Assembly (NCBI GenBank): GCA_041494885.1
Contig: JBGQBO010000007.1
Coordinates: 68,359-132,358 of the forward strand
DNA length: 64,000 nucleotides
Reading direction: 5' to 3'
Source: Terriglobia bacterium
Lineage (GTDB): Bacteria; Acidobacteriota; Terriglobia; JAIQFV01
The notes under the pieces: generated by a model
Told to the model about the DNA's origin: nothing
Databases searched by the model: none
The model's input: only the letters and a program-made list of their open reading frames with translations
Shown: piece after piece, positions 1 through 64,000 of the stretch
Position numbering within the stretch: position 1 is the stretch's first letter
Layout of the letters: every line of letters starts with the position of its first letter
Made by a program: the position numbers and the translations under genes

Positions 1-2265
1 GTCAATGCCCTTCATGAAAGCATCGAGCAGGGCACCGGGGGCCTGAAAACCTTTCCAAAGATTGTGGGCGGCCGGTACGGATTGTCGTCCAAAGAATTCA
101 CCCCTGCCATGGTCAAGTCGGTCTTCGACAATCTCAAGGAGACCCGTCCGAAGAATCACTTCACCATCGGTATTCATGACGACGTTTCACATACCAGCCT
201 TTCCTTTGATCCCGAATTCTCAATCGAGCCGGAGAATGTGGTCCGTGCGCTCTTCTACGGTCTGGGATCGGACGGAACGGTGGGCGCCAATAAGAACTCC
301 ATCAAGATTATCGGTGAAAATACGGACAATTTTGCACAGGGTTACTTCGTGTACGACTCCAAGAAGGCGGGTGCGGTCACCGTGTCCCACCTGCGGTTCG
401 GTCCCAATCCAATCCGGTCCACTTACCTCGTCACGCAGGCCAATTTTGTGGGGTGCCACCAGCCTGTCTTTCTCGAGCGTTACGACATGCTGAAGGACAT
501 CGTCGAGGGAGGAACGTTTCTCCTGAATACCCCCTACGGCCCGGAAGAAGTCTGGAATGAGCTTCCTCGTACTGTTCAGCAACAGATCATTCAGAAGAAA
601 TTAAAGTTCTATGTGATCGATGCCGTCAAGGTGGCCCATGAGAGCGGGATGGGAGGGCGCATCAATACCGTTATGCAAGTGTGCTTTTTTGCCATCTCAA
701 AAGTCCTTCCCCGCGACGAGGCCCTGACTGCCATCATAGACTCTATTCAGAAGACCTATGGGAAGAAGGGTGATGAAATTGTCCAGATGAATCTGAAGGC
801 CATAGACCGGGCACTTGCCCACCTGTTCGAGGTCCACGTTCCTCAACACGCAGAAAGTCAGATCCAGTTGCCGCCTCCGGTCCCCAAGGAAGCACCGGAA
901 TTTGTCCAACAGGTCCTGGGAGAGATGATTGCGGGGCTTGGAGACGGTCTGCCGGTCAGCGCACTCCCCGCGGATGGCACCTATCCCACGGGGACTTCAA
1001 AGTGGGAGAAGCGGAACATCGCACTCGAAATCCCGGTGTGGGACCCCGCCGTGTGCATTCAGTGTGGCAAATGCGCGATGGTCTGTCCTCACAGCGTCAT
1101 TCGCATCAAAGCCTACGATCCAAAAATTCTTGAAGGCGCGCCGGCGACCTTTAAATCCAGCAACGCCGGGGACCGCGAGTGGAAGGATTTGAAATACACC
1201 ATTCAAGTGGCCCCGGAAGACTGCACGGGATGCGCCATCTGTGTGGACGTCTGTCCGGCCAAGAACAAATCGGAAACACGACTCAAAGCCATCAATATGG
1301 CGCCCCAGCCTCCCCTGCGGATTCCGGAGCGGGAGAACTGGGAATTCTTTTTGAAAATTCCAGAGATGGATCGCCGCCACATCAAGGTCTCAAGCCTCCG
1401 ACAGCAGCAGGTCCAGGAACCCCTGTTTGAGTTTTCAAGCGCCTGTGCAGGGTGCGGGGAAACCCCCTACCTCAAGTTGTTGACCCAATTGTTTGGCGAT
1501 CGCGCCCTGGTGGCCAACGCCACCGGCTGTTCCTCGATTTACGGCGGGAATCTGCCCACAACGCCCTGGACCAAGAATCTGGAGGGGCGTGGCCCCGCCT
1601 GGTCGAACTCGCTGTTTGAAGACAACGCCGAATTCGGGCTGGGCTTCCGGGTTTCCGTTGACAAGCAGAAAGAATTTGCGTCCGAACTGTTGAAAAAACT
1701 GGGGGGGAGCGTTGGAGAGGATTTGGCCACGGCCATTCTAACAGCTCAACAGAAAGACGAGGCGGATATCTACGAACAGCGGGGACGGATTGAGATCCTG
1801 AAAGAAAAACTTGAGCGCCTTAGCTCCGACGACGCCCGGCGGTTATTGTCGCTAGCCGACCTGCTGGTCAAAAAGAGTGTGTGGATTGTGGGTGGGGACG
1901 GATGGGCTTACGACATCGGCTTTGGGGGACTCGATCATGTTTTCGCGAGCGGCCGAAATGTCAATATCCTCGTCCTGGACACCGAAGTGTACTCCAACAC
2001 GGGGGGACAAATGTCCAAGGCTACTCCGCGCGCTGCTGTGGCCAAGTTTGCAGCCGGGGGAAAGCCCGTTGCCAAAAAAGATCTTGGTCTGATTGCCATG
2101 ACCTACGGCAGTGTTTACGTGGCCAGCGTGGCGATGGGCGCCAAGGATGAACACACCTTGAGGGCGTTTCTCGAAGCCGAGGCGTATGACGGCCCATCCT
2201 TGATCATCGCCTACAGCCATTGCATCGCCCATGGCATCAATATGACGACCGCCATGCACGACTAG
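1..2265 (+). CDS. nifJ: Pyruvate:ferredoxin (flavodoxin) oxidoreductase, 5'-partial (enters from upstream). The reading frame ends at an in-frame TAG at 2263-2265.
   Basis: The frame is open from nt 1. Translation shows two 4Fe-4S ferredoxin motifs (CIQCGKCAMVCP, CTGCAICVDVCP), the TPP-binding GDGWAYDIGFGG...LVLDTEVYSNTGGQ region, and a C-terminus ...AYSHCIAHGINM typical of NifJ/Por-type PFOR. Confidence 0.9.
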   Translation, partial: VNALHESIEQGTGGLKTFPKIVGGRYGLSSKEFTPAMVKSVFDNLKETRPKNHFTIGIHDDVSHTSLSFDPEFSIEPENVVRALFYGLGSDGTVGANKNSIKIIGENTDNFAQGYFVYDSKKAGAVTVSHLRFGPNPIRSTYLVTQANFVGCHQPVFLERYDMLKDIVEGGTFLLNTPYGPEEVWNELPRTVQQQIIQKKLKFYVIDAVKVAHESGMGGRINTVMQVCFFAISKVLPRDEALTAIIDSIQKTYGKKGDEIVQMNLKAIDRALAHLFEVHVPQHAESQIQLPPPVPKEAPEFVQQVLGEMIAGLGDGLPVSALPADGTYPTGTSKWEKRNIALEIPVWDPAVCIQCGKCAMVCPHSVIRIKAYDPKILEGAPATFKSSNAGDREWKDLKYTIQVAPEDCTGCAICVDVCPAKNKSETRLKAINMAPQPPLRIPERENWEFFLKIPEMDRRHIKVSSLRQQQVQEPLFEFSSACAGCGETPYLKLLTQLFGDRALVANATGCSSIYGGNLPTTPWTKNLEGRGPAWSNSLFEDNAEFGLGFRVSVDKQKEFASELLKKLGGSVGEDLATAILTAQQKDEADIYEQRGRIEILKEKLERLSSDDARRLLSLADLLVKKSVWIVGGDGWAYDIGFGGLDHVFASGRNVNILVLDTEVYSNTGGQMSKATPRAAVAKFAAGGKPVAKKDLGLIAMTYGSVYVASVAMGAKDEHTLRAFLEAEAYDGPSLIIAYSHCIAHGINMTTAMHD

Positions 2266-2532
2266 AAAGCCGCCGTCGATTCGGGACAGTGGCTGCTCTA
2301 TCGCTATCACCCCGATCGCGCGAAGCAGGGCGAGAATCCCATGATCCTCGACTCTCGGCCTCCCAAGATTCCCTTGCAGGATTATCTGTACATGGAAAAC
2401 AGATTCAAAATGCTGACCAAAATCAAACCCGATGAAGCAACCCGGTTGCTGAAGCGGGCTCAGGAAGACGTCCAGACACGCTGGCGCCTTTATGAGTACA
2501 TGGCGGCGAGGAAGGTGGAGAACAAAGTTTAA
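2266..2532 (+). other. In-frame continuation of the PFOR C-terminal domain after the TAG (KAAVDSGQWLLYRYHPD...YEYMAARKVENKV). It is either a readthrough or pseudogenised tail, or the TAG is a sequencing error.
   Basis: Same frame as the PFOR ORF. The translation matches the conserved PFOR C-terminal extension (..QQKAAVDSGYWPLYRYNP.. in characterised PFORs). The TAG sits where a Gln (CAG) is expected. Confidence 0.6.
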
Positions 2533-3136
2533 AGTTCAAAGTTCAAGGCTCAAAGTTAAGGGCTTACTGACCGGATGTTCAATGCTTCCAGGCGAGTCAT
2601 TTTGTCTCGTCAGCCGACTTTTTAGAGGCTCTGCAACGTGACAAAAATCGAGAGGTTTGAGGACATCGAGGCTTGGAAACGGGCAAGAGAGTTGGTGTCA
2701 GACATCTATCGAATTAGCTCGACGGGTAAGTTCAATAGGGATTTCTCACTTCGCGACCAGATGCGAAGTGCCTGCATCTCAATTCTGTCCAATATTGCAG
2801 AGGGCTTTGAACGAGGTGGAAACAGGGAGTTCTTACAGTTCCTCGCTTTCGCAAAGGGATCCGCCGGGGAGCTCAGGGCACAGCTTTATATAGCTCTGGA
2901 CCAACAATATATCGCTCACGATGAGTTCGAGAGAATCGCAGGTAAGATCATGGAAGTGAGCCGAATGCTTTCCGGCTTGATGAAATACCTGCAATCGTCG
3001 GAATTGCAAGGGACCAAATATAAATCGGTCTCTGAGCCGTAGAGGGAATTGTTTCTATTATGATTATTGAATCTCAAACTGGAACTTTGAACTAGGGGTT
3101 CCGACTTTGAACTTTGAACTTGGAACTTTGAACTCT
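2527..3136. repeat. Palindromic element 1. Inverted arrays of 7-bp tandem repeats (AAAGTTC units on the left, GAACTTT units on the right) flank a four-helix-bundle gene. It is inserted between PFOR and the DHOD-like gene.
   Basis: Left arm 2527-2560: aaagttcaaagttcaaggctcaaagtt. Right arm 3073-3136: ctggaactttgaactaggggttccgactttgaactttgaacttggaactttgaactc. This is its imperfect reverse complement. Confidence 0.8.
2638..3042 (+). CDS. Four-helix-bundle protein (PF05635 / TIGR02436, the 23S rRNA intervening-sequence protein family, Avd-like).
   Basis: 134-aa ORF with GTG start. Family-typical motifs are WKRARELVSDIYRIS, ...SNIAEGFERGGNREFLQFLAFAKGSAGELRAQLYIA. It lies between the inverted heptamer arrays. 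Confidence 0.8.
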   Translation: MTKIERFEDIEAWKRARELVSDIYRISSTGKFNRDFSLRDQMRSACISILSNIAEGFERGGNREFLQFLAFAKGSAGELRAQLYIALDQQYIAHDEFERIAGKIMEVSRMLSGLMKYLQSSELQGTKYKSVSEP

Positions 3137-3149
3137 TAGAGGAAAAACC

Positions 3150-4145
3150 ATGGACCTATCAACCACATATCTCGGCTTAAAACTCCGCACTCCGCTCGTT
3201 CCCTCGGCTTCGCCGCTTTCACAGGAGATTGACAACATCAAACGAATGGAGGACGCGGGCGCATCGGCGGTTGTCCTCCATTCGCTTTTTGAGGAGCAGT
3301 TGAGACAGGAGCGTTTTGAACTGCATCATCATCTCACCCAGGGGACCGAGAGTTTTGCTGAAGCCCTAACGTACTTCCCAGAGCCCGAAGAATTCCATCT
3401 CGGCCCCGATGCGTATCTGGAACACATCCGGAAGGCGAAAGAAGCCACCCGCATTCCCATCATTGCAAGCCTGAATGGAACCTCGGTCAGCGGTTGGACG
3501 GATTACGCCCGAAAGATAGAGGAGGCGGGGGCCGATGCCCTGGAATTGAACGTCTATTACATCCCCACCGATACGGATTTGAGTTCGGTTCAAGTCGAGC
3601 AAACCTACATTGATATCTTGAGGGCCGTCAAGTACGTCGTAAAAATCCCCGTGGCGTTCAAGCTGGGACCCTTCTTCAGCAACATGGCGAACATGGCCCG
3701 CCGCCTGGAGCAAGCCGGAGCCAACGGATTGGTTCTTTTCAATCGATTTTATCAACCGGACATCGACCTTGAAGAACTCGAAGTCAGGCCGAACGTCCTT
3801 TTGAGTACACCGCAGGCCCTGCGATTGCCGATGCGATGGATAGCGATCTTGTACGGACGTCTGCAATTGAGCTTTGCGGCTACCAGTGGCGTTCATGGCG
3901 CCCAGGATGCACTGAAAATGCTTATGGTCGGCGCCAGTGTGACCATGCTTTGCTCCGTTCTCTTCCGCGCGGGAATCGACCAGATCCGGACGATTGAGCA
4001 GGACATGCGTCAATGGATGGAAGACCACCAGTACGAATCGGTTCAACAGATGCAAGGGAGCATGAGCCAGAAGAATTGTGCCGATCCGGCCGCCTTCGAA
4101 CGTGCGCAGTACATGCGCGCTATCAAGAGCTATGTGCCGGCCTGA
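3150..4145 (+). CDS. Dihydroorotate dehydrogenase-like TIM-barrel flavoprotein (DHOD/DHPD family, function unassigned).
   Basis: 331-aa ORF with RBS ggaaaaacc before the ATG. Motifs RIPIIASLNG, ADALELNVYY, GVHGAQDALKMLMVGASVTMLCSVLF resemble class-1 DHOD-like proteins. It lies between PFOR and hypD. Confidence 0.55.
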   Translation: MDLSTTYLGLKLRTPLVPSASPLSQEIDNIKRMEDAGASAVVLHSLFEEQLRQERFELHHHLTQGTESFAEALTYFPEPEEFHLGPDAYLEHIRKAKEATRIPIIASLNGTSVSGWTDYARKIEEAGADALELNVYYIPTDTDLSSVQVEQTYIDILRAVKYVVKIPVAFKLGPFFSNMANMARRLEQAGANGLVLFNRFYQPDIDLEELEVRPNVLLSTPQALRLPMRWIAILYGRLQLSFAATSGVHGAQDALKMLMVGASVTMLCSVLFRAGIDQIRTIEQDMRQWMEDHQYESVQQMQGSMSQKNCADPAAFERAQYMRAIKSYVPA

Positions 4146-4281
4146 GAGACCTTTCGGAATGCCGTGGATCCCGGTGATTTCACCCGAATTGTAGAGCCCC
4201 GGGCAAGGGGTCGCTCGCGCCAGGAGAGGATGAACTCTCAATTCCCCGGTATATGGGAATGAGCCTGGCTGAGGGGGGGTT

Positions 4282-5400
4282 ATGAAATTCATCGATGAGT
4301 ACCGTGATCGCAAGGCAGCGGGGCAATTCTCGAAGGCGATTGCCAGCATGGCGACGAAGCCCTGGACGCTGATGGAGGTTTGCGGGGGCCAGACCCACTC
4401 CATCGTGAAGTTCGGCGTGGATGAATTACTCCCCAAAGACGTCACCCTGGTGCATGGTCCCGGCTGCCCGGTCTGTGTCACACCGGTCGAACTGATCGAA
4501 AAAGCGATCGAGATCGCCTCTCGCCCCGAGGTGATTTTTTGCTCCTTCGGCGACATGCTGCGCGTGCCTGCCCATGTGGGAAGTGGTCAGGAAGCTCCCG
4601 TTGATCTTCTTTCAATCAAGGCGAAGGGAGGCGATGTCCGGATCGTTTATTCCCCGCTGGATGCGATCAAGATTGCCAGCGCTCACCCCTCAAAGCAAGT
4701 CGTGTTCTTTGCGGTGGGATTTGAAACCACCGCCCCCGCTAATGCCATGGCCGTCTTCCAGGCCTACCAGCAAGGCATCGGGAATTTTTCACTCCTCGTT
4801 TCACACGTGCTGGTGCCCCCCGCGATGGAGGCCATCCTGTCTTCTCCGGACAATCGGGTGCAGGGATTTCTTGCGGCCGGACATGTGTGCACGGTGATGG
4901 GGTATACCGAGTACGAGCCCATTGCCAAAAAATATCACGTGCCCATCGTGGTCACAGGCTTCGAGCCGGTGGACATCCTGCAGGGCATCTACCTCTGCAT
5001 TAAGCAGTTGGAGGAGGGACGGGCAGAAGTGGAAAACCAATATGTCCGGGCCGTTCGTCGCGGAGGCAATCGGGCAGCGCAGCAGATCATTCACGAGGTG
5101 TTTCGAGTGGTGCCTCGCAAGTGGCGGGGCGTCGGCGAAATCCCTCAAAGCGGACTGGCTCTGCAGGAAAAATACGCTGAGTTTGACGCGGAACTTCGCT
5201 TTGGGGTCGCTCAACACACGACGGAAGAATCCACCGAATGTATCGCCGGCCTGGTTCTGCAAGGAATCAAGAAACCTCACGAATGCCCGGCCTTCGGCGC
5301 ACACTGCACGCCGGAACGCCCCCTGGGGGCACCCATGGTCTCCTCGGAGGGCGCCTGCGCGGCGTATTATCGATATCGTCGGCTTTCTTGCAGGAACTGA
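4282..5400 (+). CDS. hypD: [NiFe]-hydrogenase maturation factor HypD.
   Basis: 372-aa ORF with HypD signature motifs [14 protein letters not shown] and C-terminal [11 protein letters not shown]...EGACAAYY. Confidence 0.9.
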
Positions 5401-5429
5401 GAACGAAGCCGGAGACTGGAAAACGGAGG

Positions 5430-5982
5430 CCAGAAGTCAGAAGCCAGAAGTCGGAAGTCAGAGGTCGGAGGTCGGAAACCAGAAGTCAGAGGTCAGAGGT
5501 CAGAGAAAGAACCAATCTCTTTACCAGGGTGGGAAATAAGAAAGGACATTGATAAAATCATACAAGGATCTCCATGTGTATCAACTTTCGTATCGCCTTG
5601 CCATGAAGGTATTCATCGCGTCGAAAGGATTTCCCAAGGACGAATTGAATTCTCTGACGAATCAAATACGTCGGTCTTCTCGGTCGGTCGCGGCTAACAT
5701 AGTAGAGGGGTGGGCAAAACGGGGGTTCGAAAACATATTTAAGCGTCACCTGATCGATTCATTTGGATCTTGCGCCGAAACAAAACTCTGGCTGGATTTT
5801 GCTCGCGACTGCAACTACCTTTCGAGGGATGATCACTCAACGCTCGAGGGGGAATATGAAGAGTTGAGCAAAATGCTTCACCGTCTTTTTGAAAGCTGGG
5901 AAACCTACAATGTTAAGTAGTTCCCTTCCCCAGAATCCCTCAGTTGAGGGTCGGACTTCTGACTTCCGACCTCTGACTTCGG
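5430..5982. repeat. Palindromic element 2. Inverted arrays of 7-bp tandem repeats (CAGAAGT/CAGAGGT, about 11 units, on the left; GACTTCT/GACCTCT, about 4 units, on the right) flank a second four-helix-bundle gene. It is inserted between hypD and hypE.
   Basis: Left arm 5430-5505: ccagaagtcagaagccagaagtcggaagtcagaggtcggaggtcggaaaccagaagtcagaggtcagaggtcagag. Right arm 5949-5982: ggtcggacttctgacttccgacctctgacttcgg. This is its reverse complement. Confidence 0.8.
5549..5920 (+). CDS. Four-helix-bundle protein (PF05635 / 23S rRNA IVS protein family), second copy.
   Basis: 123-aa ORF with TTG start and RBS aaagga. Motifs YQLSYRLAMKVF, ...RSSRSVAANIVEGWAKRG...FGSCAETKLWLDFA. Confidence 0.8.
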   Translation: MIKSYKDLHVYQLSYRLAMKVFIASKGFPKDELNSLTNQIRRSSRSVAANIVEGWAKRGFENIFKRHLIDSFGSCAETKLWLDFARDCNYLSRDDHSTLEGEYEELSKMLHRLFESWETYNVK

Positions 5983-6007
5983 CCCCGATACGTCCAGCCC
6001 TTCGTCC

Positions 6008-7111
6008 TTGGAGCACGCATCCATGAACCCTAAGGACTCCCAGTTCGCCCTTTCCTGTCCCATCCCTCTCTCCGACTACCCGACTGTTCTGCTGGCTCAT
6101 GGAGGCGGGGGGAAGTTGATGCATCAGCTCATTGAAAAAATGTTTGTCAGCACTTTTGCAAATCCCCTTCTTGAATCGCGGCATGACGGGGCTGTCATTG
6201 AATTGGAGCAAAACGTAAAGCAGGGATTTCCCCGCCTGGCATTTACGACAGATTCTTACGTCGTGCATCCGCTTTTCTTTCCGGGCGGAGACATCGCTAC
6301 ACTGGCAGTCAATGGCACCGTTAACGATCTCGCGATGTGCGGCGCCCGCCCGTTGTACCTAAGTGCGGGTTTCATTCTTGAAGAGGGCCTCCCCATGGAA
6401 ACCCTGTGGCGGGTCGTCCGTTCCATGCGGGAGGCAGCGGATCTGGCCAGGGTACAAGTGGTGACGGGGGACACCAAGGTGGTCGATCGAGGCAAGGGGG
6501 ACGGCATTTTCATCAATACGGCCGGGATCGGAATAATCGAGCACAAGCGATCGATCAGCCCGGCCAATGTTCAACCGGGAGATGTGCTTCTCCTCAATGG
6601 AGACCTGGGCCGACATGGAATTGCGATCATGGCGGTCCGCGAAGGGCTCGAATTTGAGTCGGCGATTGAAAGCGATTGTGCTCCCCTCGCCCGCCCGGTT
6701 CTGGCGCTGCTCGACGCGGGAATCGAGGTGCACTGCATGCGAGATCTGACGCGCGGAGGTCTTGCCAGCGCCCTCGTGGAAATTTCAGAAGCCGGCGGTC
6801 TCAACATCCAGATCGATGAGAATGCCATCCCGGTTCGAGAAGACGTTCAGGGAGCCTGCGAGATCCTCGGGTTCGATCCTCTTTACGTCGCCAACGAGGG
6901 AAGGTTCGTCGCCTTCCTCGCACCATCCGATGCCGACCGCGCCCTGACTCTTCTTCGTGCCCATCCCCTCGGCGAGGGAGCATGTATCATCGGGAAGGTT
7001 GCGGCGACGAACGGCTCGTCCCGTGGAGGCCTCGTGACCATGAGAAGTAAAATTGGCGTTCTTCGTATTGTCGACATGATGAGCGGCGAGCAGCTGCCGA
7101 GAATTTGTTGA
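6008..7111 (+). CDS. hypE: Hydrogenase maturation carbamoyl dehydratase HypE.
   Basis: 367-aa [11 protein letters not shown] near the N-terminus, AIR-synthase-like domains, and the C-terminus ends with the HypE-specific PRIC. Confidence 0.9.
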
Positions 7112-7298
7112 CCTTCAAAGTGAACGACGAATCCAATCGCAACGATCGTCGCCCTTGAAACATTCCGCGCCATCTTTCATTGGATAACTGATTCCTCTCC
7201 TAGTCCCGACATGAATTGTGAAGAGACTCAAATCCGTCTTGTAACCGGAGCGCTGGCAAGCGGATTTTGGAGGACAACTCAAGAGATTTGATGTCCGC

Positions 7299-8699
7299 AT
7301 GCTAAAACTCAACGCGTCACTCCAGCTCCGTGTGAGAGTTCGCCGCGGGAACGAGCCTGATCCTGAGGGGAGGTGCGTTGTGTACTGGATGCAGCGGGCA
7401 CAGCGTGCCGCGGGTAATCCGGCGCTGGATGCGGCCATCGAGATTGCGAACGCGCTGCACAAGCCAGTCGTTGCTTTCTTGGGCCTGGTTCCCTTCTATC
7501 CCCATGCCAACCTCCGACACTATCAATTCCTTGTCGCTGGACTCGACGACATTGCCACGGGTCTCAAGGCGCGGAGGGTGGGGTTTGTGTTACGGCGATA
7601 CCCCCATCACCGCCTGGAGCAGTTCTGTGAGGAAGTGCACCCGGCGATCGTGATAGGCGATGAGAACCCTCTTCGCGATCCCGAACGTTGGCGTCAAGAA
7701 CTGGCCGGTCGTCTTCGTACCCCGCTATGGACGGTTGATGCCGATGTCGTCGTCCCCTCCGCTTTGCTTGAGAAGGAACAGTACGCGGCCCGGACCATTC
7801 GCCCCCGGATTCACGCCCAACTCCCTCACTTTCTAAAGGAGATTCCGGACAATACCGCCCATGTCACATGGGATCCCAGGCACCACGCTCAATCTCTTCG
7901 TCCCGAAGAGGGTTTACTTAAGGGATTCCCCGTGGACAGAACCGTCCAGCCGGTCACTGGCTTTGGCGGAGGGACTCAGGAGGCGCTGGCCGTGCTCAAG
8001 GGGTTCGTACGCGACCGGCTCAAGGGATATGGTGAGCAGAGAAACAAGCCCGAACTCGACGGCACCAGTCAGCTCTCCCCCTATCTTCATTTTGGTCACC
8101 TCAGCCCCGTGACTGTTGCCGTCGCCGTCCGGAAGGCCGATGCTCCTCAAAGTGACCGGGAGGCTTTTCTTGAAGAACTAATCGTAAGGCGAGAATTGGC
8201 CATTAACTTTGTCCGATTCAATCCGCGATATGACCAACTGAAAGGCTGTGAACCTTGGGCTCTCCGTTCTTTGAAAGCTCATTCGCCGGATCATCGAACG
8301 CACCGATACTCTGAGCGGCAACTTGAAAATGCGGAGACCCATGATCCTTTGTGGAATGCTGCACAAAAACAGATGGTGCTGACAGGCTGGATGCATGGCT
8401 ACCTGCGAATGTACTGGGCAAAGAAGATTCTGGAATGGAGCCCTGCACCGGGAAGAGCATTCGAAGTTGCCGTGCGGTTGAATGACCGCTACCAACTTGA
8501 CGGCCGCGACCCCAATGGATACGCGGGAATTGCCTGGGCGATCGGCGGGAAACATGACCGGGCCTGGGGACCAGAACGGCCCGTTTATGGAAAAGTCCGT
8601 TACATGTCTTATGAAAGCACTTCACGCAAGTTCGACAGCCGGCGATATATTGCCAACATCATGAAGTTGGAGCAACGAGGATCCGGTGGGTTTTATTGA
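7299..8699 (+). CDS. phr: Deoxyribodipyrimidine photolyase, class II CPD type.
   Basis: 466-aa ORF with VVYWMQRAQRA at the N-terminus and class II photolyase motifs LSPYLHFGHLSP, WMHGYLRMYWAKKILEW. Confidence 0.85.
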   Translation: MLKLNASLQLRVRVRRGNEPDPEGRCVVYWMQRAQRAAGNPALDAAIEIANALHKPVVAFLGLVPFYPHANLRHYQFLVAGLDDIATGLKARRVGFVLRRYPHHRLEQFCEEVHPAIVIGDENPLRDPERWRQELAGRLRTPLWTVDADVVVPSALLEKEQYAARTIRPRIHAQLPHFLKEIPDNTAHVTWDPRHHAQSLRPEEGLLKGFPVDRTVQPVTGFGGGTQEALAVLKGFVRDRLKGYGEQRNKPELDGTSQLSPYLHFGHLSPVTVAVAVRKADAPQSDREAFLEELIVRRELAINFVRFNPRYDQLKGCEPWALRSLKAHSPDHRTHRYSERQLENAETHDPLWNAAQKQMVLTGWMHGYLRMYWAKKILEWSPAPGRAFEVAVRLNDRYQLDGRDPNGYAGIAWAIGGKHDRAWGPERPVYGKVRYMSYESTSRKFDSRRYIANIMKLEQRGSGGFY

Positions 8700-8851
8700 G
8701 GGGGCATCGAGAATCAATCAGGCACTGTAAGGCCTTTGGAGTCGTCGTAGAACCTATGAATTGGGGGGCCTACCGCAGAACCAGTGGGTTTAAAAACAAA
8801 AAGGATACCCAACTCGGTTGCCCTAAACGCTGAGTATCCAAAGGAGGCTTT

Positions 8852-8953
8852 ATGTTATGTATTGAACTTATTATATCAAAACCGGATTTAATGCAAGTAC
8901 GAAAAGTTACATTCAACGTAAATTTTTGTATCCCTCGGTCTGGGTGGTCTTGA
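8852..8953 (+). CDS. Candidate 33-aa small ORF (MLCIELIISKPDLMQVRKVTFNVNFCIPRSGWS) in an AT-rich intergenic patch. Function unknown.
   Basis: A consensus RBS AAGGAGG lies 5 nt before the ATG at 8852. Local GC is far below the window average. There is no homology signal, so it could instead be part of an sRNA or regulatory region. Confidence 0.25.
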   Translation: MLCIELIISKPDLMQVRKVTFNVNFCIPRSGWS

Positions 8954-9161
8954 CCCCCAGAATGGTCATTGGCCTGTATAAGTTGCAAAGACCAACCGAC
9001 GGTTGAGCATGATCCAGACCTCTTAACTTCGAGCGAGACCGGGCCATGAACCTGAATTGACCCCCTCACCGCTTCTCATTCTGGCCTTGACACTGACAGG
9101 TTGCCGGCTATGATCTCCCTGTTTGATCTCGGAATGGCGTTATGTTTAGGATCCCTGTACT

Positions 9162-9959
9162 ATGTCGCAAACAATTGAAAAAAAAAGACCTGCTGTTCTC
9201 ACGATTGCCGGATTCGACCCCAGCGGTGGGGCCGGGATAGCCGCCGATTTAAAGACCTTTGCTGCCTGTGGCACTTATGGCATTGCTGCCATTACGGCCC
9301 TCACGATCCAGAATACCGTTGAGGTCCGCCAGATTGTCCCCATCGAGCCCCAGATCTTGATCCGGCAGATTGAGTGTGTGGTCAGCGACATTCCCCCTAG
9401 TGCAGTAAAGGTCGGCATGGTGGGCACAAAAGAAAATGTGGAGGCATTAATCAAGTACCTGAGGTCAAGCAAACTCCGAAATGTGGTGATCGATCCTGTC
9501 ATCCGCTCTTCCTCAGGCAGTCCCCTTCTTGCAGAAAATGCCATCGAGTTGTTTAGATCGCAATTACTGCCACTGGCTGATTGCCTCACCCCTAATATCG
9601 ATGAAGCCGGCATCCTTTCCGGCTCCAGGGTAAGTAATATTGAGGAAATGAAAAAGGCATCAAGGCAGATCGTCGCGTTGGGAGCCAGAGCGGTTGTCAT
9701 TACAGGCGGGCACTTGAATGAGCCGACCGATGTTCTATTTGACGGTGAGTCGTACGAAATCTTTGCCGGACGCAGAGTCGGTCCACAAGGCACCCATGGG
9801 ACGGGCTGCACTTTCTCCTCCGCCTTGGCCGCCTTTCTCGCCTTGGGACAAGCTTTGAACCTGGCAATCGCCAACGCGAAAAAATATGTCACCAAGGCGC
9901 TCCAACAATCCTACCCCATGGGTCGAGGGCGATCCCCCCTGAACCATTTCCCGGATTGA
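9162..9959 (+). CDS. thiD: Hydroxymethylpyrimidine/phosphomethylpyrimidine kinase ThiD.
   Basis: 265-aa ORF. LTIAGFDPSGGAGIAADLKTFAA and the PfkB-like fold are typical of ThiD. Confidence 0.85.
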   Translation: MSQTIEKKRPAVLTIAGFDPSGGAGIAADLKTFAACGTYGIAAITALTIQNTVEVRQIVPIEPQILIRQIECVVSDIPPSAVKVGMVGTKENVEALIKYLRSSKLRNVVIDPVIRSSSGSPLLAENAIELFRSQLLPLADCLTPNIDEAGILSGSRVSNIEEMKKASRQIVALGARAVVITGGHLNEPTDVLFDGESYEIFAGRRVGPQGTHGTGCTFSSALAAFLALGQALNLAIANAKKYVTKALQQSYPMGRGRSPLNHFPD

Positions 9960-10315
9960 TTCCGGTCATTCTTATCGATCCATGTCCCCTTGTCGCCTCC
10001 AAAAATTACCGGGATCCGAAGCAAATCTCAATTAACACCGGGCACTCATTTTCCTCTTGAGATTGTTCTCAAAAGGTACCCGAAGGCGAGTGGATCAGGT
10101 TCGAAAGAACCAATTTGAGTCTTTAGGTTGACATTTTCATGGCTAGTAAACTTGGAAAGATGATCTTCTGTAACCGTCTCATTCTGTTTCACAAATAAGA
10201 CCAAGCGTCATGATTCGTAAGTCACGATGAGGAATGATTCATCAAAAAACACCTTGCACCGTGTCGGTCGAAGTGATATAGCTTTGGCCGTTCTTGGTGG
10301 ATGGATGTGCTGACG

Positions 10316-10684
10316 ATGAAGCGAATAGCCTTTCGAATCCTGATAACAGTCTTTACCCTGGTACTGGGGACGCAGGTCTTGTGCGGTCAGACTCTATGCG
10401 ATTTATTGACCTCAATGCCCTGCTGCCCAAGTGAACAGGGTTCCACCATGCCAAAGGCGCCCTCTCCTGGTAATGATTGTTGCGTCATTGGCGCCCCTGC
10501 AGTCACCAATCATTTCACTGTAGATTCTCGTGTGAGTCCTGATTCCTCAAATCTTCAGACCTGCTCCATGCACTCGGAGGGTTTCAAGCTTCATTCGGTT
10601 GATCCTGCCGACACCGCGTTCTCATGGCATTCCCCGCAAACTCTCTACGATTGTCCTGAAAAACTCTCTGTCTTCCGCATCTGA
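10316..10684 (+). CDS. Small secreted Cys-rich protein (hypothetical, candidate periplasmic metal-binding or regulatory protein upstream of czcCBA).
   Basis: ORF with an N-terminal signal-peptide-like segment MKRIAFRILITVFTLVLG. Cys motifs are CGQTLC, PCCP, DCC. The start could be 10301 or 10316. Confidence 0.4.
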   Translation: MKRIAFRILITVFTLVLGTQVLCGQTLCDLLTSMPCCPSEQGSTMPKAPSPGNDCCVIGAPAVTNHFTVDSRVSPDSSNLQTCSMHSEGFKLHSVDPADTAFSWHSPQTLYDCPEKLSVFRI

Positions 10685-10841
10685 TCTAGTCCTCGCCCGT
10701 TTTGGCCTCAAAGCCGTTGTGTGTCTCCCATTCTGAAGCACCCTTCAGGCTTTGACCGTTCTCCATTCGCGCCTTCCCGATGGATGTCAGACCAACCTAT
10801 CGCGAAGAAACGAACATCAATTTTTACGACGAGGACTTAAC

Positions 10842-11273
10842 ATGAAACCAGATTCCTTTTTGAAGAAGGCGGCCCTGCTGATCCTGGCAACAGCAGTTTT
10901 AAGTCTCATTGCGAATACCCGGGCAGCAGCTCACGATCCAAAGCTCCACGCTGAGGCCAAGAAGGCAACTCAGGAGATCACCATCACCGGAGAGGTGATT
11001 GAACCTGGTTGTTTCCTTATCCACGGGGCCCGTGGCGCCGACCATAAATCTTGCGCCGAAATGTGTGCCAAGGGGGGTAGTACGCTGACCGTCCTCGATG
11101 AGAAAACGAACACCCTGTATATCCCCATTTCGCCGGAACATGGGAAAGACCCCAATGAAAAGCTGCTTCCTTACGCTGGCGAACGGGTGACCCTCAAGGG
11201 GCTTGCGATAAACAAATACGGTTATCACGCCATCGCGATCAAATCCGTGACCCGCGCCGAGGACAAGAAGTGA
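10842..11273 (+). CDS. Small secreted hypothetical protein with Cys/His cluster (GCFLIHGARGADHKSCAEMCAKGG).
   Basis: ATG at 10842 is preceded by RBS gagga. Signal peptide KKAALLILATAVLSLIANTRAAA. It lies immediately upstream of czcC. Confidence 0.45.
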   Translation: MKPDSFLKKAALLILATAVLSLIANTRAAAHDPKLHAEAKKATQEITITGEVIEPGCFLIHGARGADHKSCAEMCAKGGSTLTVLDEKTNTLYIPISPEHGKDPNEKLLPYAGERVTLKGLAINKYGYHAIAIKSVTRAEDKK

Positions 11274-11403
11274 GTGGCCTTCGGTCCGGGCATTTTGCGA
11301 GAAGCCTGGCAATGTCACCCCGTGGAGGCAGGCCACGACCCTGCGCTCCGCTGGATTCTCGCTGAAAAAGAAATTCCGAAATTCATGTACGGAGTTCAGA
11401 ACA

Positions 11404-12825
11404 ATGTCAAAACAAAACCATGGAATCATCCTCACCCTGGCCCTTTTAGCTTTGAGTTTGACCGCTCGGCCCCTGGTTGCCCAAACCTCCAGCCATGCGG
11501 AATCGCCCGTTTCGAAGAACCTTTTGACGCCGCGGCTCCCGGATCTTGCTCAATCGGCGGGGACAACCTCGAGCCTATCCCCTTCGAACAAAGACGCCCA
11601 ATACAATGTTCCCCCCGAGGAACTCTCGCCAAAGTCGGAGTCCGTCCTCCGTCTCCAGGATCTCATTGCGGAAGCATTGTCGAATAATCCGGAGATCCAG
11701 GCTGCGGAGCGAATGGTGGATTCGAAGCGGGCGGTCCCGCCGCAGCAGCGCTCACTTCCCGACCCCATGATTTCAGGCGGATGGATGGGCAATATTGTCC
11801 CGCCTTTTTCCATTCAGACGGGCGACCCCTCCAGCGCCCGGGTGCTGAGCCTTTCCCAGGAAATTCCTTTCCCGGGAAAGTTGGCGCTCCGGGGCCGTAT
11901 AGCGGACACAGAGGCTGATGCAGAACGGTGGAACTATGAGCGGACGAAATGGGCGGTCATTTCCAATCTCAAGCAGACCTATTACGATCTGGCTTTCATC
12001 GAGAAATCCATCCAGACGGTCGAAAAGGACAAAGACCTTCTCGAAAAACTGGCAAAGATCGCTGAGGTGCGCTATTCCGTAGGCAAAGGAATGCAGCAGG
12101 ACGTTATCCGGGCCCAGGTGGAAGTTTCCAAGCTCTTGGAGCGGTTGACGCTTCTGGAACAACGCAAAGGCGTCGCTGAAGCAATGCTCCGCAGCATTCT
12201 TTATCGTCCCCCTGACGCACCCCTGGGGGTTCCTGCCGAGGTCACAAAAGCAGAAGTTCCCTACTCGCTCACCGAACTCGAAGGCATCGCGGAGGCCAAT
12301 GCGCCTGATATGAAATCTCAGGAGCGGGAAATCGATAGGAACCAACTGGCCCTGAGCCTCGCAAGAAAAGACTACTACCCGGACTTCGGTGTCGGGTTCA
12401 CCTACTTCAACCGGCCTCAAATGCCGGAAATGTATGGGGTCAATTTCACTGCAAAAATCCCGCTCTACTTCTGGAAGAAGCAGCGATATGGCGTGGAGGA
12501 AGCGGCCTCTGGACTGGTCAGTTCAAAGAAGCGGACCGAAGCCGTCAAAGCCAACCTCTTTTTTAAGGTGAAGGACCAATACCTGGCCATGAAGGCTTCT
12601 GAACGACTGATGGACCTTTACTCGAAAGCCATTGTGCCCCAATCGACCCTGGCGCTCGACTCATCGCTCTCGGGTTACCAGGTAGGAAATATCGACTTTC
12701 TCAGCATGCTCAGCAATTTCCTGACCGTGCTTGATTACGAACTGAATTACTACGATTCCCTGACCAATTACCAGAAAGCGGTGGCCCGGCTCGAGGAAGT
12801 CGCAGGCACCGTTCTTTCAAAGTAG
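11404..12825 (+). CDS. czcC: TolC-family outer membrane efflux protein (CzcC/CusC-like), set 1.
   Basis: 473-aa ORF with a signal peptide and two OEP repeats. It is the first gene of a C-B-A operon whose stop/start codons overlap. Confidence 0.8.
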   Translation: MSKQNHGIILTLALLALSLTARPLVAQTSSHAESPVSKNLLTPRLPDLAQSAGTTSSLSPSNKDAQYNVPPEELSPKSESVLRLQDLIAEALSNNPEIQAAERMVDSKRAVPPQQRSLPDPMISGGWMGNIVPPFSIQTGDPSSARVLSLSQEIPFPGKLALRGRIADTEADAERWNYERTKWAVISNLKQTYYDLAFIEKSIQTVEKDKDLLEKLAKIAEVRYSVGKGMQQDVIRAQVEVSKLLERLTLLEQRKGVAEAMLRSILYRPPDAPLGVPAEVTKAEVPYSLTELEGIAEANAPDMKSQEREIDRNQLALSLARKDYYPDFGVGFTYFNRPQMPEMYGVNFTAKIPLYFWKKQRYGVEEAASGLVSSKKRTEAVKANLFFKVKDQYLAMKASERLMDLYSKAIVPQSTLALDSSLSGYQVGNIDFLSMLSNFLTVLDYELNYYDSLTNYQKAVARLEEVAGTVLSK

Positions 12826-12843
12826 CATAGCAAGGAGACGAGC

Positions 12844-14577
12844 ATGTTCTTAAACAAATCAAAGGGTCTTTTCATTTTATTCATTGTGGTCGCGCTGGCG
12901 GGCGCCTACTGGGTCCACGCCCGCGGTTATTTCGTTTTTCCCGTACGTCAAAGCTCGGATCCGCAGCAGCCGGTCTCCAAGGCGCCGGGTGAACGAAAAA
13001 TCCTCTACTGGGTCGATGCGATGAATCCGGCGCACAAATCCGACCGGCCTGGAAAGGCGCCCGACGGCATGGATCTCGTCCCGGTTTATGCTGAAGGTGA
13101 GAGGGCGACGGTGACGAGTAAACGAAAAATCCTCTACTGGGTGGATCCCATGCATCCCGCTTACAAATCCGACAAGCCCGGCACGGCCCCCGATTGCGGC
13201 ATGACTTTGGTCCCGGTGTATGCCGACGGCGGTGGAGAATCGGTCGGCGACAATCTACCCCCTGGCGCCGTTAAGATCTCAGCGACCAAACAACAGTTGA
13301 TCGGGGTACAGTTCGGTCAGGTTCAATATGGCCCGGTGGAGAGGACCATCCGTGCTGTCGGCCACATCGCCTTTGACGAGACAAAAATAGTCCGCGTTCA
13401 TACAAAAATTTCAGGCTGGATCGACAAGGTTTTCGTGGATTACACCGGACAATTGGTGAAAAAAGGCCAGCCGTTGTTCACGGTGTACTCCCCCGATCTC
13501 GTCTCCACTCAGGAAGAGTTCCTGATCGGTCTCAAAGCGAAACAATATTTGAGCGACAGCCAGTTCAAGGACGTCTCCATGGGGGCGCAGAGCCTTTACA
13601 ACGCATCCCGCCGACGGTTGCAGCTTTGGGACATCAGTGACAAACAAATTGAAGAACTCGAAAGAACCCAAAAACCGATGCGGGATATGACCCTCTACGC
13701 ACCTGATGACGGCTTCGTGACCAAGCGGAATGCCTTTCCTAAACAGCAAGTGAACCCCGACACGGAAGTTTACGAGCTCGCGGATCTTTCCACCATTTGG
13801 GTGCTCGCAGACGTTTATGAATACGAGCTTCCTGAAGTCAAACTCGGCCAGACGGCCAGAGTCAATCTCACCTACTTCCCGGGAAAGATCTTTGCCGGCA
13901 AAGTCTCTTACATTTATCCTGAAGTCGACAACACCACCCGCACCGCGAAAATCCGCATCGAGCTACCGAACGCGGACTTCCGGCTGAAACCCGACATGTA
14001 CGCCAGCGTGGAGTTGCAATTAAATTATGGCAAGCAGCTTTCCGTTCCTCAAGAAGCGGTGCTGGATTCAGGCACTGAGCAGACCGTTTTTGTCGCCCTG
14101 GGAAACGGCTATTTCGAGCCCCGCAAAGTCCAAGTGGGCGCCAAGGTCGACAATCGATACATTGTGCTCTCGGGACTGAAGCCGCAGGAAAATGTTGTCA
14201 CGTCCGGCAATTTCCTGATTGATTCGGAAAGCCAGTTGAAATCGGCCGTGGCAGCCATGGCGGGGATGCCGGGAATGAGCCAGGGAGAGCAAGGTGGTAA
14301 GCGAACGCAGAATCCGCAAGAACCGATGGCTCCGAAGCTGGGGTTGAGTCCCGCCCCACAGGAGCCAACCACTCCGACGGATCACTCCCAGCCTCCGATG
14401 AACAAACCCGCGAGTCCGCCGAAGAAATCGGCTCCCAAATCCTTATCCGGGATCGATCATTCCAAACACCCAATGGGAGGAGTGGATCATTCCGGGCACG
14501 AGCAGAAGTCATCAGGAAGCAGACACGCGGGACCTGCTGCCTCGACTAAGAAGAAACCGGCGGAGGATAAACAATGA
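12844..14577 (+). CDS. czcB: Heavy-metal efflux RND periplasmic adaptor (CzcB/CusB-like). It has two tandem degenerate N-terminal metal-binding-domain repeats and a His-rich C-terminal tail.
   Basis: 577-aa ORF with an HlyD/MFP core. The N-terminus has RKILYWVDAMNPAHKSDRPGKAPDGMDLVPVYA and RKILYWVDPMHPAYKSDKPGTAPDCGMTLVPVYA. The C-terminus has HSKHPMGGVDHSGHEQ. Confidence 0.85.
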   Translation: MFLNKSKGLFILFIVVALAGAYWVHARGYFVFPVRQSSDPQQPVSKAPGERKILYWVDAMNPAHKSDRPGKAPDGMDLVPVYAEGERATVTSKRKILYWVDPMHPAYKSDKPGTAPDCGMTLVPVYADGGGESVGDNLPPGAVKISATKQQLIGVQFGQVQYGPVERTIRAVGHIAFDETKIVRVHTKISGWIDKVFVDYTGQLVKKGQPLFTVYSPDLVSTQEEFLIGLKAKQYLSDSQFKDVSMGAQSLYNASRRRLQLWDISDKQIEELERTQKPMRDMTLYAPDDGFVTKRNAFPKQQVNPDTEVYELADLSTIWVLADVYEYELPEVKLGQTARVNLTYFPGKIFAGKVSYIYPEVDNTTRTAKIRIELPNADFRLKPDMYASVELQLNYGKQLSVPQEAVLDSGTEQTVFVALGNGYFEPRKVQVGAKVDNRYIVLSGLKPQENVVTSGNFLIDSESQLKSAVAAMAGMPGMSQGEQGGKRTQNPQEPMAPKLGLSPAPQEPTTPTDHSQPPMNKPASPPKKSAPKSLSGIDHSKHPMGGVDHSGHEQKSSGSRHAGPAASTKKKPAEDKQ

Positions 14578-17500
14578 TTAACAAGGTCATTGAAGCCTGC
14601 GCTCACAACAAATTCATCGTGTTCCTCCTCATCGGCATGGCCGTGCTGGCTGGTCTCTATTCGATGAAGAACATCACGCTCGATGCGATCCCGGATTTGT
14701 CGGACACACAAGTCATCATTTACTCACGCTGGGACCGAAGCCCGGACATCATGGAAGATCAGGTGACCTACCCGATCATTTCGGCGATGCTGGGGGTTCC
14801 TAAGGTCAAAGACATTCGTGGTTTTTCCGACTTCGGCTATTCCTACGTCTACATCATCTTCGAAGACGGCACCGACATCTACTGGGCTCGTTCGCGCACC
14901 CTGGAATACTTGAGCAACATCCTGCCCCGTCTGCCCCAGGGGGTGAACGTGGAATTAGCGCGCGATGAGACGGCGGTGGGATGGGTGTTTGAATATGCGC
15001 TGGTGGACAAGACTGGACAGAACAACCTGGCGCAGTTGCGGAGCTTCCAGGATTGGTATCTGCGCTATGCGCTCCAGGCAGTTCCCGGTGTTGCGGAAGT
15101 TGCTCCGATCGGCGGATTTGTCAAACAATACCAGGTCAACATCGATCCCAACGCGCTGTTGGCGTATGACATTCCCATAGACCGCGTCGTGCAGGCCGTG
15201 CGTCAAGGAAACAACGATGTCGGTGGCCGGCTGGTTGAGTTTTCCGGCCGTGAATACATGGTGCGCGGGCGTGGTTATATCAAGAAACTCGCAGACGTCG
15301 AAAACGTTGTCGTGGGGACAAGTAAACAAGGTGGAACTCCCATCCTGATCAAAAACCTGGGGACCGTGACTCTCGGCCCTGACATCCGGCGCGGCATCGC
15401 TGAACTGGATGGCGAGGGAGAGACCGTAGGCGCCGTGGTCATCATGCGCTATGGCGAAAATGCCTTGAAGGTGATCGAGAGGGTCCGGACCAAGCTTGAA
15501 GAGATGAAGGCGTCTCTGCCGCCGGGCGTCGAGATCGTGACCACCTATGATCGCGCGGAACTGATTCAACGCGCTATCGAGACCCTCAAAGGAACGCTGA
15601 TTGAAGAACTGACTATCGTCAGCATCGTTATTATGATCTTTCTCTGGCACATCCCCTCCGCCTTAGTCCCCATCGTCACGATTCCGATCACCATCATCAT
15701 CTCGTTTGTTCCGATGTACGCGATGGGACTGACCGCAAACATTATGAGTCTTGGGGGCATCGCGATCGCCATTGGCGCCATGGTCGATGCGGCCATTGTG
15801 GTCGTCGAGCAGACCCACAAGAAACTGGAGCACTGGGATACGGAAGGCCGCCATGGCAGCTACAAAGACGTCGTCATCGGCGCCGTGAAAGAGGTCGGTG
15901 GGCCGAGTTTCTTCGCCTTGCTGGTCATCGCTGTCGCCTTCATTCCCGTCTTCACGCTTCAAGGACAGGAAGGCCGGCTGTTCAAACCTCTCGCCTACAC
16001 GAAAAACTTTTCGATGGCCATTGCGGCTTTTCTTGCCATCACGCTTGACCCGGCGATCCGGTTACTGTTCACTCACATGGATCCTTACAAGTTTAAGCCC
16101 CGGTTCCTGGCCCGCATCGTCAATGCCGTGATGGTCGGCAAAATCCACAGCGAAGAGACGCACCCCATCAGCCGGCCGCTGATGAAACTCTATCATCCGG
16201 TCTGCGAATTTGTGCTGAGGTTTAAGTGGTTTGTGGTTGTGGCGGCGGTCCTCACGGTCGTCTTGACGATCCCGGTGTTCGAGAAACTCGGCTCAGAGTT
16301 CATGCCGCCGTTGAACGAAGGGGTGCTTCTCTACATGCCCACGACCTTGCCCGGCATGTCGGTCACTCAGAGTGCGCAATTGCTCCAGATCCAGGACAAG
16401 GTGCTCAAGAGCTTCCCCGAAGTGGAGCGCGTGTTTGGTAAGGCGGGACGTGCTGAGACCGCTACGGATCCTGCCCCTTTTTCAATGATGGAGACCGTCG
16501 TTGTGCTCAAGCCGGAATCCGAGTGGCCCAAGGTGCCGCAGTGGTATTCGTCCTGGGCGCCGAACTGGCTGCAAAATATCCTTCGGAAAGCATGGCCCGA
16601 CCATAAGCGGGTGGAAGATCTCATCTATGGACCCGGTGATTTGAATGAAGCCATGCAATTTCCCGGCGCCGTGAACGCGTGGACCATGCCCATTAAGGCC
16701 CGCGTGGACATGCTCACAACCGGGGTCCGCACACCCATCGGCATTAAGATCATGGGCGCCGATTTGGCGAAGGTGCAGGAGATCGGCGAGCACATTGAGA
16801 TAATTCTGCAAAAAGTGGGAGGCACGAAGAGCGTCTTCGCAGAGCGTACCGCGGGTGGTTACTTCCTGGATTTTGATCTCAAGCGGGAGCAACTTGCCCG
16901 TTACGGGATGACGATCGATCAGGCCAACGATGTCGTGATGTCGGCCATTGGGGGGGAAAACATAACGACGACGGTTGAAGGCCGCGAGCGCTATCCTGTC
17001 AACGTCCGATATATGCGTGACTATCGCAGCGACTTAAACCTCTTGGGACGTACCCTGGTCATGGCGCCTAACGGAACACAGATTCCTATCGCGCAGATCG
17101 CAGACATCAAAATGGTGACCGGTCCGGGAATGATTCGCGATGAAAACGGACGCTTGTCCGGCTATGTGTACGTCGATCTCGACACCACGAAGCGGGACAT
17201 CGGTGGTTACGTCGCGGATGCCAAGAAGGCTATCCGGTCCGAAGTACAACTTCCGCCCGGTTATCAATTGATCTGGAGCGGACAGTTCGAATACATGGAG
17301 CTTGCCAAGCAGCGCCTCTTTGTGGTGGTTCCCATCACGATCTTTGTGATTATCATGCTGCTCTACTTCAACACCCGTTCGATGACCAAGACCCTGATCA
17401 TCCTGGTGGCAGTCCCATTCTCCGCCGTTGGAGCGATCTGGTTCCTGTACTTCCTGGGATACAACATGAGCATCGCGGTATGGGTCGGACTGATTGCGTT

Positions 17501-17876
17501 GATGGGTGTGGACGCCGAGACGGGCATGTTCATGCTCCTGTACCTCGAGATCGCCTACCACGAAGCCCAAGCGAAGGGACTGATGAGGAACAAGGAAGAC
17601 TTGAAGGAGGCCATCCTGCACGGCGCGGTGAAGCGTCTCCGGCCCAAGGTGATGACGGTCGGGGTGATGTTCATGGGGCTCGTACCCATTATGTGGTCAA
17701 CCGGTAGTGGTGCTGATGTCATGAAACGCATCGCCGCGCCAATGATTGGAGGCATTTTCACCTCGTTTCTTCTGGAGCTGGCCGTCTATCCGGCCATCTA
17801 CGAGATCTGGAAGTGGTACTCCGAGGTGAGAAACAATTCCATCGCCGGCGCTGAACCCCCGGTGGTCACGAGTTAA
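14574..17876 (+). CDS. czcA: Heavy-metal efflux RND permease (HME family, CzcA/CusA-like), set 1.
   Basis: 1100-aa ORF with 12-TM AcrB/CzcA architecture. Its start overlaps the czcB stop. Confidence 0.9.
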   Translation: MINKVIEACAHNKFIVFLLIGMAVLAGLYSMKNITLDAIPDLSDTQVIIYSRWDRSPDIMEDQVTYPIISAMLGVPKVKDIRGFSDFGYSYVYIIFEDGTDIYWARSRTLEYLSNILPRLPQGVNVELARDETAVGWVFEYALVDKTGQNNLAQLRSFQDWYLRYALQAVPGVAEVAPIGGFVKQYQVNIDPNALLAYDIPIDRVVQAVRQGNNDVGGRLVEFSGREYMVRGRGYIKKLADVENVVVGTSKQGGTPILIKNLGTVTLGPDIRRGIAELDGEGETVGAVVIMRYGENALKVIERVRTKLEEMKASLPPGVEIVTTYDRAELIQRAIETLKGTLIEELTIVSIVIMIFLWHIPSALVPIVTIPITIIISFVPMYAMGLTANIMSLGGIAIAIGAMVDAAIVVVEQTHKKLEHWDTEGRHGSYKDVVIGAVKEVGGPSFFALLVIAVAFIPVFTLQGQEGRLFKPLAYTKNFSMAIAAFLAITLDPAIRLLFTHMDPYKFKPRFLARIVNAVMVGKIHSEETHPISRPLMKLYHPVCEFVLRFKWFVVVAAVLTVVLTIPVFEKLGSEFMPPLNEGVLLYMPTTLPGMSVTQSAQLLQIQDKVLKSFPEVERVFGKAGRAETATDPAPFSMMETVVVLKPESEWPKVPQWYSSWAPNWLQNILRKAWPDHKRVEDLIYGPGDLNEAMQFPGAVNAWTMPIKARVDMLTTGVRTPIGIKIMGADLAKVQEIGEHIEIILQKVGGTKSVFAERTAGGYFLDFDLKREQLARYGMTIDQANDVVMSAIGGENITTTVEGRERYPVNVRYMRDYRSDLNLLGRTLVMAPNGTQIPIAQIADIKMVTGPGMIRDENGRLSGYVYVDLDTTKRDIGGYVADAKKAIRSEVQLPPGYQLIWSGQFEYMELAKQRLFVVVPITIFVIIMLLYFNTRSMTKTLIILVAVPFSAVGAIWFLYFLGYNMSIAVWVGLIALMGVDAETGMFMLLYLEIAYHEAQAKGLMRNKEDLKEAILHGAVKRLRPKVMTVGVMFMGLVPIMWSTGSGADVMKRIAAPMIGGIFTSFLLELAVYPAIYEIWKWYSEVRNNSIAGAEPPVVTS

Positions 17877-17891
17877 GGAAGGATCGCTGTC

Positions 17892-19100
17892 TTGCCCTTT
17901 GTCCCCATTGCAGCCATCGCTGTTGGAACCATCGCCTTGCTGGTGAGCGGGCGCTCGGCTCTGAAGTTAGGCGTGAGTCAGGCGGCCGGGTTGAGCTTCG
18001 GCTTGTGTGCGATCGCCGTGGCTGTGGCGCTGATTCCGAATGAATGGCGTATGTGGCTGGGAGGCGACGCAACAGGCGATCACCTCCTGACATATGTCCG
18101 CGGAGTGGGATTAACCGGATTATTGTTTCTTGCGGGGTTGCGGCTCCATTCGGAGGAACCCCGCCGGGCAGGGCAAATCTGCTTCTTCGCGACGGGTATG
18201 AGCGCGTTGGGAGGAGTGGTGGCGATTCTGGTGTTGATGAAACTTGCGCGAGCAGAAGCCGGGCCGGCCGTGTTAATGACCGCAGCAATGCTCGGCTCAA
18301 GTGTGTGGATTGCTGGCGAGTTGTCATTCCACCCCGCGAACCCAGCAGCCAAGTCCATCGCATCCGCAAGAATCGCGTCCAGTTCGGTGATTTGTTTCTG
18401 GATCCTGGTTGTGCACTTTTTCTCGATTTTTCAAGAACTCGGTGCCAGACATGCGTCCCGATCCGCATTCCTAGTGGTCGGAAGCTATGAGCTGTTGAAA
18501 TGGGTGCTCTTCTTTGCTTCGGCTTATTGGATAGGGGCCCGGTTGCTCAGTCGCGCAGAAGTTCGGCCAAGGGCATGGTCTGCCTCCCCCCGCTTCCTGC
18601 TCTTTGCGGTTTTGGCCTTCGGTTTTGCTGTGTTTGCGCTTGGCCAGCTCGGAGCCTTCGCGTGGGCTTATCTGGCCGGTGCTCTCTTTAACCGAATCAA
18701 GACAGGAACAGAACTCAGCGAAAGCCGGCATCCCTTGAGCAATGCGCTCCTCGTTTGCTTTATCTTCCTTCCGATGTTCCTGCAGTCTCATGGGAGGAGA
18801 GTGACCGGTGTGGGGATACTTCTGGTCGTCGTGGGCCTTGTCCTACTGACTAAATTCGGTCTCATGAGATCGGTTGCACTATGGGGGGGCGATTCCCCAA
18901 GTGAGGCAAATGTCTTCGCTTCTGCAACCATGGCCTCCGGAGAGATGGCAATCATGTTTCTTGGATTTGGCATGACAAAATGGCTCATCGACGGCCCCAC
19001 TTACTTTGCCATACTCGCTTTTGCATTGCTATCGATCCTGCTCGGCCCCGTTCTTCTTCAATTCACAGGCCGGCAGAAAGATATTCTGGTTAGCTCATGA
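17892..19100 (+). CDS. Polytopic membrane protein, cation:proton antiporter-like (about 11-12 TM).
   Basis: 402-aa ORF with TTG start directly after czcA. It is almost entirely hydrophobic helices. It is not a CDF (CzcD) architecture. Confidence 0.45.
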   Translation: MPFVPIAAIAVGTIALLVSGRSALKLGVSQAAGLSFGLCAIAVAVALIPNEWRMWLGGDATGDHLLTYVRGVGLTGLLFLAGLRLHSEEPRRAGQICFFATGMSALGGVVAILVLMKLARAEAGPAVLMTAAMLGSSVWIAGELSFHPANPAAKSIASARIASSSVICFWILVVHFFSIFQELGARHASRSAFLVVGSYELLKWVLFFASAYWIGARLLSRAEVRPRAWSASPRFLLFAVLAFGFAVFALGQLGAFAWAYLAGALFNRIKTGTELSESRHPLSNALLVCFIFLPMFLQSHGRRVTGVGILLVVVGLVLLTKFGLMRSVALWGGDSPSEANVFASATMASGEMAIMFLGFGMTKWLIDGPTYFAILAFALLSILLGPVLLQFTGRQKDILVSS

Positions 19101-19304
19101 ATCCTGTGGAAACGGCGGAACAACTGGAAAGCAAACAATGAAAAAAGAGAGAGTGTTAACCCTTTCATAATCTGAGGTAGGCTGAGTTCGCGCCTTCAAG
19201 CAAATTGATTCTGGCTTATCACATGATGTAGCCTGATCTGAATCAGACCAGTTTGTATTGAACGATAATACAGCAGCATCTGCAGGACAGTTGGAGGAAA
19301 AGCC

Positions 19305-19814
19305 ATGTCCCTAAAGAGAGTGATTTCAGTCCTGGTCTTAGTTCTGATTGTTGTGGCAGCATTGTCGTTGTATGTCATGGAGAAACGGAGGCTTTCCGCC
19401 GCCATCTGTCGCGCCTGCGGCCGGGAAATTCACAGCGAATGGGCCTTCATGCTCGGGCTCAAGAACGGAAAACAGGAAAGGTTGTGCTGCGCCAAGTGTG
19501 GAATCCTTGAACAATTGCAGATGCAGCCGCAGGTCGCCTCGGCAATAGCAACCGATTATGCCACTGGAAGATCTGTTCAGGCTGAAAAGGCCGTTTACTT
19601 GTGGAACTCCGACCTTGAGCATTGTGCCATGCCCCAAAAGAGGGAATGGGCGGATCCACGACCCATGGACCTTACCTTCGACCGCTGCTTTCCGAGTTTG
19701 GTTGCATTTGAGAGCCGTGATGAGGCCGCAAGGTTTAAGGCCGACCATGGCGGGACGCTTGTTGATTACAGTGAAAGCATTCGACTGGCGAAATCGCTGC
19801 CAGCGAATCCCTGA
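19305..19814 (+). CDS. Membrane-anchored TRASH-domain (CxxC-x21-CxxxC) protein, a putative metal-trafficking protein.
   Basis: 169-aa ORF with an N-terminal TM helix, then CRAC...(21 aa)...CCAKC matching the TRASH/YHS-like zinc-ribbon spacing. The C-terminal tail is ...LVAFESRDEAARFKADHGGTLVDYSE. Confidence 0.5.
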   Translation: MSLKRVISVLVLVLIVVAALSLYVMEKRRLSAAICRACGREIHSEWAFMLGLKNGKQERLCCAKCGILEQLQMQPQVASAIATDYATGRSVQAEKAVYLWNSDLEHCAMPQKREWADPRPMDLTFDRCFPSLVAFESRDEAARFKADHGGTLVDYSESIRLAKSLPANP

Positions 19815-19832
19815 GGAAAAGGAGAAGGAAAG

Positions 19833-20621
19833 ATGTTCTTAAAGCTCATGAAAGAGAACCGGTCCAGTCCGCTGTGCGTTTGCGGCCTGCCACAGGTACT
19901 GGGGTTGCTGACTTTTTTCTTGCTGGCAGCGGATTCTGTTTCGTTCGGCGAAGAGTTCACGCTCAGGGCAAAACACGATCATCTGAAAGGAAGCTGCAGC
20001 GGAGAACTCACCGTCAGCGATAACGGAATTCGCTATCAAACGACCCATCTCCAGGATCAACGCCAATGGGCCTTCGCAGACATTCAGGAGGTACAGATTA
20101 TCAGCGAAAAGAAGCTGAACGTGATTAGTTACGAGGATTCACGAAAACGCCTGGGGGGCGATAAGATATTCAAATTCGAATTGCAGGGAGAAACTCTCCC
20201 CCCCACTCTGATCGCTTTGGTCGAGTCGAAGTTTTCAAAACCCATTTCCAATCGCATGGCTGCCCAGAATCTCAAGGGTCAATTCGAGATTCCTGTGAAG
20301 CATTTGCATCGCGTCGGTGGGTGTCAGGGCAAACTCATCATCACGGAAATTGGCATCTCTTTTGTCAGCGAGAAACCGAGGGAATCCCGGCAGTGGCGCT
20401 ACAGCGATCTTCAGACCGTTGCCTCCACAGAGCGATACGAATTACGGCTGGGAACTTATGAGCACGGACCGCTGCAATATGGCGACACCAAGGAATTTCG
20501 ATTCCAATTGAAAGAGCCATTGAGCGAAGTGGCCTATCGATCCCTGTGGGCTCGAATCAATCAGCTTCCCCCATGGAGACCCGAGGGGAGCGGCAAGTTT
20601 GAAGGAAACAACGAACAGTGA
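19833..20621 (+). CDS. Secreted hypothetical protein made of two tandem homologous domains of about 100 aa each.
   Basis: 262-aa ORF with a signal peptide. Internal repeat: LRAKHDHLKGSCSGELTVSDNGIRYQT...QWAFADIQEV versus IPVKHLHRVGGCQGKLIITEIGISFVSEKPRESRQWRYSDLQTV. Confidence 0.5.
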   Translation: MFLKLMKENRSSPLCVCGLPQVLGLLTFFLLAADSVSFGEEFTLRAKHDHLKGSCSGELTVSDNGIRYQTTHLQDQRQWAFADIQEVQIISEKKLNVISYEDSRKRLGGDKIFKFELQGETLPPTLIALVESKFSKPISNRMAAQNLKGQFEIPVKHLHRVGGCQGKLIITEIGISFVSEKPRESRQWRYSDLQTVASTERYELRLGTYEHGPLQYGDTKEFRFQLKEPLSEVAYRSLWARINQLPPWRPEGSGKFEGNNEQ

Positions 20622-20704
20622 AACAGCGTGAGTGACCAAGGGTCAGTGCTCAGTTGTCCACCCATTGCGGATCACATCAGTGGTTGAGAAGGGCCAGAGA
20701 AACA

Positions 20705-21814
20705 ATGACCTTAATTAAAAAAGCCCAATCCGGAAAAGTCAGGCGCCACGGCGCGGGGTGCAACGTCCTGGGTCTTCTTTTGGAAGCCACAGTGATCTTG
20801 TTGGCCTTTTCTTCATTCCTGCTCGCACAATCGCCAAACAGAGACTCGAATCTTGGACGAATGACCCCGCTGCTTTCCGAAGTCGAAGCAGGAATTAACC
20901 GTGCGGCTCTTGCAGCCCAGGCTCTTCAAAATGCCGTACCGCTGATTGAAGCAGCGCGGTCACAGCTGTCCCGAGGAAAACGGAAGGAGGCTCTAGCCAC
21001 CTTCCAGAAGGCCCAGTCCATGATTCAGGATTCCCCGCAATTCGCCTTGGACGCCGTATTGCTCCGGTCGTTTTCCGCTGATCTCAACCGGATCATCAGC
21101 GCCATCCCCTCCCATCGAGCGGCACCGGATGAGCCCCCCGATGATTCTTTGGTCGTGGACGAATTACAGCGCATGATCCAGCAATACATCGCTTATTACC
21201 AAGGAAAAGGCCGAGCTCAAATGGTCGCATCCTGGCAACGAATGAAGAATTACCAGCCCACTGTGGAATCAGTCCTGCATGAAAAAAATCTTCCCACAGA
21301 ATTGATGTACCTTGGCATTGTCGAGAGCGGGTTCAACCGGTTCGCACGATCAAAGAAGCAGGCGCGAGGGATTTGGCAGTTTGTTCCCGCAACGGCCAGG
21401 CGTTATGGGCTGGAACAAAGCGGAGGCTATGACGAGCGCACGGACCCTCTCAAATCGACGGTAGCAGCCGCCGAGTACCTGGAAGACCTCTACGCCTCTT
21501 TTGGGGACTGGTATCTTGCGTTGGCGGCTTACAACGCCGGAGAAGGTCGTATTCAGTCCATCATTTCCCGCACCGGCATCCGCGACTTTTGGCAAATGAG
21601 CCGGTTGAAGCTGTTACCGCAGGAAACTATCAATTACGTTCCTGCCGTCCTGGCGACTGTCGCCATTGCCCGCGATCCGGAGAAATTCGGGTTCGTGGGG
21701 TCTTCTCCCCTATTAAGCTTAGGAACCAGCATGAAAAAGCACGCCCCTAATTTCATTTTTGCCAAGGCCTCCTTCACACAATCGGAGGCACCGGAGGACG
21801 ATGACATACAGTGA
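20705..21814 (+). CDS. Lytic transglycosylase (SLT domain) with an N-terminal signal/anchor region.
   Basis: SLT catalytic region [34 protein letters not shown] and AYNAGEGR. The ORF could start at 20654 or 20705. Confidence 0.8.
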
Positions 21815-21908
21815 AGCGGCGCTGGACTCCCTACCCCACATCATCCGTGATCAACAAATCCGTGAGTCTCATTTGACCGATCAAAATCACTAGAATGCAG
21901 AGTATTAT

Positions 21909-24599
21909 ATGAGGGAAACATCGAATTCAAGCGGAAGAGGACCAGTGGCCATTGATGTGATTTGCCATATGACCGTGGACGAGCAGCACGCGGCCGGACA
22001 GTCGATCTACAACGGTAAGAATTACTATTTCTGTTCGCTCGGATGCAAACAGCGATTTGATGCTTCTCCTGAAAATTATGTAGTTGCCTCGATCGGAGCC
22101 GGGCCGTTACTCGTTGGGATTGATACAAGCGGGATTCCTGCACCCTCCTCTACGACTGGAGAATTCGTCACGGATCCCATTTGTGGAATGAACGTAAATC
22201 CCAGCACCGCAGCCGGATCATATGTTTACGAGGGCCAGACCTACTACTTTTGCAGTTCCCTCTGCTTGGAGAAATTTCGTTCGGAACCTCTTAAGTATTT
22301 AAAAGGATCGGCCGAAGGTCGTGTTACAGGTAAGCCTTCACTGTTGACTCCGGCTGTGCCCGGCGCTACGGGACGCGAATACGTCTGTCCCATGGATCCG
22401 GAAATCAAGAAGGAAGGTCCGGGTGCCTGTCCAAAGTGCGGAATGGCGTTGGAGCCGAGGGTGGTCTCCGCATCGACAATAAGGACGGAGTATGTGTGCC
22501 CCATGCATCCGGAGGTCGTCCGGACGGAACCCGGCGCGTGCCCCATTTGTGGTATGGCCCTGGAGCGCCGAACGGTGTCTGCTGAAGACGAGGTCAATCC
22601 GGAACTTGTGGAGATGAAGCGGAGGTTCTGGGTCGGCCTTTTGCTCACAGCCCCGACTCTTCTTCTGGCGATGTCGGACATGATCCCGGGGCAACCGTTG
22701 AAACATGTCATGGGGCCGCGTCCGATGACCTGGGCGCAACTCGTGTTGGCCACACCCGTCGTTTTGTGGGGCGGGTGGCCATTCTTCCAGCGCGGATGGG
22801 CTTCGCTTGTGAATCGCAGCCTGAACATGTTCACTTTAATCGCAATAGGTACCGGTACTGCTTATGCCTACAGTATAGTGGCGACTCTCGCGCCCGAGAT
22901 CTTTCCGAATTCATTCAGGGATCACCATGGCGAGGTGGCCGTTTACTTTGAAGCGGCGGCGGCTATTACGACCCTGGTCTTGTTGGGACAGGTGCTTGAA
23001 CTGAAGGCGCGCAGTAAAACCAGTAGTGCAATCAAGGCGCTCCTTGGCCTCGCACCGAAGACCGCGCGCCTCTTTGCAGAGGATGGCTCCGAGCACGATT
23101 TGCCCTTGGATCAAGTCAAACCGGGCGACCGGTTACGGGTCCGGCCAGGTGAAAGGGTCCCCGTGGATGGAATTGTTCTTGAAGGCCTTAGTTCCATCGA
23201 CGAATCCATGGTGACCGGGGAGCCCATTCCCGTGGAAAAAACCCCGGGGAACCGTGTCACGGGCGGAACGGTCAATGGGACAGGGAGCCTGATCATGCGA
23301 GCAGAACGGGTGGGCAGCGAAACGCTACTGGCACAGATCGTGCGCATGGTGGGTGAAGCACAGAGAAGCCGTGCACCCATCCAGCGCCTGGCGGATGTCG
23401 TCTCTTCGTACTTTGTCCCCGCCGTCGTGTTGATCGCGGTGGCCACGTTTATCATCTGGAGCCGTGTCGGTCCTGAACCGCGAATGGCCTACGCCCTGGT
23501 CAACGCCGTGGCGGTGTTGATCATCGCCTGTCCCTGCGCTCTTGGACTGGCCACCCCGATGTCGATTATGGTGGGAACAGGTCGCGGGGCCACCGCAGGA
23601 GTGCTGATCAAAAACGCGGAAGCCCTGGAGGTCATGGAGAAGGTCAACACCCTTGTGGTGGACAAGACGGGCACCCTCACTGAAGGCAAGCCGGTACTGA
23701 CCTCCGTGGTGGCTCTGCCGCCTTGGAACGAGTCGGAATTGCTTCAAATAGCAGCAAGCCTGGAACGCGAGAGCGAACATCCCCTGGCGGCAGCCATTGT
23801 GGCCGGCACTCAACAGCGGCGGCTGGGTCTCTACAACGCTACAGAATTCAAGTCCCTCACGGGAAAAGGAGTTAGAGGAAAAGTCAATGATCACGAGGTC
23901 GTTCTCGGCAGTCGCCAGTTTCTCGAAGAATTGAACATCCCTGCGGGCTCCCTGGCCGAGCGAGCCGAGGCGCTCCGACGAGAGGGCGAAACGCTCCTCT
24001 TCGCTGCTGTGGATGGCCGCTCCGCCGGTCTGCTCGGAGTCGTGGACCCCATCAAGTCGTCGACGCTCGAGGCCATAAGAACGCTCCACCGCGAAGGCAT
24101 TCAAATTCTCATGGTCACAGGAGACAGTCGTACGACTGCAGAAGCCATTGCGCGCAAGTTAGGGATCGATGAAGTGGTAGCGGAGGTTCTACCGCAACAG
24201 AAAGGAGAGGTCATCAAGCGCCTCCAAAAGGAAGGCCGCGTGGTGGCCATGGCCGGCGATGGAATCAACGATGCGCCGGCGCTCGCACAAGCTCACGTGG
24301 GCATCGCCATGGGCAACGGGACGGATGTGGCGATTGAAAGCGCGGGCATCACCCTGGTCAAAGGCGACCTGCGTGGAATCGTTCGGGCCCGGAAGTTGAG
24401 TCGGGCAACGATGCGTAATATCCGGCAAAACCTGTTGTTTGCCTTTCTCTATAACTCCATCGGTGTGCCTGTCGCGGCGGGCGTGCTTTATCCGTTCTTT
24501 GGATTGTTACTTAGTCCGATGCTTGCCAGCGCCGCAATGACCTTCAGTTCTGTCTCGGTTATCACAAACGCTTTGCGGCTGCGCAAAGTACAGTTGTAG
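21909..24599 (+). CDS. copA: Heavy-metal (Cu+-type) translocating P1B-type ATPase with an unusual N-terminus of 2 TRASH/YHS-like modules plus 2 CusB-type HMBD modules.
   Basis: 896-aa [11 protein letters not shown]...[12 protein letters not shown] and ICGMNVNP...[12 protein letters not shown] are the TRASH/YHS-like modules. [27 protein letters not shown] and [26 protein letters not shown] are the HMBD modules. Other motifs are TGE, CPC ([11 protein letters not shown]), [15 protein letters not shown]. Confidence 0.9.
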
Positions 24600-24766
24600 C
24601 AAAAGACGATCAGTCCCTACCATGTCTGCAGCCTTCAAGAATGCGGGTTCAAGAGGTTCGCCCCTGCTCAAAGCACGCCTTTTTCTTTAGAAAGGAAGGC
24701 GAGTTGGAACTCCTTATGGATTTCCACTCGCCCAAATGACCTGCTCTATCCTTCAATCCCAACCCG

Positions 24767-25216
24767 TCATGGTTTTTCGACGATATCGCTCTTCATGGGA
24801 CCCAGCAGGCCCAGCAGTTCATTTTTTTCCTTCTCGGGCACCTTGAACTTGTCGAGCGCCCCTACCAAATCCTCGACGAGGGCGCCGAAGTCAGCGGTGG
24901 ACACCCCCATCCCGGCATGAGCTGTTTTCATATCTTTTCCCGTGTATTTGCAGGGCCCGCCAGCTGCTGAGCAAATTTGATCGACTAGCTCCATCTTGAG
25001 ATGGGCGATGTCCGTGTGTCCAAAAAAAGAGTTGATGCGGTTGTCCGCAGCCACCCGCCCCACAAACTCGTCCACCACTGCAGTGATTGCCGGTTTACCG
25101 CCGAGTCGGTCGTACAAAGATTTCCCCTTCATCGCTTCTTTGGGTGCGGCCGACAGGATTGTCACCATCCCCATTACCAACATCGTCATTACCCATTTCT
25201 TTAAAACCCCTTGCAT
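24767..25216 (-). CDS. glbN: Truncated hemoglobin (group I trHb/GlbN family) with a predicted N-terminal signal peptide.
   Basis: ATG at 25216 is preceded by a perfect [42 protein letters not shown] is the trHb signature. The N-terminus is [25 protein letters not shown]. Confidence 0.8.
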
Positions 25217-25777
25217 AATCAATCTCCTTGTTTTTAGATGTGTGTTGCCGTCTGACCTCAAAACTCCCCACGCCATTCGACACTTTTCCTCAGCATCGAA
25301 GGGCCTCCTTTTGCCCATGCCGTCGCCGTCTCCGACTTGAGACGCCTTTCTTTGGCAGCGGATTTCGGTCTTCACACACTATTACGAAGGACACTCGCTT
25401 TCGGATTTGATCTCTGCAAGAAAATTAGAGGTGCACGAGGGCACGCGGGGATTACAGGGATCAAATTGAAGGAGATTTTGATTTTCTGAGAATCAATCTT
25501 CGACCTTCTGCCCTCTGGACAAGGATTCTGTGGGATCCAAGCGCAAACGAGCGTGCACTGTGTGGCAAGCTGCTGGGGCGAAATTCGATTGTGTGCCTGT
25601 TGCGCTTTTCCGTGGCCAGTTGTTAGAACAATGTTCCTGGCGATAAAACTTACGGCGCACAATTGCATTCCCGCGGAATCTGCATTAGAATGATATTTAT
25701 TTCATCACACCTCAAATGCCAACAAGGCGAAGGAAGATTTCTCCGAATCCTTGTGTGCTGACCCAAAGGGAGTTGCT

Positions 25778-26866
25778 ATGGAAGACCAGAGTGTCCAAGT
25801 CAGTGAATCCACGGTGCTCAATGCCCTAAAATCGATCAAAGATCCTGACCTACACCGCGACATTGTCAGCCTTGGCTTTGTTCAGGAAGTTAAGATTTGC
25901 GGTGGACAGGTGGCGTTCAAGATTGTGCTCACGACGCCTGCCTGCCCGGTTCGCGACAAGATGCGGGATGAGGCGAAGGCCGTGGTTTCAGCCCTCCCGG
26001 GAGTGACGCAGGTGAATGTTACAATGGATGCCAAGGTGGTGGCCACTCAAGGCATTCCCGAAAAACAAGCGATTCCCGGCATCCGCAATATTCTTGTAGT
26101 GGGCAGCGGCAAAGGTGGCGTTGGAAAATCCACAGTCGCCGCCAATCTTGCCATCTCGCTGGCTCAGATGGGGGCCCGCGTGGGTTTGATGGATGGGGAT
26201 ATCTATGGCCCCAACATTCCCTTGATGCTGGGAATCACCGAACAGCCCATCGTTCAGAACGAGCGCGTCGTCCCCGTCATCAAGCACGGCCTGAAAGTCA
26301 TTTCCATGGGGTTCTTCAACCGGGGCGATACGCCGGTCATCTGGCGCGGACCCATGCTCCACAGCGCAATTCAGCAGTTTTTGAAACAGGTGAGTTGGGG
26401 AGAACTCGATTATCTCATGGTGGATTTGCCGCCGGGAACCGGCGACGTTCAATTGACGATGGTGCAGTCGGTGCCCTTGACAGGCGCAGTCGTCGTCTCC
26501 ACTCCGCAGGACGTGGCGCTGCAGGACGCCCGTAAAGCAATTATGATGTTCAAGCAGATGAAGGTGGACATCCTGGGAGTGGTGGAGAATATGAGCTACT
26601 TCCTCTGTCCACAGTGCCACCACCGGAGTGACATTTTTTCGCACGGAGGAGCCAGGAAGGCGAGCGAGAAATTTGAAGTGCCGTTCCTGGGTGAAATCCC
26701 TCTGGACGTCTCCATTCGCGAGGGCGGGGATACCGGATTGCCCATCACCATCTCCCAACCCGACTCCGACCTTTCAAAAGTGTTTACCCGGGTCGCCGAG
26801 CAGCTCGCCGCCCAGATCAGCATATCGAATTTCAAACAACCCGGGGTCCCCGCCGTGGTTATGTGA
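25778..26866 (+). CDS. apbC: Mrp/NBP35-family Fe-S cluster carrier ATPase (ApbC) with an N-terminal DUF59/MIP18 domain.
   Basis: Walker A VVGSGKGGVGKST and C-terminal CPQCHH motif. RBS aaagggag lies before the ATG at 25778. Confidence 0.85.
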   Translation: MEDQSVQVSESTVLNALKSIKDPDLHRDIVSLGFVQEVKICGGQVAFKIVLTTPACPVRDKMRDEAKAVVSALPGVTQVNVTMDAKVVATQGIPEKQAIPGIRNILVVGSGKGGVGKSTVAANLAISLAQMGARVGLMDGDIYGPNIPLMLGITEQPIVQNERVVPVIKHGLKVISMGFFNRGDTPVIWRGPMLHSAIQQFLKQVSWGELDYLMVDLPPGTGDVQLTMVQSVPLTGAVVVSTPQDVALQDARKAIMMFKQMKVDILGVVENMSYFLCPQCHHRSDIFSHGGARKASEKFEVPFLGEIPLDVSIREGGDTGLPITISQPDSDLSKVFTRVAEQLAAQISISNFKQPGVPAVVM

Positions 26867-27266
26867 CAACTTCTGTCTTCCATTTTCAGGGGGTGAACTT
26901 CCGTTCACTCCCTTTTGATTTTCCGGAAGAGTCCAAAACAGGGAAGATTAAGAGGGAGGTGATTTGGACGCCCGAGGGTCCGGCCTCAAGATGCAGGGAA
27001 GTTTTCTCCCAGCCTCTGGAAAATTAACTCCGCCCAGTACAAACTGACAAATAGTCAGAAGAATCCCTGTGAGCGCTGGAGCAAATAGCGCCTTGCGCCC
27101 CCCTTCCGGAAGCGTCCGCTCCGCCTTTCGCAGATCCTTACCAGCCGAATGAATGGCAAGTTTGCCGGTTTATTCCGCAATCCGAAATCCGCAATCCCCA
27201 ATGAAAGAGTACCTCGCACGAAACCATCGGATCGGGTTGTTCTCCGAAAATTCAATCAACTCATCC

Positions 27267-28340
27267 TTAATTGAGAACCTTCAGTCGAAAGAATCCCAGG
27301 AAAAACCGGTTTGACTCAACGGGCCGAAGTCGCGGATCCGGATCCTGCTCGAGTGTGGCCAACCGGATCTCTTTCACCCCTGCCGGCTCGGCCGAGGTGT
27401 TCTCACGGTAATAAACCACGGTACTGGACTCACCCGAAACGCTGTTGGAGGCATCCTGCAAAAGGATCATGACAAGATATGGAGAGCTGCGGACCCAAGG
27501 GGTTGAAAAGAAAATCAGATCTCCTCTCTGCACTTGTGCCCGGGCTCTACCGATGAAGGTCACGTTAAACTGCTTCAGTGTGGCTACATCGACGTATTCA
27601 GAGAACACTCCTCCCGTGAGGTCCGTGGGCAGGTAGGCGCCCTCTCGTGTTCTGAAGATCTTCTCTCCCAGAGGAGTCGTCGGAAAATTATACTTCTCAA
27701 CAGACGGCACCGGACCCGGCCCGCCAAACCGCTTCTGCCATGTCTCTGAATGCCTTCTCAGGGCTTCCCGAAGCGCAAAGCAAACCAGCCCGGCCCCATC
27801 ATGATGTGCCGGCGGCCAATCCGGGCTTTCCTGAACGGACTGGAAGCCGGCGACTAATGCAAAGGCCCGGCGAAAATTCTCCCGGTCTGTGAACGAGGTC
27901 AGCTTGAAGGCGTCCGGAAACCCATCCTGCTTGGAATCGGTGTTGACGGTGTGAGTGAACACCCGCACCTGAGCCGCCGCTGCGTTATGCACCTTGAAGC
28001 GGATCACCCCCTCTCCTTCGGCTGCCCTGGACTTCACAAAGTAAGAGGTCCCCCGGTCGCCCAGTCGAACCTCCCCCGAGGGAAACAGATTGACGAACTC
28101 GATTCCTTGAACAATTTGGACAAAGATCCTGGGGTGAGGGAATAAGACTCTACGCGTGAACGGCATCTGCACTTGCACACGGACGGGGATCCGTGAGACG
28201 CCATCCGCCGGAAGGTCGATCTGAGAGGGTTCCACGACGAGGTTCGCCGGAAGAACAAAGGAAATGCCGAGAATCCCAACCAGAATCAGATAAATGCTGA
28301 CAAAGAGTTTCTTCCTCAAGGAGACTCGGGGAGAGGCCAT
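27267..28340 (-). CDS. N-terminally anchored secreted hypothetical protein (possibly DUF1175-like).
   Basis: Single N-terminal TM/signal (LFVSIYLILVGILGISFVL) followed by a soluble domain. It sits downstream of tgpA in the same orientation. The start is uncertain (28340 ATG or 28358 GTG). Confidence 0.4.
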   Translation of the reverse strand: MASPRVSLRKKLFVSIYLILVGILGISFVLPANLVVEPSQIDLPADGVSRIPVRVQVQMPFTRRVLFPHPRIFVQIVQGIEFVNLFPSGEVRLGDRGTSYFVKSRAAEGEGVIRFKVHNAAAAQVRVFTHTVNTDSKQDGFPDAFKLTSFTDRENFRRAFALVAGFQSVQESPDWPPAHHDGAGLVCFALREALRRHSETWQKRFGGPGPVPSVEKYNFPTTPLGEKIFRTREGAYLPTDLTGGVFSEYVDVATLKQFNVTFIGRARAQVQRGDLIFFSTPWVRSSPYLVMILLQDASNSVSGESSTVVYYRENTSAEPAGVKEIRLATLEQDPDPRLRPVESNRFFLGFFRLKVLN

Positions 28341-28433
28341 GGATGAAGAATGAGTCACTCGGGGGACAAATGAAATCTCAGCAGGCGCCCAATTCCACAG
28401 CGAGTAAAGCCTGTCATTCGTCCCTTCTGGAGG

Positions 28434-29387
28434 TCACATCTCGGAATCAACCAAGGAGGATTGCATCAGGGACGCCTCCTTAACCTGCGATTTTCCAAAC
28501 CGGAAGTTCACAAACTCAAACATCACAAAACACTCTACGCAAAACGGCGGAAATCCAAGAAATCCCGCCACCGGCATTTCAAAAATCTTGAAGCTTTGCA
28601 TGATCGGGAAGACGTATTTCCAGCGCGCGACCGCCCAGAAGTTCCAGAACTCCCAAAGAAAACCGCAGAACAGCCCTGCCAGCAGCATGCAGTAAATCTC
28701 CTGCCGGTGGCCACTCAGCCATTCCCGCCAGAGCGAGCGCTTGCCCAACCAATAATTGATGGGATCCAGCGCGAAGATCATGCCCAGCCAGACCGAGCCA
28801 AAAAGATAAGACGCCCTCGGTTGGGAAACCATCAGAGGAAAAACCAACATGACCAACCCAATCAATAGACTGCTCACCAGGAGACGTTTTGAGGGAAGGG
28901 CCGTATGACCCTCCTGGGAGGATTCGAAGATCTTTAGTGCGCTCAATAAATCGGTTGTTTCAAACAACGCCGGCCAGATGGTTGCGAAGGCCCACGCGTA
29001 CCCCACGTACCTCAGGAAAGCATCCTGTGGAAGATTGAGGTAAGCCCAGTTCCTCAGGTGAAGATTGTAGGCTTCAAACACAAGCCAAAGCGGGATCGAC
29101 CACAGGGCCAACTTCAAAAAATTCCCCAGGGAGTCATGAAGGCGTGACCGTGACGTCAACCGGTACACCGCTGCATCCGCGACCAGGATGTAACCCGACC
29201 ATACCAGGGGCGTGAAGTAATGGATGACGAAGTAGACCTTCATCCAAAGCAGTGTCTCCGAAGCAAGGATAATGACTAGCCCAATAAATCCATAGAGTGG
29301 CCAAGGCCGCCTCTCTTCACTTCGTCGAACACGGATGGCGAACCACCCGATCATCATCAGGAGCATCAAAATCCCCGTCCAAGCCAT
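28434..29387 (-). CDS. Polytopic integral membrane protein with an internal two-fold repeat (hypothetical).
   Basis: ATG at 29387 with GGAGG RBS. There are two homologous halves (..WLVFEAYNLHLRNWAYLNLP.. / ..WEFWNFWAVARWKYVFP..). It is 19 bp downstream of tgpA. Confidence 0.5.
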   Translation of the reverse strand: MAWTGILMLLMMIGWFAIRVRRSEERRPWPLYGFIGLVIILASETLLWMKVYFVIHYFTPLVWSGYILVADAAVYRLTSRSRLHDSLGNFLKLALWSIPLWLVFEAYNLHLRNWAYLNLPQDAFLRYVGYAWAFATIWPALFETTDLLSALKIFESSQEGHTALPSKRLLVSSLLIGLVMLVFPLMVSQPRASYLFGSVWLGMIFALDPINYWLGKRSLWREWLSGHRQEIYCMLLAGLFCGFLWEFWNFWAVARWKYVFPIMQSFKIFEMPVAGFLGFPPFCVECFVMFEFVNFRFGKSQVKEASLMQSSLVDSEM

Positions 29388-29456
29388 GAAACCTCCAAGA
29401 TTCGGTTTAAAAAAGAACAGACCGGGTGATTGTACCAATTTTTCCGGCCTTATCGC

Positions 29457-31673
29457 TCATAGGTTTTTTATTTCCATTTGAAGTCTTGATCTGAATGACA
29501 AATACGCTTGAGCGTCCAGGCGGGACGGATCAAACCGGAGACGGTTATAAAGCGTGGCCAGTTCAATGGCCGATGAGCGAAGCCGCGCATCACTGATTGA
29601 CTGTGAGAATTCCAAGGGGGTTTGGCACGGGTGACGGTCGAACCCGCGCCGTGCCAGCGCTCGCAGCCATTTCGAAAAGACCTCGGCAACCAGGTGGGGC
29701 CGAGGGGAGCGCAGGAGACGGCGGTGGCGAACGAAGCGCCCGATTGCCCATGGGCCTGCAAAAACAGCCAGCAAGCCCAGCCCCCACAGAAACTTTTGTC
29801 CCAGGTGTGTTAACAACTGCGATCGCTTTAAGGAGGCCTGGGGAGAAAAGAAGGTCGCCTGATAGAAATCAGAAAGACGAGTTGTCCAGGTGAGCCATAG
29901 TTGCTCTAGGCCATACTTAACCGCAAGCGTCCCGTTCTGGAGACCCTGAAAGAGGACAATCTGCCGGAAGGAATCAAAGCCCACAATCCAATTAATCCAG
30001 AACAACTCCAGGGCATCGAGATAATGGTTAAGCGCTACCCAGGCTGCAGACCGATGGGGCGGTGTCACCGCAGGAGTCGGATCAAAGGCCACCCAGCCAT
30101 ATCCGGGGAAGAACACCTCCACCCAACTGTGCGCGTCGGCCTCCCGAACAATGAAGTCCTTTCCCACTGCATTGTATTCCCCGGTTTGAAACCCATTGAC
30201 CACGCGGGAGGGAATTCCGAGCGTCCGCAACAGGATTGCCATGGAGGAAGCGAAGTACTCGCAGTGCCCCCGGCGGGATTCAAACAAGAACTGGCCGATC
30301 GGGTCGAGTTCTCGGGTAGAAGGCAAATCCAGGGTGTATCCATAGTTCTCTTTCAAGTAGCTTTCCACGCTTCGGGCGCGATCATAGTTATTTGTCTCGG
30401 CCCGCGTGATGTTCCGGGCCAACTCGTGAATTCGACGGTCGAATTCTGGCAGGGACAGATAGTCTTCTTCAAAGTTCGGGGGATACTCCGTCCCCGCCTT
30501 GCGAAGCGATGATGCCCAAGGCGGGGCGATATCTGAAATCACATTATAACGGACGCGGGAATAGGGATGATAATCCGTACTCAGTGTCTCCCCCGTGTCC
30601 ATCCGCAGCCGGGCCGAGGTCAGAACCGATCTGGCCCGGGCCGCGGCGAATAGGACCTCGGTTGAGATGGGTTCAAGAAGAATCTGGTATTGAACGAGAC
30701 GATGAGGGGGCGGGACCTGTTCGGGGAGAAGGCGATAACCGCCCCTCCCGTCTTTCAGCACAGATTTCGTGTCGCCTTCCATCTTCCTGCGCCAGGAGTT
30801 CCCTTCAAACCAGTTCAACGCAATGCCCCGCCATTTGACCCCGTCAAAGTCCCGCGGGTCTCCCTCAACACGCACCCGCATGACGACCGCCATGTTTTTT
30901 TTCAGGGAGCCTACGGCTCCAAACTGGACCAATGAAGAGAATCCCGTAATGGACTGGGTATTGGTATTCAGGCGAGTGAAGAATCCGGCTTCCACGCGCG
31001 GCAAAGCAAAGAAGAACAACGCCGCGAAAGCCACAATCCCCAGGCTCATTATCGCCGATGCCGCGGCCAGGGCACCATACAACCGGCGGGTCCCGTTGCC
31101 CAACCGCGAGAGAGAGGAGGTTTCTCCCCTCGGTGGATGGGATCTCCGTTCGGCATAAAGTTCCTGGGACCGCTTAATCTCAAAACTCATCAGGCTGGAG
31201 ATCACAAGTGCCAGGAAAACCAGGAAAGCGACCGAAAAGGATGGGCTGGTCGTCATGGCGGCCGCCGCCAGCAACTCCATGAAGGCAATCAGAATCATGT
31301 AGAAGTAGTCTCTGTCCTTCTTCTCGGAAAAGAATTTCAGAATCTGAATAAAAATAAGGAGGTGAATGGCGGCGTCGACGAACGACTTGGACAACCACCA
31401 CAGGTCCAAAAGAAACACCAAAATATAAATTTTAGAGAAGAAGGACACGCGCCCGGCTGACAGCAGCCAGACGCGTCGACGGAAACCGCCGACCACGTAA
31501 GCCGTGTAAGCCGCAGCAAAGCACAGCATGGAAGGAAGGTCCACTTTGCCGGTCGACGCCAGGGTGAAGAATCCGGTGGCCAGAAGGAGGTTTACGGAGG
31601 TTTGGAAGTAGAAATCAGCCCGGGATTTCATTGCAGTAGCAGCCCCATTGAGTCGTCGTTCGGCGGTCCGCAC
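29457..31673 (-). CDS. tgpA: Membrane transglutaminase TgpA-like (N-terminal DUF3488 TM domain, transglutaminase core, C-terminal DUF4129).
   Basis: The N-terminal half is multi-TM. The core GHCEYFASSMAILLRTLGIPSRVVNGF...DAHSWVEVFFPGYGWVAFDPTP carries the Cys-His-Asp triad context. The start is 31673 (GTG) or 31631 (ATG). Confidence 0.8.
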   Translation of the reverse strand: MRTAERRLNGAATAMKSRADFYFQTSVNLLLATGFFTLASTGKVDLPSMLCFAAAYTAYVVGGFRRRVWLLSAGRVSFFSKIYILVFLLDLWWLSKSFVDAAIHLLIFIQILKFFSEKKDRDYFYMILIAFMELLAAAAMTTSPSFSVAFLVFLALVISSLMSFEIKRSQELYAERRSHPPRGETSSLSRLGNGTRRLYGALAAASAIMSLGIVAFAALFFFALPRVEAGFFTRLNTNTQSITGFSSLVQFGAVGSLKKNMAVVMRVRVEGDPRDFDGVKWRGIALNWFEGNSWRRKMEGDTKSVLKDGRGGYRLLPEQVPPPHRLVQYQILLEPISTEVLFAAARARSVLTSARLRMDTGETLSTDYHPYSRVRYNVISDIAPPWASSLRKAGTEYPPNFEEDYLSLPEFDRRIHELARNITRAETNNYDRARSVESYLKENYGYTLDLPSTRELDPIGQFLFESRRGHCEYFASSMAILLRTLGIPSRVVNGFQTGEYNAVGKDFIVREADAHSWVEVFFPGYGWVAFDPTPAVTPPHRSAAWVALNHYLDALELFWINWIVGFDSFRQIVLFQGLQNGTLAVKYGLEQLWLTWTTRLSDFYQATFFSPQASLKRSQLLTHLGQKFLWGLGLLAVFAGPWAIGRFVRHRRLLRSPRPHLVAEVFSKWLRALARRGFDRHPCQTPLEFSQSISDARLRSSAIELATLYNRLRFDPSRLDAQAYLSFRSRLQMEIKNL

Positions 31674-31743
31674 GCAACAACAACTAAGGTATGGAAAAAC
31701 GGCACCTGGTGTGGGCCTGTAGAATCACCCTGGCGCAGTGTTT

Positions 31744-32559
31744 CTACAACGCGTTGACGAATTTCAGATAATCACGCACCTTTTTCATATCTTCCCACAC
31801 TTCGCGCTTCTTGTCTGGCCACCGCAAACAGTAGGCAGGATGAAAAGTTGCCATCAGCTTGATCCCGTCGCCATAGTCCAGCCACTGCCCACGAATTTGA
31901 GTGATCCCGGTCTTGATCTTCAACAGCGTTTGCATGGCCGGGGAGCCCAGGCAGACAATCACCCTGGGTTTCACCGCCTGAATTTGGCGCCTCAAGAACG
32001 GCTCGCACGACTCGATTTCATCGCGCTCCGGGGCGCGGTTCTCCGGAGGCCGACACTTGATGACATTGCAGATGTACACCTCTTCGCGCTTGAGGTTGAT
32101 CGCTTCAATGATCCGGGTCAACAACTGGCCCGCGCGTCCTACGAAGGGCAGTCCTTGTTCATCTTCATCGGCGCCCGGCGCCTCCCCCACAAACATCAAA
32201 GCGGCCTGTGGATTCCCTGAGCCAAACACAATATTCTTGCGAAGAGGCGCCAGCTTGCATCGCCGGCAGTCGCCCAGATCTGAGCGGATTTCTTCGAGAG
32301 TCTCACCGGGCCTTGTGGCTTCGGCAGGGGCAAACAAAGAACGAGTCTGCGGTGGAATAACCGGACTCACCGACAATGGGGAGGCAGGCCCCACCCCCGC
32401 CGGGGGGGTCTGTGAAAAGAAAGACTTCGGACCCGTTCCTGGCTCAGCGGTTAGCGGTTTATTCTTTTCTTGCTTGCGGATCCGATCTGAGCTGAGCTCG
32501 CTGATCCCGATTTCCTCAAAGTAATCGAGGATGTCTGTGATGGGTTTGGATGGGTTCAA
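31744..32559 (-). CDS. udg: Uracil-DNA glycosylase, family 4 (4Fe-4S UDG).
   Basis: GEAPGADEDEQGLPFVGRAGQLL and VYICNVIKCRPPENR motifs. Confidence 0.8.
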   Translation of the reverse strand: MNPSKPITDILDYFEEIGISELSSDRIRKQEKNKPLTAEPGTGPKSFFSQTPPAGVGPASPLSVSPVIPPQTRSLFAPAEATRPGETLEEIRSDLGDCRRCKLAPLRKNIVFGSGNPQAALMFVGEAPGADEDEQGLPFVGRAGQLLTRIIEAINLKREEVYICNVIKCRPPENRAPERDEIESCEPFLRRQIQAVKPRVIVCLGSPAMQTLLKIKTGITQIRGQWLDYGDGIKLMATFHPAYCLRWPDKKREVWEDMKKVRDYLKFVNAL

Positions 32560-32607
32560 AGGTGTGTTGGAACCGACCCCCTGAAAGTTATCGGGCCTGG
32601 GCGCCCG

Positions 32608-33810
32608 TCATCGCTTTCGCATTTCAATGATCTCATTGAGAATCTTCTCGGCCACTTTGGCCTTGGACATCAAAGGAACATCCTTCATGGAGCCATCGGG
32701 TCGTAACAACTGCACATGGTTCGTATCAACATCAAACCCGGCTCCCGCTTCGTTCAGATCGTTGGCGATGAGGAGATCGAGGTTCTTCGATTTTAACTTC
32801 CGACGTGCCCCTTCCAGTGTAAACCCCGTCTCGGCAGCAAACCCGACCAGGAATTTTCCGTCCTTCGAGCGGCCGAGGAAAGCCAGAATATCCTCCGTTG
32901 GTTCCACCTCGATCGCGCCGGGCAGTTTCTCCTTCTTGATTTTCGAGGGTCCCGGGTGGGCAGGGCGGACATCTGCGACGGCGGCCGCCTTGATCACAAT
33001 CGTCGAATTCTGGAAGTGCTTCTTGACCGCCGCGCTCATTTCAGCAGCCGATCGCACCGGCACGAATTCCACTCCCCGAGGAGGTTGAAGCGCGGTCGGA
33101 CCGCTGACCAGGATGACACGGGCTCCTCGACGCAGCGCCTCTTCGGCGAGGGCATATCCCATTTTCCCCGAGGAACGGTTGGTAATAAACCGGACCGGGT
33201 CGATATCTTCTTGCGTCGGCCCTGCGGTAATGAGGATCGACTCGCCGATCAAATCGTCCGTCAAACCCAGCGTTTCACGAACCAAGTCCAGAATTTTGTC
33301 ATTCGCAGCAAGCCGCCCCTGCCCCACCATCCCGCACGCGAGATATCCTTCCTCCGGCTCAACCACGCGCACTCCCCGTGCTTTGAGCGCGGCCACGTTC
33401 TGTTGAACCGCCGGATGGTCCCACATTTCGCAGTTCATTGCCGGGGCGACGACGACCGCGGCCCTTGTGGCCAAATAAAGCGTTGAAAGGAAATCATCGG
33501 CCACCCCGTGGGCGAATTTGCCCAGGATGTCGGCCGTCGCCGGCGCCACGAGAAGAAGATCAATCGATTGCGCCACCGCGATATGCTCGATGGCCGATTC
33601 AACATTGGAGGACGCCGTCCCCGAGCGGTCGAACATCTCGGTAATCACCTTTTGGCCGGAGAGGGCGGCAAAGGTCAAAGGCGCCACAAACTCCTGGGCG
33701 TGACGCGTCATGACCACCTGAACCTCCAGGTGACATTGCTGTAGCTGACGGAGCAGCTCAGCCGCCTTGTACGCAGCAATACATCCTGTCACTCCCAGTG
33801 CGACCTTCAT
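32608..33810 (-). CDS. coaBC: Bifunctional phosphopantothenoylcysteine decarboxylase / phosphopantothenate-cysteine ligase.
   Basis: 400-aa ORF with N-terminal flavoprotein domain MKVALGVTGCIAAYKA and C-terminal DFP ligase domain. Confidence 0.9.
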   Translation of the reverse strand: MKVALGVTGCIAAYKAAELLRQLQQCHLEVQVVMTRHAQEFVAPLTFAALSGQKVITEMFDRSGTASSNVESAIEHIAVAQSIDLLLVAPATADILGKFAHGVADDFLSTLYLATRAAVVVAPAMNCEMWDHPAVQQNVAALKARGVRVVEPEEGYLACGMVGQGRLAANDKILDLVRETLGLTDDLIGESILITAGPTQEDIDPVRFITNRSSGKMGYALAEEALRRGARVILVSGPTALQPPRGVEFVPVRSAAEMSAAVKKHFQNSTIVIKAAAVADVRPAHPGPSKIKKEKLPGAIEVEPTEDILAFLGRSKDGKFLVGFAAETGFTLEGARRKLKSKNLDLLIANDLNEAGAGFDVDTNHVQLLRPDGSMKDVPLMSKAKVAEKILNEIIEMRKR

Positions 33811-33868
33811 GTGTCGACCCGCCCTTGGACTGCCCTCCGTTTGACCTTGCGGTCAGGAGGGGGGTGAA

Positions 33869-34093
33869 CTATTTCCTTTTCTTTTTCTCGCTCACTTCTT
33901 CCCCCTCATCAACAGGAGGAAGGATTTCAAATTTCAGGGCGCGCAGCTCCAGCTCCTCGCGCGCCACCCGAGTCGGTTTCTTTCCCGTGGCGGGCATCAG
34001 CGGAGGGCTCCCGCTCTGCAGTTGTCGCGCCCGCTTGGCGGCGAGAAGCACATAACGAAATTTGCTGTCCACTCCGGGTGGAAGCTTAATCAT
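33869..34093 (-). CDS. rpoZ: DNA-directed RNA polymerase omega subunit.
   Basis: 74-aa ORF with SKFRYVLLAAKRARQL. It overlaps the gmk stop. Confidence 0.85.
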   Translation of the reverse strand: MIKLPPGVDSKFRYVLLAAKRARQLQSGSPPLMPATGKKPTRVAREELELRALKFEILPPVDEGEEVSEKKKRK

Positions 34094-34779
34094 TCTGGTT
34101 TGCCTCCGAAGGTATGAAGAATATTTTCGATTTGTTTTTCCAAACGCGGCTGACAGGCTCGATGGGCCAGAATGATGGACCGAAGCGCATCAGTAGCACT
34201 GTTGATTTCGTCGTTGATGATCACGTAATCGTATCTCGCATACTCCTGGATTTCCCGATGCGCCCTGTCCAGGCGCTGGCGGATCACTTCATCCCCATCC
34301 GAACTCCGTCCCCGCAACCGCTGTTCCAGGATCTGGAACGAGGGGGGAAGCACAAAAATGGAGGGCGCCTCCTTTCCAAAGCGCTGCTTCACTTGCGCCG
34401 CACCCTGAACGTCGATGTCCAGGATCACATCATCGCCGGACGAACGGGCGGCCTCGATCTCCTGCCAGCTCGTTCCGTAATAGTTGCCATAGACCACCGC
34501 ATGCTCGACAAACCTCTGCTCCCGGATCATTCGCTCGAACTCATCGCGGTTTACGAAGAAATAGTCAACCCCATTTTGTTCCCCCGGACGGGGAGTCCGC
34601 GTCGTATGAGAGATGGAAAACCGGACGCCGTCCACTTCCTTCATGACTCGTTTGACCAGGGTGGACTTTCCCGATCCCGAAGGGGCAGAGACGATAAACA
34701 ATATTCCCAGACCTTTCACATCCACGGCAGGCTCACCCCGATCAGGCAGCTCTCGAACACGGTTCGGCTCAGACGACAT
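34090..34779 (-). CDS. gmk: Guanylate kinase.
   Basis: P-loop SAPSGSGKSTL and GMP-binding region. The ORF extends to 34962 on the track, but the conserved protein begins at MSSEPN.. (about 34779). Confidence 0.85.
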   Translation of the reverse strand: MSSEPNRVRELPDRGEPAVDVKGLGILFIVSAPSGSGKSTLVKRVMKEVDGVRFSISHTTRTPRPGEQNGVDYFFVNRDEFERMIREQRFVEHAVVYGNYYGTSWQEIEAARSSGDDVILDIDVQGAAQVKQRFGKEAPSIFVLPPSFQILEQRLRGRSSDGDEVIRQRLDRAHREIQEYARYDYVIINDEINSATDALRSIILAHRACQPRLEKQIENILHTFGGKPE

Positions 34780-35671
34780 TCTGGACTTGCTCGCGTAACT
34801 TTTCAATCTCCGCTTTGATCTCAAGCGCATGATCGCTGGCTTCGCGGGCCCCGCCCAACACGCTGGAGGTTTTAGACAGGATGGTGTTGGCCTCCCGGTG
34901 CATCTCCTGGAGCAGGAAATCGAGCCTCTTTCCAGTCTCACCCTCGGCGTCGAGCAGGGCAAGAAACTGCTTGACGTGACTCTTGAGCCGGGTCACTTCC
35001 TCCGTGACATCACTTTTCTCCGCCAGGTAGGCCACCTCCTGCGCCAATCGGCCGGGATCCACGTTGGCCGACTGGGTGAGCCGTAAAACCTCCTCCTTCA
35101 GTTTCTCGTAAATGGCCTGCACGTTGGACTCCAAGGCCTTTTCGATGGCGTCGACGCGTTGCCCGATGGCACCCGTCCTTCCCCGCAAATCCTCTTCCAG
35201 TTGTTTCCCTTCCAACTTCCGCATTGCCAGCATTTCAGAAAGGGCCTTCTGGAGCGCGTGTTCAAGCGCCGGGCGAAATTTCTCCCTCATTTGATCCTGA
35301 CTCACGAGATCGCCATTACCGAAAGTAACGACGTTGGGCAGCCGAAGGATGGAATCCAGGTTCAGGTCGCTGCTGAGATTAAACTTCTCTTTGAGTTCAT
35401 TCGCGGCACGCAGATAGGCCGCTGCCACGGGCGCGTTGATTTTTACCGGGATCTCGCCCATGCTCTCCATGTTCACGGCAGCCGTAACCGAGCCCCGGAC
35501 GAGTCTTTCCTTGAGGACATTCTTCAGCTCATTCTCGAACGGCTGCAATTCCTGCGGCATTCTGAAACTGGCATCAAAATGGCGATGATTGACAGACTTC
35601 AAGCTGATGGTAATGACAAAATCATCACCCCTGTATTGCCCTTGCCCGAATCCGGTCATGCTAAGAATCAT
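34769..35671 (-). CDS. yicC: YicC/YloC-family protein (stress-induced, putative endoribonuclease).
   Basis: MTGFGQGQ N-terminus and C-terminal DUF1732 coiled-coil region. Confidence 0.8.
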   Translation of the reverse strand: MILSMTGFGQGQYRGDDFVITISLKSVNHRHFDASFRMPQELQPFENELKNVLKERLVRGSVTAAVNMESMGEIPVKINAPVAAAYLRAANELKEKFNLSSDLNLDSILRLPNVVTFGNGDLVSQDQMREKFRPALEHALQKALSEMLAMRKLEGKQLEEDLRGRTGAIGQRVDAIEKALESNVQAIYEKLKEEVLRLTQSANVDPGRLAQEVAYLAEKSDVTEEVTRLKSHVKQFLALLDAEGETGKRLDFLLQEMHREANTILSKTSSVLGGAREASDHALEIKAEIEKLREQVQNVV

Positions 35672-35692
35672 TGATCGTTTCCTAATGCAAAC

Positions 35693-35878
35693 TGTCAGCT
35701 ATCAGCGATCAGCTATCAGTCCTTCAGTAATTTTCTTTGAAGAAGAAAGCGATCGGGCCTCAGTAACAACTATAAACTTAAAGCAAAACCCGTCTTCAGG
35801 GTTGATGGCTGATAACTGATTGCTGATAGCTGACGGCTGATTGCTGATAGCTGAAAGCTGACCACTGATAGCTGACCT
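35693..35878. repeat. Palindromic element 3. Inverted arrays of 7-bp tandem repeats (CAGCTAT / CTGATAG-type units) around a roughly 80-bp core with no gene.
   Basis: Left arm cagctatcagcgatcagctatcagtcc. Right arm ggctgataactgattgctgatagctgacggctgattgctgatagctgaaagctgaccactgatagctgacc. It sits between yicC and the msbA-like gene. Confidence 0.75.
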
Positions 35879-35886
35879 CTTTCTTC

Positions 35887-37713
35887 CTAGCTCGCTTCCA
35901 CCCAGGGCGCAAGATCCGTCTCCGCAAATTGCAGTTCATACAAGCGCTGGTAAACTCCGCCATGATCCAGGAGGTCCTGATGGGTGCCCACTTCCCGGAC
36001 CTGACCGTCCTGCAGCACAACGATCTTGTCGGCGCTCCGGACCGTGGAGAGCCGGTGGGCGATGACAAACACCGTTCGCCCTGTCATCAGGTTTCCCAAG
36101 GCACGCTGAACGTAGAGTTCCGATTCCGAATCCAGGGCCGAAGTCGCCTCATCCAGAATCAGAATGGGCGGGTTCTTCAGGAGGGCCCTTGCGATGGCGA
36201 TTCTCTGGCGCTCTCCCCCAGAGAGTCGCTGTCCCCGCTCTCCGATCACCGTTTCATAGCCCTTCGGCATCTGCATGATGAAATCGTGGGCCAACGCCGC
36301 GCGCGCCGCCTGTTCGATGTCTTCCTGGCGAGTCTGAGGGCGACCGTAGGCGATGTTATTCCGGACGGTGTCGTTAAACAGAATCGTCTCCTGGGTCACA
36401 ATGCCAATGTGTGCGCGGAGGGATTCCCGTGTGAATTCCCGGATGTCACTCCCGTCCACCAGGATGTGCCCCCCGCTCACTTCGAAGAACCGGGGAATCA
36501 AATTGAGCAGGGTCGTCTTGCCGGATCCGCTCGAACCGACAACGGCCGCGACCTCTCCTTTTCTCACGATCAAAGAGACATCCTTCAGAATCGCGCCCTC
36601 GTGGTCATATCCGAAGCTCACCTTGTCGAAAATGATCTGGTCCCGGAACTCGACCAGCGGCCGGGCGCTGGCGTCGTCGGCCTTCTCTTCCGGCAATTCC
36701 AGAAACTCAAACACCCGGGAGGTGGATCCTTTGGCCTGCTGAAATGCATTGTTGATCCCGCTCATCCGTCGGACGGGGTCATACATTTTGAACAACGCAA
36801 ACATGAACGCTATAAAGGTCGCCGGCTTCATTCTCCCGGAGTGGATTTCCGTCTGCGCATAATACAACAGCCCGCCGATCACGACGGCCCCCAGCACTTC
36901 CATCAACGGCGAGGAGAGGGATTGCACGCGGACCCACTTCAGGTTCAGGTGCAGCAACCTCCGGCTCGCTTCCTTGAACTTCAGAAATTCAAACTTCTCC
37001 ATCACAAAAGCTTTCACGATCCGGATTCCGCTGATCGTCTCATGGAGGATGTTAGAAATATCCGCCATGTTATCCTGGCTGGAGCGTGTGGTGCGCCGTA
37101 TCTTCCGTCCGAATTTCACCGACGGGAGAGCCACCAGGGGCGCCAGAAGCACCGCCACCAGGGCCAACAGCCAATTCATCGACACCAGGACGCAGGCCAT
37201 GGCCATCAAGGTAAAAGCCTGCCGCAAGGCATCGGCCAACACCGTGGAGGCGGCATTTTGGATTTTCTCAATATCATTGGTGACCCGAGAGATGAGCCGG
37301 CCGGTCGAGTTGCCATGGAAGAACACAGCCGGTTGGTTGAGAATCTTCTTATACAAATCGTTCCTTAAATTCATCACCACCGACTGTCCTACGAAACTAA
37401 TCAGGTAGTTTCCAAAATAATCACAAATGGCCTTGCCTAAAGCCGTCCCGACGATGAATAGGGCAATCCCCAACCATAACGAATAGGTTCTAAACGGGAT
37501 CAAGACCATTAGATCAACGGTCCGATGCAGCAGGGGAAGCGGAAGAACTGAATTGCCAGGATTCTCCGTGAGAATCTTATCGAAGACAATCTTCAGGGTT
37601 AACGGAACCAACCCTTCAAAGGCGCCTACCGCCGCCATGAGCAGGACGGCGAGCAGGAAGATTGCCAGATAATTGCGAACGTAATGGAGGAGTTTTCGGG
37701 TGTCGTTTTGCAT
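35887..37713 (-). CDS. msbA: ABC transporter, fused permease/ATPase exporter (MsbA-like).
   Basis: 608-aa ORF with a 6-TM N-terminal domain, then Walker A GSSGSGKTT, signature LSGGERQRIAIARAL, Walker B ILILDEATS. Confidence 0.75.
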   Translation of the reverse strand: MQNDTRKLLHYVRNYLAIFLLAVLLMAAVGAFEGLVPLTLKIVFDKILTENPGNSVLPLPLLHRTVDLMVLIPFRTYSLWLGIALFIVGTALGKAICDYFGNYLISFVGQSVVMNLRNDLYKKILNQPAVFFHGNSTGRLISRVTNDIEKIQNAASTVLADALRQAFTLMAMACVLVSMNWLLALVAVLLAPLVALPSVKFGRKIRRTTRSSQDNMADISNILHETISGIRIVKAFVMEKFEFLKFKEASRRLLHLNLKWVRVQSLSSPLMEVLGAVVIGGLLYYAQTEIHSGRMKPATFIAFMFALFKMYDPVRRMSGINNAFQQAKGSTSRVFEFLELPEEKADDASARPLVEFRDQIIFDKVSFGYDHEGAILKDVSLIVRKGEVAAVVGSSGSGKTTLLNLIPRFFEVSGGHILVDGSDIREFTRESLRAHIGIVTQETILFNDTVRNNIAYGRPQTRQEDIEQAARAALAHDFIMQMPKGYETVIGERGQRLSGGERQRIAIARALLKNPPILILDEATSALDSESELYVQRALGNLMTGRTVFVIAHRLSTVRSADKIVVLQDGQVREVGTHQDLLDHGGVYQRLYELQFAETDLAPWVEAS

Positions 37714-37865
37714 GCGTCAAGACAAGTAATAAAAACCATTCATTATACTGGGCTTTTGGGAAAAAGACAATTTTCAGGACTGCAGCTTCCCAAAGCTCAG
37801 CTCTGCTAGGACGGTCAGAAAAAGCGACCAGCCGCTTGCCCATAAAAATTCATATTAGGTAAATC

Positions 37866-38276
37866 TCATTTCAGCCAGCCGATTTTGATTTCGCCTTCAA
37901 CCGCTTTGAAGTCGGGGTCGCCAGTGACGAGTTCGGCGTTGCGCAGTTTGGCCAGAGCGGCAGCGAAGGCGTCGGCGTAAGGGAGTTTTTTCGTGCCTTT
38001 GTAGATGGCGGCCTGCCGCACCAAGTCGAGGTTCTTGTCGTCCACACCGACAATCTCAATGGTCAACCCGGCAATTTCCTTCGCCTTCTGTTCGGCGGCC
38101 TCCTGGGACACCTTGCGCATGGTGTTGTAGTAAATCTCGCCCCAGTTGATCACACAGAGGAGCAGCTTGTGCGTTCCAGCCTCAGCCTTGACCAACAGCT
38201 TCTCCACTTCTTCGGCGGCAGGCTCGTCCTCAAAAAACGCGATCAGCGCCCAGCTATCCAATACCTTGGTGGCCAT
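37866..38276 (-). CDS. vapC: PIN-domain toxin VapC.
   Basis: 136-aa ORF immediately downstream of the antitoxin with a 1-bp gap. PIN-like acidic residues are present. Confidence 0.7.
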   Translation of the reverse strand: MATKVLDSWALIAFFEDEPAAEEVEKLLVKAEAGTHKLLLCVINWGEIYYNTMRKVSQEAAEQKAKEIAGLTIEIVGVDDKNLDLVRQAAIYKGTKKLPYADAFAAALAKLRNAELVTGDPDFKAVEGEIKIGWLK

Positions 38277-38277
38277 G

Positions 38278-38523
38278 TCAGAATTCCCGCTCGCGCTTGC
38301 GATCGTCCATCAGCGCCTTCAGTACGCCAGCACCCTTCAATGAGCCGCGCAGGGTCCGGATGTGCCGCGTTGTGATCGGTTTGAGCACAATGGCGTCCGC
38401 CTCCCCATATACCAGGGCGCGCGTGCCCTCTTCGATATCGAACTCCTTGCGCAGCCAGCGTGGAATCACCACCTGACCTTTTACAGTAAACCGGATGGTG
38501 TCGGTCTTGTGTGTTGTCTTCAT
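38278..38523 (-). CDS. vapB: AbrB/SpoVT-type antitoxin VapB.
   Basis: 81-aa ORF. IRFTVKGQVVIPRWLRKEF is a swapped-hairpin AbrB-type motif. Confidence 0.7.
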   Translation of the reverse strand: MKTTHKTDTIRFTVKGQVVIPRWLRKEFDIEEGTRALVYGEADAIVLKPITTRHIRTLRGSLKGAGVLKALMDDRKREREF

Positions 38524-38575
38524 GGCTTGAAATCATACACATTGGCATAAAGTAAGTCAATAGCCTACTTAGTAG
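38524..38575 (-). promoter_or_regulatory. Candidate vapBC promoter (TTGACT-N17-TATGAT on the minus strand) with an adjacent perfect palindrome CCTACTaAGTAGG. It would give a near-leaderless vapB transcript.
   Basis: Reverse complement of 38524-38575: ..cctactaagtaggctaTTGACTtactttatgccaatgtgTATGATttcaagcc then ATG. Confidence 0.4.
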
Positions 38576-38899
38576 GAATTCATTTCCTGTGTTATACTTT
38601 CCGGAAGTCGATCATATGCCATTATTTGGCTTCCCACAGTCAAAACAACAGAGGCTGGTTGGGCCTCTTTTTCTTGAACCGTCGGCTAATTCAGTTATTC
38701 CGCCAGCGTTCACACGCTCAAATGAAAACACGGCCGGCTGCAGTGGATTTCTACGACCTTCCGGTCTAGAAGGAACCAGTCATCACTCCCGGAGAGTTAT
38801 GGTCACGCGTAAGCACAGGCTGCTTCAACCAGATGTTCGTCAGGAGACGGAAGTTGTCTGAGCCAGGATATTAAATCAAGACATTAAATTAGGAATGAC

Positions 38900-39736
38900 C
38901 TACGGCTTCGCCCCCTTGGTGTCAAAGAAATCGCGCAACGCATCTCCAAGAAAATTGAACGCCAGGACCGCCATCATCACGGCCACAGCAGGGAAGATGA
39001 CGAGATGGGGGGCATCGAAAAGGTGGATACGGCCGTCATTCAGCATGGACCCCCAACTGGGAGTTGGAGGAGGAACGCCCAGACCCAGAAAACTAAGGGT
39101 GGCCTCGGCCAGGATGGTGTTCGCCATTCCCAGGCAAGCCTGGACCACGATCGGCTGGATGGTGTTGGGAACCATGTGAATGAAGATGACCCGGCCGCTG
39201 GAAGCGCCCGAAGCGCGGGCGGCTGTGACGTAATCCATTTCCTTTGTCTTTAGGAATTGCCCGCGTGCCAGACGGGCAAACCCAATCCACCCGATCAGGG
39301 ACAGCGCCAGGATCAATCGTGAGAGACCCGGACCCAGAAAAGCGATAAAGGCGATGGCCAGCAGCACCCCCGGGAAGGCCATAAAACTGTTAATCAAAAC
39401 GAGGTTCAAAACCTGATCGAGTGTGCCGTTAAAATATCCACTGATCGCGCCAAGGTAACATCCGACCAGAAACGAGACCAGCATCACCGCCACACTGACG
39501 CTGATCGAAATTCGAGTGCCGTAAATCACCCGGGAAAGGACGTCTCGACCCAGCTCGTCACTTCCCAACCAGTGGGAGCCTGACGGGCCATTGAGCCGGC
39601 TTGCCAAATCCTGAACCGCCGGATCGTAGGGGGAAATCCATCCCGCCAACACCGCCACCGCCATCAATAGCACGATGAAGATTGCGCTGACGTAAGCGAG
39701 CCGGTTCTTCAGAAACACCGTACGAAGAAACATCAT
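38900..39736 (-). CDS. dppC: ABC transporter permease, DppC/OppC family.
   Basis: 278-aa ORF with 6 TM helices and an EAA-loop region. It overlaps the upstream permease. Confidence 0.75.
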   Translation of the reverse strand: MMFLRTVFLKNRLAYVSAIFIVLLMAVAVLAGWISPYDPAVQDLASRLNGPSGSHWLGSDELGRDVLSRVIYGTRISISVSVAVMLVSFLVGCYLGAISGYFNGTLDQVLNLVLINSFMAFPGVLLAIAFIAFLGPGLSRLILALSLIGWIGFARLARGQFLKTKEMDYVTAARASGASSGRVIFIHMVPNTIQPIVVQACLGMANTILAEATLSFLGLGVPPPTPSWGSMLNDGRIHLFDAPHLVIFPAVAVMMAVLAFNFLGDALRDFFDTKGAKP

Positions 39737-40653
39737 TCTATCCGAATACGCGGATCGACGAGGATATAGGCCATGTCCGTCAAAAAATTAACCACGATAT
39801 AAGTCAGGGCAATGGCCAAGATGCATCCCTGGACCAGGGGATAATCACGAAACTGGATCGCCTGCAGCGTGAGGCGGCCGATGCCCGGCCACGAAAAAAT
39901 GGACTCCGTGACAAAGGTTCCGGCAAGCAGGTTTCCAAATTGCAGTCCCACCACGGTTACAATGGGGATCAAGGAGTTTTTCAAAGCATGCTTGTAGAGG
40001 ACCGTGCGTCGTGGTAACCCCTTTGAGAAGGCGGTCCGGAGATAATCCTGGCCGAGTTCTTCAAGCATGGCCGAGCGGACCATTCGAGTGGTCACCGCCG
40101 CCAACCCAAGTCCGAGGGTGACCGCAGGAAGCACGAGATGTTTCAACCCGCCGATTCCAGATACCGGGAACCACATCAACTGTATTGAAAAAAGAAGTAT
40201 CAGCAGAGGCCCGAGGGCAAAGTTGGGGAGCGAAAGCCCCAGAAGTGAAACAAAACTGATCCAACGATCCTGCCCGGTATTCGATTTGACGGCTGCTTGA
40301 ACACCCGCGGGAATCGAGAACAACAAGGCCAGCACCAGGCTCGCCAGGCTGAGTTCCAAGGTTGCGGGATAACGTTTAAGCAGGGTTTTCAACACCGGTT
40401 CCTGGTAGCGAAAGGAGAGACCCAGATCGCCGTGCGCCAGGTTGTGCAGGTAATGCAAGTACTGGGTCTGGATAGATTGATCCAACCCCAGCGCGTGCCG
40501 GAGTTGTTGAACATCCGCGGGCTGGGCTCCTTCACCCAACATTTGAAGAACCGGGTCACCGGGAACGAGGTGAACCAGCAGGAAAATAAAGGTGACGACG
40601 ACAAAGATGCTGAGCCCCATGAATGCAAATCGTCGAAGGAGAATGAGCCACAT
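39733..40653 (-). CDS. dppB: ABC transporter permease, DppB/OppB family.
   Basis: 306-aa ORF with N-terminal MWLILLRRFAFMGLSIFVV and the BPD_transp_1 fold. Confidence 0.75.
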   Translation of the reverse strand: MWLILLRRFAFMGLSIFVVVTFIFLLVHLVPGDPVLQMLGEGAQPADVQQLRHALGLDQSIQTQYLHYLHNLAHGDLGLSFRYQEPVLKTLLKRYPATLELSLASLVLALLFSIPAGVQAAVKSNTGQDRWISFVSLLGLSLPNFALGPLLILLFSIQLMWFPVSGIGGLKHLVLPAVTLGLGLAAVTTRMVRSAMLEELGQDYLRTAFSKGLPRRTVLYKHALKNSLIPIVTVVGLQFGNLLAGTFVTESIFSWPGIGRLTLQAIQFRDYPLVQGCILAIALTYIVVNFLTDMAYILVDPRIRIE

Positions 40654-41507
40654 AAGTTCTGCGTTTCAGTGCCGGTTGAGTATCTGCTCCATCAATTGTC
40701 TCTGCTAACGCGATTTCTTCCCATTAAGGTCCGGGACTCCCCTTCCATACCCCGGGAGTAAGGTTCAAAACCTCCACCCTTCGATCCTGGACTCGAGCCC
40801 GTCACCCGAGCGGGCATTATAACAAAATCCCCCTCTGAGACCGACCCGACCTCATGGGCGAGTTGACCCCAGGCAACCCAAGCGCCCCCTGATGAATCAA
40901 CAGGCCTGTCGTGATAAGAGGTTGATATTTAGAAATTCATTCTGTTAGAATGTTGTCCTCTGATGAGACAGCCCTTGACCCTGACAAAGAAGCCCTTGCG
41001 CCGCGGTATGCGGCGCTTGACCGCCTTTCTAGCGCTTTGCGCTTTTTCCTTCTTTTCTTTTTCGCTGGGCCTGGAGCACACCTGCCTGACTCAGAGAGGA
41101 CCCGACTCCCCTGCACTTGCCTCAAGGATTACAAATGTGTCCGGGGGGGTTGAGGCTCCTGTTTGCTCCCGGCTCTTGGTTTCCAGCCAGCGCCGGGCGA
41201 CCACGAACCCGGGCGATGGAGTTTGCCTGGCCTGCGCCTGGTCGCAGTCACTGATCAAGCAAATTTCGATTGTACAACTCATAAGCCCTGCCCTGGTTAA
41301 TTCACTGTTGCTGACGCCTACCCAACGGATCATTCCATTTCATGATCTCTGCTGCGCAACTCTAAAACGAGGCCCTCCCAGCTTGTCCTCCGTCTAATTT
41401 CCTTTACTTCAATTGCTCAACAGTCGCCGCGTTCTACCTGCAAGATGTGTATTTCCCTTGCGGCGAGACTTTTGCCAACGCATTATCATTGTGAGGAGTG
41501 CCAATCC

Positions 41508-42809
41508 ATGTTTCCAAGGGCAAACCGTTCCATTGCCTTGGCTTTCATTGTTGTTTCATTCTTGTCCTCTCGTCTTCTGGAGGCTCAACCCCCGGCAACG
41601 CCTTCCGCCTCAAAACCGGCCTCCGTGATCACGATGAGCGTGGCCCTTCAGCTCGCCATTGAGCACAACCAGAGCATGCGAGCGCAACGCCTGAATGTGG
41701 ATCAGTCGAAGGCGAACGAGATCACGGCCGCGTTAAAGCCGAACCCTGTTTACACCACCACAAACGAGGATTTTCCGATTTTTAATCCCAATCAGCTGAT
41801 CGCAGACAATCTCCGGAACAATCAGGAGTTTCTTCAGTCGATCAGTTATACCTTCGAGCGTGGTGGAAAAAGACAGAAACGAATCACGGTGGCCCAGGAC
41901 ACGACGGACGTCGTTTCAAAAAGTGTCGCCGACTTCGAGCGCCAACTGAAATTCCAGGTGGCCCAGGCCTTCGTCAACGTGTTGCTTGCAAAATCCAGTC
42001 TAGAATTTTCGAAGGATGATCTCAAGGACTTCTCCGAGGTGGTATCGATCAACAAGAGTCGCCTCGATGCCGGGGACATTTCTGAGGCCGACTATCTGAA
42101 GATCGCCCTGCAAAAACTCCAGCTTGAACAGGATGTATCGGCCGCGGAACTGGGCCTCGAACAGAGTAAGGCGGTCTTGCGTCAACTCGTCGGATTCGAG
42201 ACGGTGGCCGAAGATTACGACGTGCTGGGCGAGTTGGGGCATAAGAAATATGTCATCGGTCCCGATGAAATCGCGCGCCAGGCGTTGCTTCAGCGTCCCG
42301 ACTTCCTGGCTGCTCAAAGCGCCGTCAAACTCGCCGACGACACCGTCGCACTCGCTTATGGCAACCGGGCGCGAGACCTCACAGGGGAATGGGAATACAA
42401 GCGCAACGGGCCGGTCAATGGAGTCGGATTCGGGTTCTCCATTGACCTGCCCGTCCATGACCGCAATCAGGGGGAAATAGCGCGCAGCAAGGTGGCCGCA
42501 CGGCAGGCCGGGGAATCACAATCGGCAGCGCGCGCCAGTGTGCTTACCGATGTCGTCAACGCCTACTCCGGTTTCAAGGCGAATGATCGTATCGTGTCCC
42601 TCTATGAATCGGGCTATCTCGAACAGGCCACCCAGTCCCGACAAATCAGCAACTACGCCTATCGCAAAGGAGCCACCAGCTTGCTTGATTTGCTCGACGC
42701 CGAGCGAAGCTACCGCGCTGTTCAACTTGCTTATCGTCAGGCCCTGTCCGCTTACATGCTCAGCGCTGAACAAATCAACCTAGTGGTCGGAAAGCAGGTG
42801 TTGCAATGA
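41508..42809 (+). CDS. czcC: TolC-family outer membrane efflux protein (CzcC-like), set 2.
   Basis: ATG at 41508 with GAGGAG RBS. Signal peptide plus OEP repeats. Confidence 0.8.
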   Translation: MFPRANRSIALAFIVVSFLSSRLLEAQPPATPSASKPASVITMSVALQLAIEHNQSMRAQRLNVDQSKANEITAALKPNPVYTTTNEDFPIFNPNQLIADNLRNNQEFLQSISYTFERGGKRQKRITVAQDTTDVVSKSVADFERQLKFQVAQAFVNVLLAKSSLEFSKDDLKDFSEVVSINKSRLDAGDISEADYLKIALQKLQLEQDVSAAELGLEQSKAVLRQLVGFETVAEDYDVLGELGHKKYVIGPDEIARQALLQRPDFLAAQSAVKLADDTVALAYGNRARDLTGEWEYKRNGPVNGVGFGFSIDLPVHDRNQGEIARSKVAARQAGESQSAARASVLTDVVNAYSGFKANDRIVSLYESGYLEQATQSRQISNYAYRKGATSLLDLLDAERSYRAVQLAYRQALSAYMLSAEQINLVVGKQVLQ

Positions 42810-44017
42810 CAAACACTCAACGAAGAACCGCGGATGAACTGGAGAAATTCGTTCCGGGGAGGAGTCGCTGCCTGGCTCTTCTCCTCTCGGGCCTTTTGGC
42901 AATGATGGCGGGTGCATGCAGCACGTCGAAGGAAGCCACACGTTCCGCCGCGCACGAAGCCGAGAATAACGAACCCAGCTTGTTCGTCATCCCTGCAAAC
43001 CAGCTCCCGCATCTTCAAATCATCCCGGTTCAGAAGGCCGCCTGGGCACTCACGATTCGCACCACGGGGACTGTCGACTGGGATAACGACCACACCACAC
43101 CCACGATCACGCAGGTGACCGGGCCGATTACCCGGATTCTGGCGGACACCGGGGCAGAGGTCAGGGTGGGACAGCCGCTCCTGGAGGTTTCAAGCCCCGA
43201 TGTGACCGGCGCCATCGCAGCGTACCGGGTGGCGAGGAATCGCCTGAATCTCGCGACTTCGACTCTGAACCGGAGCCGGGACTTGTTGGATCATCACGCC
43301 CTATCGCAGAAGGATTTCGAAGGCGCTCAAGCCGACTATAACGATGCCACCACACAGGTTCAAACCAGCCTGCAGGCATTGCGAATCTTCGGAATCACCC
43401 AAAAAGAGATCGAAGAAGGCGAAAAACAGGGCGTCCCCATTAATCCTCAACTGACCGTGAGAGCCCCCATCAGCGGGATGGTGGTTCAGAAGCTCGTATT
43501 TCCCGGCCAACTCATCCAGGCCGGCGCCACCACCTGCTTCCTGATCAGCAACGTGTCGACCGTGTGGGTTCAGGGTCACATTTATGAAAAGGATTTGACC
43601 TCCGTGCGGGTGGGAGATCTTGTGGATGAGACGAATACGGCTGTCTCCGAGAACTTTCACGGGGTCATTTCTTACATTGGGGCGATGGTGGACCCCGCGA
43701 CTCGCACGACCCCGGTCCGGATTGTCACACGCAATCGCAATGGGCTCCTGAAAAAGGACTTGTTCATGGACGTCGTCATTCACACCCGCACCAAGAAGGA
43801 TGTCCTCGCAGTGCCCGCCTCCGCCGTTCTCTATAACGCGGAGAATCAGCCTTTTGTTTACACCCAAGTGGAGGCCGATAAATTTGCTCAACGGTTGGTC
43901 ACCATTGGGTCTCAACAGAAAAATCAAATGGAAATCGTGAGCGGGTTGAAAGAGGGGGACAAGATCGTGTCGGAAGGGAGCCTCTTCCTGCAGTTTGCCA
44001 ACAGCTATCAGCATTAG
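42806..44017 (+). CDS. czcB: Efflux RND periplasmic adaptor subunit (CzcB-like), set 2, without an N-terminal HMBD.
   Basis: 403-aa ORF with HlyD/MFP barrel-sandwich motifs. Its start overlaps the czcC stop. Confidence 0.8.
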   Translation: MTNTQRRTADELEKFVPGRSRCLALLLSGLLAMMAGACSTSKEATRSAAHEAENNEPSLFVIPANQLPHLQIIPVQKAAWALTIRTTGTVDWDNDHTTPTITQVTGPITRILADTGAEVRVGQPLLEVSSPDVTGAIAAYRVARNRLNLATSTLNRSRDLLDHHALSQKDFEGAQADYNDATTQVQTSLQALRIFGITQKEIEEGEKQGVPINPQLTVRAPISGMVVQKLVFPGQLIQAGATTCFLISNVSTVWVQGHIYEKDLTSVRVGDLVDETNTAVSENFHGVISYIGAMVDPATRTTPVRIVTRNRNGLLKKDLFMDVVIHTRTKKDVLAVPASAVLYNAENQPFVYTQVEADKFAQRLVTIGSQQKNQMEIVSGLKEGDKIVSEGSLFLQFANSYQH

Positions 44018-44101
44018 TGGGTGGGGCGCGGCCCGCTTGGTCATCCACCGCGGCCGGGACCGGGAGGCTTCCCTGGGCCTCGCGTTCCAGAGAAAACATC
44101 T

Positions 44102-47100
44102 ATGATCAATCGCATCGTATCCTTCGCGCTTTCCCAGCGGTTTCTCATTATCATGACCATGATCTTCTTGATGATCTGGGGGATCATTTCGTTTCAAAAG
44201 CTGCCCATTGATGCGTATCCCGATCTTTCGCCGCCGCACGTGCAAATCATCACTCAATGGCCGGGCCACGCGGCCGAGGAGGTGGAGCGGCTCATTACCA
44301 TCCCGATCGAACTGGAAATGAATGGGATCCCCCAACTTCAGGCCCTGCGCTCGATCTCCCTGTACGGGCTGTCCTCGGTCCAAATGAACTTCCAGTACGA
44401 TACGGATCCTTATTTTGTACGCGAGCAGTCGTTCGAAAGACTCCCCAACGCCGCGGTGCCGGCGGGCATCCAGCCCACCCTCGCTCCCTTGTTCAGCCCG
44501 AGTGGATTGATTTATCGTTATGTCCTCCAAAGTCCCGACCGGACGCCTCAGGAGTTGAAGACTTTTGAAGATTGGGTGGTGGAACGGCATTATCGCGCCA
44601 TCCAGGGTGTGGCTGACGATTCAGGCTTTGGTGGAGCAACGATGCAGTACCACGTCCTCCTGGATCCGAACAAGCTCCTCTCCTACAGTGTCACGGTCCC
44701 TCAGGTTGTCCAGCAGCTGGGCAATAACAACGCCAACGCGGGGGGAGGGTTCTATTCATCCGGGGGCCAGTTTTACTATGTCCGGGGCCTGGGCCTGGTG
44801 AGCACCCCTCAGGACATCGGAAACATCGTCGTCGCGACGCACAACGGGATCCCCACTTATGTCCGGGATGTGGGCAAAGTCGAGATTGGGCACGCCGTGC
44901 GACTGGGCCAGTTCGGCTACATGAAGCAGGACGACGCCGTTGAGGGTGTGATTCTCATGCGGGTGGGCGAGCAGGCGCAGGTGGTTCTCGACAAGGTGGA
45001 GCAGGTGACTGAAGACTTGAACAAAAACGTCCTCCCCCCGGATGTGAAGGTCGTCCCCTTTTACGACCGGCACTATCTCATCGAGGAAACAACACGCACG
45101 GTGGAAAAGAATCTCCTGCTCGGCATGGGGCTGGTCCTGATCATCCTGGGCTTGCTTCTGTTCAGTGTCCGCACGGCGTTGATTGTGGCGGTGACCATCC
45201 CCTTCTCTCTTCTGTTTTCATTCATCTGTCTGGACTGGAAACACATTCCGGCCAACTTGCTTTCGATTGGGGCCATTGACTTCGGCATCATCGTCGATGG
45301 CGCGGTGGTCATGGTCGAGAATATCTTTCGCGAACTCGCGGCGCGCCGCGAACAGGAGTACCACCTTATCGACGTCATCCGCGCGGCGGCGCGGGATGTG
45401 GAACGGCCGATTTTCTATGCGATTGCCGTAATCATTGCCGGGTACCTGCCTATTTACGCACTGACGGGGCCTGCCGGAAGGCTGTTTCAGCCAATGGCCG
45501 ACACGATGTCTTTTGCCCTGGTGGGGTCGTTGATCTGCTCGCTGACACTGCTTCCGGTCCTTTGTTTCTTCTTTCTACGGAAACACATCAAGGAGCCCGA
45601 CGTCAGGATCTATGAGCGCCTTCGCAGTCTCTACGGAGTGGCGCTGGCCTGGTGTCTGAAGCACCGCGCGGTCACTACCTTGATTTGCCTGGGAATCTTC
45701 GGGGCCTCCCTGCTGCTGATCCCTTTCATCGGTGCGGAGTTCATGCCTCATCTCGACGAAGGCGCCTTATGGGTGCGCGCCACAACGCCTTACACGATTT
45801 CCTTTGATGAGGCCGCCAAACTGGCGCCGAAAATCCGGAGCATCCTGATGAGTTTCCCTCAAGTCACGACGGTCGCCAACGAATTGGGACGCCCGGACGA
45901 CGGCACCGATCCCATTGGGTTCTTCAACGATGAGTTCTACGTCGGCTTGAAGCCTTACGATGACTCTTCATGGCAGGGCGAGATTCGAACCAAGCCAAAA
46001 TTGATCGATGCCATCCAGGAAAAACTGTCCGCCTTCCCCGGAGTCATTTTTAATTACACGCAACCCGCCGAAGACGCCGTCGACGAGGCTGAAACCGGAC
46101 TGAAGAGTGCTCTGGCAGTGAAGATTTTCGGCACCGACCTTGCCACCCTGGAAAGTAAGGCCAAGGAGGTCAAGAGGATTATTTCCAGTGTGCCGGGAAT
46201 CACGCATATCAGCATTGTCCAGGAACTTGGCCAGCCCAGTCTCATTATCGTGCCGGATCGCGACAAGATCGCCCGCTTTGGCCTCAACGTCGGAGATATC
46301 AACACGCTGATCGAGACGGCGATTGGCGGAAAGGCAGCCACCCAGGTCATCCAGGGAGAACGTCAGTTTGATTTGATCGTGCGGATGCAGGAGCCCTTCC
46401 GGGAAAACATGGAGGCCATCAAAAATCTGCTGATCGCCACTCCGGACGGCCAGCATCTGCCCTTAAGCCAGTTTGCCGATATCAAGGTGAGCAACGGCGC
46501 CTCTTTTGTCTATCGTGAATCGAATTCGCGTTACATCGGGATTCAGTTCAGCGTGGAGGGCAGGGATCTGGCCAGCGCTATCGGAGAAGCGCGAAGCAAG
46601 GTGGACCAGCAGGTCAAGCTTCCTATTGGTTATTCGTTTGACTGGGGAGGTGAGTACAAGGAATACCTGGCGGCACGCTCGCAAATGAAGCTTATTGTTC
46701 CGCTGACGGTTTTGATTATTCTCCTCATCCTCTTTGCCCTCTATGGCAATATGAAATTTCCATTCATTATCATGTTTAGCGTGCTCGTCACCCAACCGGT
46801 GGGGGGCTTGCTGGCCCTCAAGCTGACCGGCACAGACTTCAGCGTTTCCTCAGGGCTTGGGTTTGTCGCCCTGATGGGCGTCGCTGTTCAAACCAGCGTG
46901 ATTCTCTACTCCTTCATCAACAAGCTTCGACTCGAAGGGAAGGATCCGCTCACAGCGACGTATGAGGCCTCGCTCCTGAGATTGCGCCCCATTCTGATGA
47001 CCGCACTCGTGGCGTGTTTCGGCCTCCTTCCTGCCGCCATGTCGACTGGGATCGGCAGCGATTCGCAAAAGCCATTTGCCATCGTTATCGTCGGCGGAAT

Positions 47101-47185
47101 GATCTCCCGCCTGCTTTTATCCATCTTTCTCGCCCCTGTTCTGTATGCCCTCGTTGCGCGCAAGGATGATGTGCTGAAGGTTTGA
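44102..47185 (+). CDS. czcA: Heavy-metal efflux RND permease (CzcA/CusA-like), set 2.
   Basis: Starts MINRIVSFALSQRFLIIMTM. Length is about 1027 aa. The C-terminus is ...GIGSDSQKPFAIVIVGGMISRLLLSIFLAPVLYALVARKDDVLKV. Confidence 0.9.
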   Translation: MINRIVSFALSQRFLIIMTMIFLMIWGIISFQKLPIDAYPDLSPPHVQIITQWPGHAAEEVERLITIPIELEMNGIPQLQALRSISLYGLSSVQMNFQYDTDPYFVREQSFERLPNAAVPAGIQPTLAPLFSPSGLIYRYVLQSPDRTPQELKTFEDWVVERHYRAIQGVADDSGFGGATMQYHVLLDPNKLLSYSVTVPQVVQQLGNNNANAGGGFYSSGGQFYYVRGLGLVSTPQDIGNIVVATHNGIPTYVRDVGKVEIGHAVRLGQFGYMKQDDAVEGVILMRVGEQAQVVLDKVEQVTEDLNKNVLPPDVKVVPFYDRHYLIEETTRTVEKNLLLGMGLVLIILGLLLFSVRTALIVAVTIPFSLLFSFICLDWKHIPANLLSIGAIDFGIIVDGAVVMVENIFRELAARREQEYHLIDVIRAAARDVERPIFYAIAVIIAGYLPIYALTGPAGRLFQPMADTMSFALVGSLICSLTLLPVLCFFFLRKHIKEPDVRIYERLRSLYGVALAWCLKHRAVTTLICLGIFGASLLLIPFIGAEFMPHLDEGALWVRATTPYTISFDEAAKLAPKIRSILMSFPQVTTVANELGRPDDGTDPIGFFNDEFYVGLKPYDDSSWQGEIRTKPKLIDAIQEKLSAFPGVIFNYTQPAEDAVDEAETGLKSALAVKIFGTDLATLESKAKEVKRIISSVPGITHISIVQELGQPSLIIVPDRDKIARFGLNVGDINTLIETAIGGKAATQVIQGERQFDLIVRMQEPFRENMEAIKNLLIATPDGQHLPLSQFADIKVSNGASFVYRESNSRYIGIQFSVEGRDLASAIGEARSKVDQQVKLPIGYSFDWGGEYKEYLAARSQMKLIVPLTVLIILLILFALYGNMKFPFIIMFSVLVTQPVGGLLALKLTGTDFSVSSGLGFVALMGVAVQTSVILYSFINKLRLEGKDPLTATYEASLLRLRPILMTALVACFGLLPAAMSTGIGSDSQKPFAIVIVGGMISRLLLSIFLAPVLYALVARKDDVLKV

Positions 47186-47368
47186 GGGGGGAGTGAATCA
47201 GGATTTGCTACCAGCAGATCCGGGTAGAGTATTGAGACCCTCCTACCCATAGGCCTGGTCTTTGAGTAGGTGTCCTGATTTGGAATCTAGGTTTAAGGAC
47301 GTTGTCATTAATCCGGTTTTTTTGTGCGTTGGCATCGACGTGGTTTTTTCTAGCTTGTTCGGGTAACT

Positions 47369-47728
47369 ATGAACTCAAAGCAGAGAGACAGGCTGCTTAT
47401 CGGAGCACTCATTGCGCAGGTTGTGGTTGTGCAGTTTGCGCTAGATGCCCACTATTACCTGCACTTGCCGAGTTTGCTCCGATCCCAACGCACGGCGTTT
47501 AAGAGTACATCCTCAGTAGTCTCCCCAACGCCTCACTCCGACTGTGAGTTTTGCAGAACCGCCCAGTCGTATCACAGCCTTGAGGCAGTCCAAACCTATC
47601 TGAGAGTCCGCATTCCTGAGGTGTTGGCAGCGCGGGAGCTCGAGGCGGAAGGGCCCTTCGCCCTTTTTGTTTTTCCCCATGCCAGCCGTGGTCCCCCTCG
47701 TTTGAATCTCCGATCAATCCCAATTTGA
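47369..47728 (+). CDS. Candidate small protein (119 aa) between czcA2 and the receptor gene, with a His/Cys-containing hydrophobic N-terminal part. An alternative 66-aa Cys-rich ORF at 47302-47502 lies in another frame.
   Basis: Hydrophobic N-terminal segment LLIGALIAQVVVVQFAL, then HYYLH and HSDCEFC. There is no clear RBS. Codon usage is more genome-like than the overlapping 47302 ORF. Confidence 0.3.
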   Translation: MNSKQRDRLLIGALIAQVVVVQFALDAHYYLHLPSLLRSQRTAFKSTSSVVSPTPHSDCEFCRTAQSYHSLEAVQTYLRVRIPEVLAARELEAEGPFALFVFPHASRGPPRLNLRSIPI

Positions 47729-47826
47729 CTCTACCCAACGAAGCCTCGATTGAACGTCGCCAAGCGCCATCATTCGAGAGCCGTATTCACATATCATCTT
47801 AAAAACATTTGGATGGGAGATTTCAT

Positions 47827-50418
47827 ATGAAGAAGCAGATTATTTTTATCATTCTTTTGATCGGGCTCGTGGCTGGGAACTTCAATGCTCATGCACAATC
47901 CATGGGACAAGCAGGAACGATCACCGGGACCGTTGCTGACCCTTCAGGGGGCGTCGTCCCAGGGGCTAAGGTCGAGATTAAGAATTTCATGACCGGTTAT
48001 GACCGCACGGAGACGAGTGATGCCTCGGGAAATTTCCGCTTTCTGGATGTGCCTCCCAACAACTATCACCTTCAAGTCGTTGCGAAGGGATTCCAGACTT
48101 TCCAACAGGATCTCAACGTGAGAACCTCAGTCCCCATTCATCTCAATGTCCAGTTAAGACTCGCGGCCGAATCAACAACGGTAGATGTTCATTCCGACAA
48201 TGAGAGCATGATTGAGAATGTTCCCACGGCACACACCGACGTGGATAGCTCGGTTTTCTCAAAACTTCCTACTACGTCGCCCGGCTCTGGGGTGAGTGAC
48301 GCCATCACTCTTGCCACGCCCGGAGTGGTCGCGGATTCCAACGGCTTCTTTCATCCCATCGGAGATCATGCCCAAACCGGGTTCTCCGTGGACAACCAGC
48401 CCATCACGGATCAGCAGAGCAAGCTGTTTTCGACCTCTCTGCCACTAAACGCCTTTCAATCCATGGAGGTGATTGCGGGCGCACCACCGGCTGAGTACGG
48501 GGACAAGACCAGTTTAGTGGTCAACGCCATCACACGCTCCGGTGTCGGGGCGAAGAAACCGTTTGGAAGCCTATCTTTGAATTACGGCTCCTTCGGAACT
48601 TACGGCGAGAACTTTTCCTTTGGGTTTGGCAATCTTAAGGCAGGCAATTTTCTTGTGGCCGATACGGTTCGATCTGGACGGTATCTCGACACACCGGAAT
48701 TTTCACCCCTACATGGCAAGGGGAACGGTGAGACCGTCTTTGACCGGATTGATTATGAGCCCACGGCACACGATTTCTTTCATTTGAATCTCTTCTTCGC
48801 CCGTAGCTGGTTTCAAACTCCGAATACCTTTGATCAACAGGCTTCGGGACAGGACCAAAGACAACAAATTCGTTCATTCAACCTCGCGCCGGGTTATGTC
48901 CACATCTTTGGTACCTCGGCGACCCTGACGGTGAGCCCGTTTTTCCGCCATGATGAAGTTCAATATTTCCCAAGCCTGGACAGTGCCGCGGATCTCCCGG
49001 CCACCATCCGGCAAACACGCTTCCTCAGCAATCTGGGGATCAAAGCGGATATTGCTTACGTCCATGGGATTCACAACCTCAAGGTTGGGGCTCAGCTCCA
49101 GCACACCTTTTTGAGTGAGAACTTCAGATTGGGGATTACTGATCCAACATTCAACCCCATTTGCCTCAACGTCGATGGTCACCCAGTGGTCGATCCCCAA
49201 TTCACCAATCCAAGACAATGTGCCGGAGCCGGCTTCACGGTCAATCCCGGCTTGTCTCTGGGGCTGATTCCGTTCGATCTTTCACGCAAGGGCAGCCTGT
49301 TCGGATTTCTGGATCACACCGACGTCAAGGAAGAGGCGTTCTATGTCCAGGACAGCATCACTTGGGGCGGGGCGAACATCCAAGCGGGTCTCCGCGGCGA
49401 TATTTATCGAGGATTGTCCGCCGCTTCGTCCATCGAGCCCCGAATCGGGCTTTCCTATCTGTTTAAACCAACGGGGACGGTTCTTCGACTGGCCTACTCG
49501 CGGTTCTTCGAAACCCCTTACAACGAGAACTTAATTCTTTCCAGTGCCACCGGCGCGGGCGGCCTAGCAACCAATGTCTTTGGTGCTTTTGGTGTGACGC
49601 CCCTGGAACCAGGACGCCGCAATCAGTTTAACGCCGGTTTTCAACAGGCCGTGGGTAAGCATGTCACGGTTGACGCCAGCTACATCTGGAAATACACCGA
49701 CAATGCCTATGATTTTGACACGTTGTTCAGCACGCCCGTGGCCTTTCCCATTGCATGGAGGAAATCTAAGATTGATGGGCTCTCCGTGCGCGTCAATCTG
49801 GCCGAGATTAAGGGATTCAGCGCTTTCACTGTGCTTGGCCACACACGCTCTCGGTTCTTTGGGCCCGAGATCGGCGGGTTGATATTTAATTCACCCATCA
49901 ACAGTTTCGTGTTCCGCATTGACCACGACCAGGTCCTTCAACAAACCACAAATTTCCGGTACCAGTACAAGAAGAATGGTCCCTGGGTTTCCTTTATTTG
50001 GCGTTACGACAGCGGGCTGGTTGCCGGAAGCGTTCCCGACTTGGACACGGCGTTTTCGCTGACTGCAGATCAACAGGCCGCCATCGGCCTCTTTTGCGCA
50101 AATACCTTTGCAACGGTGACTGGCCCCCTCACAGGTTGCCCCTCAGGTTTGGTGGCTGGCGCAACCCGGCTCAGAATTCCGGCCTCAGGAACGGAAAGTG
50201 ACGATACTAACCCTCCGCGAATTGCCCCACGCCACCTATTTGATGTCGGCTTCGGAATTGATAACCTTTTTCACACCGATCGTCCTCGATTTACGCTCCG
50301 GTTGACCGCGGTTAACATCACCAATAGAGTGGCCTTGTACAACTTCCTTTCCACCTTCAGCGGCACTCATTTTGTGACCCCACGGGGCTATACGGCCGAA
50401 CTCGGGATTGTTTGGTAA
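47827..50418 (+). CDS. TonB-dependent-receptor-like outer membrane protein with an N-terminal carboxypeptidase-regulatory-like domain.
   Basis: Signal peptide MKKQIIFIILLIGLVAGNFNAHA, then GTITGTVADPSGGVVPGAKVEIKN...GNFRFLDVPPNNYHLQV (a CarboxypepD_reg-like domain), a long beta-barrel region, and a C-terminal aromatic residue ..ELGIVW. Confidence 0.7.
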   Translation: MKKQIIFIILLIGLVAGNFNAHAQSMGQAGTITGTVADPSGGVVPGAKVEIKNFMTGYDRTETSDASGNFRFLDVPPNNYHLQVVAKGFQTFQQDLNVRTSVPIHLNVQLRLAAESTTVDVHSDNESMIENVPTAHTDVDSSVFSKLPTTSPGSGVSDAITLATPGVVADSNGFFHPIGDHAQTGFSVDNQPITDQQSKLFSTSLPLNAFQSMEVIAGAPPAEYGDKTSLVVNAITRSGVGAKKPFGSLSLNYGSFGTYGENFSFGFGNLKAGNFLVADTVRSGRYLDTPEFSPLHGKGNGETVFDRIDYEPTAHDFFHLNLFFARSWFQTPNTFDQQASGQDQRQQIRSFNLAPGYVHIFGTSATLTVSPFFRHDEVQYFPSLDSAADLPATIRQTRFLSNLGIKADIAYVHGIHNLKVGAQLQHTFLSENFRLGITDPTFNPICLNVDGHPVVDPQFTNPRQCAGAGFTVNPGLSLGLIPFDLSRKGSLFGFLDHTDVKEEAFYVQDSITWGGANIQAGLRGDIYRGLSAASSIEPRIGLSYLFKPTGTVLRLAYSRFFETPYNENLILSSATGAGGLATNVFGAFGVTPLEPGRRNQFNAGFQQAVGKHVTVDASYIWKYTDNAYDFDTLFSTPVAFPIAWRKSKIDGLSVRVNLAEIKGFSAFTVLGHTRSRFFGPEIGGLIFNSPINSFVFRIDHDQVLQQTTNFRYQYKKNGPWVSFIWRYDSGLVAGSVPDLDTAFSLTADQQAAIGLFCANTFATVTGPLTGCPSGLVAGATRLRIPASGTESDDTNPPRIAPRHLFDVGFGIDNLFHTDRPRFTLRLTAVNITNRVALYNFLSTFSGTHFVTPRGYTAELGIVW

Positions 50419-50542
50419 GGTTCGATTGGCACCTCGAAGCTCGGTCTTGGGGTGGTCAGGTAGGATCTCATCTCGGACACACTGTCCGCGAGGATCACCC
50501 CTACACTCTGTTCGGGAAGGAGACAATCTAATTGCGGTTGCT

Positions 50543-50684
50543 GTCGACTGGGATCGGCAGCGATTCGCAAAAGCCGTTTGCCATCGTCATCGTCGGCGGA
50601 ATGATCTCCCGCGTTTCTGTCCATCTTTCTGGCCCCCGTGCTGTATGCGCTGGTCGCCCGGAAGGACGATGTCCTGAAGGTGTA
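50543..50684 (+). pseudogene. Orphan duplicated 3' end of a czcA gene (about 142 bp, roughly 88% identical to 47041-47185, with an indel that frameshifts it).
   Basis: gtcgactgggatcggcagcgattcgcaaaagcc(g/a)tttgccatcgt(c/t)atcgtcggcggaatgatctcccgc... ending ..gatgtcctgaaggtgtag. It translates to ..STGIGSDSQKPFAIVIVGGMISR and then shifts frame. Confidence 0.8.
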
Positions 50685-50844
50685 GTTGATGCAGGAAAAC
50701 ATCGGATCCTTGTCACCTTGAAGCGGACAATCCTATTCATCCCTCAATTGGCCCTTTGCACCTCCGTGCAGCCTTCATGAGCCAATGGTATAATGCCCCT
50801 TCAATTCAGTTTACATGTGACTTTACAAGCATAAGGAGCCTCTC

Positions 50845-52320
50845 ATGAGTGCAACTTCGGTCCCCGCAATTCAAGCGCAGCGACTCTTCATCGCCGGTGA
50901 ATGGCGCGATGGCGCGAAGGGAAAGACGTTCGACACGATCAATCCGGCCACAGGCGAAGTCATCACCACCCTCGCCTCCGCGGAAAAAGAGGATGTCGAC
51001 GCAGCGGTGGCGGCGGCGCGCCAAGCCTTTGACGATCGTGAGAGCGCATGGAAGAAGATGAGCGCCGCTGACCGCGGCAAGCTGCTCTGGAGGATGGCGG
51101 ACCTGATTGAGAAGAACATCGACGAATTCGCGCGCCTCGAAACCCTGGACAACGGCAAGCCCATCTTTGAATCCCGGTATGTGGATATGCCCATGGTGGT
51201 TGAGGTGTTTCAGTATTACGCCGGCTGGGCGACGAAGATTCTCGGCGAGACGATCCCCGTCAAAGGGAACTATTTCAGTTACACCCTGCGCGAACCGGTC
51301 GGCGTCGTGGCGGCGATTACCCCGTGGAATTTTCCATTGCTCCTGGCAAGTTGGAAGATCGCTCCGGCATTGGCGGCAGGCAATACCGTCATTCACAAAC
51401 CTGCCTCTCTCACCCCCCTGACCGCGCTGAAACTGGCTGCGATTGCACAGGAAGCCGGTGTCCCACCCGGAGTGTTCAATGTGATTACCGGCAAGGGCGC
51501 AACCGTGGGGGATGCCCTGGTCGAGCACAAGGGTGTGGACAAGATCGCTTTTACAGGCTCGACCGAAGTCGGGCGCGAGGTGATGCGTAAGGCAGCGGGC
51601 ACAGTGAAAAGGGTCTCTCTCGAACTCGGAGGAAAGTCCCCCAACATCGTTTTCGCCGACGCCGACTTGGACGCCGCCGCCCGGGGCGCCTACCTGGGCA
51701 TCTTTTATGGGAAGGGTGAAGTCTGTGCTGCCGGTTCTCGCCTCTTTGTGGAGGAATCCGTTCACGATCAGTTGATGGAAAAGCTCATCGCCCGTACCAA
51801 GAAGTTGCAGCCGGCGGATCCCATGGACCCCAAGACCCGATTGGGGGCACTGGTCAGCGAGGGTCAATTGGATTCCGTGCTGCGCTACATCGAATCGGGA
51901 AAGGCGGAAGGAGGGCAGCTGGTTGCCGGTGGCCAACGGGTACTGGTCAATGGCAAGGGCAGCTTCCTCCAGCCAACGATTTTTGACCACGTTGATCCAC
52001 GCATGACCATCGCGCGCGATGAGATCTTCGGGCCCGTGCTCGCCACCCTTTCTTTCAAGGGCATGGACGAGGGATTGAGCCTGGCGAATGACACCCTTTA
52101 CGGCTTGGCCGCCGCCGTGTGGACACGCGATATCAAGAGAGCGCATCGCGCTGCCCGCGAGTTAAGGGCCGGCACCATCTGGATTAACACCTACAACGTC
52201 TATGATCCCACCATGCCTTTTGGGGGGTACAAACAATCCGGATTCGGACGCGAACTCGGCATGCAGGCGCTTGACTTGTACACCCAAACCAAAAGCGTCT
52301 GTGTTGACTTAAGTGAATGA
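50845..52320 (+). CDS. NAD(P)-dependent aldehyde dehydrogenase.
   Basis: 491-aa ORF with ITPWNFPL, catalytic Cys region GEVCAAGSR and ELGGKSP. Confidence 0.85.
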   Translation: MSATSVPAIQAQRLFIAGEWRDGAKGKTFDTINPATGEVITTLASAEKEDVDAAVAAARQAFDDRESAWKKMSAADRGKLLWRMADLIEKNIDEFARLETLDNGKPIFESRYVDMPMVVEVFQYYAGWATKILGETIPVKGNYFSYTLREPVGVVAAITPWNFPLLLASWKIAPALAAGNTVIHKPASLTPLTALKLAAIAQEAGVPPGVFNVITGKGATVGDALVEHKGVDKIAFTGSTEVGREVMRKAAGTVKRVSLELGGKSPNIVFADADLDAAARGAYLGIFYGKGEVCAAGSRLFVEESVHDQLMEKLIARTKKLQPADPMDPKTRLGALVSEGQLDSVLRYIESGKAEGGQLVAGGQRVLVNGKGSFLQPTIFDHVDPRMTIARDEIFGPVLATLSFKGMDEGLSLANDTLYGLAAAVWTRDIKRAHRAARELRAGTIWINTYNVYDPTMPFGGYKQSGFGRELGMQALDLYTQTKSVCVDLSE

Positions 52321-52554
52321 TGTGTTTTATGATGCATGGTTTTCGCGGGCTGCCTTGCGATGCCATAGGCTTGGAGCACCCTTTGACCTATGACCTCCCG
52401 CCGGGCCATGAAAGCGGGACCCCAGGGTTTTGACCTCATCGTTCACATTGTGTAGATCCACTCCTTGCCCGACCCCGACCTGATGGGTGGCCAGGGTCGA
52501 TTCTCCCGGGATCCAACTCGTAGGACTTAAAGCATTCCTCATCAAGGAGATTCA

Positions 52555-53139
52555 ATGAAGACTAGACTTGTCGCTGGAGTATTCTTTGTATCGCTTGGAC
52601 TGCTGTCCTCCACCTTTCTCTTCGCGCAGGCTTCCAACGCTTCTCGAGTGGGTGTGATTAACATGCAGACTGCCATTCTCGAGTCCGTCGAGGGAAAGAA
52701 GGCCGCGGAGACGTTGAAAGCCAAATACGATGCCAAAGCTGCCGAGCTTGAGAAGAAAAGGAAGGAAATCGAAGATTTGACCGCCGAGTTGAAGAAGCAG
52801 GAGAAGAACCTCAGCGAAGATGCCCAGGCGCAAAAAACAAAGGCCATCGACACTAAGCAGAAGGAGTTGACCCGCGCGGGCGAAGATGCAAGTAACGAGT
52901 TCAAGCAACTTCAGGACGAGACCATTAATACAATCGGCAACAAAATCCTGAGGATTATCCAAGCCTACGCTGCAGAACAAAGCTATTCTCTTGTGGTTGA
53001 CAGCTCCTCCGCCCAGAGTGGAGTGCTTTACTTCAGTCCGACTACCGACATTACGACTGAAATCATCCGCCGGTTTGATACACAATCCACCACGGCCTCG
53101 ACGCCCAAACCAACTGCACCCGCCACGCCGAAGAAGTAA
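52555..53139 (+). CDS. skp: OmpH/Skp-family periplasmic chaperone.
   Basis: 194-aa ORF with a signal peptide, then a Lys/Glu-rich coiled coil typical of Skp. Confidence 0.7.
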   Translation: MKTRLVAGVFFVSLGLLSSTFLFAQASNASRVGVINMQTAILESVEGKKAAETLKAKYDAKAAELEKKRKEIEDLTAELKKQEKNLSEDAQAQKTKAIDTKQKELTRAGEDASNEFKQLQDETINTIGNKILRIIQAYAAEQSYSLVVDSSSAQSGVLYFSPTTDITTEIIRRFDTQSTTASTPKPTAPATPKK

Positions 53140-53256
53140 GACGCGCCGGAAGGGGGCGATTCTGCGAGCTGGAGAAGTGTATGAGAGACAACAACCTCGA
53201 AGTCCTTTGATGAATCAAAGTGATCAGTGCCATTGAAAGGAATCAGGGCTTAGCTT

Positions 53257-54237
53257 ATGAATACCAGTTTTCGGGAGAGAAATTCAGTTCTTGCCTTTGT
53301 TTTATTCGTTGCAATGATAATCGCCACCGCGGTTCCGCTCCAGGCAGTGGATCCCCAGACCACGGCCCCTCCCAAGCCGGCGCCCGAAACCGCCAAGAAA
53401 CCGGAGCCCAAGGGATCCCCGACTCCCGGGACGGCAAAAACAGACTTCGATAAAACCAATCAACGACTGATTGATATTATCCAGAATGCCTTCACGAGTA
53501 GGATCCCGCCGAACACGGAAATATCGGTCGCTGGAAGAACTCCGTCCAAGCTGGGCGGGCTGGACTCGGTGACGCTTGAGTTTAAGAACGGGGCTAACAC
53601 AAACCGTCTCGACATTTTGGTGACCGCCGACAATAAGTTTGCCGTGGTGGGACAGATCCTTGATCTTTCGAAAGACCCCTTTGCCGAAAACGTCGACAAG
53701 ATCAGCATGACGAACTCACCCGTGTTCGGAAACAAAAACGCCAAGGTGACGATTGTCGAGTATTCTGATTTTCAGTGCCCGTATTGCAGCCAGGCCTATC
53801 GTACCGTCGAAGACGATGTGATGAAGCAATTTGGAGATAAGGTGAAGTTGGTCTACAAGAACTTTCCGCTGCCCGGCCACGCGTGGGCCGAGAGCGCGGC
53901 CATTGCCGGCCTATGTGCCAATCGACAAAGCAACGACGCCTTTTGGGTCCTCTACCGGAGCTTCTTTGAGAACCAGTCGGAAATTAAACCGGAAAACGTG
54001 AAAGCCAAGACCCTCGAATACGCGGCAAAGGCTCAAATCGATACCAAGAAATTTGAAGACTGCTACGATAACAAGCTAACGCTGCCGCAGGTCAAAGCCG
54101 AGATGACCGAGGCGCAGTCGCTGGGCATTACGGGGACCCCTTTGTTTGTGATCAACGGCCATCCGCTTTCCGGGGTCCAGCCATTCAGTTCCTTCCAGAA
54201 AGTGATTGAGGACGAATTGAAGAAGAACCCCAACTGA
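53257..54237 (+). CDS. Secreted DsbA-family thioredoxin-fold protein.
   Basis: Signal peptide, Pro-rich linker, and CPYC active site (SDFQCPYCSQ). Confidence 0.7.
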   Translation: MNTSFRERNSVLAFVLFVAMIIATAVPLQAVDPQTTAPPKPAPETAKKPEPKGSPTPGTAKTDFDKTNQRLIDIIQNAFTSRIPPNTEISVAGRTPSKLGGLDSVTLEFKNGANTNRLDILVTADNKFAVVGQILDLSKDPFAENVDKISMTNSPVFGNKNAKVTIVEYSDFQCPYCSQAYRTVEDDVMKQFGDKVKLVYKNFPLPGHAWAESAAIAGLCANRQSNDAFWVLYRSFFENQSEIKPENVKAKTLEYAAKAQIDTKKFEDCYDNKLTLPQVKAEMTEAQSLGITGTPLFVINGHPLSGVQPFSSFQKVIEDELKKNPN

Positions 54238-54563
54238 GGATGTATGCCATGATTTCAAGGACCTACTACGGAGCTTTTCGGGGGCAAAGGGAACGGTCCG
54301 GTTTTTCCTCGAAGGTTAAACAGAACGTGCCCTGGCGGTGAGACCCCCATGCATCCGCGCGTATAGGTCTCGAAACTCAGACCAGACCCTTTTTGCAGTC
54401 TCGGATTAGGGATGCTGAACCAGAACTCGAACCAACCGGCTCTGCTTCAGCGCTGCCTCCCCTCGAATCGGACTCCCCTATTAATTGGGCTTAAGATCCC
54501 GCCACAATCTTGACAAAGTCTTTTAGTCTACTTACCATCGGGGCAATACCTTAAGAGGCCATC

Positions 54564-56603
54564 GTGACTTCAGAATCCCAATTCCCCGAACCTGAACAGC
54601 AGGCAGAGCACACGGTGCGGGTGTGTGTTCCGGCGGGGTTTTTTGAGCGCCTCACTGCCGCGTGCGATTTCAGGCTGGTCACTCAGCCCGTGTTCGCCTT
54701 GCATGATCTCCGGCCTCAGTCTTCCGAGGTTGACCCCGTTCTCTTTTTTAAGATTGTTTTCCTGGAATACATCCTCGATGTCAGCAGTGATGCCCTGAGG
54801 AAGGAATTCACCGCCCATTCCGGATTGCGCCTTTTCTTGAATATTGACGATCGGACCGCCTTGCCTGCCCCCGAGGAGATTGTTCTCTTCAGGGGAAGGC
54901 TAGGGTGGCTGGGTTTCAAAAGCCTGCTGGATGAAGCCATCCGTGTGGCCAGGAAGAAGGGACTGCCGGAAGCGGACTGTGCAATCATGGAGAAGCGTTA
55001 TGACAATCCACTTGTTGAGGTCATCCGCGAAATGTCTCCTGGCTCACCCGCCACAATCACCCCCTCTTCCCCAGTCGGCCCCAATCCACCTTCAGCAGGA
55101 TTGCGTCACGTCTTCCAAACCGAGGATTTGATGCCTTTTTTCGGCGAACCAGCCCCCTCTGTACTCTCTGAGCAAGAGCCGGTGCGGCCACCCATAGGTC
55201 AAATCAAGACAGTGGAGAGTTCGGTCTACGTGGAGAGATCTCTTCATGCCGCAGCACGGATGTTGTGGGGAGATCAACCGGAGACAAACGAATCCTTGAG
55301 CAAACCTGGTTTCAAGTCTCAAACCACCCCCCCGAGTGGGTTCGGTCTACATACCCCGGCGCCGATCGACCCGCTCCACTCGATCATCGAATCTCTCGAT
55401 GGGGAGCGTGCGGAAAGGACCCCTAAAGGAGGGAAAGGAGAGCCCTCCGATTCTCTGAGCGACGCATCCACAAAGTCATCGAGGACCCAGCCCACCTCCG
55501 GACAGTCGATTACTCTCTCCAGTGCAGTCAGGCCTCCCGATGCCGAATTTGATCCACTCGGAATCGAATCCTTTTTCGACGGATTGTATTCAGCGCCCCC
55601 GGGAAGGGGATCTCAACTATCCGGGGAAACAGAATCCCAAGGGCACTTTGCGCCCCCTCTCCAGTTGAGTTCGAATGCAAAATCACCCGCCCCGCTTCGC
55701 GGAGCACCGGAACACGGGGCCTCCTCGTCCGAGTTCCGGATTTCTTATGATGAAACCCAGGCGAAAATGAACACGCATCAGGAAGTACGGAACTCATTGG
55801 GTACGTCTTCGGGTGACGGGAGTAAAGAGGGGTGGGAGAATTCTTCAGCCTGGGCACGACGGAAAAAATCTGAGGCTGAGGATCGGAGCGGGGAACAACC
55901 CGGAAGATTATTCGATTCGGATGGCGAGGGGGAGTCAACCCCGCAAGAGCAGGAGTGGAATTCTTCTTTAGCCGCGGAGGTGCAAACTCGCCTCACCCAA
56001 GCCGAAGAATCCTTTTCAAAAAGTGGAAAAGAGAGACTCTCCCTTTCCTCGATGGCGGCGTCCTCGCGGCCAAAACGATTCCTTTCAACCGAGTTGATCG
56101 TGAAGGGTCTCTACATTGCGGTACCGCTTCTGGTGTTGTTGGCAGTCTATGTGATGATCGGGGTCTTGAGGAATGCCCAGCCCGTGCCTGCGGCCGTCGA
56201 ATCGGCAAAGCCTGCCCCCTCCGCAGAAGGCAGTCGGAAAACCACGAATTCCCCTGTTCCACAAACTTCGCCAGCGCCGACGAATACCATAACCGGCCGA
56301 GGGTCGCCTTCACCCATCCCTCCAAAGCAGGAATCAAACATGCCCCTGCCAAAGGGAAAGCCCGCTTCCGAAACAGTGCGAATGCCAGGGACGACAGCGA
56401 GGACAACGAGCCGGGTGACTGAGAATCGTCCGCCCGTTCAATCCACAAACGGTTCTTCAGATGAAGTGAAGAAGTTAACATTGATTCGCCATCTTAAGCA
56501 ACAATACGGCCTGGACTTTCAACCCGGTCTCTACACTTACCGGGAACTGAAAGACATCAATGACCGGATGGAAGAAACCCTCAAGAAGGCCGTCAAACGA
56601 TGA
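54564..56603 (+). CDS. Hypothetical 679-aa protein. It has an N-terminal IS5/InsH-transposase N-terminal-like domain (DUF772-like), a long Pro/Ser-rich disordered region, one TM helix and a basic C-terminal tail. There is no DDE domain.
   Basis: GTG start with RBS aagagg. A TTGACA-N17-TACCAT promoter-like motif lies upstream. VDPVLFFKIVFLEYILDVSSDALRKEFTAHSGLRLFLNIDDRTALPAPEEIVLFRGRLGWLGFKSLLDEAIRVARKKGL matches the InsH_N pattern. The TM segment is LYIAVPLLVLLAVYVMIGVL. Confidence 0.5.
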   Translation: MTSESQFPEPEQQAEHTVRVCVPAGFFERLTAACDFRLVTQPVFALHDLRPQSSEVDPVLFFKIVFLEYILDVSSDALRKEFTAHSGLRLFLNIDDRTALPAPEEIVLFRGRLGWLGFKSLLDEAIRVARKKGLPEADCAIMEKRYDNPLVEVIREMSPGSPATITPSSPVGPNPPSAGLRHVFQTEDLMPFFGEPAPSVLSEQEPVRPPIGQIKTVESSVYVERSLHAAARMLWGDQPETNESLSKPGFKSQTTPPSGFGLHTPAPIDPLHSIIESLDGERAERTPKGGKGEPSDSLSDASTKSSRTQPTSGQSITLSSAVRPPDAEFDPLGIESFFDGLYSAPPGRGSQLSGETESQGHFAPPLQLSSNAKSPAPLRGAPEHGASSSEFRISYDETQAKMNTHQEVRNSLGTSSGDGSKEGWENSSAWARRKKSEAEDRSGEQPGRLFDSDGEGESTPQEQEWNSSLAAEVQTRLTQAEESFSKSGKERLSLSSMAASSRPKRFLSTELIVKGLYIAVPLLVLLAVYVMIGVLRNAQPVPAAVESAKPAPSAEGSRKTTNSPVPQTSPAPTNTITGRGSPSPIPPKQESNMPLPKGKPASETVRMPGTTARTTSRVTENRPPVQSTNGSSDEVKKLTLIRHLKQQYGLDFQPGLYTYRELKDINDRMEETLKKAVKR

Positions 56604-56679
56604 AGGGATCCCCCTTCAAACAGACGGGAAATGCAAAGCAACAGGACGGGCAATTCACAGTCAGTGCGAAAGCCGTTTC

Positions 56680-56730
56680 TCGATCAGATTTCAAGATCTG
56701 AAATTTCAGATTTGAGATCAGGCACTGCTT
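56680..56730. terminator. Cluster of overlapping perfect palindromes between convergent genes (candidate bidirectional terminator or hairpin).
   Basis: tcgatcagatttcaagatctgaaatttcagatttgagatcagg contains ATCTGAAA|TTTCAGAT (a 16-bp perfect palindrome) and cagat...atctg. Confidence 0.35.
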
Positions 56731-56923
56731 CGAAACGGGGTTAAAGATCAGCGCCGATGAGGGTGCTTTGAGCAGATCCAAAGTCCGGAACTCTGACGGG
56801 AGATCGCACCTGCAGGAAAAGAGATTTTGAAGTTTTTACTTATTCAGTCCAGTCCTCTCGAGATCTTCCTCCCACCGATTGGGAGAGGGCGTGTTTACCG
56901 AGGTACTGGGTTCGGAATTCGGG

Positions 56924-58963
56924 TTAAGTCAAAGAATCTTCCACGAGTTCCACCACATCGAGCATTTGTATCGTTTCTTCTGCGTTTTTTGCCTTCACGC
57001 CATCGCTGAGCATAATCATGCAAAACGGGCAGGACACGGCGATGGCGTCCGGGTGCGTCTCCATAGACTGTTCCACTCGAAGATGGCTCACCCTCTTGTC
57101 CTGGGGTTCTTCCATCCACATCCAGCCTCCCCCACCCCCGCAGCACATCCCGGTCTGCTTGTGACGTTCCATTTCCTGTAGCGTTGCGCCGGGAATGCGG
57201 GTCAGAATCTCCCGCGGAGAGTCATAGATTTCATTGTAGCGGCCATAGTAGCAGGAATCATGATACGTCACCCGCAGGGGCTTGGTTATCTCGCTGCGGA
57301 GTTTGAGCTTGCCCTTTTCGATAAGATCAGAGATCAACTCTGCCGCATGGATCACCTCATAGTTCCCGCCGAATTGAGGGTACTCATTCTTGAAGGTGTT
57401 ATAGCAGTGCGGACAGTTGACAATAATCTTCTTCACCCCGTACTTGCTGAATAGTCCGATGGCATGCTCGACCATGTTCTGGAACAAGTACTCGTTTCCC
57501 AGGCGCCGTGCCGTCTCGCCATTGCAGGGTTCCTCGGTGCCGAGTATGGCGAACTTGACTCCGGCCTTCTTTAAGATTTTCGTAAAGGCGATGGTGACTT
57601 TCTTGTTCCGGTCATCGAACGCCCCGGCACACCCGACGAAGTAGAGGTATTCCGCCTCCGGATGTTGCGAGATCAGGGGGACATCGAGACCCACGGCCCA
57701 GTCCGCTCGCTTGTGGGAACCCAGGCCCCAGGGATTGCTGTGCGTCTCCATTCCATTAAAAGCGCGGATGATTTCCGGGGGAAACCGGGCTTCATCCAGC
57801 ACGAGGTGGCGCCGCATGTCCACGATCTTGTCCACGTACTCGATCAGCACGGGACACGCCTCTTCGCAGGCACGGCAAGTTGTGCAAGCCCACAGCACTT
57901 CATCGTGGATCAATGTCTCGCCGACAATGTTTTCTCCGACCTCCCCTTCCTCCCTTGTTCGTTTCTTCTCGATCATCTCGCGCTGGTTCGTGTAGAGGTA
58001 ATCTCTCAAATCGAGAAGGAGCTGCCGCGGGGCCAATGCCTTCCCACTCAGGGTGGCGGGGCAATGCGAAGTGCAGCGGCCGCACTCGGTGCAACTGAAC
58101 ATGTCGAGGTCCTGCTTCCAGGTAAACTGGCTGATGTGCGATGTGCCGAAGGCCTCGGAATTCTCCAGATCCATTTTGCTGAGCGCCCCGGCGGGCTCGA
58201 GCTTGCGGAAAAACACATTCGGGATCGAAGTAACAATATGGAAATGCTTGGACCGAGGAAGGAGATTCAGGAAGACGAGGACCACCAGGTTATGAACCCA
58301 CCAGGCCCCCTGGCTGATCCACCGGGCCCATTGAGGACCCAGGGGAGCCAGCACATAAGTGCTGACCAGTCCACTGATCGGTTCCCATCGACGCTCCGCT
58401 TCCACCCAGCGGTCGCCCGCCAGGAACAAGAGACGACCGCCGTCATACAACAAGCCTCCCGCCATGATGGCAAAAATGAACAGGAGAATCAGCGGGCCTT
58501 CCCAATGCGACTGACCCGCGAGGCGGGATTCAGCCGGACGAAACCCCTGAAGGCGCTGGGGATGAGAGATCTTCCATCGATACAACCCCACCAGCGCGGC
58601 CCCCATCACCACCACCTCCATCAAGTCTCTGAGAAAGAGAAAGGGACCGCCCCACCCCTGGGGCGAAAAACCCGGAACAAAGAAGTGTGGCGAGAAGGCC
58701 CGCCCGAACATGGTGAGAATTTGCAGACCCAGAATGACGAATCCCCAGAAGATAAAAAAATGCATCCAGCCGGCAGGCTGCTCCCCTACCACAAATTTCT
58801 TTTGACCTAAGGCGTAAACCAACACCGCCTTCAGTCGCTGTCCCGGATGGTCCCAGCGGTCAGCAGGCCGGGCAGCCTTCAGTAGACGAAATCGGTTCAG
58901 GACGGTGCGCAGGAAGTATCCCGCCGCAGCCAATACAACCGCGGCAAAGATGAGAGGGGTCAT
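56924..58963 (-). CDS. Fused membrane heme-b (NarI/HdrE-like) plus HdrD/DsrK-like Fe-S, CCG-domain protein.
   Basis: 679-aa ORF. The N-terminus is a roughly 5-TM NarI-like domain. It is followed by two 4Fe-4S motifs (CTECGRCTSHCP, CTTCRACEEACP) and two CCG-type Cys-rich motifs (CPHCYNTF.., MCCGGGGG). Confidence 0.7.
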   Translation of the reverse strand: MTPLIFAAVVLAAAGYFLRTVLNRFRLLKAARPADRWDHPGQRLKAVLVYALGQKKFVVGEQPAGWMHFFIFWGFVILGLQILTMFGRAFSPHFFVPGFSPQGWGGPFLFLRDLMEVVVMGAALVGLYRWKISHPQRLQGFRPAESRLAGQSHWEGPLILLFIFAIMAGGLLYDGGRLLFLAGDRWVEAERRWEPISGLVSTYVLAPLGPQWARWISQGAWWVHNLVVLVFLNLLPRSKHFHIVTSIPNVFFRKLEPAGALSKMDLENSEAFGTSHISQFTWKQDLDMFSCTECGRCTSHCPATLSGKALAPRQLLLDLRDYLYTNQREMIEKKRTREEGEVGENIVGETLIHDEVLWACTTCRACEEACPVLIEYVDKIVDMRRHLVLDEARFPPEIIRAFNGMETHSNPWGLGSHKRADWAVGLDVPLISQHPEAEYLYFVGCAGAFDDRNKKVTIAFTKILKKAGVKFAILGTEEPCNGETARRLGNEYLFQNMVEHAIGLFSKYGVKKIIVNCPHCYNTFKNEYPQFGGNYEVIHAAELISDLIEKGKLKLRSEITKPLRVTYHDSCYYGRYNEIYDSPREILTRIPGATLQEMERHKQTGMCCGGGGGWMWMEEPQDKRVSHLRVEQSMETHPDAIAVSCPFCMIMLSDGVKAKNAEETIQMLDVVELVEDSLT

Positions 58964-59156
58964 TGGAAGGATCCTTTCTCCGGGTTTCTTTGGGTGTCAG
59001 TGTGCCTTCGATAGAAAGTCGTAAGGCTGAATGAGCCGCTGTCTAGAGATGAATGAAGCCCAGCCGGGATGGCTCCCTTTCGAGCGGGAAGTCCGGTCCT
59101 TCCCGAAGCCCCGAAGCCTTGGTCTCCTTGGGCCAGCCCTCCGAGCTTAGGTGCTC

Positions 59157-59975
59157 TCACTCCATCCTCTCCCCGTGAGGCTTCGTGTTCTCTTTACAGT
59201 TCGCGGGTTTTCGACTTGCACACCAAAAGTCGTACACCCGGTCTGGCATATGCTTCAAGAACCAGTAAACCACCCTCATGGGTCCAGGAAATACATAGCG
59301 CTTCTTCCCGGACTCGATCGCAAGGGCGATCCGGAGCGCGGCGGTTTGGGCATCTATCAACCAGGGCATGCGTTGGTTTTGTGCAGTCATTGGAGTCCGG
59401 ACAAAACCGGGATGAATCGAAATGACGTCGATGCCGCCACCCGCAAGTTCACCTCGAATGGACTCGAGATAAGTTGCCAAAGCAGCCTTCGAGGTGCAAT
59501 ACGCGGCGGTTTTCGGAAAGCCCCGGACTGCCGCCACCGAGCTGACGCCCACTAACTTTCCCGGACCCTGATGAGAGAGAAAGTAATTCTTTGCGATTTC
59601 CAGCGTGTGTATCGCGCCCAAGACATTCACCGCCAGCGTCTCCCGGGCAATCTCCCACTGGTGGGAACTGAAGGCACTCCGCCTCTCTCCAATGCCACTA
59701 TTGGCAATGGCGATGTCCAGACCACCCAGTTGATCGGTCAGTGCTTCCATCGCCGCTTCAAGCTCGGCTTCTTTTCGAACATCCGCCGGCTGGCAGCAGA
59801 ATATTTGTCGGGGAAAACGAGTACGCAATTCCCGGCACAGCGTTTGCATTTCAGGCTCACGGCGGGACAGGGTCCCTACATGTGCCCCCCGTCGGGCGAA
59901 CTCCCAAACCAAGGCGGCTCCAATTCCCGAAGTCCCGCCAGTGATGATGACTCGCTTGCCCGCTGATCGAAACAT
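59157..59975 (-). CDS. Short-chain dehydrogenase/reductase (SDR).
   Basis: TGGTSGIGAAL Rossmann motif. The catalytic YxxxK context (AYCTSKAAL) is present. The ATG at 59975 has an RBS. Confidence 0.8.
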   Translation of the reverse strand: MFRSAGKRVIITGGTSGIGAALVWEFARRGAHVGTLSRREPEMQTLCRELRTRFPRQIFCCQPADVRKEAELEAAMEALTDQLGGLDIAIANSGIGERRSAFSSHQWEIARETLAVNVLGAIHTLEIAKNYFLSHQGPGKLVGVSSVAAVRGFPKTAAYCTSKAALATYLESIRGELAGGGIDVISIHPGFVRTPMTAQNQRMPWLIDAQTAALRIALAIESGKKRYVFPGPMRVVYWFLKHMPDRVYDFWCASRKPANCKENTKPHGERME

Positions 59976-60177
59976 GATTGCCTTTCGAGACCACACGGTG
60001 CCTGCATATCTCCTTCTGATGGCAATGAAGCCCCCGAAAGACTCAGAAGGTTTGAGAATAATAGCAGATGGTATGGAGTCGTTTGGGAAGAAAAAAACAG
60101 GGGAATTCAGCAGGCCCTGCCAATGATTCCGTTCGCGGGGAACAAGCTCGCTCGAAGGCAGACCCCCCGGTCCCCGC

Positions 60178-61044
60178 TCATTTTCGAATCAGCGTGAAGA
60201 CAGGGCACGGCGCGTGGCGTACGACCCGGAGTGTCGTTGTGCCCACGATCGTGGAATCAAAGAATTTCCGGTGCTGTGCGCCGAGAACAATCAAGTCGAT
60301 TTTTTCATCCTCGGCATATGAAACAATCCTCTCAGCTCCCTCCCCTTTAATGACGACCTCTTGAATTTCACATTTCTTGCGGACCTCGGGGGGCACCCAG
60401 GCGTGCAGCCTCGTCATCTCGTCGGTTTCATCGCAGGGCTCTTCAATCGGTTCGATGGCACGCAGGACGGACACCGTAGCCCCAAAACACTCGGCAATGC
60501 GTGCCGCAGACACCAGGGCCATCCTTGAGACGACGGAAAAATTAATGGGGACCAGGATATTTCGGATGCTGGCCGAAGGCTTGACCTCGCCTTTTTTCAG
60601 CCGGACGGTGAGGACTGGACAGCCCGATTCCCGCAGGACTCGCTCCGCCACTGAACCCAGCAACATGCGGGTCTCACCCCCCTGCCCATGCGTCCCCATC
60701 ACAATCAAATCGACGGAGCGTGATTCCGCCGTCTCCACGATGGCATTGACCGGCGCGGATTCGACAACGATCAATTCAATTCCCGTCTTGGATTCGCCTA
60801 GTTGTTTTTCAACAAAGGAGGCCAGGTACTCCTCCGTTGAGCGTTTTGATTCTTTCCAAGCCTCTGCCAGTTGGTCAATGTGCGAGCCGCTCAGTTGCGG
60901 GGGAGGAAGGAACGGGTTTGCAAACAAGATTAAGAGGTCTCCCCCCGAGCACTTTCTAAAATCGGCAGCATACTTCAATGCCAGGGCAGAGAGATCACTG
61001 AAATCCACCGGACAGAGAATTGTCTTCAGTCCAAATTCCGACAT
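60178..61044 (-). CDS. Tandem-domain universal stress protein (UspA family).
   Basis: Two Usp domains, each with ATP-binding G-x2-G-x9-G(S/T)-like motifs (VMGTHGQGG.., IVLGAQHRK..). Confidence 0.8.
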   Translation of the reverse strand: MSEFGLKTILCPVDFSDLSALALKYAADFRKCSGGDLLILFANPFLPPPQLSGSHIDQLAEAWKESKRSTEEYLASFVEKQLGESKTGIELIVVESAPVNAIVETAESRSVDLIVMGTHGQGGETRMLLGSVAERVLRESGCPVLTVRLKKGEVKPSASIRNILVPINFSVVSRMALVSAARIAECFGATVSVLRAIEPIEEPCDETDEMTRLHAWVPPEVRKKCEIQEVVIKGEGAERIVSYAEDEKIDLIVLGAQHRKFFDSTIVGTTTLRVVRHAPCPVFTLIRK

Positions 61045-61632
61045 GGTCTCTTTCCTTTTCGAGGATCTTTCTGATGAAGTGAAATGAACTGGGTCGGGGA
61101 CAGTGGCGGAAGTCCTCGGTCAGCCCTCGTTAGCCCGGTCAGTCCAAAAGGTATGGTTTTTTGTTAAATTCGTACTGTGACCTGCAGTCATAGCCGAGGG
61201 TTCACTTTGGTCTCCTGATCGCCCTGCACCGTCGGGAACGCGGGCTCTCCTTCAAACAACCCGGAGAATCCTCAATGCATTTCAATAATTGCACTTAGCT
61301 ATTGCAAGAAAAAAAAGAGCTTGGTGGCTTGCCTCGACACAAGCCCTGCCATTCCCCATGGCGCTCAGCCATGAATGCAATCTGAGGGAACCCCAAAAGG
61401 GCTTCACATGGCTCACACGCAATGCGCATCGCAGTCTTTTCGGTCAACAACCTCAATTCTTTCGACTTTCAGTCATTATTCTGCTCCGACGAGCAAGAAT
61501 AATCAAGGAGGTAAACCTCATGGAGGTTAGATACATCAAACAAACTGTTCTAATTGGAGAAAAATGGGCAATTCAGTTGAGCCAAACCGTGGTAGGGGTT
61601 GTGTAAATCGGCTTATCTAAGGCCATCTGAAT

Positions 61633-61680
61633 GTGTATTTGAATACATCGTCTAATTGCCAAGTGTCGTGTATAATGGAG
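61633..61680 (+). promoter_or_regulatory. Candidate operator/promoter upstream of the second receptor gene. A 6-2-6 palindrome TGTATTtgAATACA sits next to an extended -10 TGTATAAT.
   Basis: Sequence tgaatgtgtatttgaatacatcgtctaattgccaagtgtcgtgtataatgg lies about 70-110 bp upstream of the ATG at 61749. Confidence 0.3.
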
Positions 61681-61748
61681 GGTTGGAAAAGGAGGCTGCA
61701 ATACCTCCCGCCTCCAGGATCTGAACACTAAGTGAGCGAGAGCAACTA

Positions 61749-64000
61749 ATGTCGAAGGCTATTTTCATCCTGTTCCGGTTATCCATTGTCTTGTGCACGA
61801 TGATCATCTCTCTCCCTCTCCGGGCCCAGGCCCCGGTTTCCCCCAAGTATGGATCCATTTCGGGCACCTTGATCGATGCTAATTCCAAACCAGTAAGCGA
61901 TGCCAAGGTGGAAGTCTCGCAAGATCAATTTGTAACCACCCTAAAAACGCTCAACTCCAACGAAAAAGGGAGATTCACCTTTGAGCCCTTGTCCCCTGGG
62001 TCCTATCAGGTCCGTTTCTCAAAAGAAGGCTTCGAAATGCTGACCCAGGATCACGTGGAGGTCAAGGCGGAAATTGTGACGGAACTGGATGTCCTGATGG
62101 TTCCGAAGATCACAATGACCCAGGAAATCACGGTCACAGAACAGCCCACCAACGAAGTGGCGGTGGGCTCAAGCCCCACGGCCGGGAAGATTACAGAAAA
62201 GACTATCGAGACCTTACCCCTGAAGATCAAGAAGATTGAAGAGACCCTGCCCATTATCCCCGGCGTCATTCGAACTGCGGATGGGAGGATCAGCATTAAG
62301 GGTGGGCAGGAATCTCAGAGCACTGTTTTAGTGAACCAGGCGGTGTCCAGCGATCCTGTCACGGGAAATTTTGTCATTAACATCCCCGTGGATGCCGTCG
62401 AGTCGGTCCAGGTTTTTAAGAGCCCTTATCTGTCGGAATACGGCCGATTCTCAGGCGGAGTTACCACCGTCGAAACCAAACCCGCAGGGCAAAAATGGGA
62501 CTTTTCTCTTAGTGATTTTCTGCCCAGTCCTCGGATCAAGGGAGGAAAAATCGTTGGCATCGCCGACGATACCCCCCGGCTTTCATTCGGAGGCCCTTTG
62601 ATCAAGGACCGCATCAGTTGGGCTCAGAGTTTTGAATACGACATTATCAAATCACCCGTCCGGGGCCTGACTTTCCCTCAGAACGAGATGAAGAGGGAAA
62701 CATTCAATTCCTATTCCCGCTTCGATTTCACCCTCTCCAACCGTAATATTTTGACCACGAGCTTCAATTTTTTCCCAGAAACCAAGAATTTCCTGAACCT
62801 AAATCATTTCAATCCGCAGGAAGTCACCCCCAATTTCCGCCAGCGGGGATACTCAATCAATGCCACGGATAATTTCAGCACAAAATCCGGCGGATTTCTC
62901 ACCACATTGGTTCAATTTACCAATTTCGACGCTTACATCTGGGGCCAGGGATTGAACCCGATGCTGTTGCAGCCGCAGACTTATAGTGGCAACTACTTCA
63001 ACATTCAAAATCGTTTCAGTGACCGTTTAGAGACGCTCCTGGTATACACCTTGCCCCCCAAACACGCAGGGGGCACCCACCAGTTGAAATACGGGGGAGG
63101 CGTGACCTACTCCCGGTACAGCGGATTTTCCCGGTCGCTTCCCGTCGAGGTCCTGCGCCTGAACGGAACGCTAGCAGAGAAGGACGAGTTCATTGGAAGC
63201 GGAAATCTGTCGCAATCCAATACGGAGTTTGCGTTGTTTTTCCAGGACCAGTGGCTGATCCATCCACGCTTTCAACTCGATCTCGGGCTCCGATACAATA
63301 ACCAGACGATCGCCGACGCCGTCAACCTTGCCCCACGAGCCGGATTTGCCTTCTCTCCATTTAAAAACGGGAAGACCGTTTTGCGAGGTGGCTTTGGACT
63401 TTTTTACGACAAGGTTCCACTCAATGCGACCAATTTCCAGCAGCAGCAGAATCGGATGGTCACGTTCTTCGGACCCGATGGGATCACACCGCTGGGGCCG
63501 GCGCAGGTATTTCAAAACCTCATCGTCGACGTGGGGCCCAAGGGACGACTGACAGAAGTTCGAGAGAATCCCGATTTCAGCTTCACTCCCTACAATGTCA
63601 GTTGGAACATTGAATTCGATCACAATCCCTTGCCGTGGGCCAGGATCCGCTTGAATTTCCTGAAGAGTTATTCCAAACGGCTATTCATGGTGGAGCCGGG
63701 CGTCCTCTCCCCCACCGATTTAACACCCACGACCGTTCTCAGCAACCGTGGTCAGGGCCGATACTATGAATTCGATACCATTGTGGAGTTGAAACTCCGC
63801 AAGAATGACATGCTCACGACCTCGTTTGTGCAAAGCAGGGCGCAGGGCGATTTGAATAACTTCAATGCCTTTTATGGAAACACCCCCAATCCCCTGCTCC
63901 GGCCGAACCAGTTTTCGAATCTTCCGTTTGACACGCCTCAACGCTTCATCTCCTGGGGAGTCTTCCATTTGCCCTGGAGTGTAACACTCTCCCCGATCTT
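61749..64000 (+). CDS. TonB-dependent-receptor-like outer membrane protein with an N-terminal carboxypeptidase-regulatory-like domain, 3'-partial (runs off the window).
   Basis: The frame is open from the ATG at 61749 to the window end; I translated it by hand. Signal peptide MSKAIFILFRLSIVLCTMIISLPLRAQA, then GSISGTLIDANSKPVSDAKVEV...GRFTFEPLSPGSYQV, then plug-like RISIKGGQESQSTVLVNQ. It is not in the ORF track because no stop codon is reached. Confidence 0.7.
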   Translation, partial: MSKAIFILFRLSIVLCTMIISLPLRAQAPVSPKYGSISGTLIDANSKPVSDAKVEVSQDQFVTTLKTLNSNEKGRFTFEPLSPGSYQVRFSKEGFEMLTQDHVEVKAEIVTELDVLMVPKITMTQEITVTEQPTNEVAVGSSPTAGKITEKTIETLPLKIKKIEETLPIIPGVIRTADGRISIKGGQESQSTVLVNQAVSSDPVTGNFVINIPVDAVESVQVFKSPYLSEYGRFSGGVTTVETKPAGQKWDFSLSDFLPSPRIKGGKIVGIADDTPRLSFGGPLIKDRISWAQSFEYDIIKSPVRGLTFPQNEMKRETFNSYSRFDFTLSNRNILTTSFNFFPETKNFLNLNHFNPQEVTPNFRQRGYSINATDNFSTKSGGFLTTLVQFTNFDAYIWGQGLNPMLLQPQTYSGNYFNIQNRFSDRLETLLVYTLPPKHAGGTHQLKYGGGVTYSRYSGFSRSLPVEVLRLNGTLAEKDEFIGSGNLSQSNTEFALFFQDQWLIHPRFQLDLGLRYNNQTIADAVNLAPRAGFAFSPFKNGKTVLRGGFGLFYDKVPLNATNFQQQQNRMVTFFGPDGITPLGPAQVFQNLIVDVGPKGRLTEVRENPDFSFTPYNVSWNIEFDHNPLPWARIRLNFLKSYSKRLFMVEPGVLSPTDLTPTTVLSNRGQGRYYEFDTIVELKLRKNDMLTTSFVQSRAQGDLNNFNAFYGNTPNPLLRPNQFSNLPFDTPQRFISWGVFHLPWSVTLSPI

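Follow-up and report, generated by a model that had tools for sequence, protein, structure and literature searches.

To our knowledge, the intervening sequences (IVSs) of 23S rRNA and the S23p/PF05635 proteins have gone without an explanation since the early 1990s, and the same holds true for the heptamer repeats of cyanobacteria. In Coxiella burnetii, the 23S rRNA IVS combines a PF05635 (S23p) ORF with tandem GACAGAT heptamers, the number of which varies among strains, and RNase III cuts at the first of these repeats; the ORF itself is dispensable, decaying, and probably untranslated, and IVSs that carry no ORF exist as well (PMC4990558). In cyanobacteria, hairpins of 7-bp STRR (short tandemly repeated repetitive) units are found between the co-transcribed genes hupS and hupL, and proposals for their role include the stability of the transcript and translational coupling (PMC2670836). 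Heptamers of a further type were described by MacGregor in 2015: TAACTGA intergenic repeats occur in Beggiatoaceae, Cyanobacteria, and Bacteroidetes with 2–6 copies per set and are nearly always direct, with one inverted case among 170 sets (PMC4679880). Heptamer hairpins in operons and heptamer-bearing IVSs are already known; in the papers that we were able to search, we found no description of inverted heptamer arrays as a general, cross-phylum companion of PF05635 genes in operon spacers, nor of gene-less acidobacterial forms, inversion or replacement of the center, or a chirality bias of the arrays.

The window analyzed here is a stretch of 64,000 nucleotides from a Terriglobia bacterium (Acidobacteriota), in which three palindromes built from inverted heptamer arrays were noticed: elements 1 and 2, each enclosing a four-helix-bundle (4HB) gene, and element 3. 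Element 3 is a 215-bp gene-less palindrome (35672–35886) that fills the whole spacer between the stop codon of an msbA-like gene and the start codon of yicC. Both neighbors are encoded on the minus strand and were assigned by NCBIfam matches: the upstream gene (35887–37713) encodes an MsbA-like ABC exporter of 608 aa, the downstream gene (34769–35671) encodes a YicC/YloC-family endoribonuclease and is the first of the series yicC-gmk-rpoZ-coaBC. The initial annotation, made from the sequence alone, had proposed inverted heptamer arrays between yicC and msbA that surround about 80 bp without an ORF. These arrays are real: Tandem Repeats Finder reports a period-7 array of 3.6 copies with the consensus TCAGCTA at 35695–35719 and one of 10.4 copies with the consensus TGATAGC at 35803–35875, and the two arms are reverse-complementary over 26–28 nt at 86–92% in several registers. 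Only the extent of the center had to be adjusted, as 83 nt lie between the two reported arrays and 76 nt of these are unique. The absence of a gene was borne out, in that the ORFs overlapping element 3 (76, 90, and 31 aa) have no Pfam match at E≤1. Likewise, Rfam yielded no family at the gathering threshold for the whole window and none at E≤5 for element 3, and no rRNA was found in the window by this search.

In the direction of its flanking genes, that is on the minus strand, element 3 consists of 11 nt, 11 units, the 76-nt center, 4 units, and 23 nt that include the Shine–Dalgarno sequence and are followed by the ATG of yicC; its unit types are TCAGCNN/NNGCTGA (4 + 11 units). The 5′ arm of the transcript (35799–35875, minus strand) comprises 11 TCAGCNN units and is stop-free in every frame. 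The 3′ arm (35695–35722, minus strand) comprises 4 NNNCTGA units of the TAGCTGA type, in which TAG and TGA stops occur, and 23 nt separate its end from the yicC ATG. The unique center between them (35723–35798, minus strand; 76 nt), which we term type 1, has no match to a protein family and proved to be both invertible and replaceable, as described below. At its upstream border lies a small inner hairpin (35787–35803, minus strand) with the sequence AACCC-TGAAGAC-GGGTT followed by TTGCTTT, which resembles a terminator, albeit weakly: the stem has 5 bp and 0.4–0.6 such sites are expected by chance. The whole element is bordered by a 6-bp direct repeat: the left TAGGAA copy (35884–35889, minus strand) is composed of the msbA stop codon TAG plus GAA, and the right copy (35679–35684, minus strand) doubles as the Shine–Dalgarno sequence (AGGAA) of yicC.

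The initial annotation had named a chance microsatellite pair as the outcome that would speak against its reading. The window contains seven period-7 array sites and none at periods 4–6 and 8–12, so that period 7 alone is enriched. No period-7 array was found in 20 shuffles of the window or in approximately 400 kb of distant yicC loci; the latter, obtained by a YicC-based scan of metagenome contigs, served as a zero-array control, as all relatives in them are at ≤47% identity and too distant for the orthologous site. Moreover, complementary arms are conserved at this one junction in three species and analogous structures occur in many phyla. Apart from the general instability of arrays, nothing favors a coincidental pair of repeats without biological coherence, and the enrichment together with the orthologous conservation leaves this explanation practically no weight.

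A structure prediction was among the checks that the initial annotation had suggested. Element 3 folds into one long hairpin, with z-scores of −5.0 and −6.2, one per strand; on the minus strand, the 215 nt (35672–35886) have an MFE of −74.8 kcal/mol (z approximately −5) and form a quasi-continuous stem of 30 bp. A stem of 30–50 bp is predicted in all five element 3 alleles in either orientation of the center (z −4.9 to −10.8), the window allele being the weakest of the five (30 bp with bulges) and the allele of strain L001 reaching a perfect run of 32 bp. We also considered a canonical intrinsic terminator at the base of this long stem and rejected it because no allele has a conserved U-tract 3′ of the stem. 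If base pairing in the RNA were what is selected, G-U pairs might be expected among the arm mismatches; the mismatches of 15 elements, however, comprise 21 G-U versus 31 A-C cases in the sense RNA (p=0.21) and thus exhibit no G-U preference. Consequently, the complementarity may be kept by exchange at the DNA level and not by selection at the RNA level. Nothing points to selection on the RNA stem over homogenization of the DNA.

With the 23S rRNA IVSs, element 3 shares inverted repeats that form a stem with tandem heptamers, variable in number among strains, and thereby loop out the insert; moreover, elements 1 and 2 carry the protein family of the IVSs, PF05635. The two differ in location, as element 3 resides in the spacer of an mRNA operon whereas IVSs reside in helix 25 or 45 of 23S rRNA, in the arrays, which are far longer here (4–13 units per arm), and in the lack of an ORF in element 3. 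We know of no report of DNA inversion or center replacement in IVSs. With the STRRs, element 3 has in common tandem 7-bp units that are inverted, form hairpins, and are located in intergenic spacers of operons. Its host is an uncultured acidobacterium (a Terriglobia MAG, as the names of close homologues also indicate) and not a heterocystous cyanobacterium, its unit TCAGCTA is not a canonical STRR, and its arms enclose a 76-nt unique center, whereas an STRR is a tight hairpin. STRRs are reportedly also present inside the RNase P RNA gene, as Vioque is said to have described in 1997. A link of STRRs to PF05635 genes is not described in the papers that could be searched. Finally, the TAACTGA repeats resemble element 3 in placing NNNCTGA heptamers just 5′ of start codons, and one unit of the 3′ arm of element 3 is exactly TAACTGA, the majority being TAGCTGA. 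No hairpin is implied for those repeats, whereas in element 3 the array has an inverted partner.

Element 1 (2523–3134, plus strand) has its arms at 2523–2564 and 3104–3134 and its 4HB gene at 2638–3042, and is located between the gene of a pyruvate:ferredoxin oxidoreductase (POR) and a downstream gene of the dihydroorotate-dehydrogenase (DHOdh) family; the stop codon TAA of the POR gene (2530–2532) lies inside the 5′ arm. Element 2 (5426–5980, plus strand) has its arms at 5426–5504 and 5954–5980 and its 4HB gene at 5549–5920, and is located between hypD and hypE. By family matches, both 4HB genes belong to TIGR02436/PF05635, the product of which we take to be related to Avd, an accessory protein of retroelements. 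As claimed in the initial annotation, the three elements have the 7-nt periodicity in common and not the sequence: the distance of TCAGCTA from the RRGTTCA-type units found beside genes like the 4HB gene of element 1 is at the level of random heptamers. A sister species has both 4HB elements at the orthologous junctions and with unchanged orientation; the two arms of each have changed in concert: AAAGTTC/GAACTTT in one species corresponds to AAAGTCC/GGACTTT in the other, and AGAAGTC/GACTTCT corresponds to AGAAGCC/GGCTTCT. The lengths of the arrays differ up to approximately 2.5-fold between the sister species. The 4HB genes are intact and fast-evolving, with dN values of 0.24–0.27 versus 0.04–0.10 for neighboring genes. 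When HypD and the 4HB protein encoded in element 1 were looked up, only one short Logan contig was returned beyond the source contig.

For a broader view of heptamer arrays with and without PF05635 genes, an alignment of the two 4HB proteins of the window was scanned against one genome per species, which yielded 39 loci from at least seven phyla, including Acidobacteriota, Nitrosomonadales, Deltaproteobacteria, Nitrospirota, Chloroflexota, Bacteroidota, Verrucomicrobia, and others. These loci contain 85 arrays at period 7 versus 0–19 at any other period. A period-7 array is located within 200 nt of 25 of the 39 4HB genes; 13 genes have arrays on both sides, and in 11 of these 13 the arms are at least 75% complementary. 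Of 24 array-bearing 4HB genes, 19 are located between two co-directional ORFs in sense orientation and 2 in antisense, a count to which not all loci contribute independently. Beside the genes that are like the 4HB gene of element 1, the units conform to a cross-phylum consensus RRGTTCA, with a mean distance of 2.24 versus 3.57 for random heptamers. Gene-less inverted heptamer hairpins are found as well, with loops from 3 to approximately 110 nt (loci L090, L098, L102, L103, L105, L106, and L107), and the exact array pattern of element 3 (TCAGCTA-type) occurs in 49 stretches of IMG/VR contigs, in which heptamer hairpins are exceptionally dense (247 arrays in 431 kb) and no 4HB gene was detected. 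Element 3 shares with the PF05635 class the inverted period-7 arrays and their position in an operon, after the stop codon of the first gene and before the ribosome-binding site of the second; unlike the 4HB-bearing members, it has no 4HB gene between its arms. Element 3 is a genuine gene-less counterpart of elements 1 and 2, as the initial annotation had it, and is conserved at its junction in three species.

A further property of these elements is their chirality: in all three elements of the window, the stop-free TCA arm comes first and the TGA/TAG arm second. The same order prevails at 17:4 in the 4HB survey (p=0.007), a count that is not independent, as the survey loci are phylogenetically related, and at 16:5 in tight viral hairpins. 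As 7 is not a multiple of 3, the TGA and TAG stops of the 3′ arm fall in all three frames. Such a chirality is not predicted by a hairpin alone and points to either a translation-related role or a directional mechanism by which the arrays are generated. The first of these would make the element a translation-level device, in which the 3′ arm provides stops in the three frames and the stem joins the upstream stop codon to the downstream start codon, thereby insulating the two genes with translational coupling across the insert kept. In line with this, the arms adjoin the upstream stop codon and the downstream Shine–Dalgarno sequence, the stop codon of the POR gene is even part of an arm of element 1, the TAACTGA repeats of Beggiatoaceae end 1 nt before start codons (PMC4679880), and translational coupling has been put forward for the STRR hairpins (PMC2670836). 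The relatedness of the survey loci, however, reduces the force of the counts, and unit types exist that are stop-free in both arms (for example GGACAGA in L123 and GGTTTCT in L097); we consider a translation-level device improbable.

The behavior of element 3 in close relatives separates its arms from its content. Exact lookup of the YicC protein returned six contigs from strains that are 98–100% identical in DNA, among them L002, which does not differ from the window. In three others (L001, L003, and L004), which stem from three independent assemblies, the flanks are colinear with the window at 98.8–99.4% identity, whereas the central 153 nt align to the window on the opposite strand at 95–97% (BLAST). 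The window has 11|4 units and L001 has 8|7, which amounts to 15 in each, and the inner units of the window reappear reverse-complemented on the other side in L001: This places the crossover inside the arrays. An assembly artefact behind the inversion was considered and rejected, as the arms (≤77 nt) are shorter than the k-mers given in the contig identifiers (k141) and either orientation recurs in independent assemblies, each with its own SNPs.

The center is not only inverted but also exchanged. A lookup of rpoZ led to L156, a strain 97.2% identical in DNA, in which short arms of 3|4 units with outer flanks of the window type enclose a 95-nt center that is unrelated to type 1 (alignment z≤3.9) and that we term type 2. 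The reverse complement of the type-2 center is present in L005, approximately 92% identical over 128 nt, so that the type-2 allele, too, occurs in both orientations. A 195-nt portion of L005 that had remained unmatched was considered as a hidden cargo gene; this was rejected because it has neither a Pfam match nor a 4HB-like frame, and it corresponds to the inverted type-2 center plus unexplained upstream DNA. Upstream of the element, L005 has a sequence other than msbA up to the end of the contig. Short-word BLAST in the window and the fetched loci found no further copy of the type-1 center or of the unmatched upstream sequence of L005, which contains the inverted type-2 center, and an exact 24-mer from the type-2 center had no match in IMG/VR; the exchange nevertheless hints at a donor copy of the type-2 center elsewhere. 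The initial annotation had argued that the repeat scaffold is the mobile or replicating unit and the gene its cargo, or that the cargo has been lost. That arms persist while their content is replaced (L156, L005) and inverted among sister strains supports the scaffold, and not the content, as the unit.

Beyond the strain level, element 3 is present at the orthologous junction in two further species at approximately 80% DNA identity, which we name by their YicC homologues P0003 and P0004. The P0004 species has a 216-nt element in the orientation of L001 (orientation B), and all ten contigs are identical. The P0003 species has a 258-nt element with arms of approximately 10 and 13 units in the orientation of the window (orientation A); this was read at the three places listed, which all agree, the protein being carried by six contigs. 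The window shares orientation A with P0003, and orientation B is common to L001, L003, L004, and P0004; in total, at least three orientation pairs were seen, and among strains that are 97–99% identical the inversion comprises the center plus inner units. The centers of P0003 and P0004 are homologous to type 1 (alignment z 10–19) at approximately 66–72% identity, compared to approximately 80% for the neighboring coding DNA. As it is alignable across three species, the type-1 center may be under some constraint.

Inverted repeats around a short segment that is present in both orientations in close strains call an inverton to mind: A flip of the center would turn the terminator-like hairpin with or against the direction of transcription and thereby tune the read-through from msbA into yicC-gmk-rpoZ-coaBC. 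The only terminator-like site of the spacer indeed falls inside the invertible part and is in sense orientation in the window and antisense in L001; both orientations are seen between strains 97–99% identical, and this for two different centers; and two contigs, L005 and L006, break off at element 3. The element differs from invertons, however, in that no promoter-like site was found in its center and no recombinase gene is nearby in the gene lists. Moreover, the terminator-like match is weak in the window and lacks conservation of its U-tract in P0003 and P0004, the P0004 contigs have a single orientation and the P0003 places the opposite one, and the downstream genes are essential housekeeping genes. 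Finally, the crossovers are found at differing registers of the arrays, which fits recombination by homology or by template switching and not the action of a site-specific enzyme. Taken together, we regard a regulatory switch as very unlikely.

The comparison of insertion sites in related strains, which the initial annotation had suggested, proved informative on the history of the element. In the P0002 species (L141), element 3 is absent and the two genes are separated by nothing but a 10-nt spacer, TTAGGAATCGACCAATG; in more distant relatives (65–71% YicC identity), the spacers measure 29, 115, and 210 nt and contain no arrays. In an NJ tree of yicC-gmk-rpoZ, P0002 is sister to P0003 and thereby nested in the element-bearing clade. 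The most parsimonious history comprises one gain in the ancestor of the clade, a minimum of two inversions, and one clean loss. In the last ancestor shared by the species with element 3, the element was already gene-less, and no remnant of a 4HB gene is detectable in it. In the lineage of the window, removal of the DNA between the two TAGGAA copies recreates the junction of L141, which has a single TTAGGAATCGACCAATG at this place. The TAGGAA pair is suggestive of either a target duplication or an excision mediated by slippage; in P0003 and P0004, however, the repeat is degraded, and its overlap with the msbA stop codon and the yicC ribosome-binding site confounds the interpretation.

These data also bear on the notion that element 3 is MITE-like, as which the initial annotation had described it, with the scaffold as a mobile or replicating unit. 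According to this explanation, the arrays would be the terminal inverted repeats of a non-autonomous transposon, recognized by a transposase whose gene lies elsewhere, and the cargo would be the 4HB gene or the center. Element 3 resembles a MITE in being small, non-coding, terminally inverted, polymorphic for presence and absence, with an empty site that is clean in the one clade species that lacks it, and possibly flanked by a 6-bp duplication. That L156 and L005 have a different center within the same arms could likewise be read as an exchange of cargo, and the closely related 4HB elements in distant phyla imply horizontal spread. Yet, a family of related copies, as expected of a MITE, was not found: neither center has a second copy in the window or in any fetched locus, and the type-2 24-mer is absent from IMG/VR. 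Instead of common terminal sequences, the three elements of this one genome have unrelated arms, which are tandem arrays of variable length without defined termini. The gene lists contain no transposase or recombinase within 6 kb on either side of element 3, and elements 1 and 2 carry the 4HB gene only and have different ends. The putative target duplication is degraded in P0003 and P0004, and its copies coincide with a stop codon and a Shine–Dalgarno sequence. All three elements, moreover, have kept their orthologous positions over approximately 20% DNA divergence and are vertically stable. The part of the initial annotation that concerns mobility is not supported by these results, and a MITE-like transposon is in our view unlikely.

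We instead favor, with slightly better than even confidence, the reading that element 3 is an ORF-less heptamer-array palindrome, which belongs to one widespread class with the 4HB elements, the 23S rRNA IVS, and the STRR hairpins. Members of this class have two inverted arrays of 7-nt units, inserted within an operon so that a stop codon precedes them and the ribosome-binding site of the following gene comes after them. As the relatives of element 3 show, recombination inside its arrays has repeatedly flipped the center together with inner units, and the center has been exchanged for an unrelated sequence between the same arms. We infer that msbA and yicC are co-transcribed because relatives have spacers of 10–29 nt and a stop codon that overlaps with the Shine–Dalgarno sequence. 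The common transcript would then form a long double-stranded RNA stem, thereby looping out the insert, and this stem is probably cut by RNase III, in analogy to the cleavage measured at the heptamers of the Coxiella IVS, which would separate the msbA mRNA from that of yicC-gmk-rpoZ. The complementarity of the arms would mainly be kept through exchange between them at the DNA level, and the center would be a passenger with little or no function that depends on its orientation. The constant period of 7 is left unaccounted for by the hairpin model.

A more far-reaching proposal, which we advance tentatively and consider possible rather than likely, is that the PF05635 heptamer elements, their gene-less derivatives, the STRR hairpins, and the rRNA IVSs constitute one widespread superfamily of operon-dwelling palindromes that has so far escaped recognition. 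In such a superfamily, the 7-nt arrays may be the functional scaffold, which stays complementary through concerted evolution and whose fixed TCA-first/TGA-last chirality may put stops in all frames. The arrays may at the same time serve as mobile handles for recombination, by which the sequence enclosed between them is inverted or swapped, and the insert may be rendered harmless by being looped out of the mRNA or excised. The 4HB protein, for its part, may recognize the heptamer repeats.

The locus links IVSs, PF05635, and heptamer repeats, as one architecture is found in at least seven phyla, also in gene-less form, and with arms that change in concert. The near-identical strains constitute natural experiments, in that they provide flipped centers, a swapped center, and a clean loss, and these natural variants set the constrained features (arms, position, and chirality) apart from the unconstrained ones (the content of the loop and its orientation). 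The arrays also carry a practical warning: gene callers put spurious ORFs on them, and assemblies break there.

In the sister species GCA_020073085.1, both four-helix-bundle (4HB, PF05635) elements of the window (2523-3134 and 5426-5980) have conserved counterparts at the orthologous junctions, located at 1640-2222 and 4619-5312 of locus L148. Between the two genomes a single base differs in every heptamer unit, with T→C throughout the 5' arm matched by a compensatory A→G throughout the 3' arm, and the lengths of the arrays differ up to about 2.5-fold. The enclosed 4HB genes (window 2638-3042 and 5549-5920; locus L149 1768-2157 and 4807-5196) are intact in both, with synonymous sites saturated and identities between orthologues of just 65% and 61%, compared with 84-93% for the neighboring genes; this divergence reflects either fast evolution or exchange with paralogues. 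The first units of the 5' array of element 1 contain the TAA stop codon (2530-2532) of the 1204-aa pyruvate:ferredoxin oxidoreductase, and because this codon falls within the array, the terminal residues of the enzyme are repeat-encoded.

Alleles of the gene-less element 3 with a different centre occur at the msbA/yicC junction in close relatives: In a strain with 97% DNA identity to the window (GCA_049685715.1, L156 1251-1425), the same arms, again at this junction, enclose a 95-nt non-homologous centre, referred to as type 2. The type-2 centre is inverted in GCA_044447805.1 (L005 1-195, at the contig end), where its upstream side retains only two heptamer units. The AT-rich sequence upstream of the centre, in which the contig terminates, is unrelated to msbA. 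This upstream sequence could have arisen by a larger rearrangement via a distant array or by an insertion. Contigs break at element 3 in both L005 and the junction of another near-identical strain (L006), and the called "genes" of 52 aa and 60 aa at L004 2654-2812 and L139 3239-3421, for which no Pfam match was found, are translated heptamer arrays; the repeats therefore cause annotation as well as assembly artefacts.

MAGs of Deltaproteobacteria, Chloroflexota, Nitrospirota, and Nitrosomonadales also carry gene-less heptamer hairpins (L098 1697-1756, L106 2929-2987, L107 2922-2977, L105 4079-4246, and L090 928-1065). The hairpin loops span 3 to about 90 nt, and several of the hairpins are located immediately between co-directional ORFs or adjoin a 4HB element. 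Predicted viral contigs from IMG/VR (L158-L206; e.g., L160, L164, L171, L179, and L180), with GC contents of 40-72%, carry about one heptamer array per 1.7 kb, many of them tight intergenic TCAGCNN/NNGCTGA hairpins; no PF05635 ORF was detected in these contigs. The unit of element 3 is therefore widespread beyond Acidobacteriota. The window itself also holds a solitary array of four TCCGCAA units in a convergent intergenic region (27170-27204), without an inverted partner; among the IMG/VR contigs, L173, L200, L204, and L206 are examples of those with comparable arrays of the ATTCCGC/AATCCGC type.

In the window species, oppC and msbA are separated by a PIN-domain gene with an 81-aa partner (minus strand, 37866-38523), which together look like a VapBC toxin–antitoxin pair. 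Both are absent from the corresponding position in the two other element-3-bearing species, which are represented by the YicC homologues P0004 and P0003, and the pair is therefore a lineage-specific insertion adjoining element 3. A further case of the four-helix-bundle family in an operon spacer, judged by gene position, is found in two strains of Flavobacterium columnare, in which such a gene lies about 35 nt past gmk and 34-89 nt ahead of nadD (PMC5524665, Table 5).

What the first reader, a model, noticed from the sequence alone, without database searches (positions are those of the whole stretch)
47041..50684. A 3.3-kb receptor cassette bracketed by a direct duplication of the czcA 3' end
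The last roughly 145 bp of czcA2 (47041-47185) recur at 50543-50684 as a degenerate copy, about 88% identical and frameshifted. Between the two copies lie a small His/Cys ORF and a TonB-dependent-receptor-like gene. Duplication of a target gene's 3' end is the classic footprint of site-specific integration, where the incoming DNA supplies a new 3' end and displaces the old one. No integrase or transposase is present, so it may be a decayed island or a recombination scar from a lost third czcA paralog. A metal-efflux and outer-membrane receptor linkage is itself notable.
Basis: seen in the sequence. Interest (0 to 1): 0.6.

Follow-up and report, generated by a model that had tools for sequence, protein, structure and literature searches.

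The report
Leftover czcA gene tail, recombination scar
A 145-base leftover of the end of a metal-efflux pump gene sits just before the next gene and marks a spot where blocks of metal-transport genes are swapped by recombination; it is a real but fairly ordinary scar, not the footprint of a self-mobile element.

Summary
The repeat is real. Copy A is 47040-47185 (the end of czcA2) and copy B is 50542-50686. They are 88% identical (E 7e-47), and B has a 2-bp deletion. All 15 differing codons are synonymous, so B comes from a different, once-functional czcA allele and not from an in-place duplication.

Relatives show five arrangements:
- Two sister lineages (L172, L176) have czcA directly followed by aldH, which is the predicted "empty site".
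- Two others (L001, L169) have a 7.4-kb uptake island between czcA and aldH and no B.
- A strain of the same species (L179, 98.7% identical flanks) has no czcCBA here at all. It still carries B, unframeshifted, joined about 27 nt further in.

So B is a stub at the right edge of a strain-variable island (40645-50567) that mixes three operons: czcCBA, small ORF + TonB receptor, and ZnuAB-like. There is no recombinase, no shared att core and no discrete element.

The best explanation is recombination that is homologous on one side and illegitimate on the other (HFIR-like).

In passing, the "His/Cys ORF" (orf119) and the ORF before czcC both look like CruR/DUF2946-type metal-sensing leader ORFs.

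The parts
40645..50567 (.). Strain-variable island. The conspecific strain L179 is 98.7% identical to the window up to 40644 and again from 50568, and carries entirely different genes in between.
40963..41397 (+). up144: small leader ORF before czcC2, with CLAC, 44 residues, then RGPP near the C-terminus (CruR/DUF2946-like).
   Evidence: motif definition from PMC9426467
41445..42809 (+). czcC2, outer-membrane factor (OEP).
42806..44017 (+). czcB2, membrane-fusion protein (HlyD_D23).
44021..47185 (+). czcA2, an intact CusA/CzcA-family RND pump. The ORF runs from a GTG at 44021; the database copy P0121 is 1027 aa and starts at 44102.
   Evidence: (TIGR00914 916 bits, cut-off 701)
47040..47185 (+). 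Copy A: the working 3' end of czcA2, ending ...AAGGTTTGA as in the full-type relatives L001 and L169.
47186..47368 (+). Spacer after czcA2, 81% identical to the czcA-uORF spacer of L001.
47369..47728 (+). orf119: CruR/DUF2946-like leader ORF of the receptor, with an N-terminal hydrophobic helix, C59EFC62, 44 residues, then R107GPP.
47827..50418 (+). TonB-dependent-transporter-like outer-membrane protein, 863 aa (CarboxypepD_reg, weak Plug, barrel). It is 77-83% identical to the receptors of L081 and L084 but only 54% identical to the allele in L001, L169 and L179.
50419..50541 (+). 123-bp spacer with no homologue in any fetched locus. Its right end is the non-homologous joint to copy B.
50542..50686 (+). 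Copy B: stub of a czcA 3' end, ending ...AAGGTGTAG like the empty-site relatives (...GTGTAA). It has a 2-bp deletion after 50612 and one adjacent C>T change that are absent from strain L179.
50687..50844 (+). Spacer to aldH. From about 50720-50745 onward it aligns with the aldH-proximal spacer of L172, L176 and L001, including the conserved TGGTATAAT at 50786-50794 (a likely aldH promoter, read from the alignment).
50845..52320 (+). aldH, aldehyde dehydrogenase. It is the conserved right flank, 99% identical to L179 and 91% identical to L001 and L172.

Best explanation
Copy B is an inert stub of the 3' end of a czcA allele that once ended about 158 bp before aldH, as czcA still does in two sister lineages. 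The interval between the permease gene (39733-40653) and aldH is a recombination hot spot. Three leader-ORF-headed metal operons are gained, lost, swapped and reordered there between lineages, and even between strains of one species: czcCBA efflux, small ORF + TonB-dependent receptor, and small ORF + 433-aa protein + ZnuA/ZnuB.

At some point DNA ending 123 bp past the receptor gene was joined without homology to position -146 of a resident czcA. The other end of the exchange lay in homologous DNA. This would be recombination that is homologous at one end and illegitimate at the other (HFIR-like), or the equivalent crossover of a circularised fragment. The working czcA2 keeps its own complete 3' end (copy A), and the old end (copy B) was left stranded next to aldH, where it has begun to decay.

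Shown: the repeat, its purely synonymous divergence, the empty sites, the strain polymorphism, the non-homologous joints, and the absence of recombinase genes.

Inferred: the recombination pathway, the order of events, and which of A and B was the resident copy.
For: 1. All 15 codons that differ between A and B are synonymous, including TGA versus TAG. The only lesions are the 5' truncation, a 2-bp deletion and one adjacent base change. So B evolved as part of a working gene until recently and is a different allele from A.
2. Empty sites exist. L172 and L176 have czcA-160/157 bp-aldH, share the terminal GTG-TAA with B's GTG-TAG, and have spacers that align with the one after B. A, L001 and L169 end GTT-TGA and run on into the uORF.
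3. L001, L169 and L168-L171 carry czcA-uORF-receptor'-118-117-433-ZnuA-ZnuB-aldH without B. L081 and L085-L087 carry the receptor module inverted. L088 has only the Znu module. L177 and L178 have receptor plus Znu without czc.
4. The conspecific strain L179/L180/L181 has 98.7% identical flanks that start inside B (w50568). It has no czcCBA, it has Znu module + receptor' + B with an intact reading frame, and its joint lies about 27 nt further in.
5. There is no similarity left of 47040/50542, and the 123-bp spacer has no homologue, so the joint is non-homologous.
6. There are no integrase or transposase genes, and both flanks are housekeeping synteny.
7. The relic is unique to this species among 96 loci that carry czcA ends.
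8. HFIR is defined as homologous at one end and illegitimate at the other (PMC3240628). The same logic has been proposed for displaced 3' gene ends in T6SS and Rhs loci (PMC5361080).
Against: - The pathway itself cannot be read from the sequence.
- No parent sequence of the 123-bp spacer was found, so microhomology at the joint could not be assessed.
- Two different joints only about 27 nt apart in two strains is an odd coincidence for random illegitimate events. It may point to a preferred site, or to a second trimming event.
- The first 30-55 nt after B are not significantly similar to the empty-site spacers, so the claim that B's junction and the empty sites are the same event rests on register and length only.
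- No segment on the A side is unusually close to or far from sister lineages, so the direction of transfer is unresolved.
- Natural competence of these uncultured Acidobacteriota is unknown.
Confidence: 0.6

Rival explanations
1. A circular intermediate integrated by a Campbell-type crossover. A 3.5-kb circle carrying a czcA 3' fragment, orf119 and the receptor would integrate by a single homologous crossover within the last 146 nt of a resident czcA that abutted aldH, producing the two direct copies.
For: The final structure is exactly what such a crossover gives. The A and B heads are nearly identical (2 of 71 nt differ) while the tails differ at 15 of 71 nt. The ends of the Logan k=31 contig L175 overlap by 26 nt, so the assembly graph is also compatible with a circle. 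Empty sites exist.
Against: It still needs an illegitimate joint to close the circle. L179 has the same B head sequence (positions ~36-71) without any copy A, so the head similarity is not a by-product of a crossover in the window strain. L179's joint is at a different position. No replication or recombination gene lies in the 3.5 kb.
Confidence: 0.15
2. Site-specific integration of an integrase-less cassette, mobilised in trans, that targets the czcA 3' end and brings a replacement end.
For: Direct repeats of a gene's 3' end flank the insert. The heads share a 34-nt identical stretch. Relatives have an empty site. The element-borne copy differs only synonymously. From memory, not tested here: this resembles phage 21 and e14 integrated in E. 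coli icd.
Against: No integrase, transposase or other recombinase was found among the ORFs scanned within about 15 kb upstream and 10 kb downstream, and the unscanned ORFs there are collinear with housekeeping genes of relatives. The left half of the 'cassette' is collinear with sister genomes and continues there into other genes, so it has no discrete left end. The joint to the czcA end differs by about 27 nt in the conspecific strain. The receptor module also occurs inverted, or without any czcA nearby.
Confidence: 0.07
3. B is the remnant of a second, tandem czcCBA operon. An ancestor would have carried czcCBA-receptor-czcCBA'-aldH, and deletions removed all but the last 146 nt (119 nt in L179) of the second czcA.
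For: B diverged under purifying selection. B abuts aldH just as an intact czcA does in L172 and L176.
Against: None of the 96 loci with czcA ends shows two related czcCBA operons in tandem or any other stub. It would need two independent deletions ending within 27 nt of each other.
Confidence: 0.08
4. A local tandem duplication of the czcA end followed by neutral decay.
For: The two copies are direct repeats 3.5 kb apart.
Against: There are 15 synonymous and 0 non-synonymous codon differences. Homology ends exactly at the stop codon. B keeps outgroup character states where A and the sister lineages share derived ones. B is also present in a strain that has no copy A.
Confidence: 0.02
5. An assembly artefact: a chimera of co-occurring strains, or a circle plus an empty site resolved wrongly.
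For: Both island variants occur in runs that appear to belong to the same study, judging only from adjacent run accessions (SRR29604912 and SRR29604879). The k=31 graph cannot say whether the czcA body continues into A or into B.
Against: Only 34 nt are identical between A and B, which is shorter than the reads and the large k values used by usual assemblers. Every junction to the right of that 34-mer is reproduced at 100% identity by independent Logan contigs. B has private bases that neither A nor L179's B carries, so it cannot be a chimera of the two. The alternative path would give a frameshifted czcA.
Confidence: 0.03

Closest known systems
Homology-facilitated illegitimate recombination (HFIR) scars (PMC3240628; de Vries & Wackernagel 2002 and Prudhomme et al. 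2002, as cited in PMC5361080)
   Same: One side of the new DNA is collinear with homologous DNA. The other side is joined to the resident sequence without homology, inside a gene, and leaves a partial duplicate.
   Different: HFIR was defined experimentally in transformable or conjugating bacteria. Here it is only inferred from the end product in uncultured Acidobacteriota. The donor, the recipient and any microhomology at the joint are unknown.
Displaced ('orphan') 3' gene ends in Rhs, CDI and T6SS effector loci (PMC5361080)
   Same: Incoming DNA provides a new 3' end plus accessory genes. The previous 3' end is pushed downstream and persists as a fragment.
   Different: In those loci the new ends encode different toxins and the orphans keep immunity genes under selection. 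Here A and B encode the same amino acids and B has no partner gene, so nothing is diversified.
Gene 3'-end duplication at att sites of prophages and islands (phage 21 and e14 in E. coli icd, tRNA-gene islands). Recalled from memory, not checked here.
   Same: Direct repeat of a gene's 3' end, a replacement copy that differs mostly synonymously, and an empty site in relatives.
   Different: Those elements encode an integrase and use a fixed core site. Here there is no recombinase, no discrete element, and the joint position varies between strains.
Replacement-type flexible genomic islands between conserved flanks (general concept, from own knowledge)
   Same: Conspecific strains are 98.7% identical up to sharp boundaries and carry different gene sets in between. 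Receptor alleles are only 54% identical, and one allele is shared across species at higher identity than the genome background.
   Different: The content here is a set of metal-transport operons rather than surface polysaccharide genes, and one border is a gene stub.
CruR (DUF2946) copper-responsive upstream ORFs heading TonB-dependent-transporter operons (PMC9426467)
   Same: orf119 and up144 have an N-terminal export-type helix, a CxxC motif and a C-terminal R-G-P-P with a 44-residue spacing. Each is the first gene before a transporter operon, separated from it by an intergenic gap.
   Different: The Pfam score is below threshold. The motif is RGPP rather than RAPP. The phylum is Acidobacteriota. 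No test of metal response or Rho dependence was possible.

Membership tests
Site-specific integrative element at a gene 3' end | A recombinase (integrase) encoded in or next to the element | tested here: not met
   Pfam and NCBIfam scans of ORFs at 25.7-32.6 kb and 41-61 kb found none. The only hint is a 20-bit DUF772/IS1182-like N-terminal hit in a syntenic 679-aa gene, against a cut-off of 270 bits. ORFs at 32.6-40.7 kb were not scanned but are collinear with housekeeping genes of relatives.
Site-specific integrative element at a gene 3' end | The same core site and junction position in independent occurrences | tested here: not met
   The window joint is at czcA -146. The L179 joint is at about -119, attached to a different receptor allele.
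Site-specific integrative element at a gene 3' end | An unoccupied target site in relatives | tested here: met
   L172 and L176 have czcA directly followed by aldH.
Site-specific integrative element at a gene 3' end | A discrete element with two defined ends | tested here: not met
   The left part (A, spacer, orf119, receptor 5' end) is collinear with L001 and L169 up to w47870, and continues there into other genes.
HFIR-type recombination scar | One joint without homology, the other side homologous or collinear | tested here: met
   There is no similarity left of 50542 or 47040. The A side and the aldH side are each collinear with relatives.
HFIR-type recombination scar | Short microhomology at the illegitimate joint | not testable with these tools
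   No parent sequence of the 123-bp spacer was found in any fetched locus.
HFIR-type recombination scar | DNA uptake and recombination machinery active in the host | not testable with these tools
   The organism is an uncultured Acidobacteriota MAG lineage.
Tandem duplication | Copies derived from each other in place, with differences spread over codon positions | tested here: not met
   15 synonymous and 0 non-synonymous codon differences. B is also present in a strain that lacks A.
CruR / DUF2946 upstream ORF | Export signal, CXXC, C-terminal RAPP-like motif, spacing about 45 +/- 2, first gene of the operon | tested here: met
   orf119 has a hydrophobic helix at residues 9-25, C59xxC62, a 44-residue spacing and R107GPP, and sits 98 nt before the receptor. 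up144 has C88xxC91, a 44-residue spacing and R136GPP. These are the only two such ORFs in all six frames of the window (criteria).
CruR / DUF2946 upstream ORF | Pfam PF11162 gathering score | tested here: not met
   orf119 scores 18.5 bits against a cut-off of 23.7, E 0.0035. up144 has no Pfam hit at E <= 0.001.
CruR / DUF2946 upstream ORF | Copper-dependent, Rho-dependent control of the downstream gene | not testable with these tools
   This needs an experiment.
TonB-dependent transporter | Plug domain plus a 22-strand barrel | tested here: inconclusive
   The Plug hit has E 0.0035 and is below threshold. Close homologues carry PF25183 and PF07715 hits and are named TonB-dependent receptor by NCBI. 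No structure was predicted.
CusA/CzcA heavy-metal RND pump (czcA2) | TIGR00914 score above its cut-off and full length | tested here: met
   915.9 bits against a cut-off of 701.45, covering residues 28-1050.

The most novel reading that the evidence does not exclude
The last ~150 nt of czcA may be a preferred docking site for integrase-less 'leader ORF + TonB receptor' uptake cassettes. Two different receptor alleles are joined to it within 27 nt of each other in two strains of one species, empty sites exist in sister lineages, and the 34-nt identical head would be the exchange site. The cassettes would then move by an unrecognised trans-acting or host-encoded recombination system, possibly through a 3.5-kb circle.
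Probability: 0.07. Interest if true: 0.6.

Novelty: new member of a known kind. Interest (0 to 1): 0.3.

Why it matters
- It is a clean natural example, in uncultured soil Acidobacteriota, of gene blocks being exchanged without any mobile-element gene. A dated stub is left behind, still in frame in one strain and frameshifted in another, and it shows what the locus looked like before.
- It shows that efflux (czcCBA), outer-membrane uptake (TonB receptor) and inner-membrane uptake (ZnuAB-like) operons behave as interchangeable modules at one chromosomal site, even within a species.
- For annotation, the stub should be called a pseudogene fragment and not evidence of an island.
- The more useful by-product is that each module is headed by a CruR-like leader ORF. 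This points to a common metal-sensing control logic that could be tested.

Tried and rejected
1. Gene conversion of B's head by A within the window strain. I considered this because the head has 2 differences and the tail 15. I rejected it because L179, which has no copy A, has the same B head sequence.
2. A donor of the A side that is closer to the sister lineages. A segment-by-segment divergence ratio shows nothing unusual from A through orf119, so the direction of transfer stays open.
3. A simple inversion of the receptor module, as seen in L081, as the source of B. I rejected it because an inversion would leave the czcA fragment on the opposite strand.
4. A search for homologues of the 123-bp and 77-bp spacers in all fetched loci found none beyond the aldH-proximal part.
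5. The metagenome scan with AldH gave only one close relative, L088. Close relatives came instead from protein look-ups.
6. czcA1 (14574-17876) as the source of B: its C-terminus is unrelated.
7. A literature search for the icd / e14 / phage 21 analogy returned nothing usable. That comparison therefore rests on memory.
8. The weak DUF772/IS1182 hit in 54564-56603 is not a transposase. It scores 20 bits, the gene is syntenic in relatives, and it has no DDE domain hit.
Full report
**1. The observation**

The last 146 nt of the second czcA gene (ORF 44021-47185; the database copy starts at 44102) recur at 50542-50686. blastn within the window gives 88.0% identity over 142 nt, E 6.7e-47. No other part of the 64 kb matches, and the first czcA (14574-17876) has an unrelated C-terminus.

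The left edge of the repeat is sharp, with no similarity upstream of 47040/50542. The right edge is exactly the stop codon. Copy B has a 2-bp deletion after 50612 and is therefore frameshifted.

Between the copies lie orf119 (47369-47728) and an 863-aa outer-membrane protein (47827-50418). That protein has a CarboxypepD_reg domain and a weak Plug hit, and its homologues are named TonB-dependent receptor. aldH starts 158 bp after B.

Two independent k=31 Logan contigs from run SRR29604912 are 100% identical to window 47044-50571 and 50546-58320. The joints A->orf119, receptor->spacer->B and B->aldH are therefore all reproduced, including the frameshift.

**2. Copy B is not a decayed local duplicate**

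Of the 17 aligned base differences, 15 fall at third codon positions. Every one of the 15 differing codons is synonymous, including TGA versus TAG. B therefore spent nearly all of its divergence from A inside a working czcA gene.

B keeps the clade-specific GGMISR motif. In its last 71 nt it carries 8 private synonymous changes, and it retains outgroup states where A and the sister lineages share derived ones. Its first 71 nt have no private change.

**3. What relatives show**

The organism is an uncultured Acidobacteriota (Terriglobia/Bryobacterales) lineage. The window is the outgroup to three sister lineages (L001, L169, L172) at czcCB, czcA and aldH.

| Locus | Similarity to the window | Arrangement next to czcA / aldH | Copy B? 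|
|---|---|---|---|
| L001, L168-L171 | CzcA 95% | czcA, uORF, a receptor allele only 54% identical to the window's, two small ORFs (118 and 117 aa), a 433-aa protein, ZnuA, ZnuB, then aldH | No |
| L172 | CzcA 96% | czcA directly followed by aldH, 160-bp spacer, gene ends GTG-TAA | Empty site |
| L176 | CzcA 94% | czcA directly followed by aldH, 157-bp spacer, gene ends GTG-TAA | Empty site |
| L081, L085-L087 | CzcA 84% | The window-type receptor module inverted next to czcA, followed by the Znu module | No |
| L088 | AldH 85% | Only the Znu module between the permease gene and aldH | No |
| L177, L178 | Receptor 73% | Receptor plus Znu module, no czc | No |

B ends GTG-TAG, like the empty sites. 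A, L001 and L169 end GTT-TGA. The empty-site spacers align with the spacer after B from about 30-55 nt past the stop codon.

No locus has a second intact czcA, and no other locus among the 96 with czcA ends has a stub.

**4. A strain of the same species**

L179 (GCA_041490505.1), L180 (a JGI contig) and L181 (a Logan contig from SRR29604879) are 98.7% identical to the window over 38613-40644 and over 50568-62320.

Between those points the window has up144-czcCBA-orf119-receptor. L179 has a small ORF-429 aa-ZnuA-ZnuB-uORF-receptor' and no czcCBA.

The right-hand identity begins inside copy B. L179 carries B with an intact reading frame (CGC CTG CTT CTG), so the 2-bp deletion and the adjacent C>T change are private to the window strain.

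In L179 the stub is joined about 27 nt further in, to DNA that is collinear with the region downstream of the receptor in L001. The L179 receptor block is 89.5% identical to L001, against about 82% for the rest of the genome. That allele therefore moved between species.

**5. Interpretation**

B is the fossil end of a czcA allele that abutted aldH. It now forms the right border of a strain-variable island (40645-50567).

The A side (A, spacer, orf119, receptor 5' end) is collinear with sister genomes at ordinary divergence. There is thus no discrete 3.3-kb element. No recombinase gene lies in or near the region, and the joints differ between strains.

The simplest reading is recombination with one homologous end and one illegitimate end. 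This is HFIR as defined in PMC3240628, and the same logic has been proposed for displaced 3' ends in PMC5361080. The equivalent crossover of a circularised fragment would give the same product.

Still open:
- which copy was the resident one;
- whether B's junction and the L172/L176 arrangement come from one event;
- why two joints lie only 27 nt apart.

The k=31 graph alone cannot exclude a circle plus a frameshifted empty site. However, A and B share only 34 identical nt, so ordinary reads resolve this.

**6. What the genes between the copies probably do**

orf119 has an N-terminal hydrophobic helix, C59xxC62, 44 residues, then R107GPP, and it lies 98 nt before the receptor. up144, just before czcC, has C88xxC91, 44 residues, then R136GPP. 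These are the only two ORFs in all six frames of the window with this pattern.

The orthologues keep the pattern, and so does the 117-aa ORF before the Znu module in L001.

These are the hallmarks of CruR/DUF2946 copper-responsive upstream ORFs that head TonB-dependent-transporter operons (PMC9426467). A DUF2946 gene also precedes czrCBA in Caulobacter (PMC4176598). The Pfam hit is below threshold, so this is a resemblance in mechanism and not a proven family membership.

**7. Verdict**

The empty site and the displaced old end are real. Site-specific integration of a cassette is not supported.

The feature is a new instance of a known kind of recombination scar. It is of modest interest in itself and more useful as a marker of a modular metal-homeostasis hot spot.

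Noticed in passing
window 40963-41397 and 47369-47728; L001 16728-17081; L179 2673-3020: Each of the three metal operons (czcCBA, TonB receptor, 433-ZnuA-ZnuB) is preceded by a small ORF with CxxC, exactly 44 residues, then R-[GA]-P-P near its end. This is the signature of CruR/DUF2946 copper-sensing leader ORFs. In the window these are the only two such ORFs in six frames. Pfam scores are below threshold.
   Followed up: partly
window 47870 (codon ~15 of the receptor) to 50418; L179 6543-9722 versus L001 13344-16522: The receptor exists as two alleles only 54% identical in protein, with the break right after the signal peptide. The alternative allele is 89.5% identical in DNA between L179 and L001, although those genomes are about 82% identical elsewhere. 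This implies a recent cross-species transfer of the receptor.
   Followed up: partly
window 44102-45100: The first third of czcA2 is as close to L001, L169 and L172 (89-92%) as these are to each other, unlike the rest of the operon. This may be a recombination tract.
   Followed up: no
window 54564-56603: A 679-aa ORF has a weak N-terminal hit to the DUF772/IS1182 transposase domain (20-21 bits, far below the cut-offs). It is conserved in synteny in L081 and L179, and its middle looks proline- and serine-rich in the pairwise alignment. It is probably not a transposase.
   Followed up: partly
window 47644-47677: A terminator-like hairpin followed by a T run lies inside orf119, about 10 codons before the RGPP motif. 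It is partly conserved in relatives and could be part of an attenuation mechanism.
   Followed up: no
L175/L182 (SRR29604912) and L181 (SRR29604879): The window-type and L179-type island variants come from runs with adjacent accession numbers, which suggests that both variants coexist in one study site.
   Followed up: no
L031 13770-16289; L044 5936-8334; L051 2-1492: More distant Bryobacterales genomes also have receptor homologues (47-56% identical) next to czcBA. In L031 and L044 they are split into several tblastn pieces, so they may be pseudogenes.
   Followed up: no

Follow-up and report, generated by a model that had tools for sequence, protein, structure and literature searches.

A probable transposase-derived domain in a predicted membrane-anchored host protein of uncultured Terriglobia

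In a window of 64 kb of Terriglobia DNA (the whole stretch that we analysed, 64,000 nucleotides), we found a gene that very probably is a domesticated, transposase-derived host gene. This gene, specific to a lineage of uncultured Terriglobia, would have originated when the 5' portion of a DDE transposase gene of IS1182 type (IS5-related) was captured. That portion would encode the complete pre-catalytic N-terminal region, through the motif with the first catalytic Asp, and the catalytic core would have been lost. In place of the core, the protein would have acquired a disordered linker of ~350 residues, one transmembrane (TM) helix, a Pro/Thr/Ser-rich spacer and a helical module of 45 residues (Table 1). 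Judging from sequence, the recruitment of a jumping-gene part for host use, rare in bacteria, appears well supported here. Taken as a whole, our proposal of a transposase capture that gave rise to a membrane-tethered DNA-binding signal transducer is a tentative one, somewhat short of probable.

Table 1. Features of the gene and of its upstream neighbours (positions in the window).
Feature	Position	Strand	Evidence
Skp/OmpH gene, before the DsbA-like gene	52555-53139		
DsbA/DsbC-like periplasmic thioredoxin gene, directly upstream of the target	53257..54237	+	Pfam; synteny
Sigma-70-type promoter: TTGACA (54510-54515), 17-nt spacer, TACCAT (54533-54538)	54510..54538	+	Consensus scan, 10/12 matches
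Ribosome-binding site AAGAGG, 5 nt before GTG	54553..54558	+	Sequence; AAAGAGG-like purine-rich block in the same register in orthologues
Whole ORF, 679 aa + stop	54564..56603	+	GTG start; full-length orthologues in nine clusters
Cytoplasmic N-terminal domain (predicted location), aa 15-156, homologous to the pre-catalytic region of IS1182/IS5-type transposases	54606..55031	+	hhalign; reciprocal retrieval; AlphaFold2
PF05598 (DUF772) segment, aa 55-123	54726..54932	+	E 3.1e-4; profile positions 4-72 of 74
Putative relic of the DDE-core start, I-M-E-K-R (aa 141-145), opposite I-x-D-(A/S)-T of transposases	54984..54998	+	Alignment; column statistics
Cytoplasmic low-complexity linker, Ser/Pro/Glu/Gly-rich, predicted disordered, aa 157-505	55032..56078	+	Composition; charge-hydropathy
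Linker motif 1, E-R-S-L-H-A-A-A-R-M-L-W-G-D-Q-P, aa 224-239	55233..55280	+	Present in 7/9 members
Linker motif 2, D-P-L-G-I-E-S-F-F-D, aa 330-339	55551..55580	+	Present in 9/9 members (displaced in P0008)
Single TM helix LYIAVPLLVLLAVYVMIGVL, aa 516-535	56109..56168	+	Hydropathy; flank charges; nine members
Juxtamembrane segment and Pro/Thr/Ser-rich linker, predicted periplasmic, aa 536-633	56169..56462	+	Composition; disordered-side estimate
C-terminal module, predicted periplasmic, aa 634-679	56463..56600	+	Invariant columns

Homology of the N-terminal domain

The preliminary description of this gene had assigned its first ~160 residues to the IS5/InsH DUF772 domain. On sequence evidence the N-terminal domain is truly homologous to the DUF772 region of transposases, beyond chance. 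The PF05598 search, which that description had proposed, did return a match at aa 55-123, but its score of 21.1 bits lies below the Pfam gathering threshold of 23.1 bits. Seven of the nine family members match PF05598 at E < 0.1 (best 4.1e-5). The equivalog model of IS1182 transposases (NCBIfam NF033551) gave 20.5 bits against a cut-off of 270 bits, and only over positions 51-135 of 488. When profiles were compared with hhalign, the family aligned with transposases along residues 15-143 (129 columns) with 99.0% probability and E = 6.4e-18. We also used the profile of the family's first 159 residues in an exhaustive HMMER search of 1.84 billion representatives. This retrieved the family's own six clusters and 33 weak non-family matches, 31 of which carry DUF772 and most also a DDE domain. 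A word-indexed homologue search for these 159 residues by themselves failed to retrieve any protein, members of the family included.

The donor lineage is probably better called IS1182-like than IS5/InsH proper, and in this respect the earlier assignment needs correction. The eight non-family transposases that we tested all had their highest score with NF033551, the model of the IS1182 family. The nearest transposases share 18-27% identity with our protein. The homology (residues ~15-143) exceeds the 74-residue DUF772 model of Pfam and reaches upstream of it. Towards its end, Glu143 is invariant in the family, and 90% of transposases have at this column an Asp, which we take to be their first catalytic residue. 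In P0018 and P0014, this Asp lies 3-4 residues after the start of the Pfam DDE_Tnp_1 match.

AlphaFold2 modelled the N-domain with a pLDDT of 87.9 and a pTM of 0.82 from an alignment of 40 sequences. With only four sequences the pLDDT was 46, and the addition of 31 transposase N-termini raised it to 88. The predicted fold is compact and helical, and is closed by a small two-stranded sheet (residues 17-20 with 151-154). We found no solved structure for DUF772. Matches to the N-domain profile in a PDB sequence search were at chance level only, and a fold comparison with solved DNA-binding folds gave no significant match.

The region N-terminal to the core of DDE transposases is generally an HTH domain that binds the terminal inverted repeats (PMC8477213). 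In our family all nine N-domains are slightly acidic (pI 4.8-6.7), to be compared with a mean pI of 7.6 (range 4.7-10.1) for the transposase segments. Every member has x-S-S in place of the GRP motif, in which the Gly is invariant and the Arg present in 84% of transposases. If this motif contacts DNA, then DNA binding may have been lost or altered. Of eight basic columns that are conserved in the transposase domain, five persist (R29, K63, R89, R110 and K/R112) and three are lost.

Gene, protein layout and selection

The gene was originally described as having its own sigma-70-like promoter and ribosome-binding site; both are present and are conserved across orthologous loci. An alignment of seven loci has an invariant TTGACA, next to it GnCAnA, and also TTAnnAT. 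The extended -35 block of the promoter, TTGACAAAGT, is kept in orthologous loci: 11 of 13 loci have this exact 10-mer just once, and there it lies upstream of the gene. It is found once in the 64-kb window, which rules it out as a general promoter feature of the window. The promoter spacer differs in three of the seven aligned loci; hence an operator at the promoter is not demonstrated, and we do not claim one in the spacer. An Rfam scan of positions 54000-57000 gave no match. The start codon is non-ATG throughout (GTG in six of the seven aligned loci, TTG in the other). Gene callers split or mis-start this low-complexity, GTG-initiated gene in some assemblies. Since automated gene calling fragments such genes, families of this kind are probably under-counted.

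Composition and hydropathy agree with the low-complexity stretch, the single TM helix and the Pro/Thr-rich stretch noted earlier. The cytoplasmic linker (S 17%, P 10%, E 10% and G 9% in residues 161-505) has numerous indels among orthologues, and its second motif is a candidate short linear interaction motif. Prediction of disorder and topology, as suggested in the preliminary description, placed the linkers on the disordered side of the charge-hydropathy boundary and gave one TM helix with the N-terminus inside. All nine members have one such helix, in which Tyr517, Pro521 and Ile532 are invariant. Its N-flank carries two to four Lys and Arg, and its C-flank none to two; the more basic N-terminal flank indicates an N-in/C-out orientation. 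Hydropathy of the family members revealed no signal peptide-like segment at the N-terminus. We are fairly confident that the product is a bitopic, N-in membrane protein, as predicted from these features.

The predicted periplasmic part begins with a linker rich in Pro, Ser and Thr (18%, 14% and 14% of residues 541-635). What had been called a basic tail is indeed Lys/Leu/Arg-rich, but is really a conserved module of ~45 aa with the consensus KKLxLIRHLxxxYxLDxQPxxYxYxELKDIxxRLExxxKK, which reads as a helix-loop-amphipathic-helix pattern. Searches of the C-module in Pfam and PDB gave no match (PDB profile matches were at chance level only). The module is unique to the family, and occurs outside it only in mis-called fragments of family genes. 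A stand-alone small protein with this module is ruled out, since the matches of 49-72 aa are such fragments of full-length genes.

A search for homologues with the same fusion, also proposed at the outset, identified nine orthologue clusters that share all modules. They have 24-86% identity, encode an intact ORF of 614-685 aa down to the most divergent cluster, and all come from metagenome-assembled genomes (MAGs) of uncultured, soil-type Terriglobia/Acidobacteriota. The distribution is narrow: six clusters in 1.84 billion representatives, and four of 185,579 species genomes, each with a single locus. Two scans of metagenome-contig DNA confirmed no further relatives. The gene order Aldedh-OmpH-DsbA-like-target-FeS/CCG-SDR-Usp is kept. 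Wherever a locus includes upstream sequence (L001, L002, L004, L005, L007, L011 and L012), the DsbA-like gene adjoins the target in the same orientation; in L004, the most divergent one (24% identity), the downstream neighbours differ but the DsbA-like neighbour persists. There is no sigma-factor gene adjacent to the target among the neighbours examined. This conserved adjacency might point to a link with the Skp and DsbA-like envelope-folding genes. Terminator-like hairpins, found between the DsbA-like gene and the target in most orthologous loci, and the separate promoter in between count against such a link.

The N-domain, the TM helix and the C-module are under strong purifying selection, with dN/dS values of 0.10, 0.17 and 0.04, respectively, the last being the lowest of the protein. 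The values of the linkers range from 0.36 to 0.62 (0.49 for the cytoplasmic and 0.36 for the periplasmic linker), and the whole gene has 0.32 when compared with the orthologue at 86% identity.

As the preliminary description had it, no DDE domain follows: searches of the protein, of eight alternative-frame ORFs and of the nine family members gave none. Nor do inverted repeats bracket the gene; the best pair (26 nt, 73% complementarity) has one arm within the ORF. The 64-kb window has no other DUF772-type sequence and no IS1182/IS5 copy. The genomic location is constant, with the same neighbourhood at orthologous loci, unlike that of multi-copy or variably placed insertion sequences. The gene is fixed, single-copy, syntenic and under purifying selection, and this justifies the term "domesticated", already used in the earlier description, over "decayed IS". 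The latter is ruled out, as there are no DDE remnants in other frames, no bracketing inverted repeats and no second copy.

Possible functions of the protein

We propose that the protein spans the inner membrane, with the transposase-derived domain and its long tether in the cytoplasm and the small C-module in the periplasm. It would act as a membrane-tethered nucleic-acid-binding signal transducer with a one-component logic like that of ToxR and CadC. On the envelope side, a signal or a partner would be received or kept in place by the periplasmic module together with the TM helix, whose conservation is unusually high. The domain that once bound IS ends would, on its flexible tether, bind specific DNA sites at the periphery of the nucleoid; the strongly conserved promoter of the gene itself may be among these. 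Partners would be recruited by the two conserved linear motifs within the tether. The family has very few members, all from uncultured Terriglobia, and we only infer its function, DNA binding and regulatory role included. A function as membrane-tethered DNA-binding regulator seems plausible from sequence, and that the protein is a DNA-binding regulator or tether is a reading we would put forward with reserve, below what could be called probable.

More specifically, the protein might be a transmembrane transcription factor. An envelope signal passing through the C-module and the TM helix would then control the ex-IS1182 end-recognition domain at operators that derive from, or mimic, IS ends. 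The deeply conserved promoter of the gene would perhaps be one such IS-end-like operator site, and the signal might act by way of regulated proteolysis at the TM helix, which contains Pro. We see this as possible but doubtful. Against a signal transducer of either form, the periplasmic part is very small for a sensor, and it had no match among known sensory domains. If true, this would be the first described prokaryotic DDE-transposase DNA-binding domain in one-component signalling from envelope to genome.

Alternatively, the protein could be a membrane scaffold or hub with a logic similar to that of RodZ or ZipA, in which the domain is now a module for protein-protein interaction or oligomerisation and does not bind DNA. 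The two motifs of the disordered tether would bring cytoplasmic partners to the place in the envelope that the TM helix and the periplasmic module specify. There is precedent in RodZ, whose membrane-anchored HTH domain is able to bind a protein (MreB) rather than DNA. The uniform acidity of the N-domain, the loss of the GRP motif and of three basic columns, and the lack of a significant match to DNA-binding folds are consistent with such a role. So is the persistence of LHAAAxMLW and DPLGIExFF within an otherwise unconstrained linker, which is typical of linear interaction motifs, and the conservation of the TM helix (invariant Tyr, Pro and Ile) far beyond the needs of a passive anchor. Yet most of the conserved basic positions are kept, and the fold core is conserved enough for the transposase alignment to drive a confident model. 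Furthermore, no partner is identifiable, and Pfam gave no matches to domains of the RodZ, ZipA or FimV type. A scaffold is a reading we regard as unlikely, if worth keeping in view.

Truncated N-terminal products of transposases are known repressors in several IS families. The protein might accordingly be a host-encoded inhibitor of transposition, which would recognise IS1182-type ends, or co-assemble with an active transposase, and sequester them at the membrane. The region that was kept is exactly the pre-catalytic part, which carries end recognition in DDE transposases (PMC8477213), and the column of the catalytic Asp has Glu in all members. However, the low identity to the nearest transposases implies an ancient divergence from any current IS, and the window has no IS1182/IS5 copy. 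Models of anti-phage defence systems (PADLOC-DB) matched none of three family members. An inhibitor also leaves unexplained the conservation of the periplasmic module and of the TM helix, and the fixed neighbourhood. We consider this improbable.

The transfer might also have gone in the reverse direction, or the domain be shared by common descent, if an old host domain is also carried by IS1182/IS5 transposases. Homology alone gives no direction, and identity is low. Against this, the family is limited to a handful of Terriglobia MAGs and all other matches are transposases. Moreover, the alignment runs past the DUF772 model into the first DDE-core motif, which is sensible only for a relic of a transposase gene. 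This makes a host origin of the domain very improbable. Finally, a decayed insertion sequence or a functionless chance fusion, to which the weak Pfam match and the fragmented or mis-started calls of a low-complexity sequence might point, is effectively refuted by the intact ORF with the same modules in nine clusters, by the purifying selection on three of these modules, by the conserved promoter, start and synteny, and by the lack of a DDE remnant and of inverted repeats.

Comparison with known systems

The architecture matches no described family in Pfam, NCBIfam, PADLOC, the PDB sequence and fold searches or the literature, in line with the preliminary description, which knew of none. Publications on DUF772, bacterial domesticated transposases, the N-terminal function of IS1182/IS5, and exaptation and membranes do not describe it. 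Eukaryotes offer well-documented cases in which parts of transposases became host regulators. To our knowledge, few bacterial cases have been described; besides TnpA-REP/RAYT, they include TnpB- or Cas-related lineages. For a DDE-type IS, the locus is a clear-cut case from bacteria, with only the non-catalytic N-region, a membrane anchor, one chromosomal site and strong selection. If the domain still binds DNA, the family would add a new class to the DNA-binding proteins that are tethered to the membrane, and would show that end-binding domains of insertion sequences can seed regulatory proteins.

IS1182-family (IS5-related) DDE transposases (PF05598 with DDE_Tnp_1 or DDE_Tnp_1_6; NF033551) share with our protein the full pre-catalytic region (aa 15-143). 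In contrast to them, the target lacks the DDE core, the terminal inverted repeats and the GRP motif, has Glu instead of Asp at the first catalytic position, is single-copy and syntenic, and adds the disordered linker, the TM helix and the periplasmic module. Harbinger and IS5 elements are related. ALP1 and ALP2, eukaryotic domesticated proteins derived from Harbinger (PMC7282668), similarly go back to an IS5-superfamily transposase that was exapted by the host and lost transposition, but they keep an inactive nuclease-like domain, act in chromatin complexes and are not membrane-anchored. TnpA-REP/RAYT, termed "the first prokaryotic domesticated transposase" (PMC8266576), is likewise a single-copy, vertically inherited IS transposase derivative retained by the host. 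However, RAYTs are catalytically active Y1 transposases (IS200/IS605-type) that act on REP sequences, whereas the target combines a non-catalytic N-region of DDE type with a membrane anchor.

Among membrane proteins, an anti-sigma factor of the zf-HC2/RskA type finds no counterpart here, as Pfam and NCBIfam gave only the transposase-type domain. RodZ, of the cell-shape machinery, has an HTH-like domain at its cytoplasmic N-terminus and, after one TM helix, continues in the periplasm with a Pro/Thr-rich spacer and a small C-module. Our protein resembles it in its helical cytoplasmic domain, single TM helix, Pro/Thr-rich spacer and small C-terminal module, but its linker is much longer and its domain is transposase-derived; an Xre-type HTH or DUF4115 had no Pfam match. 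ToxR, CadC and TcpP are bitopic transmembrane transcription regulators with an OmpR/PhoB-type winged helix and tethers of tens of residues. No Trans_reg_C or other HTH family was matched in the target (Pfam, E up to 10), its tether has ~350 residues, and its periplasmic part is a helical module of 45 residues rather than a sensor domain. The predicted layout nevertheless is the same, with a cytoplasmic N-domain, a linker, a single TM helix and a periplasmic C-part, and the one-component signalling logic of these regulators would be the best-fitting working model for the target.

Transposase-type N-terminal domain and the lost catalytic core

The ORF lies at the position first reported, and the low-complexity stretch, single transmembrane helix, Pro/Thr-rich stretch and basic tail were confirmed by composition and hydropathy (see table). 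Its sole Pfam match was PF05598 (DUF772), at residues 55–123 (profile positions 4–72 of 74) with an E-value of 3.1e-4 and 21.1 bits, slightly below the gathering score of 23.1 bits; in NCBIfam, the IS1182 transposase model was matched about as weakly, in its N-terminal part. Using a profile of residues 1–159 from four family members, we searched 1.84 billion cluster representatives exhaustively. This retrieved six family clusters (614–685 aa, E ≤ 3e-26) and, beyond a wide gap, about 31 weak matches (E 5e-7 to 8e-4). PF05598 was present in 31 of the 33 weak matches scanned, most of which also carried DDE_Tnp_1 or DDE_Tnp_1_6. The IS1182 model gave the best NCBIfam score for all eight transposases named, three of them above its curated cut-off. 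In profile-profile comparison, the family N-terminus matched these transposases over query residues 15–143, with a probability of 99.0% and E = 6.4e-18. We therefore regard the transposase similarity as real, and the extent of this alignment indicates homology over the whole pre-catalytic region, well past the 74-residue model of Pfam. The DUF772-type homology proposed in the preliminary description thus stands, but IS1182-like (IS5-related) is a better description of the donor than IS5/InsH.

Two entries of the representative library, P0010 (1301 aa) and P0026 (736 aa), matched the N-domain profile in 8–12 short stretches and carried fragments from numerous unrelated Pfam families, among them SPRY, Prefoldin, NusA_N and GAIN_A. 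Both appear to be artificial or chimeric concatenations, not natural proteins, and were left out of the alignments.

AlphaFold2 gave a pLDDT of 46 for the N-domain with a four-sequence alignment, and a confident model with 40 sequences (pLDDT 87.9, pTM 0.82). The predicted fold contains seven helices, of which that at 103–131 is long, and a small two-stranded sheet pairing residues 17–20 with 151–154.

In the 40-sequence alignment, transposases continue from the pre-catalytic region directly into the motif I-x-D-(A/S)-T, and DDE_Tnp_1 starts 3–4 residues ahead of its Asp in the homologues P0018 and P0014. Judging from the IS4/IS5 families, this Asp is probably the first residue of the DDE triad (N2 region). 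The N2/N3/C1 scheme of DDE regions is that of PMC3281130. The family counterpart is I-(L/M)-E-(K/R)-R. All nine members carry Glu143 at a column that is Asp in 90% of the aligned transposases, and past this motif the sequence turns low-complexity. We read this five-residue stretch as a remnant of the catalytic core. Every family member has x-S-S in place of the GRP motif (Gly 100%, Arg 84%, Pro 71% in transposases), and five of the eight conserved basic columns of the transposase region are retained.

The absence of a DDE domain noted earlier held in the target, in eight alternative-frame ORFs across the region and in the nine family members. Equally, no inverted repeats bracket the gene (the best pair, of 26 nt and 73% complementarity, has one arm within the ORF), and a six-frame profile scan of the 64-kb window found no second DUF772-region match (next E = 0.57). 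We therefore reject a decayed IS.

Features of the target gene and protein, with dN/dS from the codon-level comparison with the 86%-identity orthologue
Feature	Position	Strand	dN/dS	Remark
Target ORF	54564..56603	+		GTG start, 679 aa
Promoter TTGACA-17-TACCAT	54510-54538			upstream of target
RBS AAGAGG				5 nt before GTG
N-terminal domain			0.10	
Ser/Pro/Glu/Gly-rich stretch	residues 161-505			disordered side of charge-hydropathy estimate; composition
Single hydrophobic helix	residues 516-535			hydropathy
TM region			0.17	
Pro/Ser/Thr-rich stretch	residues 541-635			composition
Lys/Leu/Arg-rich C-terminus				composition
C-terminal module			0.04	
Linkers			0.36-0.62	

Family conservation and membrane topology

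Homologues with the same fusion were found: nine clusters, 24–86% identical to the window protein, share the N-domain, a DPLG(I/L)(E/D)x(F/Y) motif, the TM helix and the C-terminal module. Among 185,579 species-representative genomes only four carry the gene, at one locus each, all of them MAGs of uncultured Terriglobia/Acidobacteriota, and every source annotates the family as hypothetical. The gene order (Aldedh, OmpH/Skp, DsbA-like thioredoxin, target, then convergent Fe-S/CCG oxidoreductase, SDR and Usp) is maintained in loci whose family proteins are only 27–46% identical. At the most divergent locus (24%) the downstream genes differ, and the DsbA/DsbC-like gene is still directly upstream. 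Together with dN/dS values of 0.04–0.17 in the N-domain, TM region and C-terminal module, this bears out the term "domesticated" and points to a fixed, functional host gene.

Automated gene calling handles this family poorly. At locus L012 (4363-6204; GCA_020073085.1, JAIQFV010000008.1) an intact 614-aa ORF, 99.7% identical to the database protein P0004, in one frame and with no Ns, is annotated merely as fragments of 118 and 68 aa. At L006 (193-265) the call begins at a TTG 72 nt upstream, past the conserved promoter, and variants of 660 and 490 aa also occur in the 90% cluster to which the window protein belongs. Low-complexity GTG-start genes of this kind are probably under-counted in protein databases.

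All nine members have exactly one hydrophobic segment and none has a signal-like N-terminus. The positive-inside rule is an established predictor of topology. The N-terminal flank of the helix is consistently more basic than the C-terminal one (2–4 vs 0–2 K+R), so the protein should be N-in/C-out, which would place about 515 residues in the cytoplasm and about 144 in the periplasm. The long, predicted cytoplasmic tether contains two conserved short motifs, the TM helix is strongly conserved with an invariant Pro, and the putative periplasmic helical module is small and highly constrained.

Expression signals and neighbouring genes

The sigma-70-like promoter and RBS described initially are present and conserved in orthologous loci. 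All loci aligned share a promoter block in which TTGACA is invariant and flanked by GnCAnA and AAGT, with TTAnnAT after a 17-nt spacer. Downstream of it come a purine-rich RBS and a start codon other than ATG (GTG at six of the seven loci, TTG at the remaining one). An exact copy of the 10-mer TTGACAAAGT stands at the promoter position of 11 of 13 loci, a single time in each, and the 64-kb window likewise contains it a single time. In most orthologous loci a GC-rich hairpin with a T-run follows the DsbA-like gene, which suggests that the target, although consistently adjacent to this gene, is transcribed separately from it. Such hairpins lie directly 3' of the DsbA-like gene in L002 (e.g., AAGCGGGTCCGG...CGGGGCCCGCTTTGTTTTTT), L004, L005, L006 and L007 (alignment of upstream intergenic regions); the window's own equivalent is less clear. 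Given this hairpin, the promoter block and the distribution of TTGACAAAGT, the target is predicted to be transcribed as a unit of its own, and its promoter is conserved much more strongly than protein identity would lead one to expect. This would fit tight or auto-regulation; we claim no operator in the spacer, since it varies in three loci.

A perfect 16-nt palindrome, ATCTGAAATTTCAGAT (56696-56711, within about 56680-56725), lies in the spacer that separates the target from the convergent Fe-S/CCG gene, where AGATTTCA-like units form an AT-rich run. The 86% orthologue L008 differs from it at one position, and L001 has relatives of it (GAAATTTCAGATTT in the downstream spacer, the similar TCTCAAATTTCAAAT in the upstream one). 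The palindrome may act as a bidirectional terminator or a protein site, or be a small repeat element. A hairpin at 56601-56618 (7-bp stem, 4-nt loop, TGAAGGG-ATCC-CCCTTCA) starts at the target stop codon and is identical in L008; no T-run follows it, and we rejected it as a canonical intrinsic terminator.

The conserved upstream neighbour (53257-54237) encodes a DsbA-family thioredoxin whose active site reads CPYC and which has an N-terminal extension of about 150 residues. At the most divergent locus (L004:2-1123) the extension matches DsbC_N, a dimerisation domain, pointing to an isomerase of the DsbC/DsbG type that pairs with Skp; the two would form an envelope-folding pair travelling with the target gene. 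A possible tie between the target and envelope protein folding (Skp, DsbA-like) is indicated only by conserved adjacency. Long antisense ORFs of 380–446 aa overlapping the aldehyde dehydrogenase and Fe-S/CCG genes (50806-52146 on the minus strand, 57662-58810 on the plus strand, and similar ones) most likely do not encode proteins and only shadow real genes.

Possible roles and comparison with known systems

The part of a DDE transposase that precedes the core is usually the end-binding HTH domain (PMC8477213), and the family keeps most conserved basic positions. On these grounds we infer, tentatively, that the target is most likely a membrane-tethered signal transducer with ToxR/CadC-like logic, whose non-catalytic N-domain would bind DNA from a long flexible cytoplasmic tether. 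The main rival, which we consider only slightly less probable, is a membrane scaffold whose transposase-derived domain now binds protein; it is favoured by the acidic pI of the N-domain (4.8–6.7), the lost GRP motif, the linear motifs of the tether and an N-domain with no significant match to DNA-binding folds. An inhibitor of transposition is improbable, as identity to extant transposases is only 18–27% and the periplasmic module would be left unexplained.

The evolutionary history is clear-cut and, for bacteria, unusual. The family is tiny, confined to uncultured organisms and of inferred function only. One paper describes TnpA-REP as "the first prokaryotic domesticated transposase" (PMC8266576), a sign that the literature contains only a small number of bacterial cases. 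As first proposed, no published description of an N-domain-linker-TM-module architecture was found in the literature searched. The target is not a known defence protein, nor is it a member of the IS1182/IS5 transposases, as tests of core, ends and mobility all fail. It also falls outside the ToxR/CadC, RodZ and anti-sigma families, as it lacks their defining domains (Pfam, NCBIfam). At most, it would work like a bitopic membrane-tethered regulator or scaffold, combining transposase-domain exaptation with a bitopic membrane-tethered protein.
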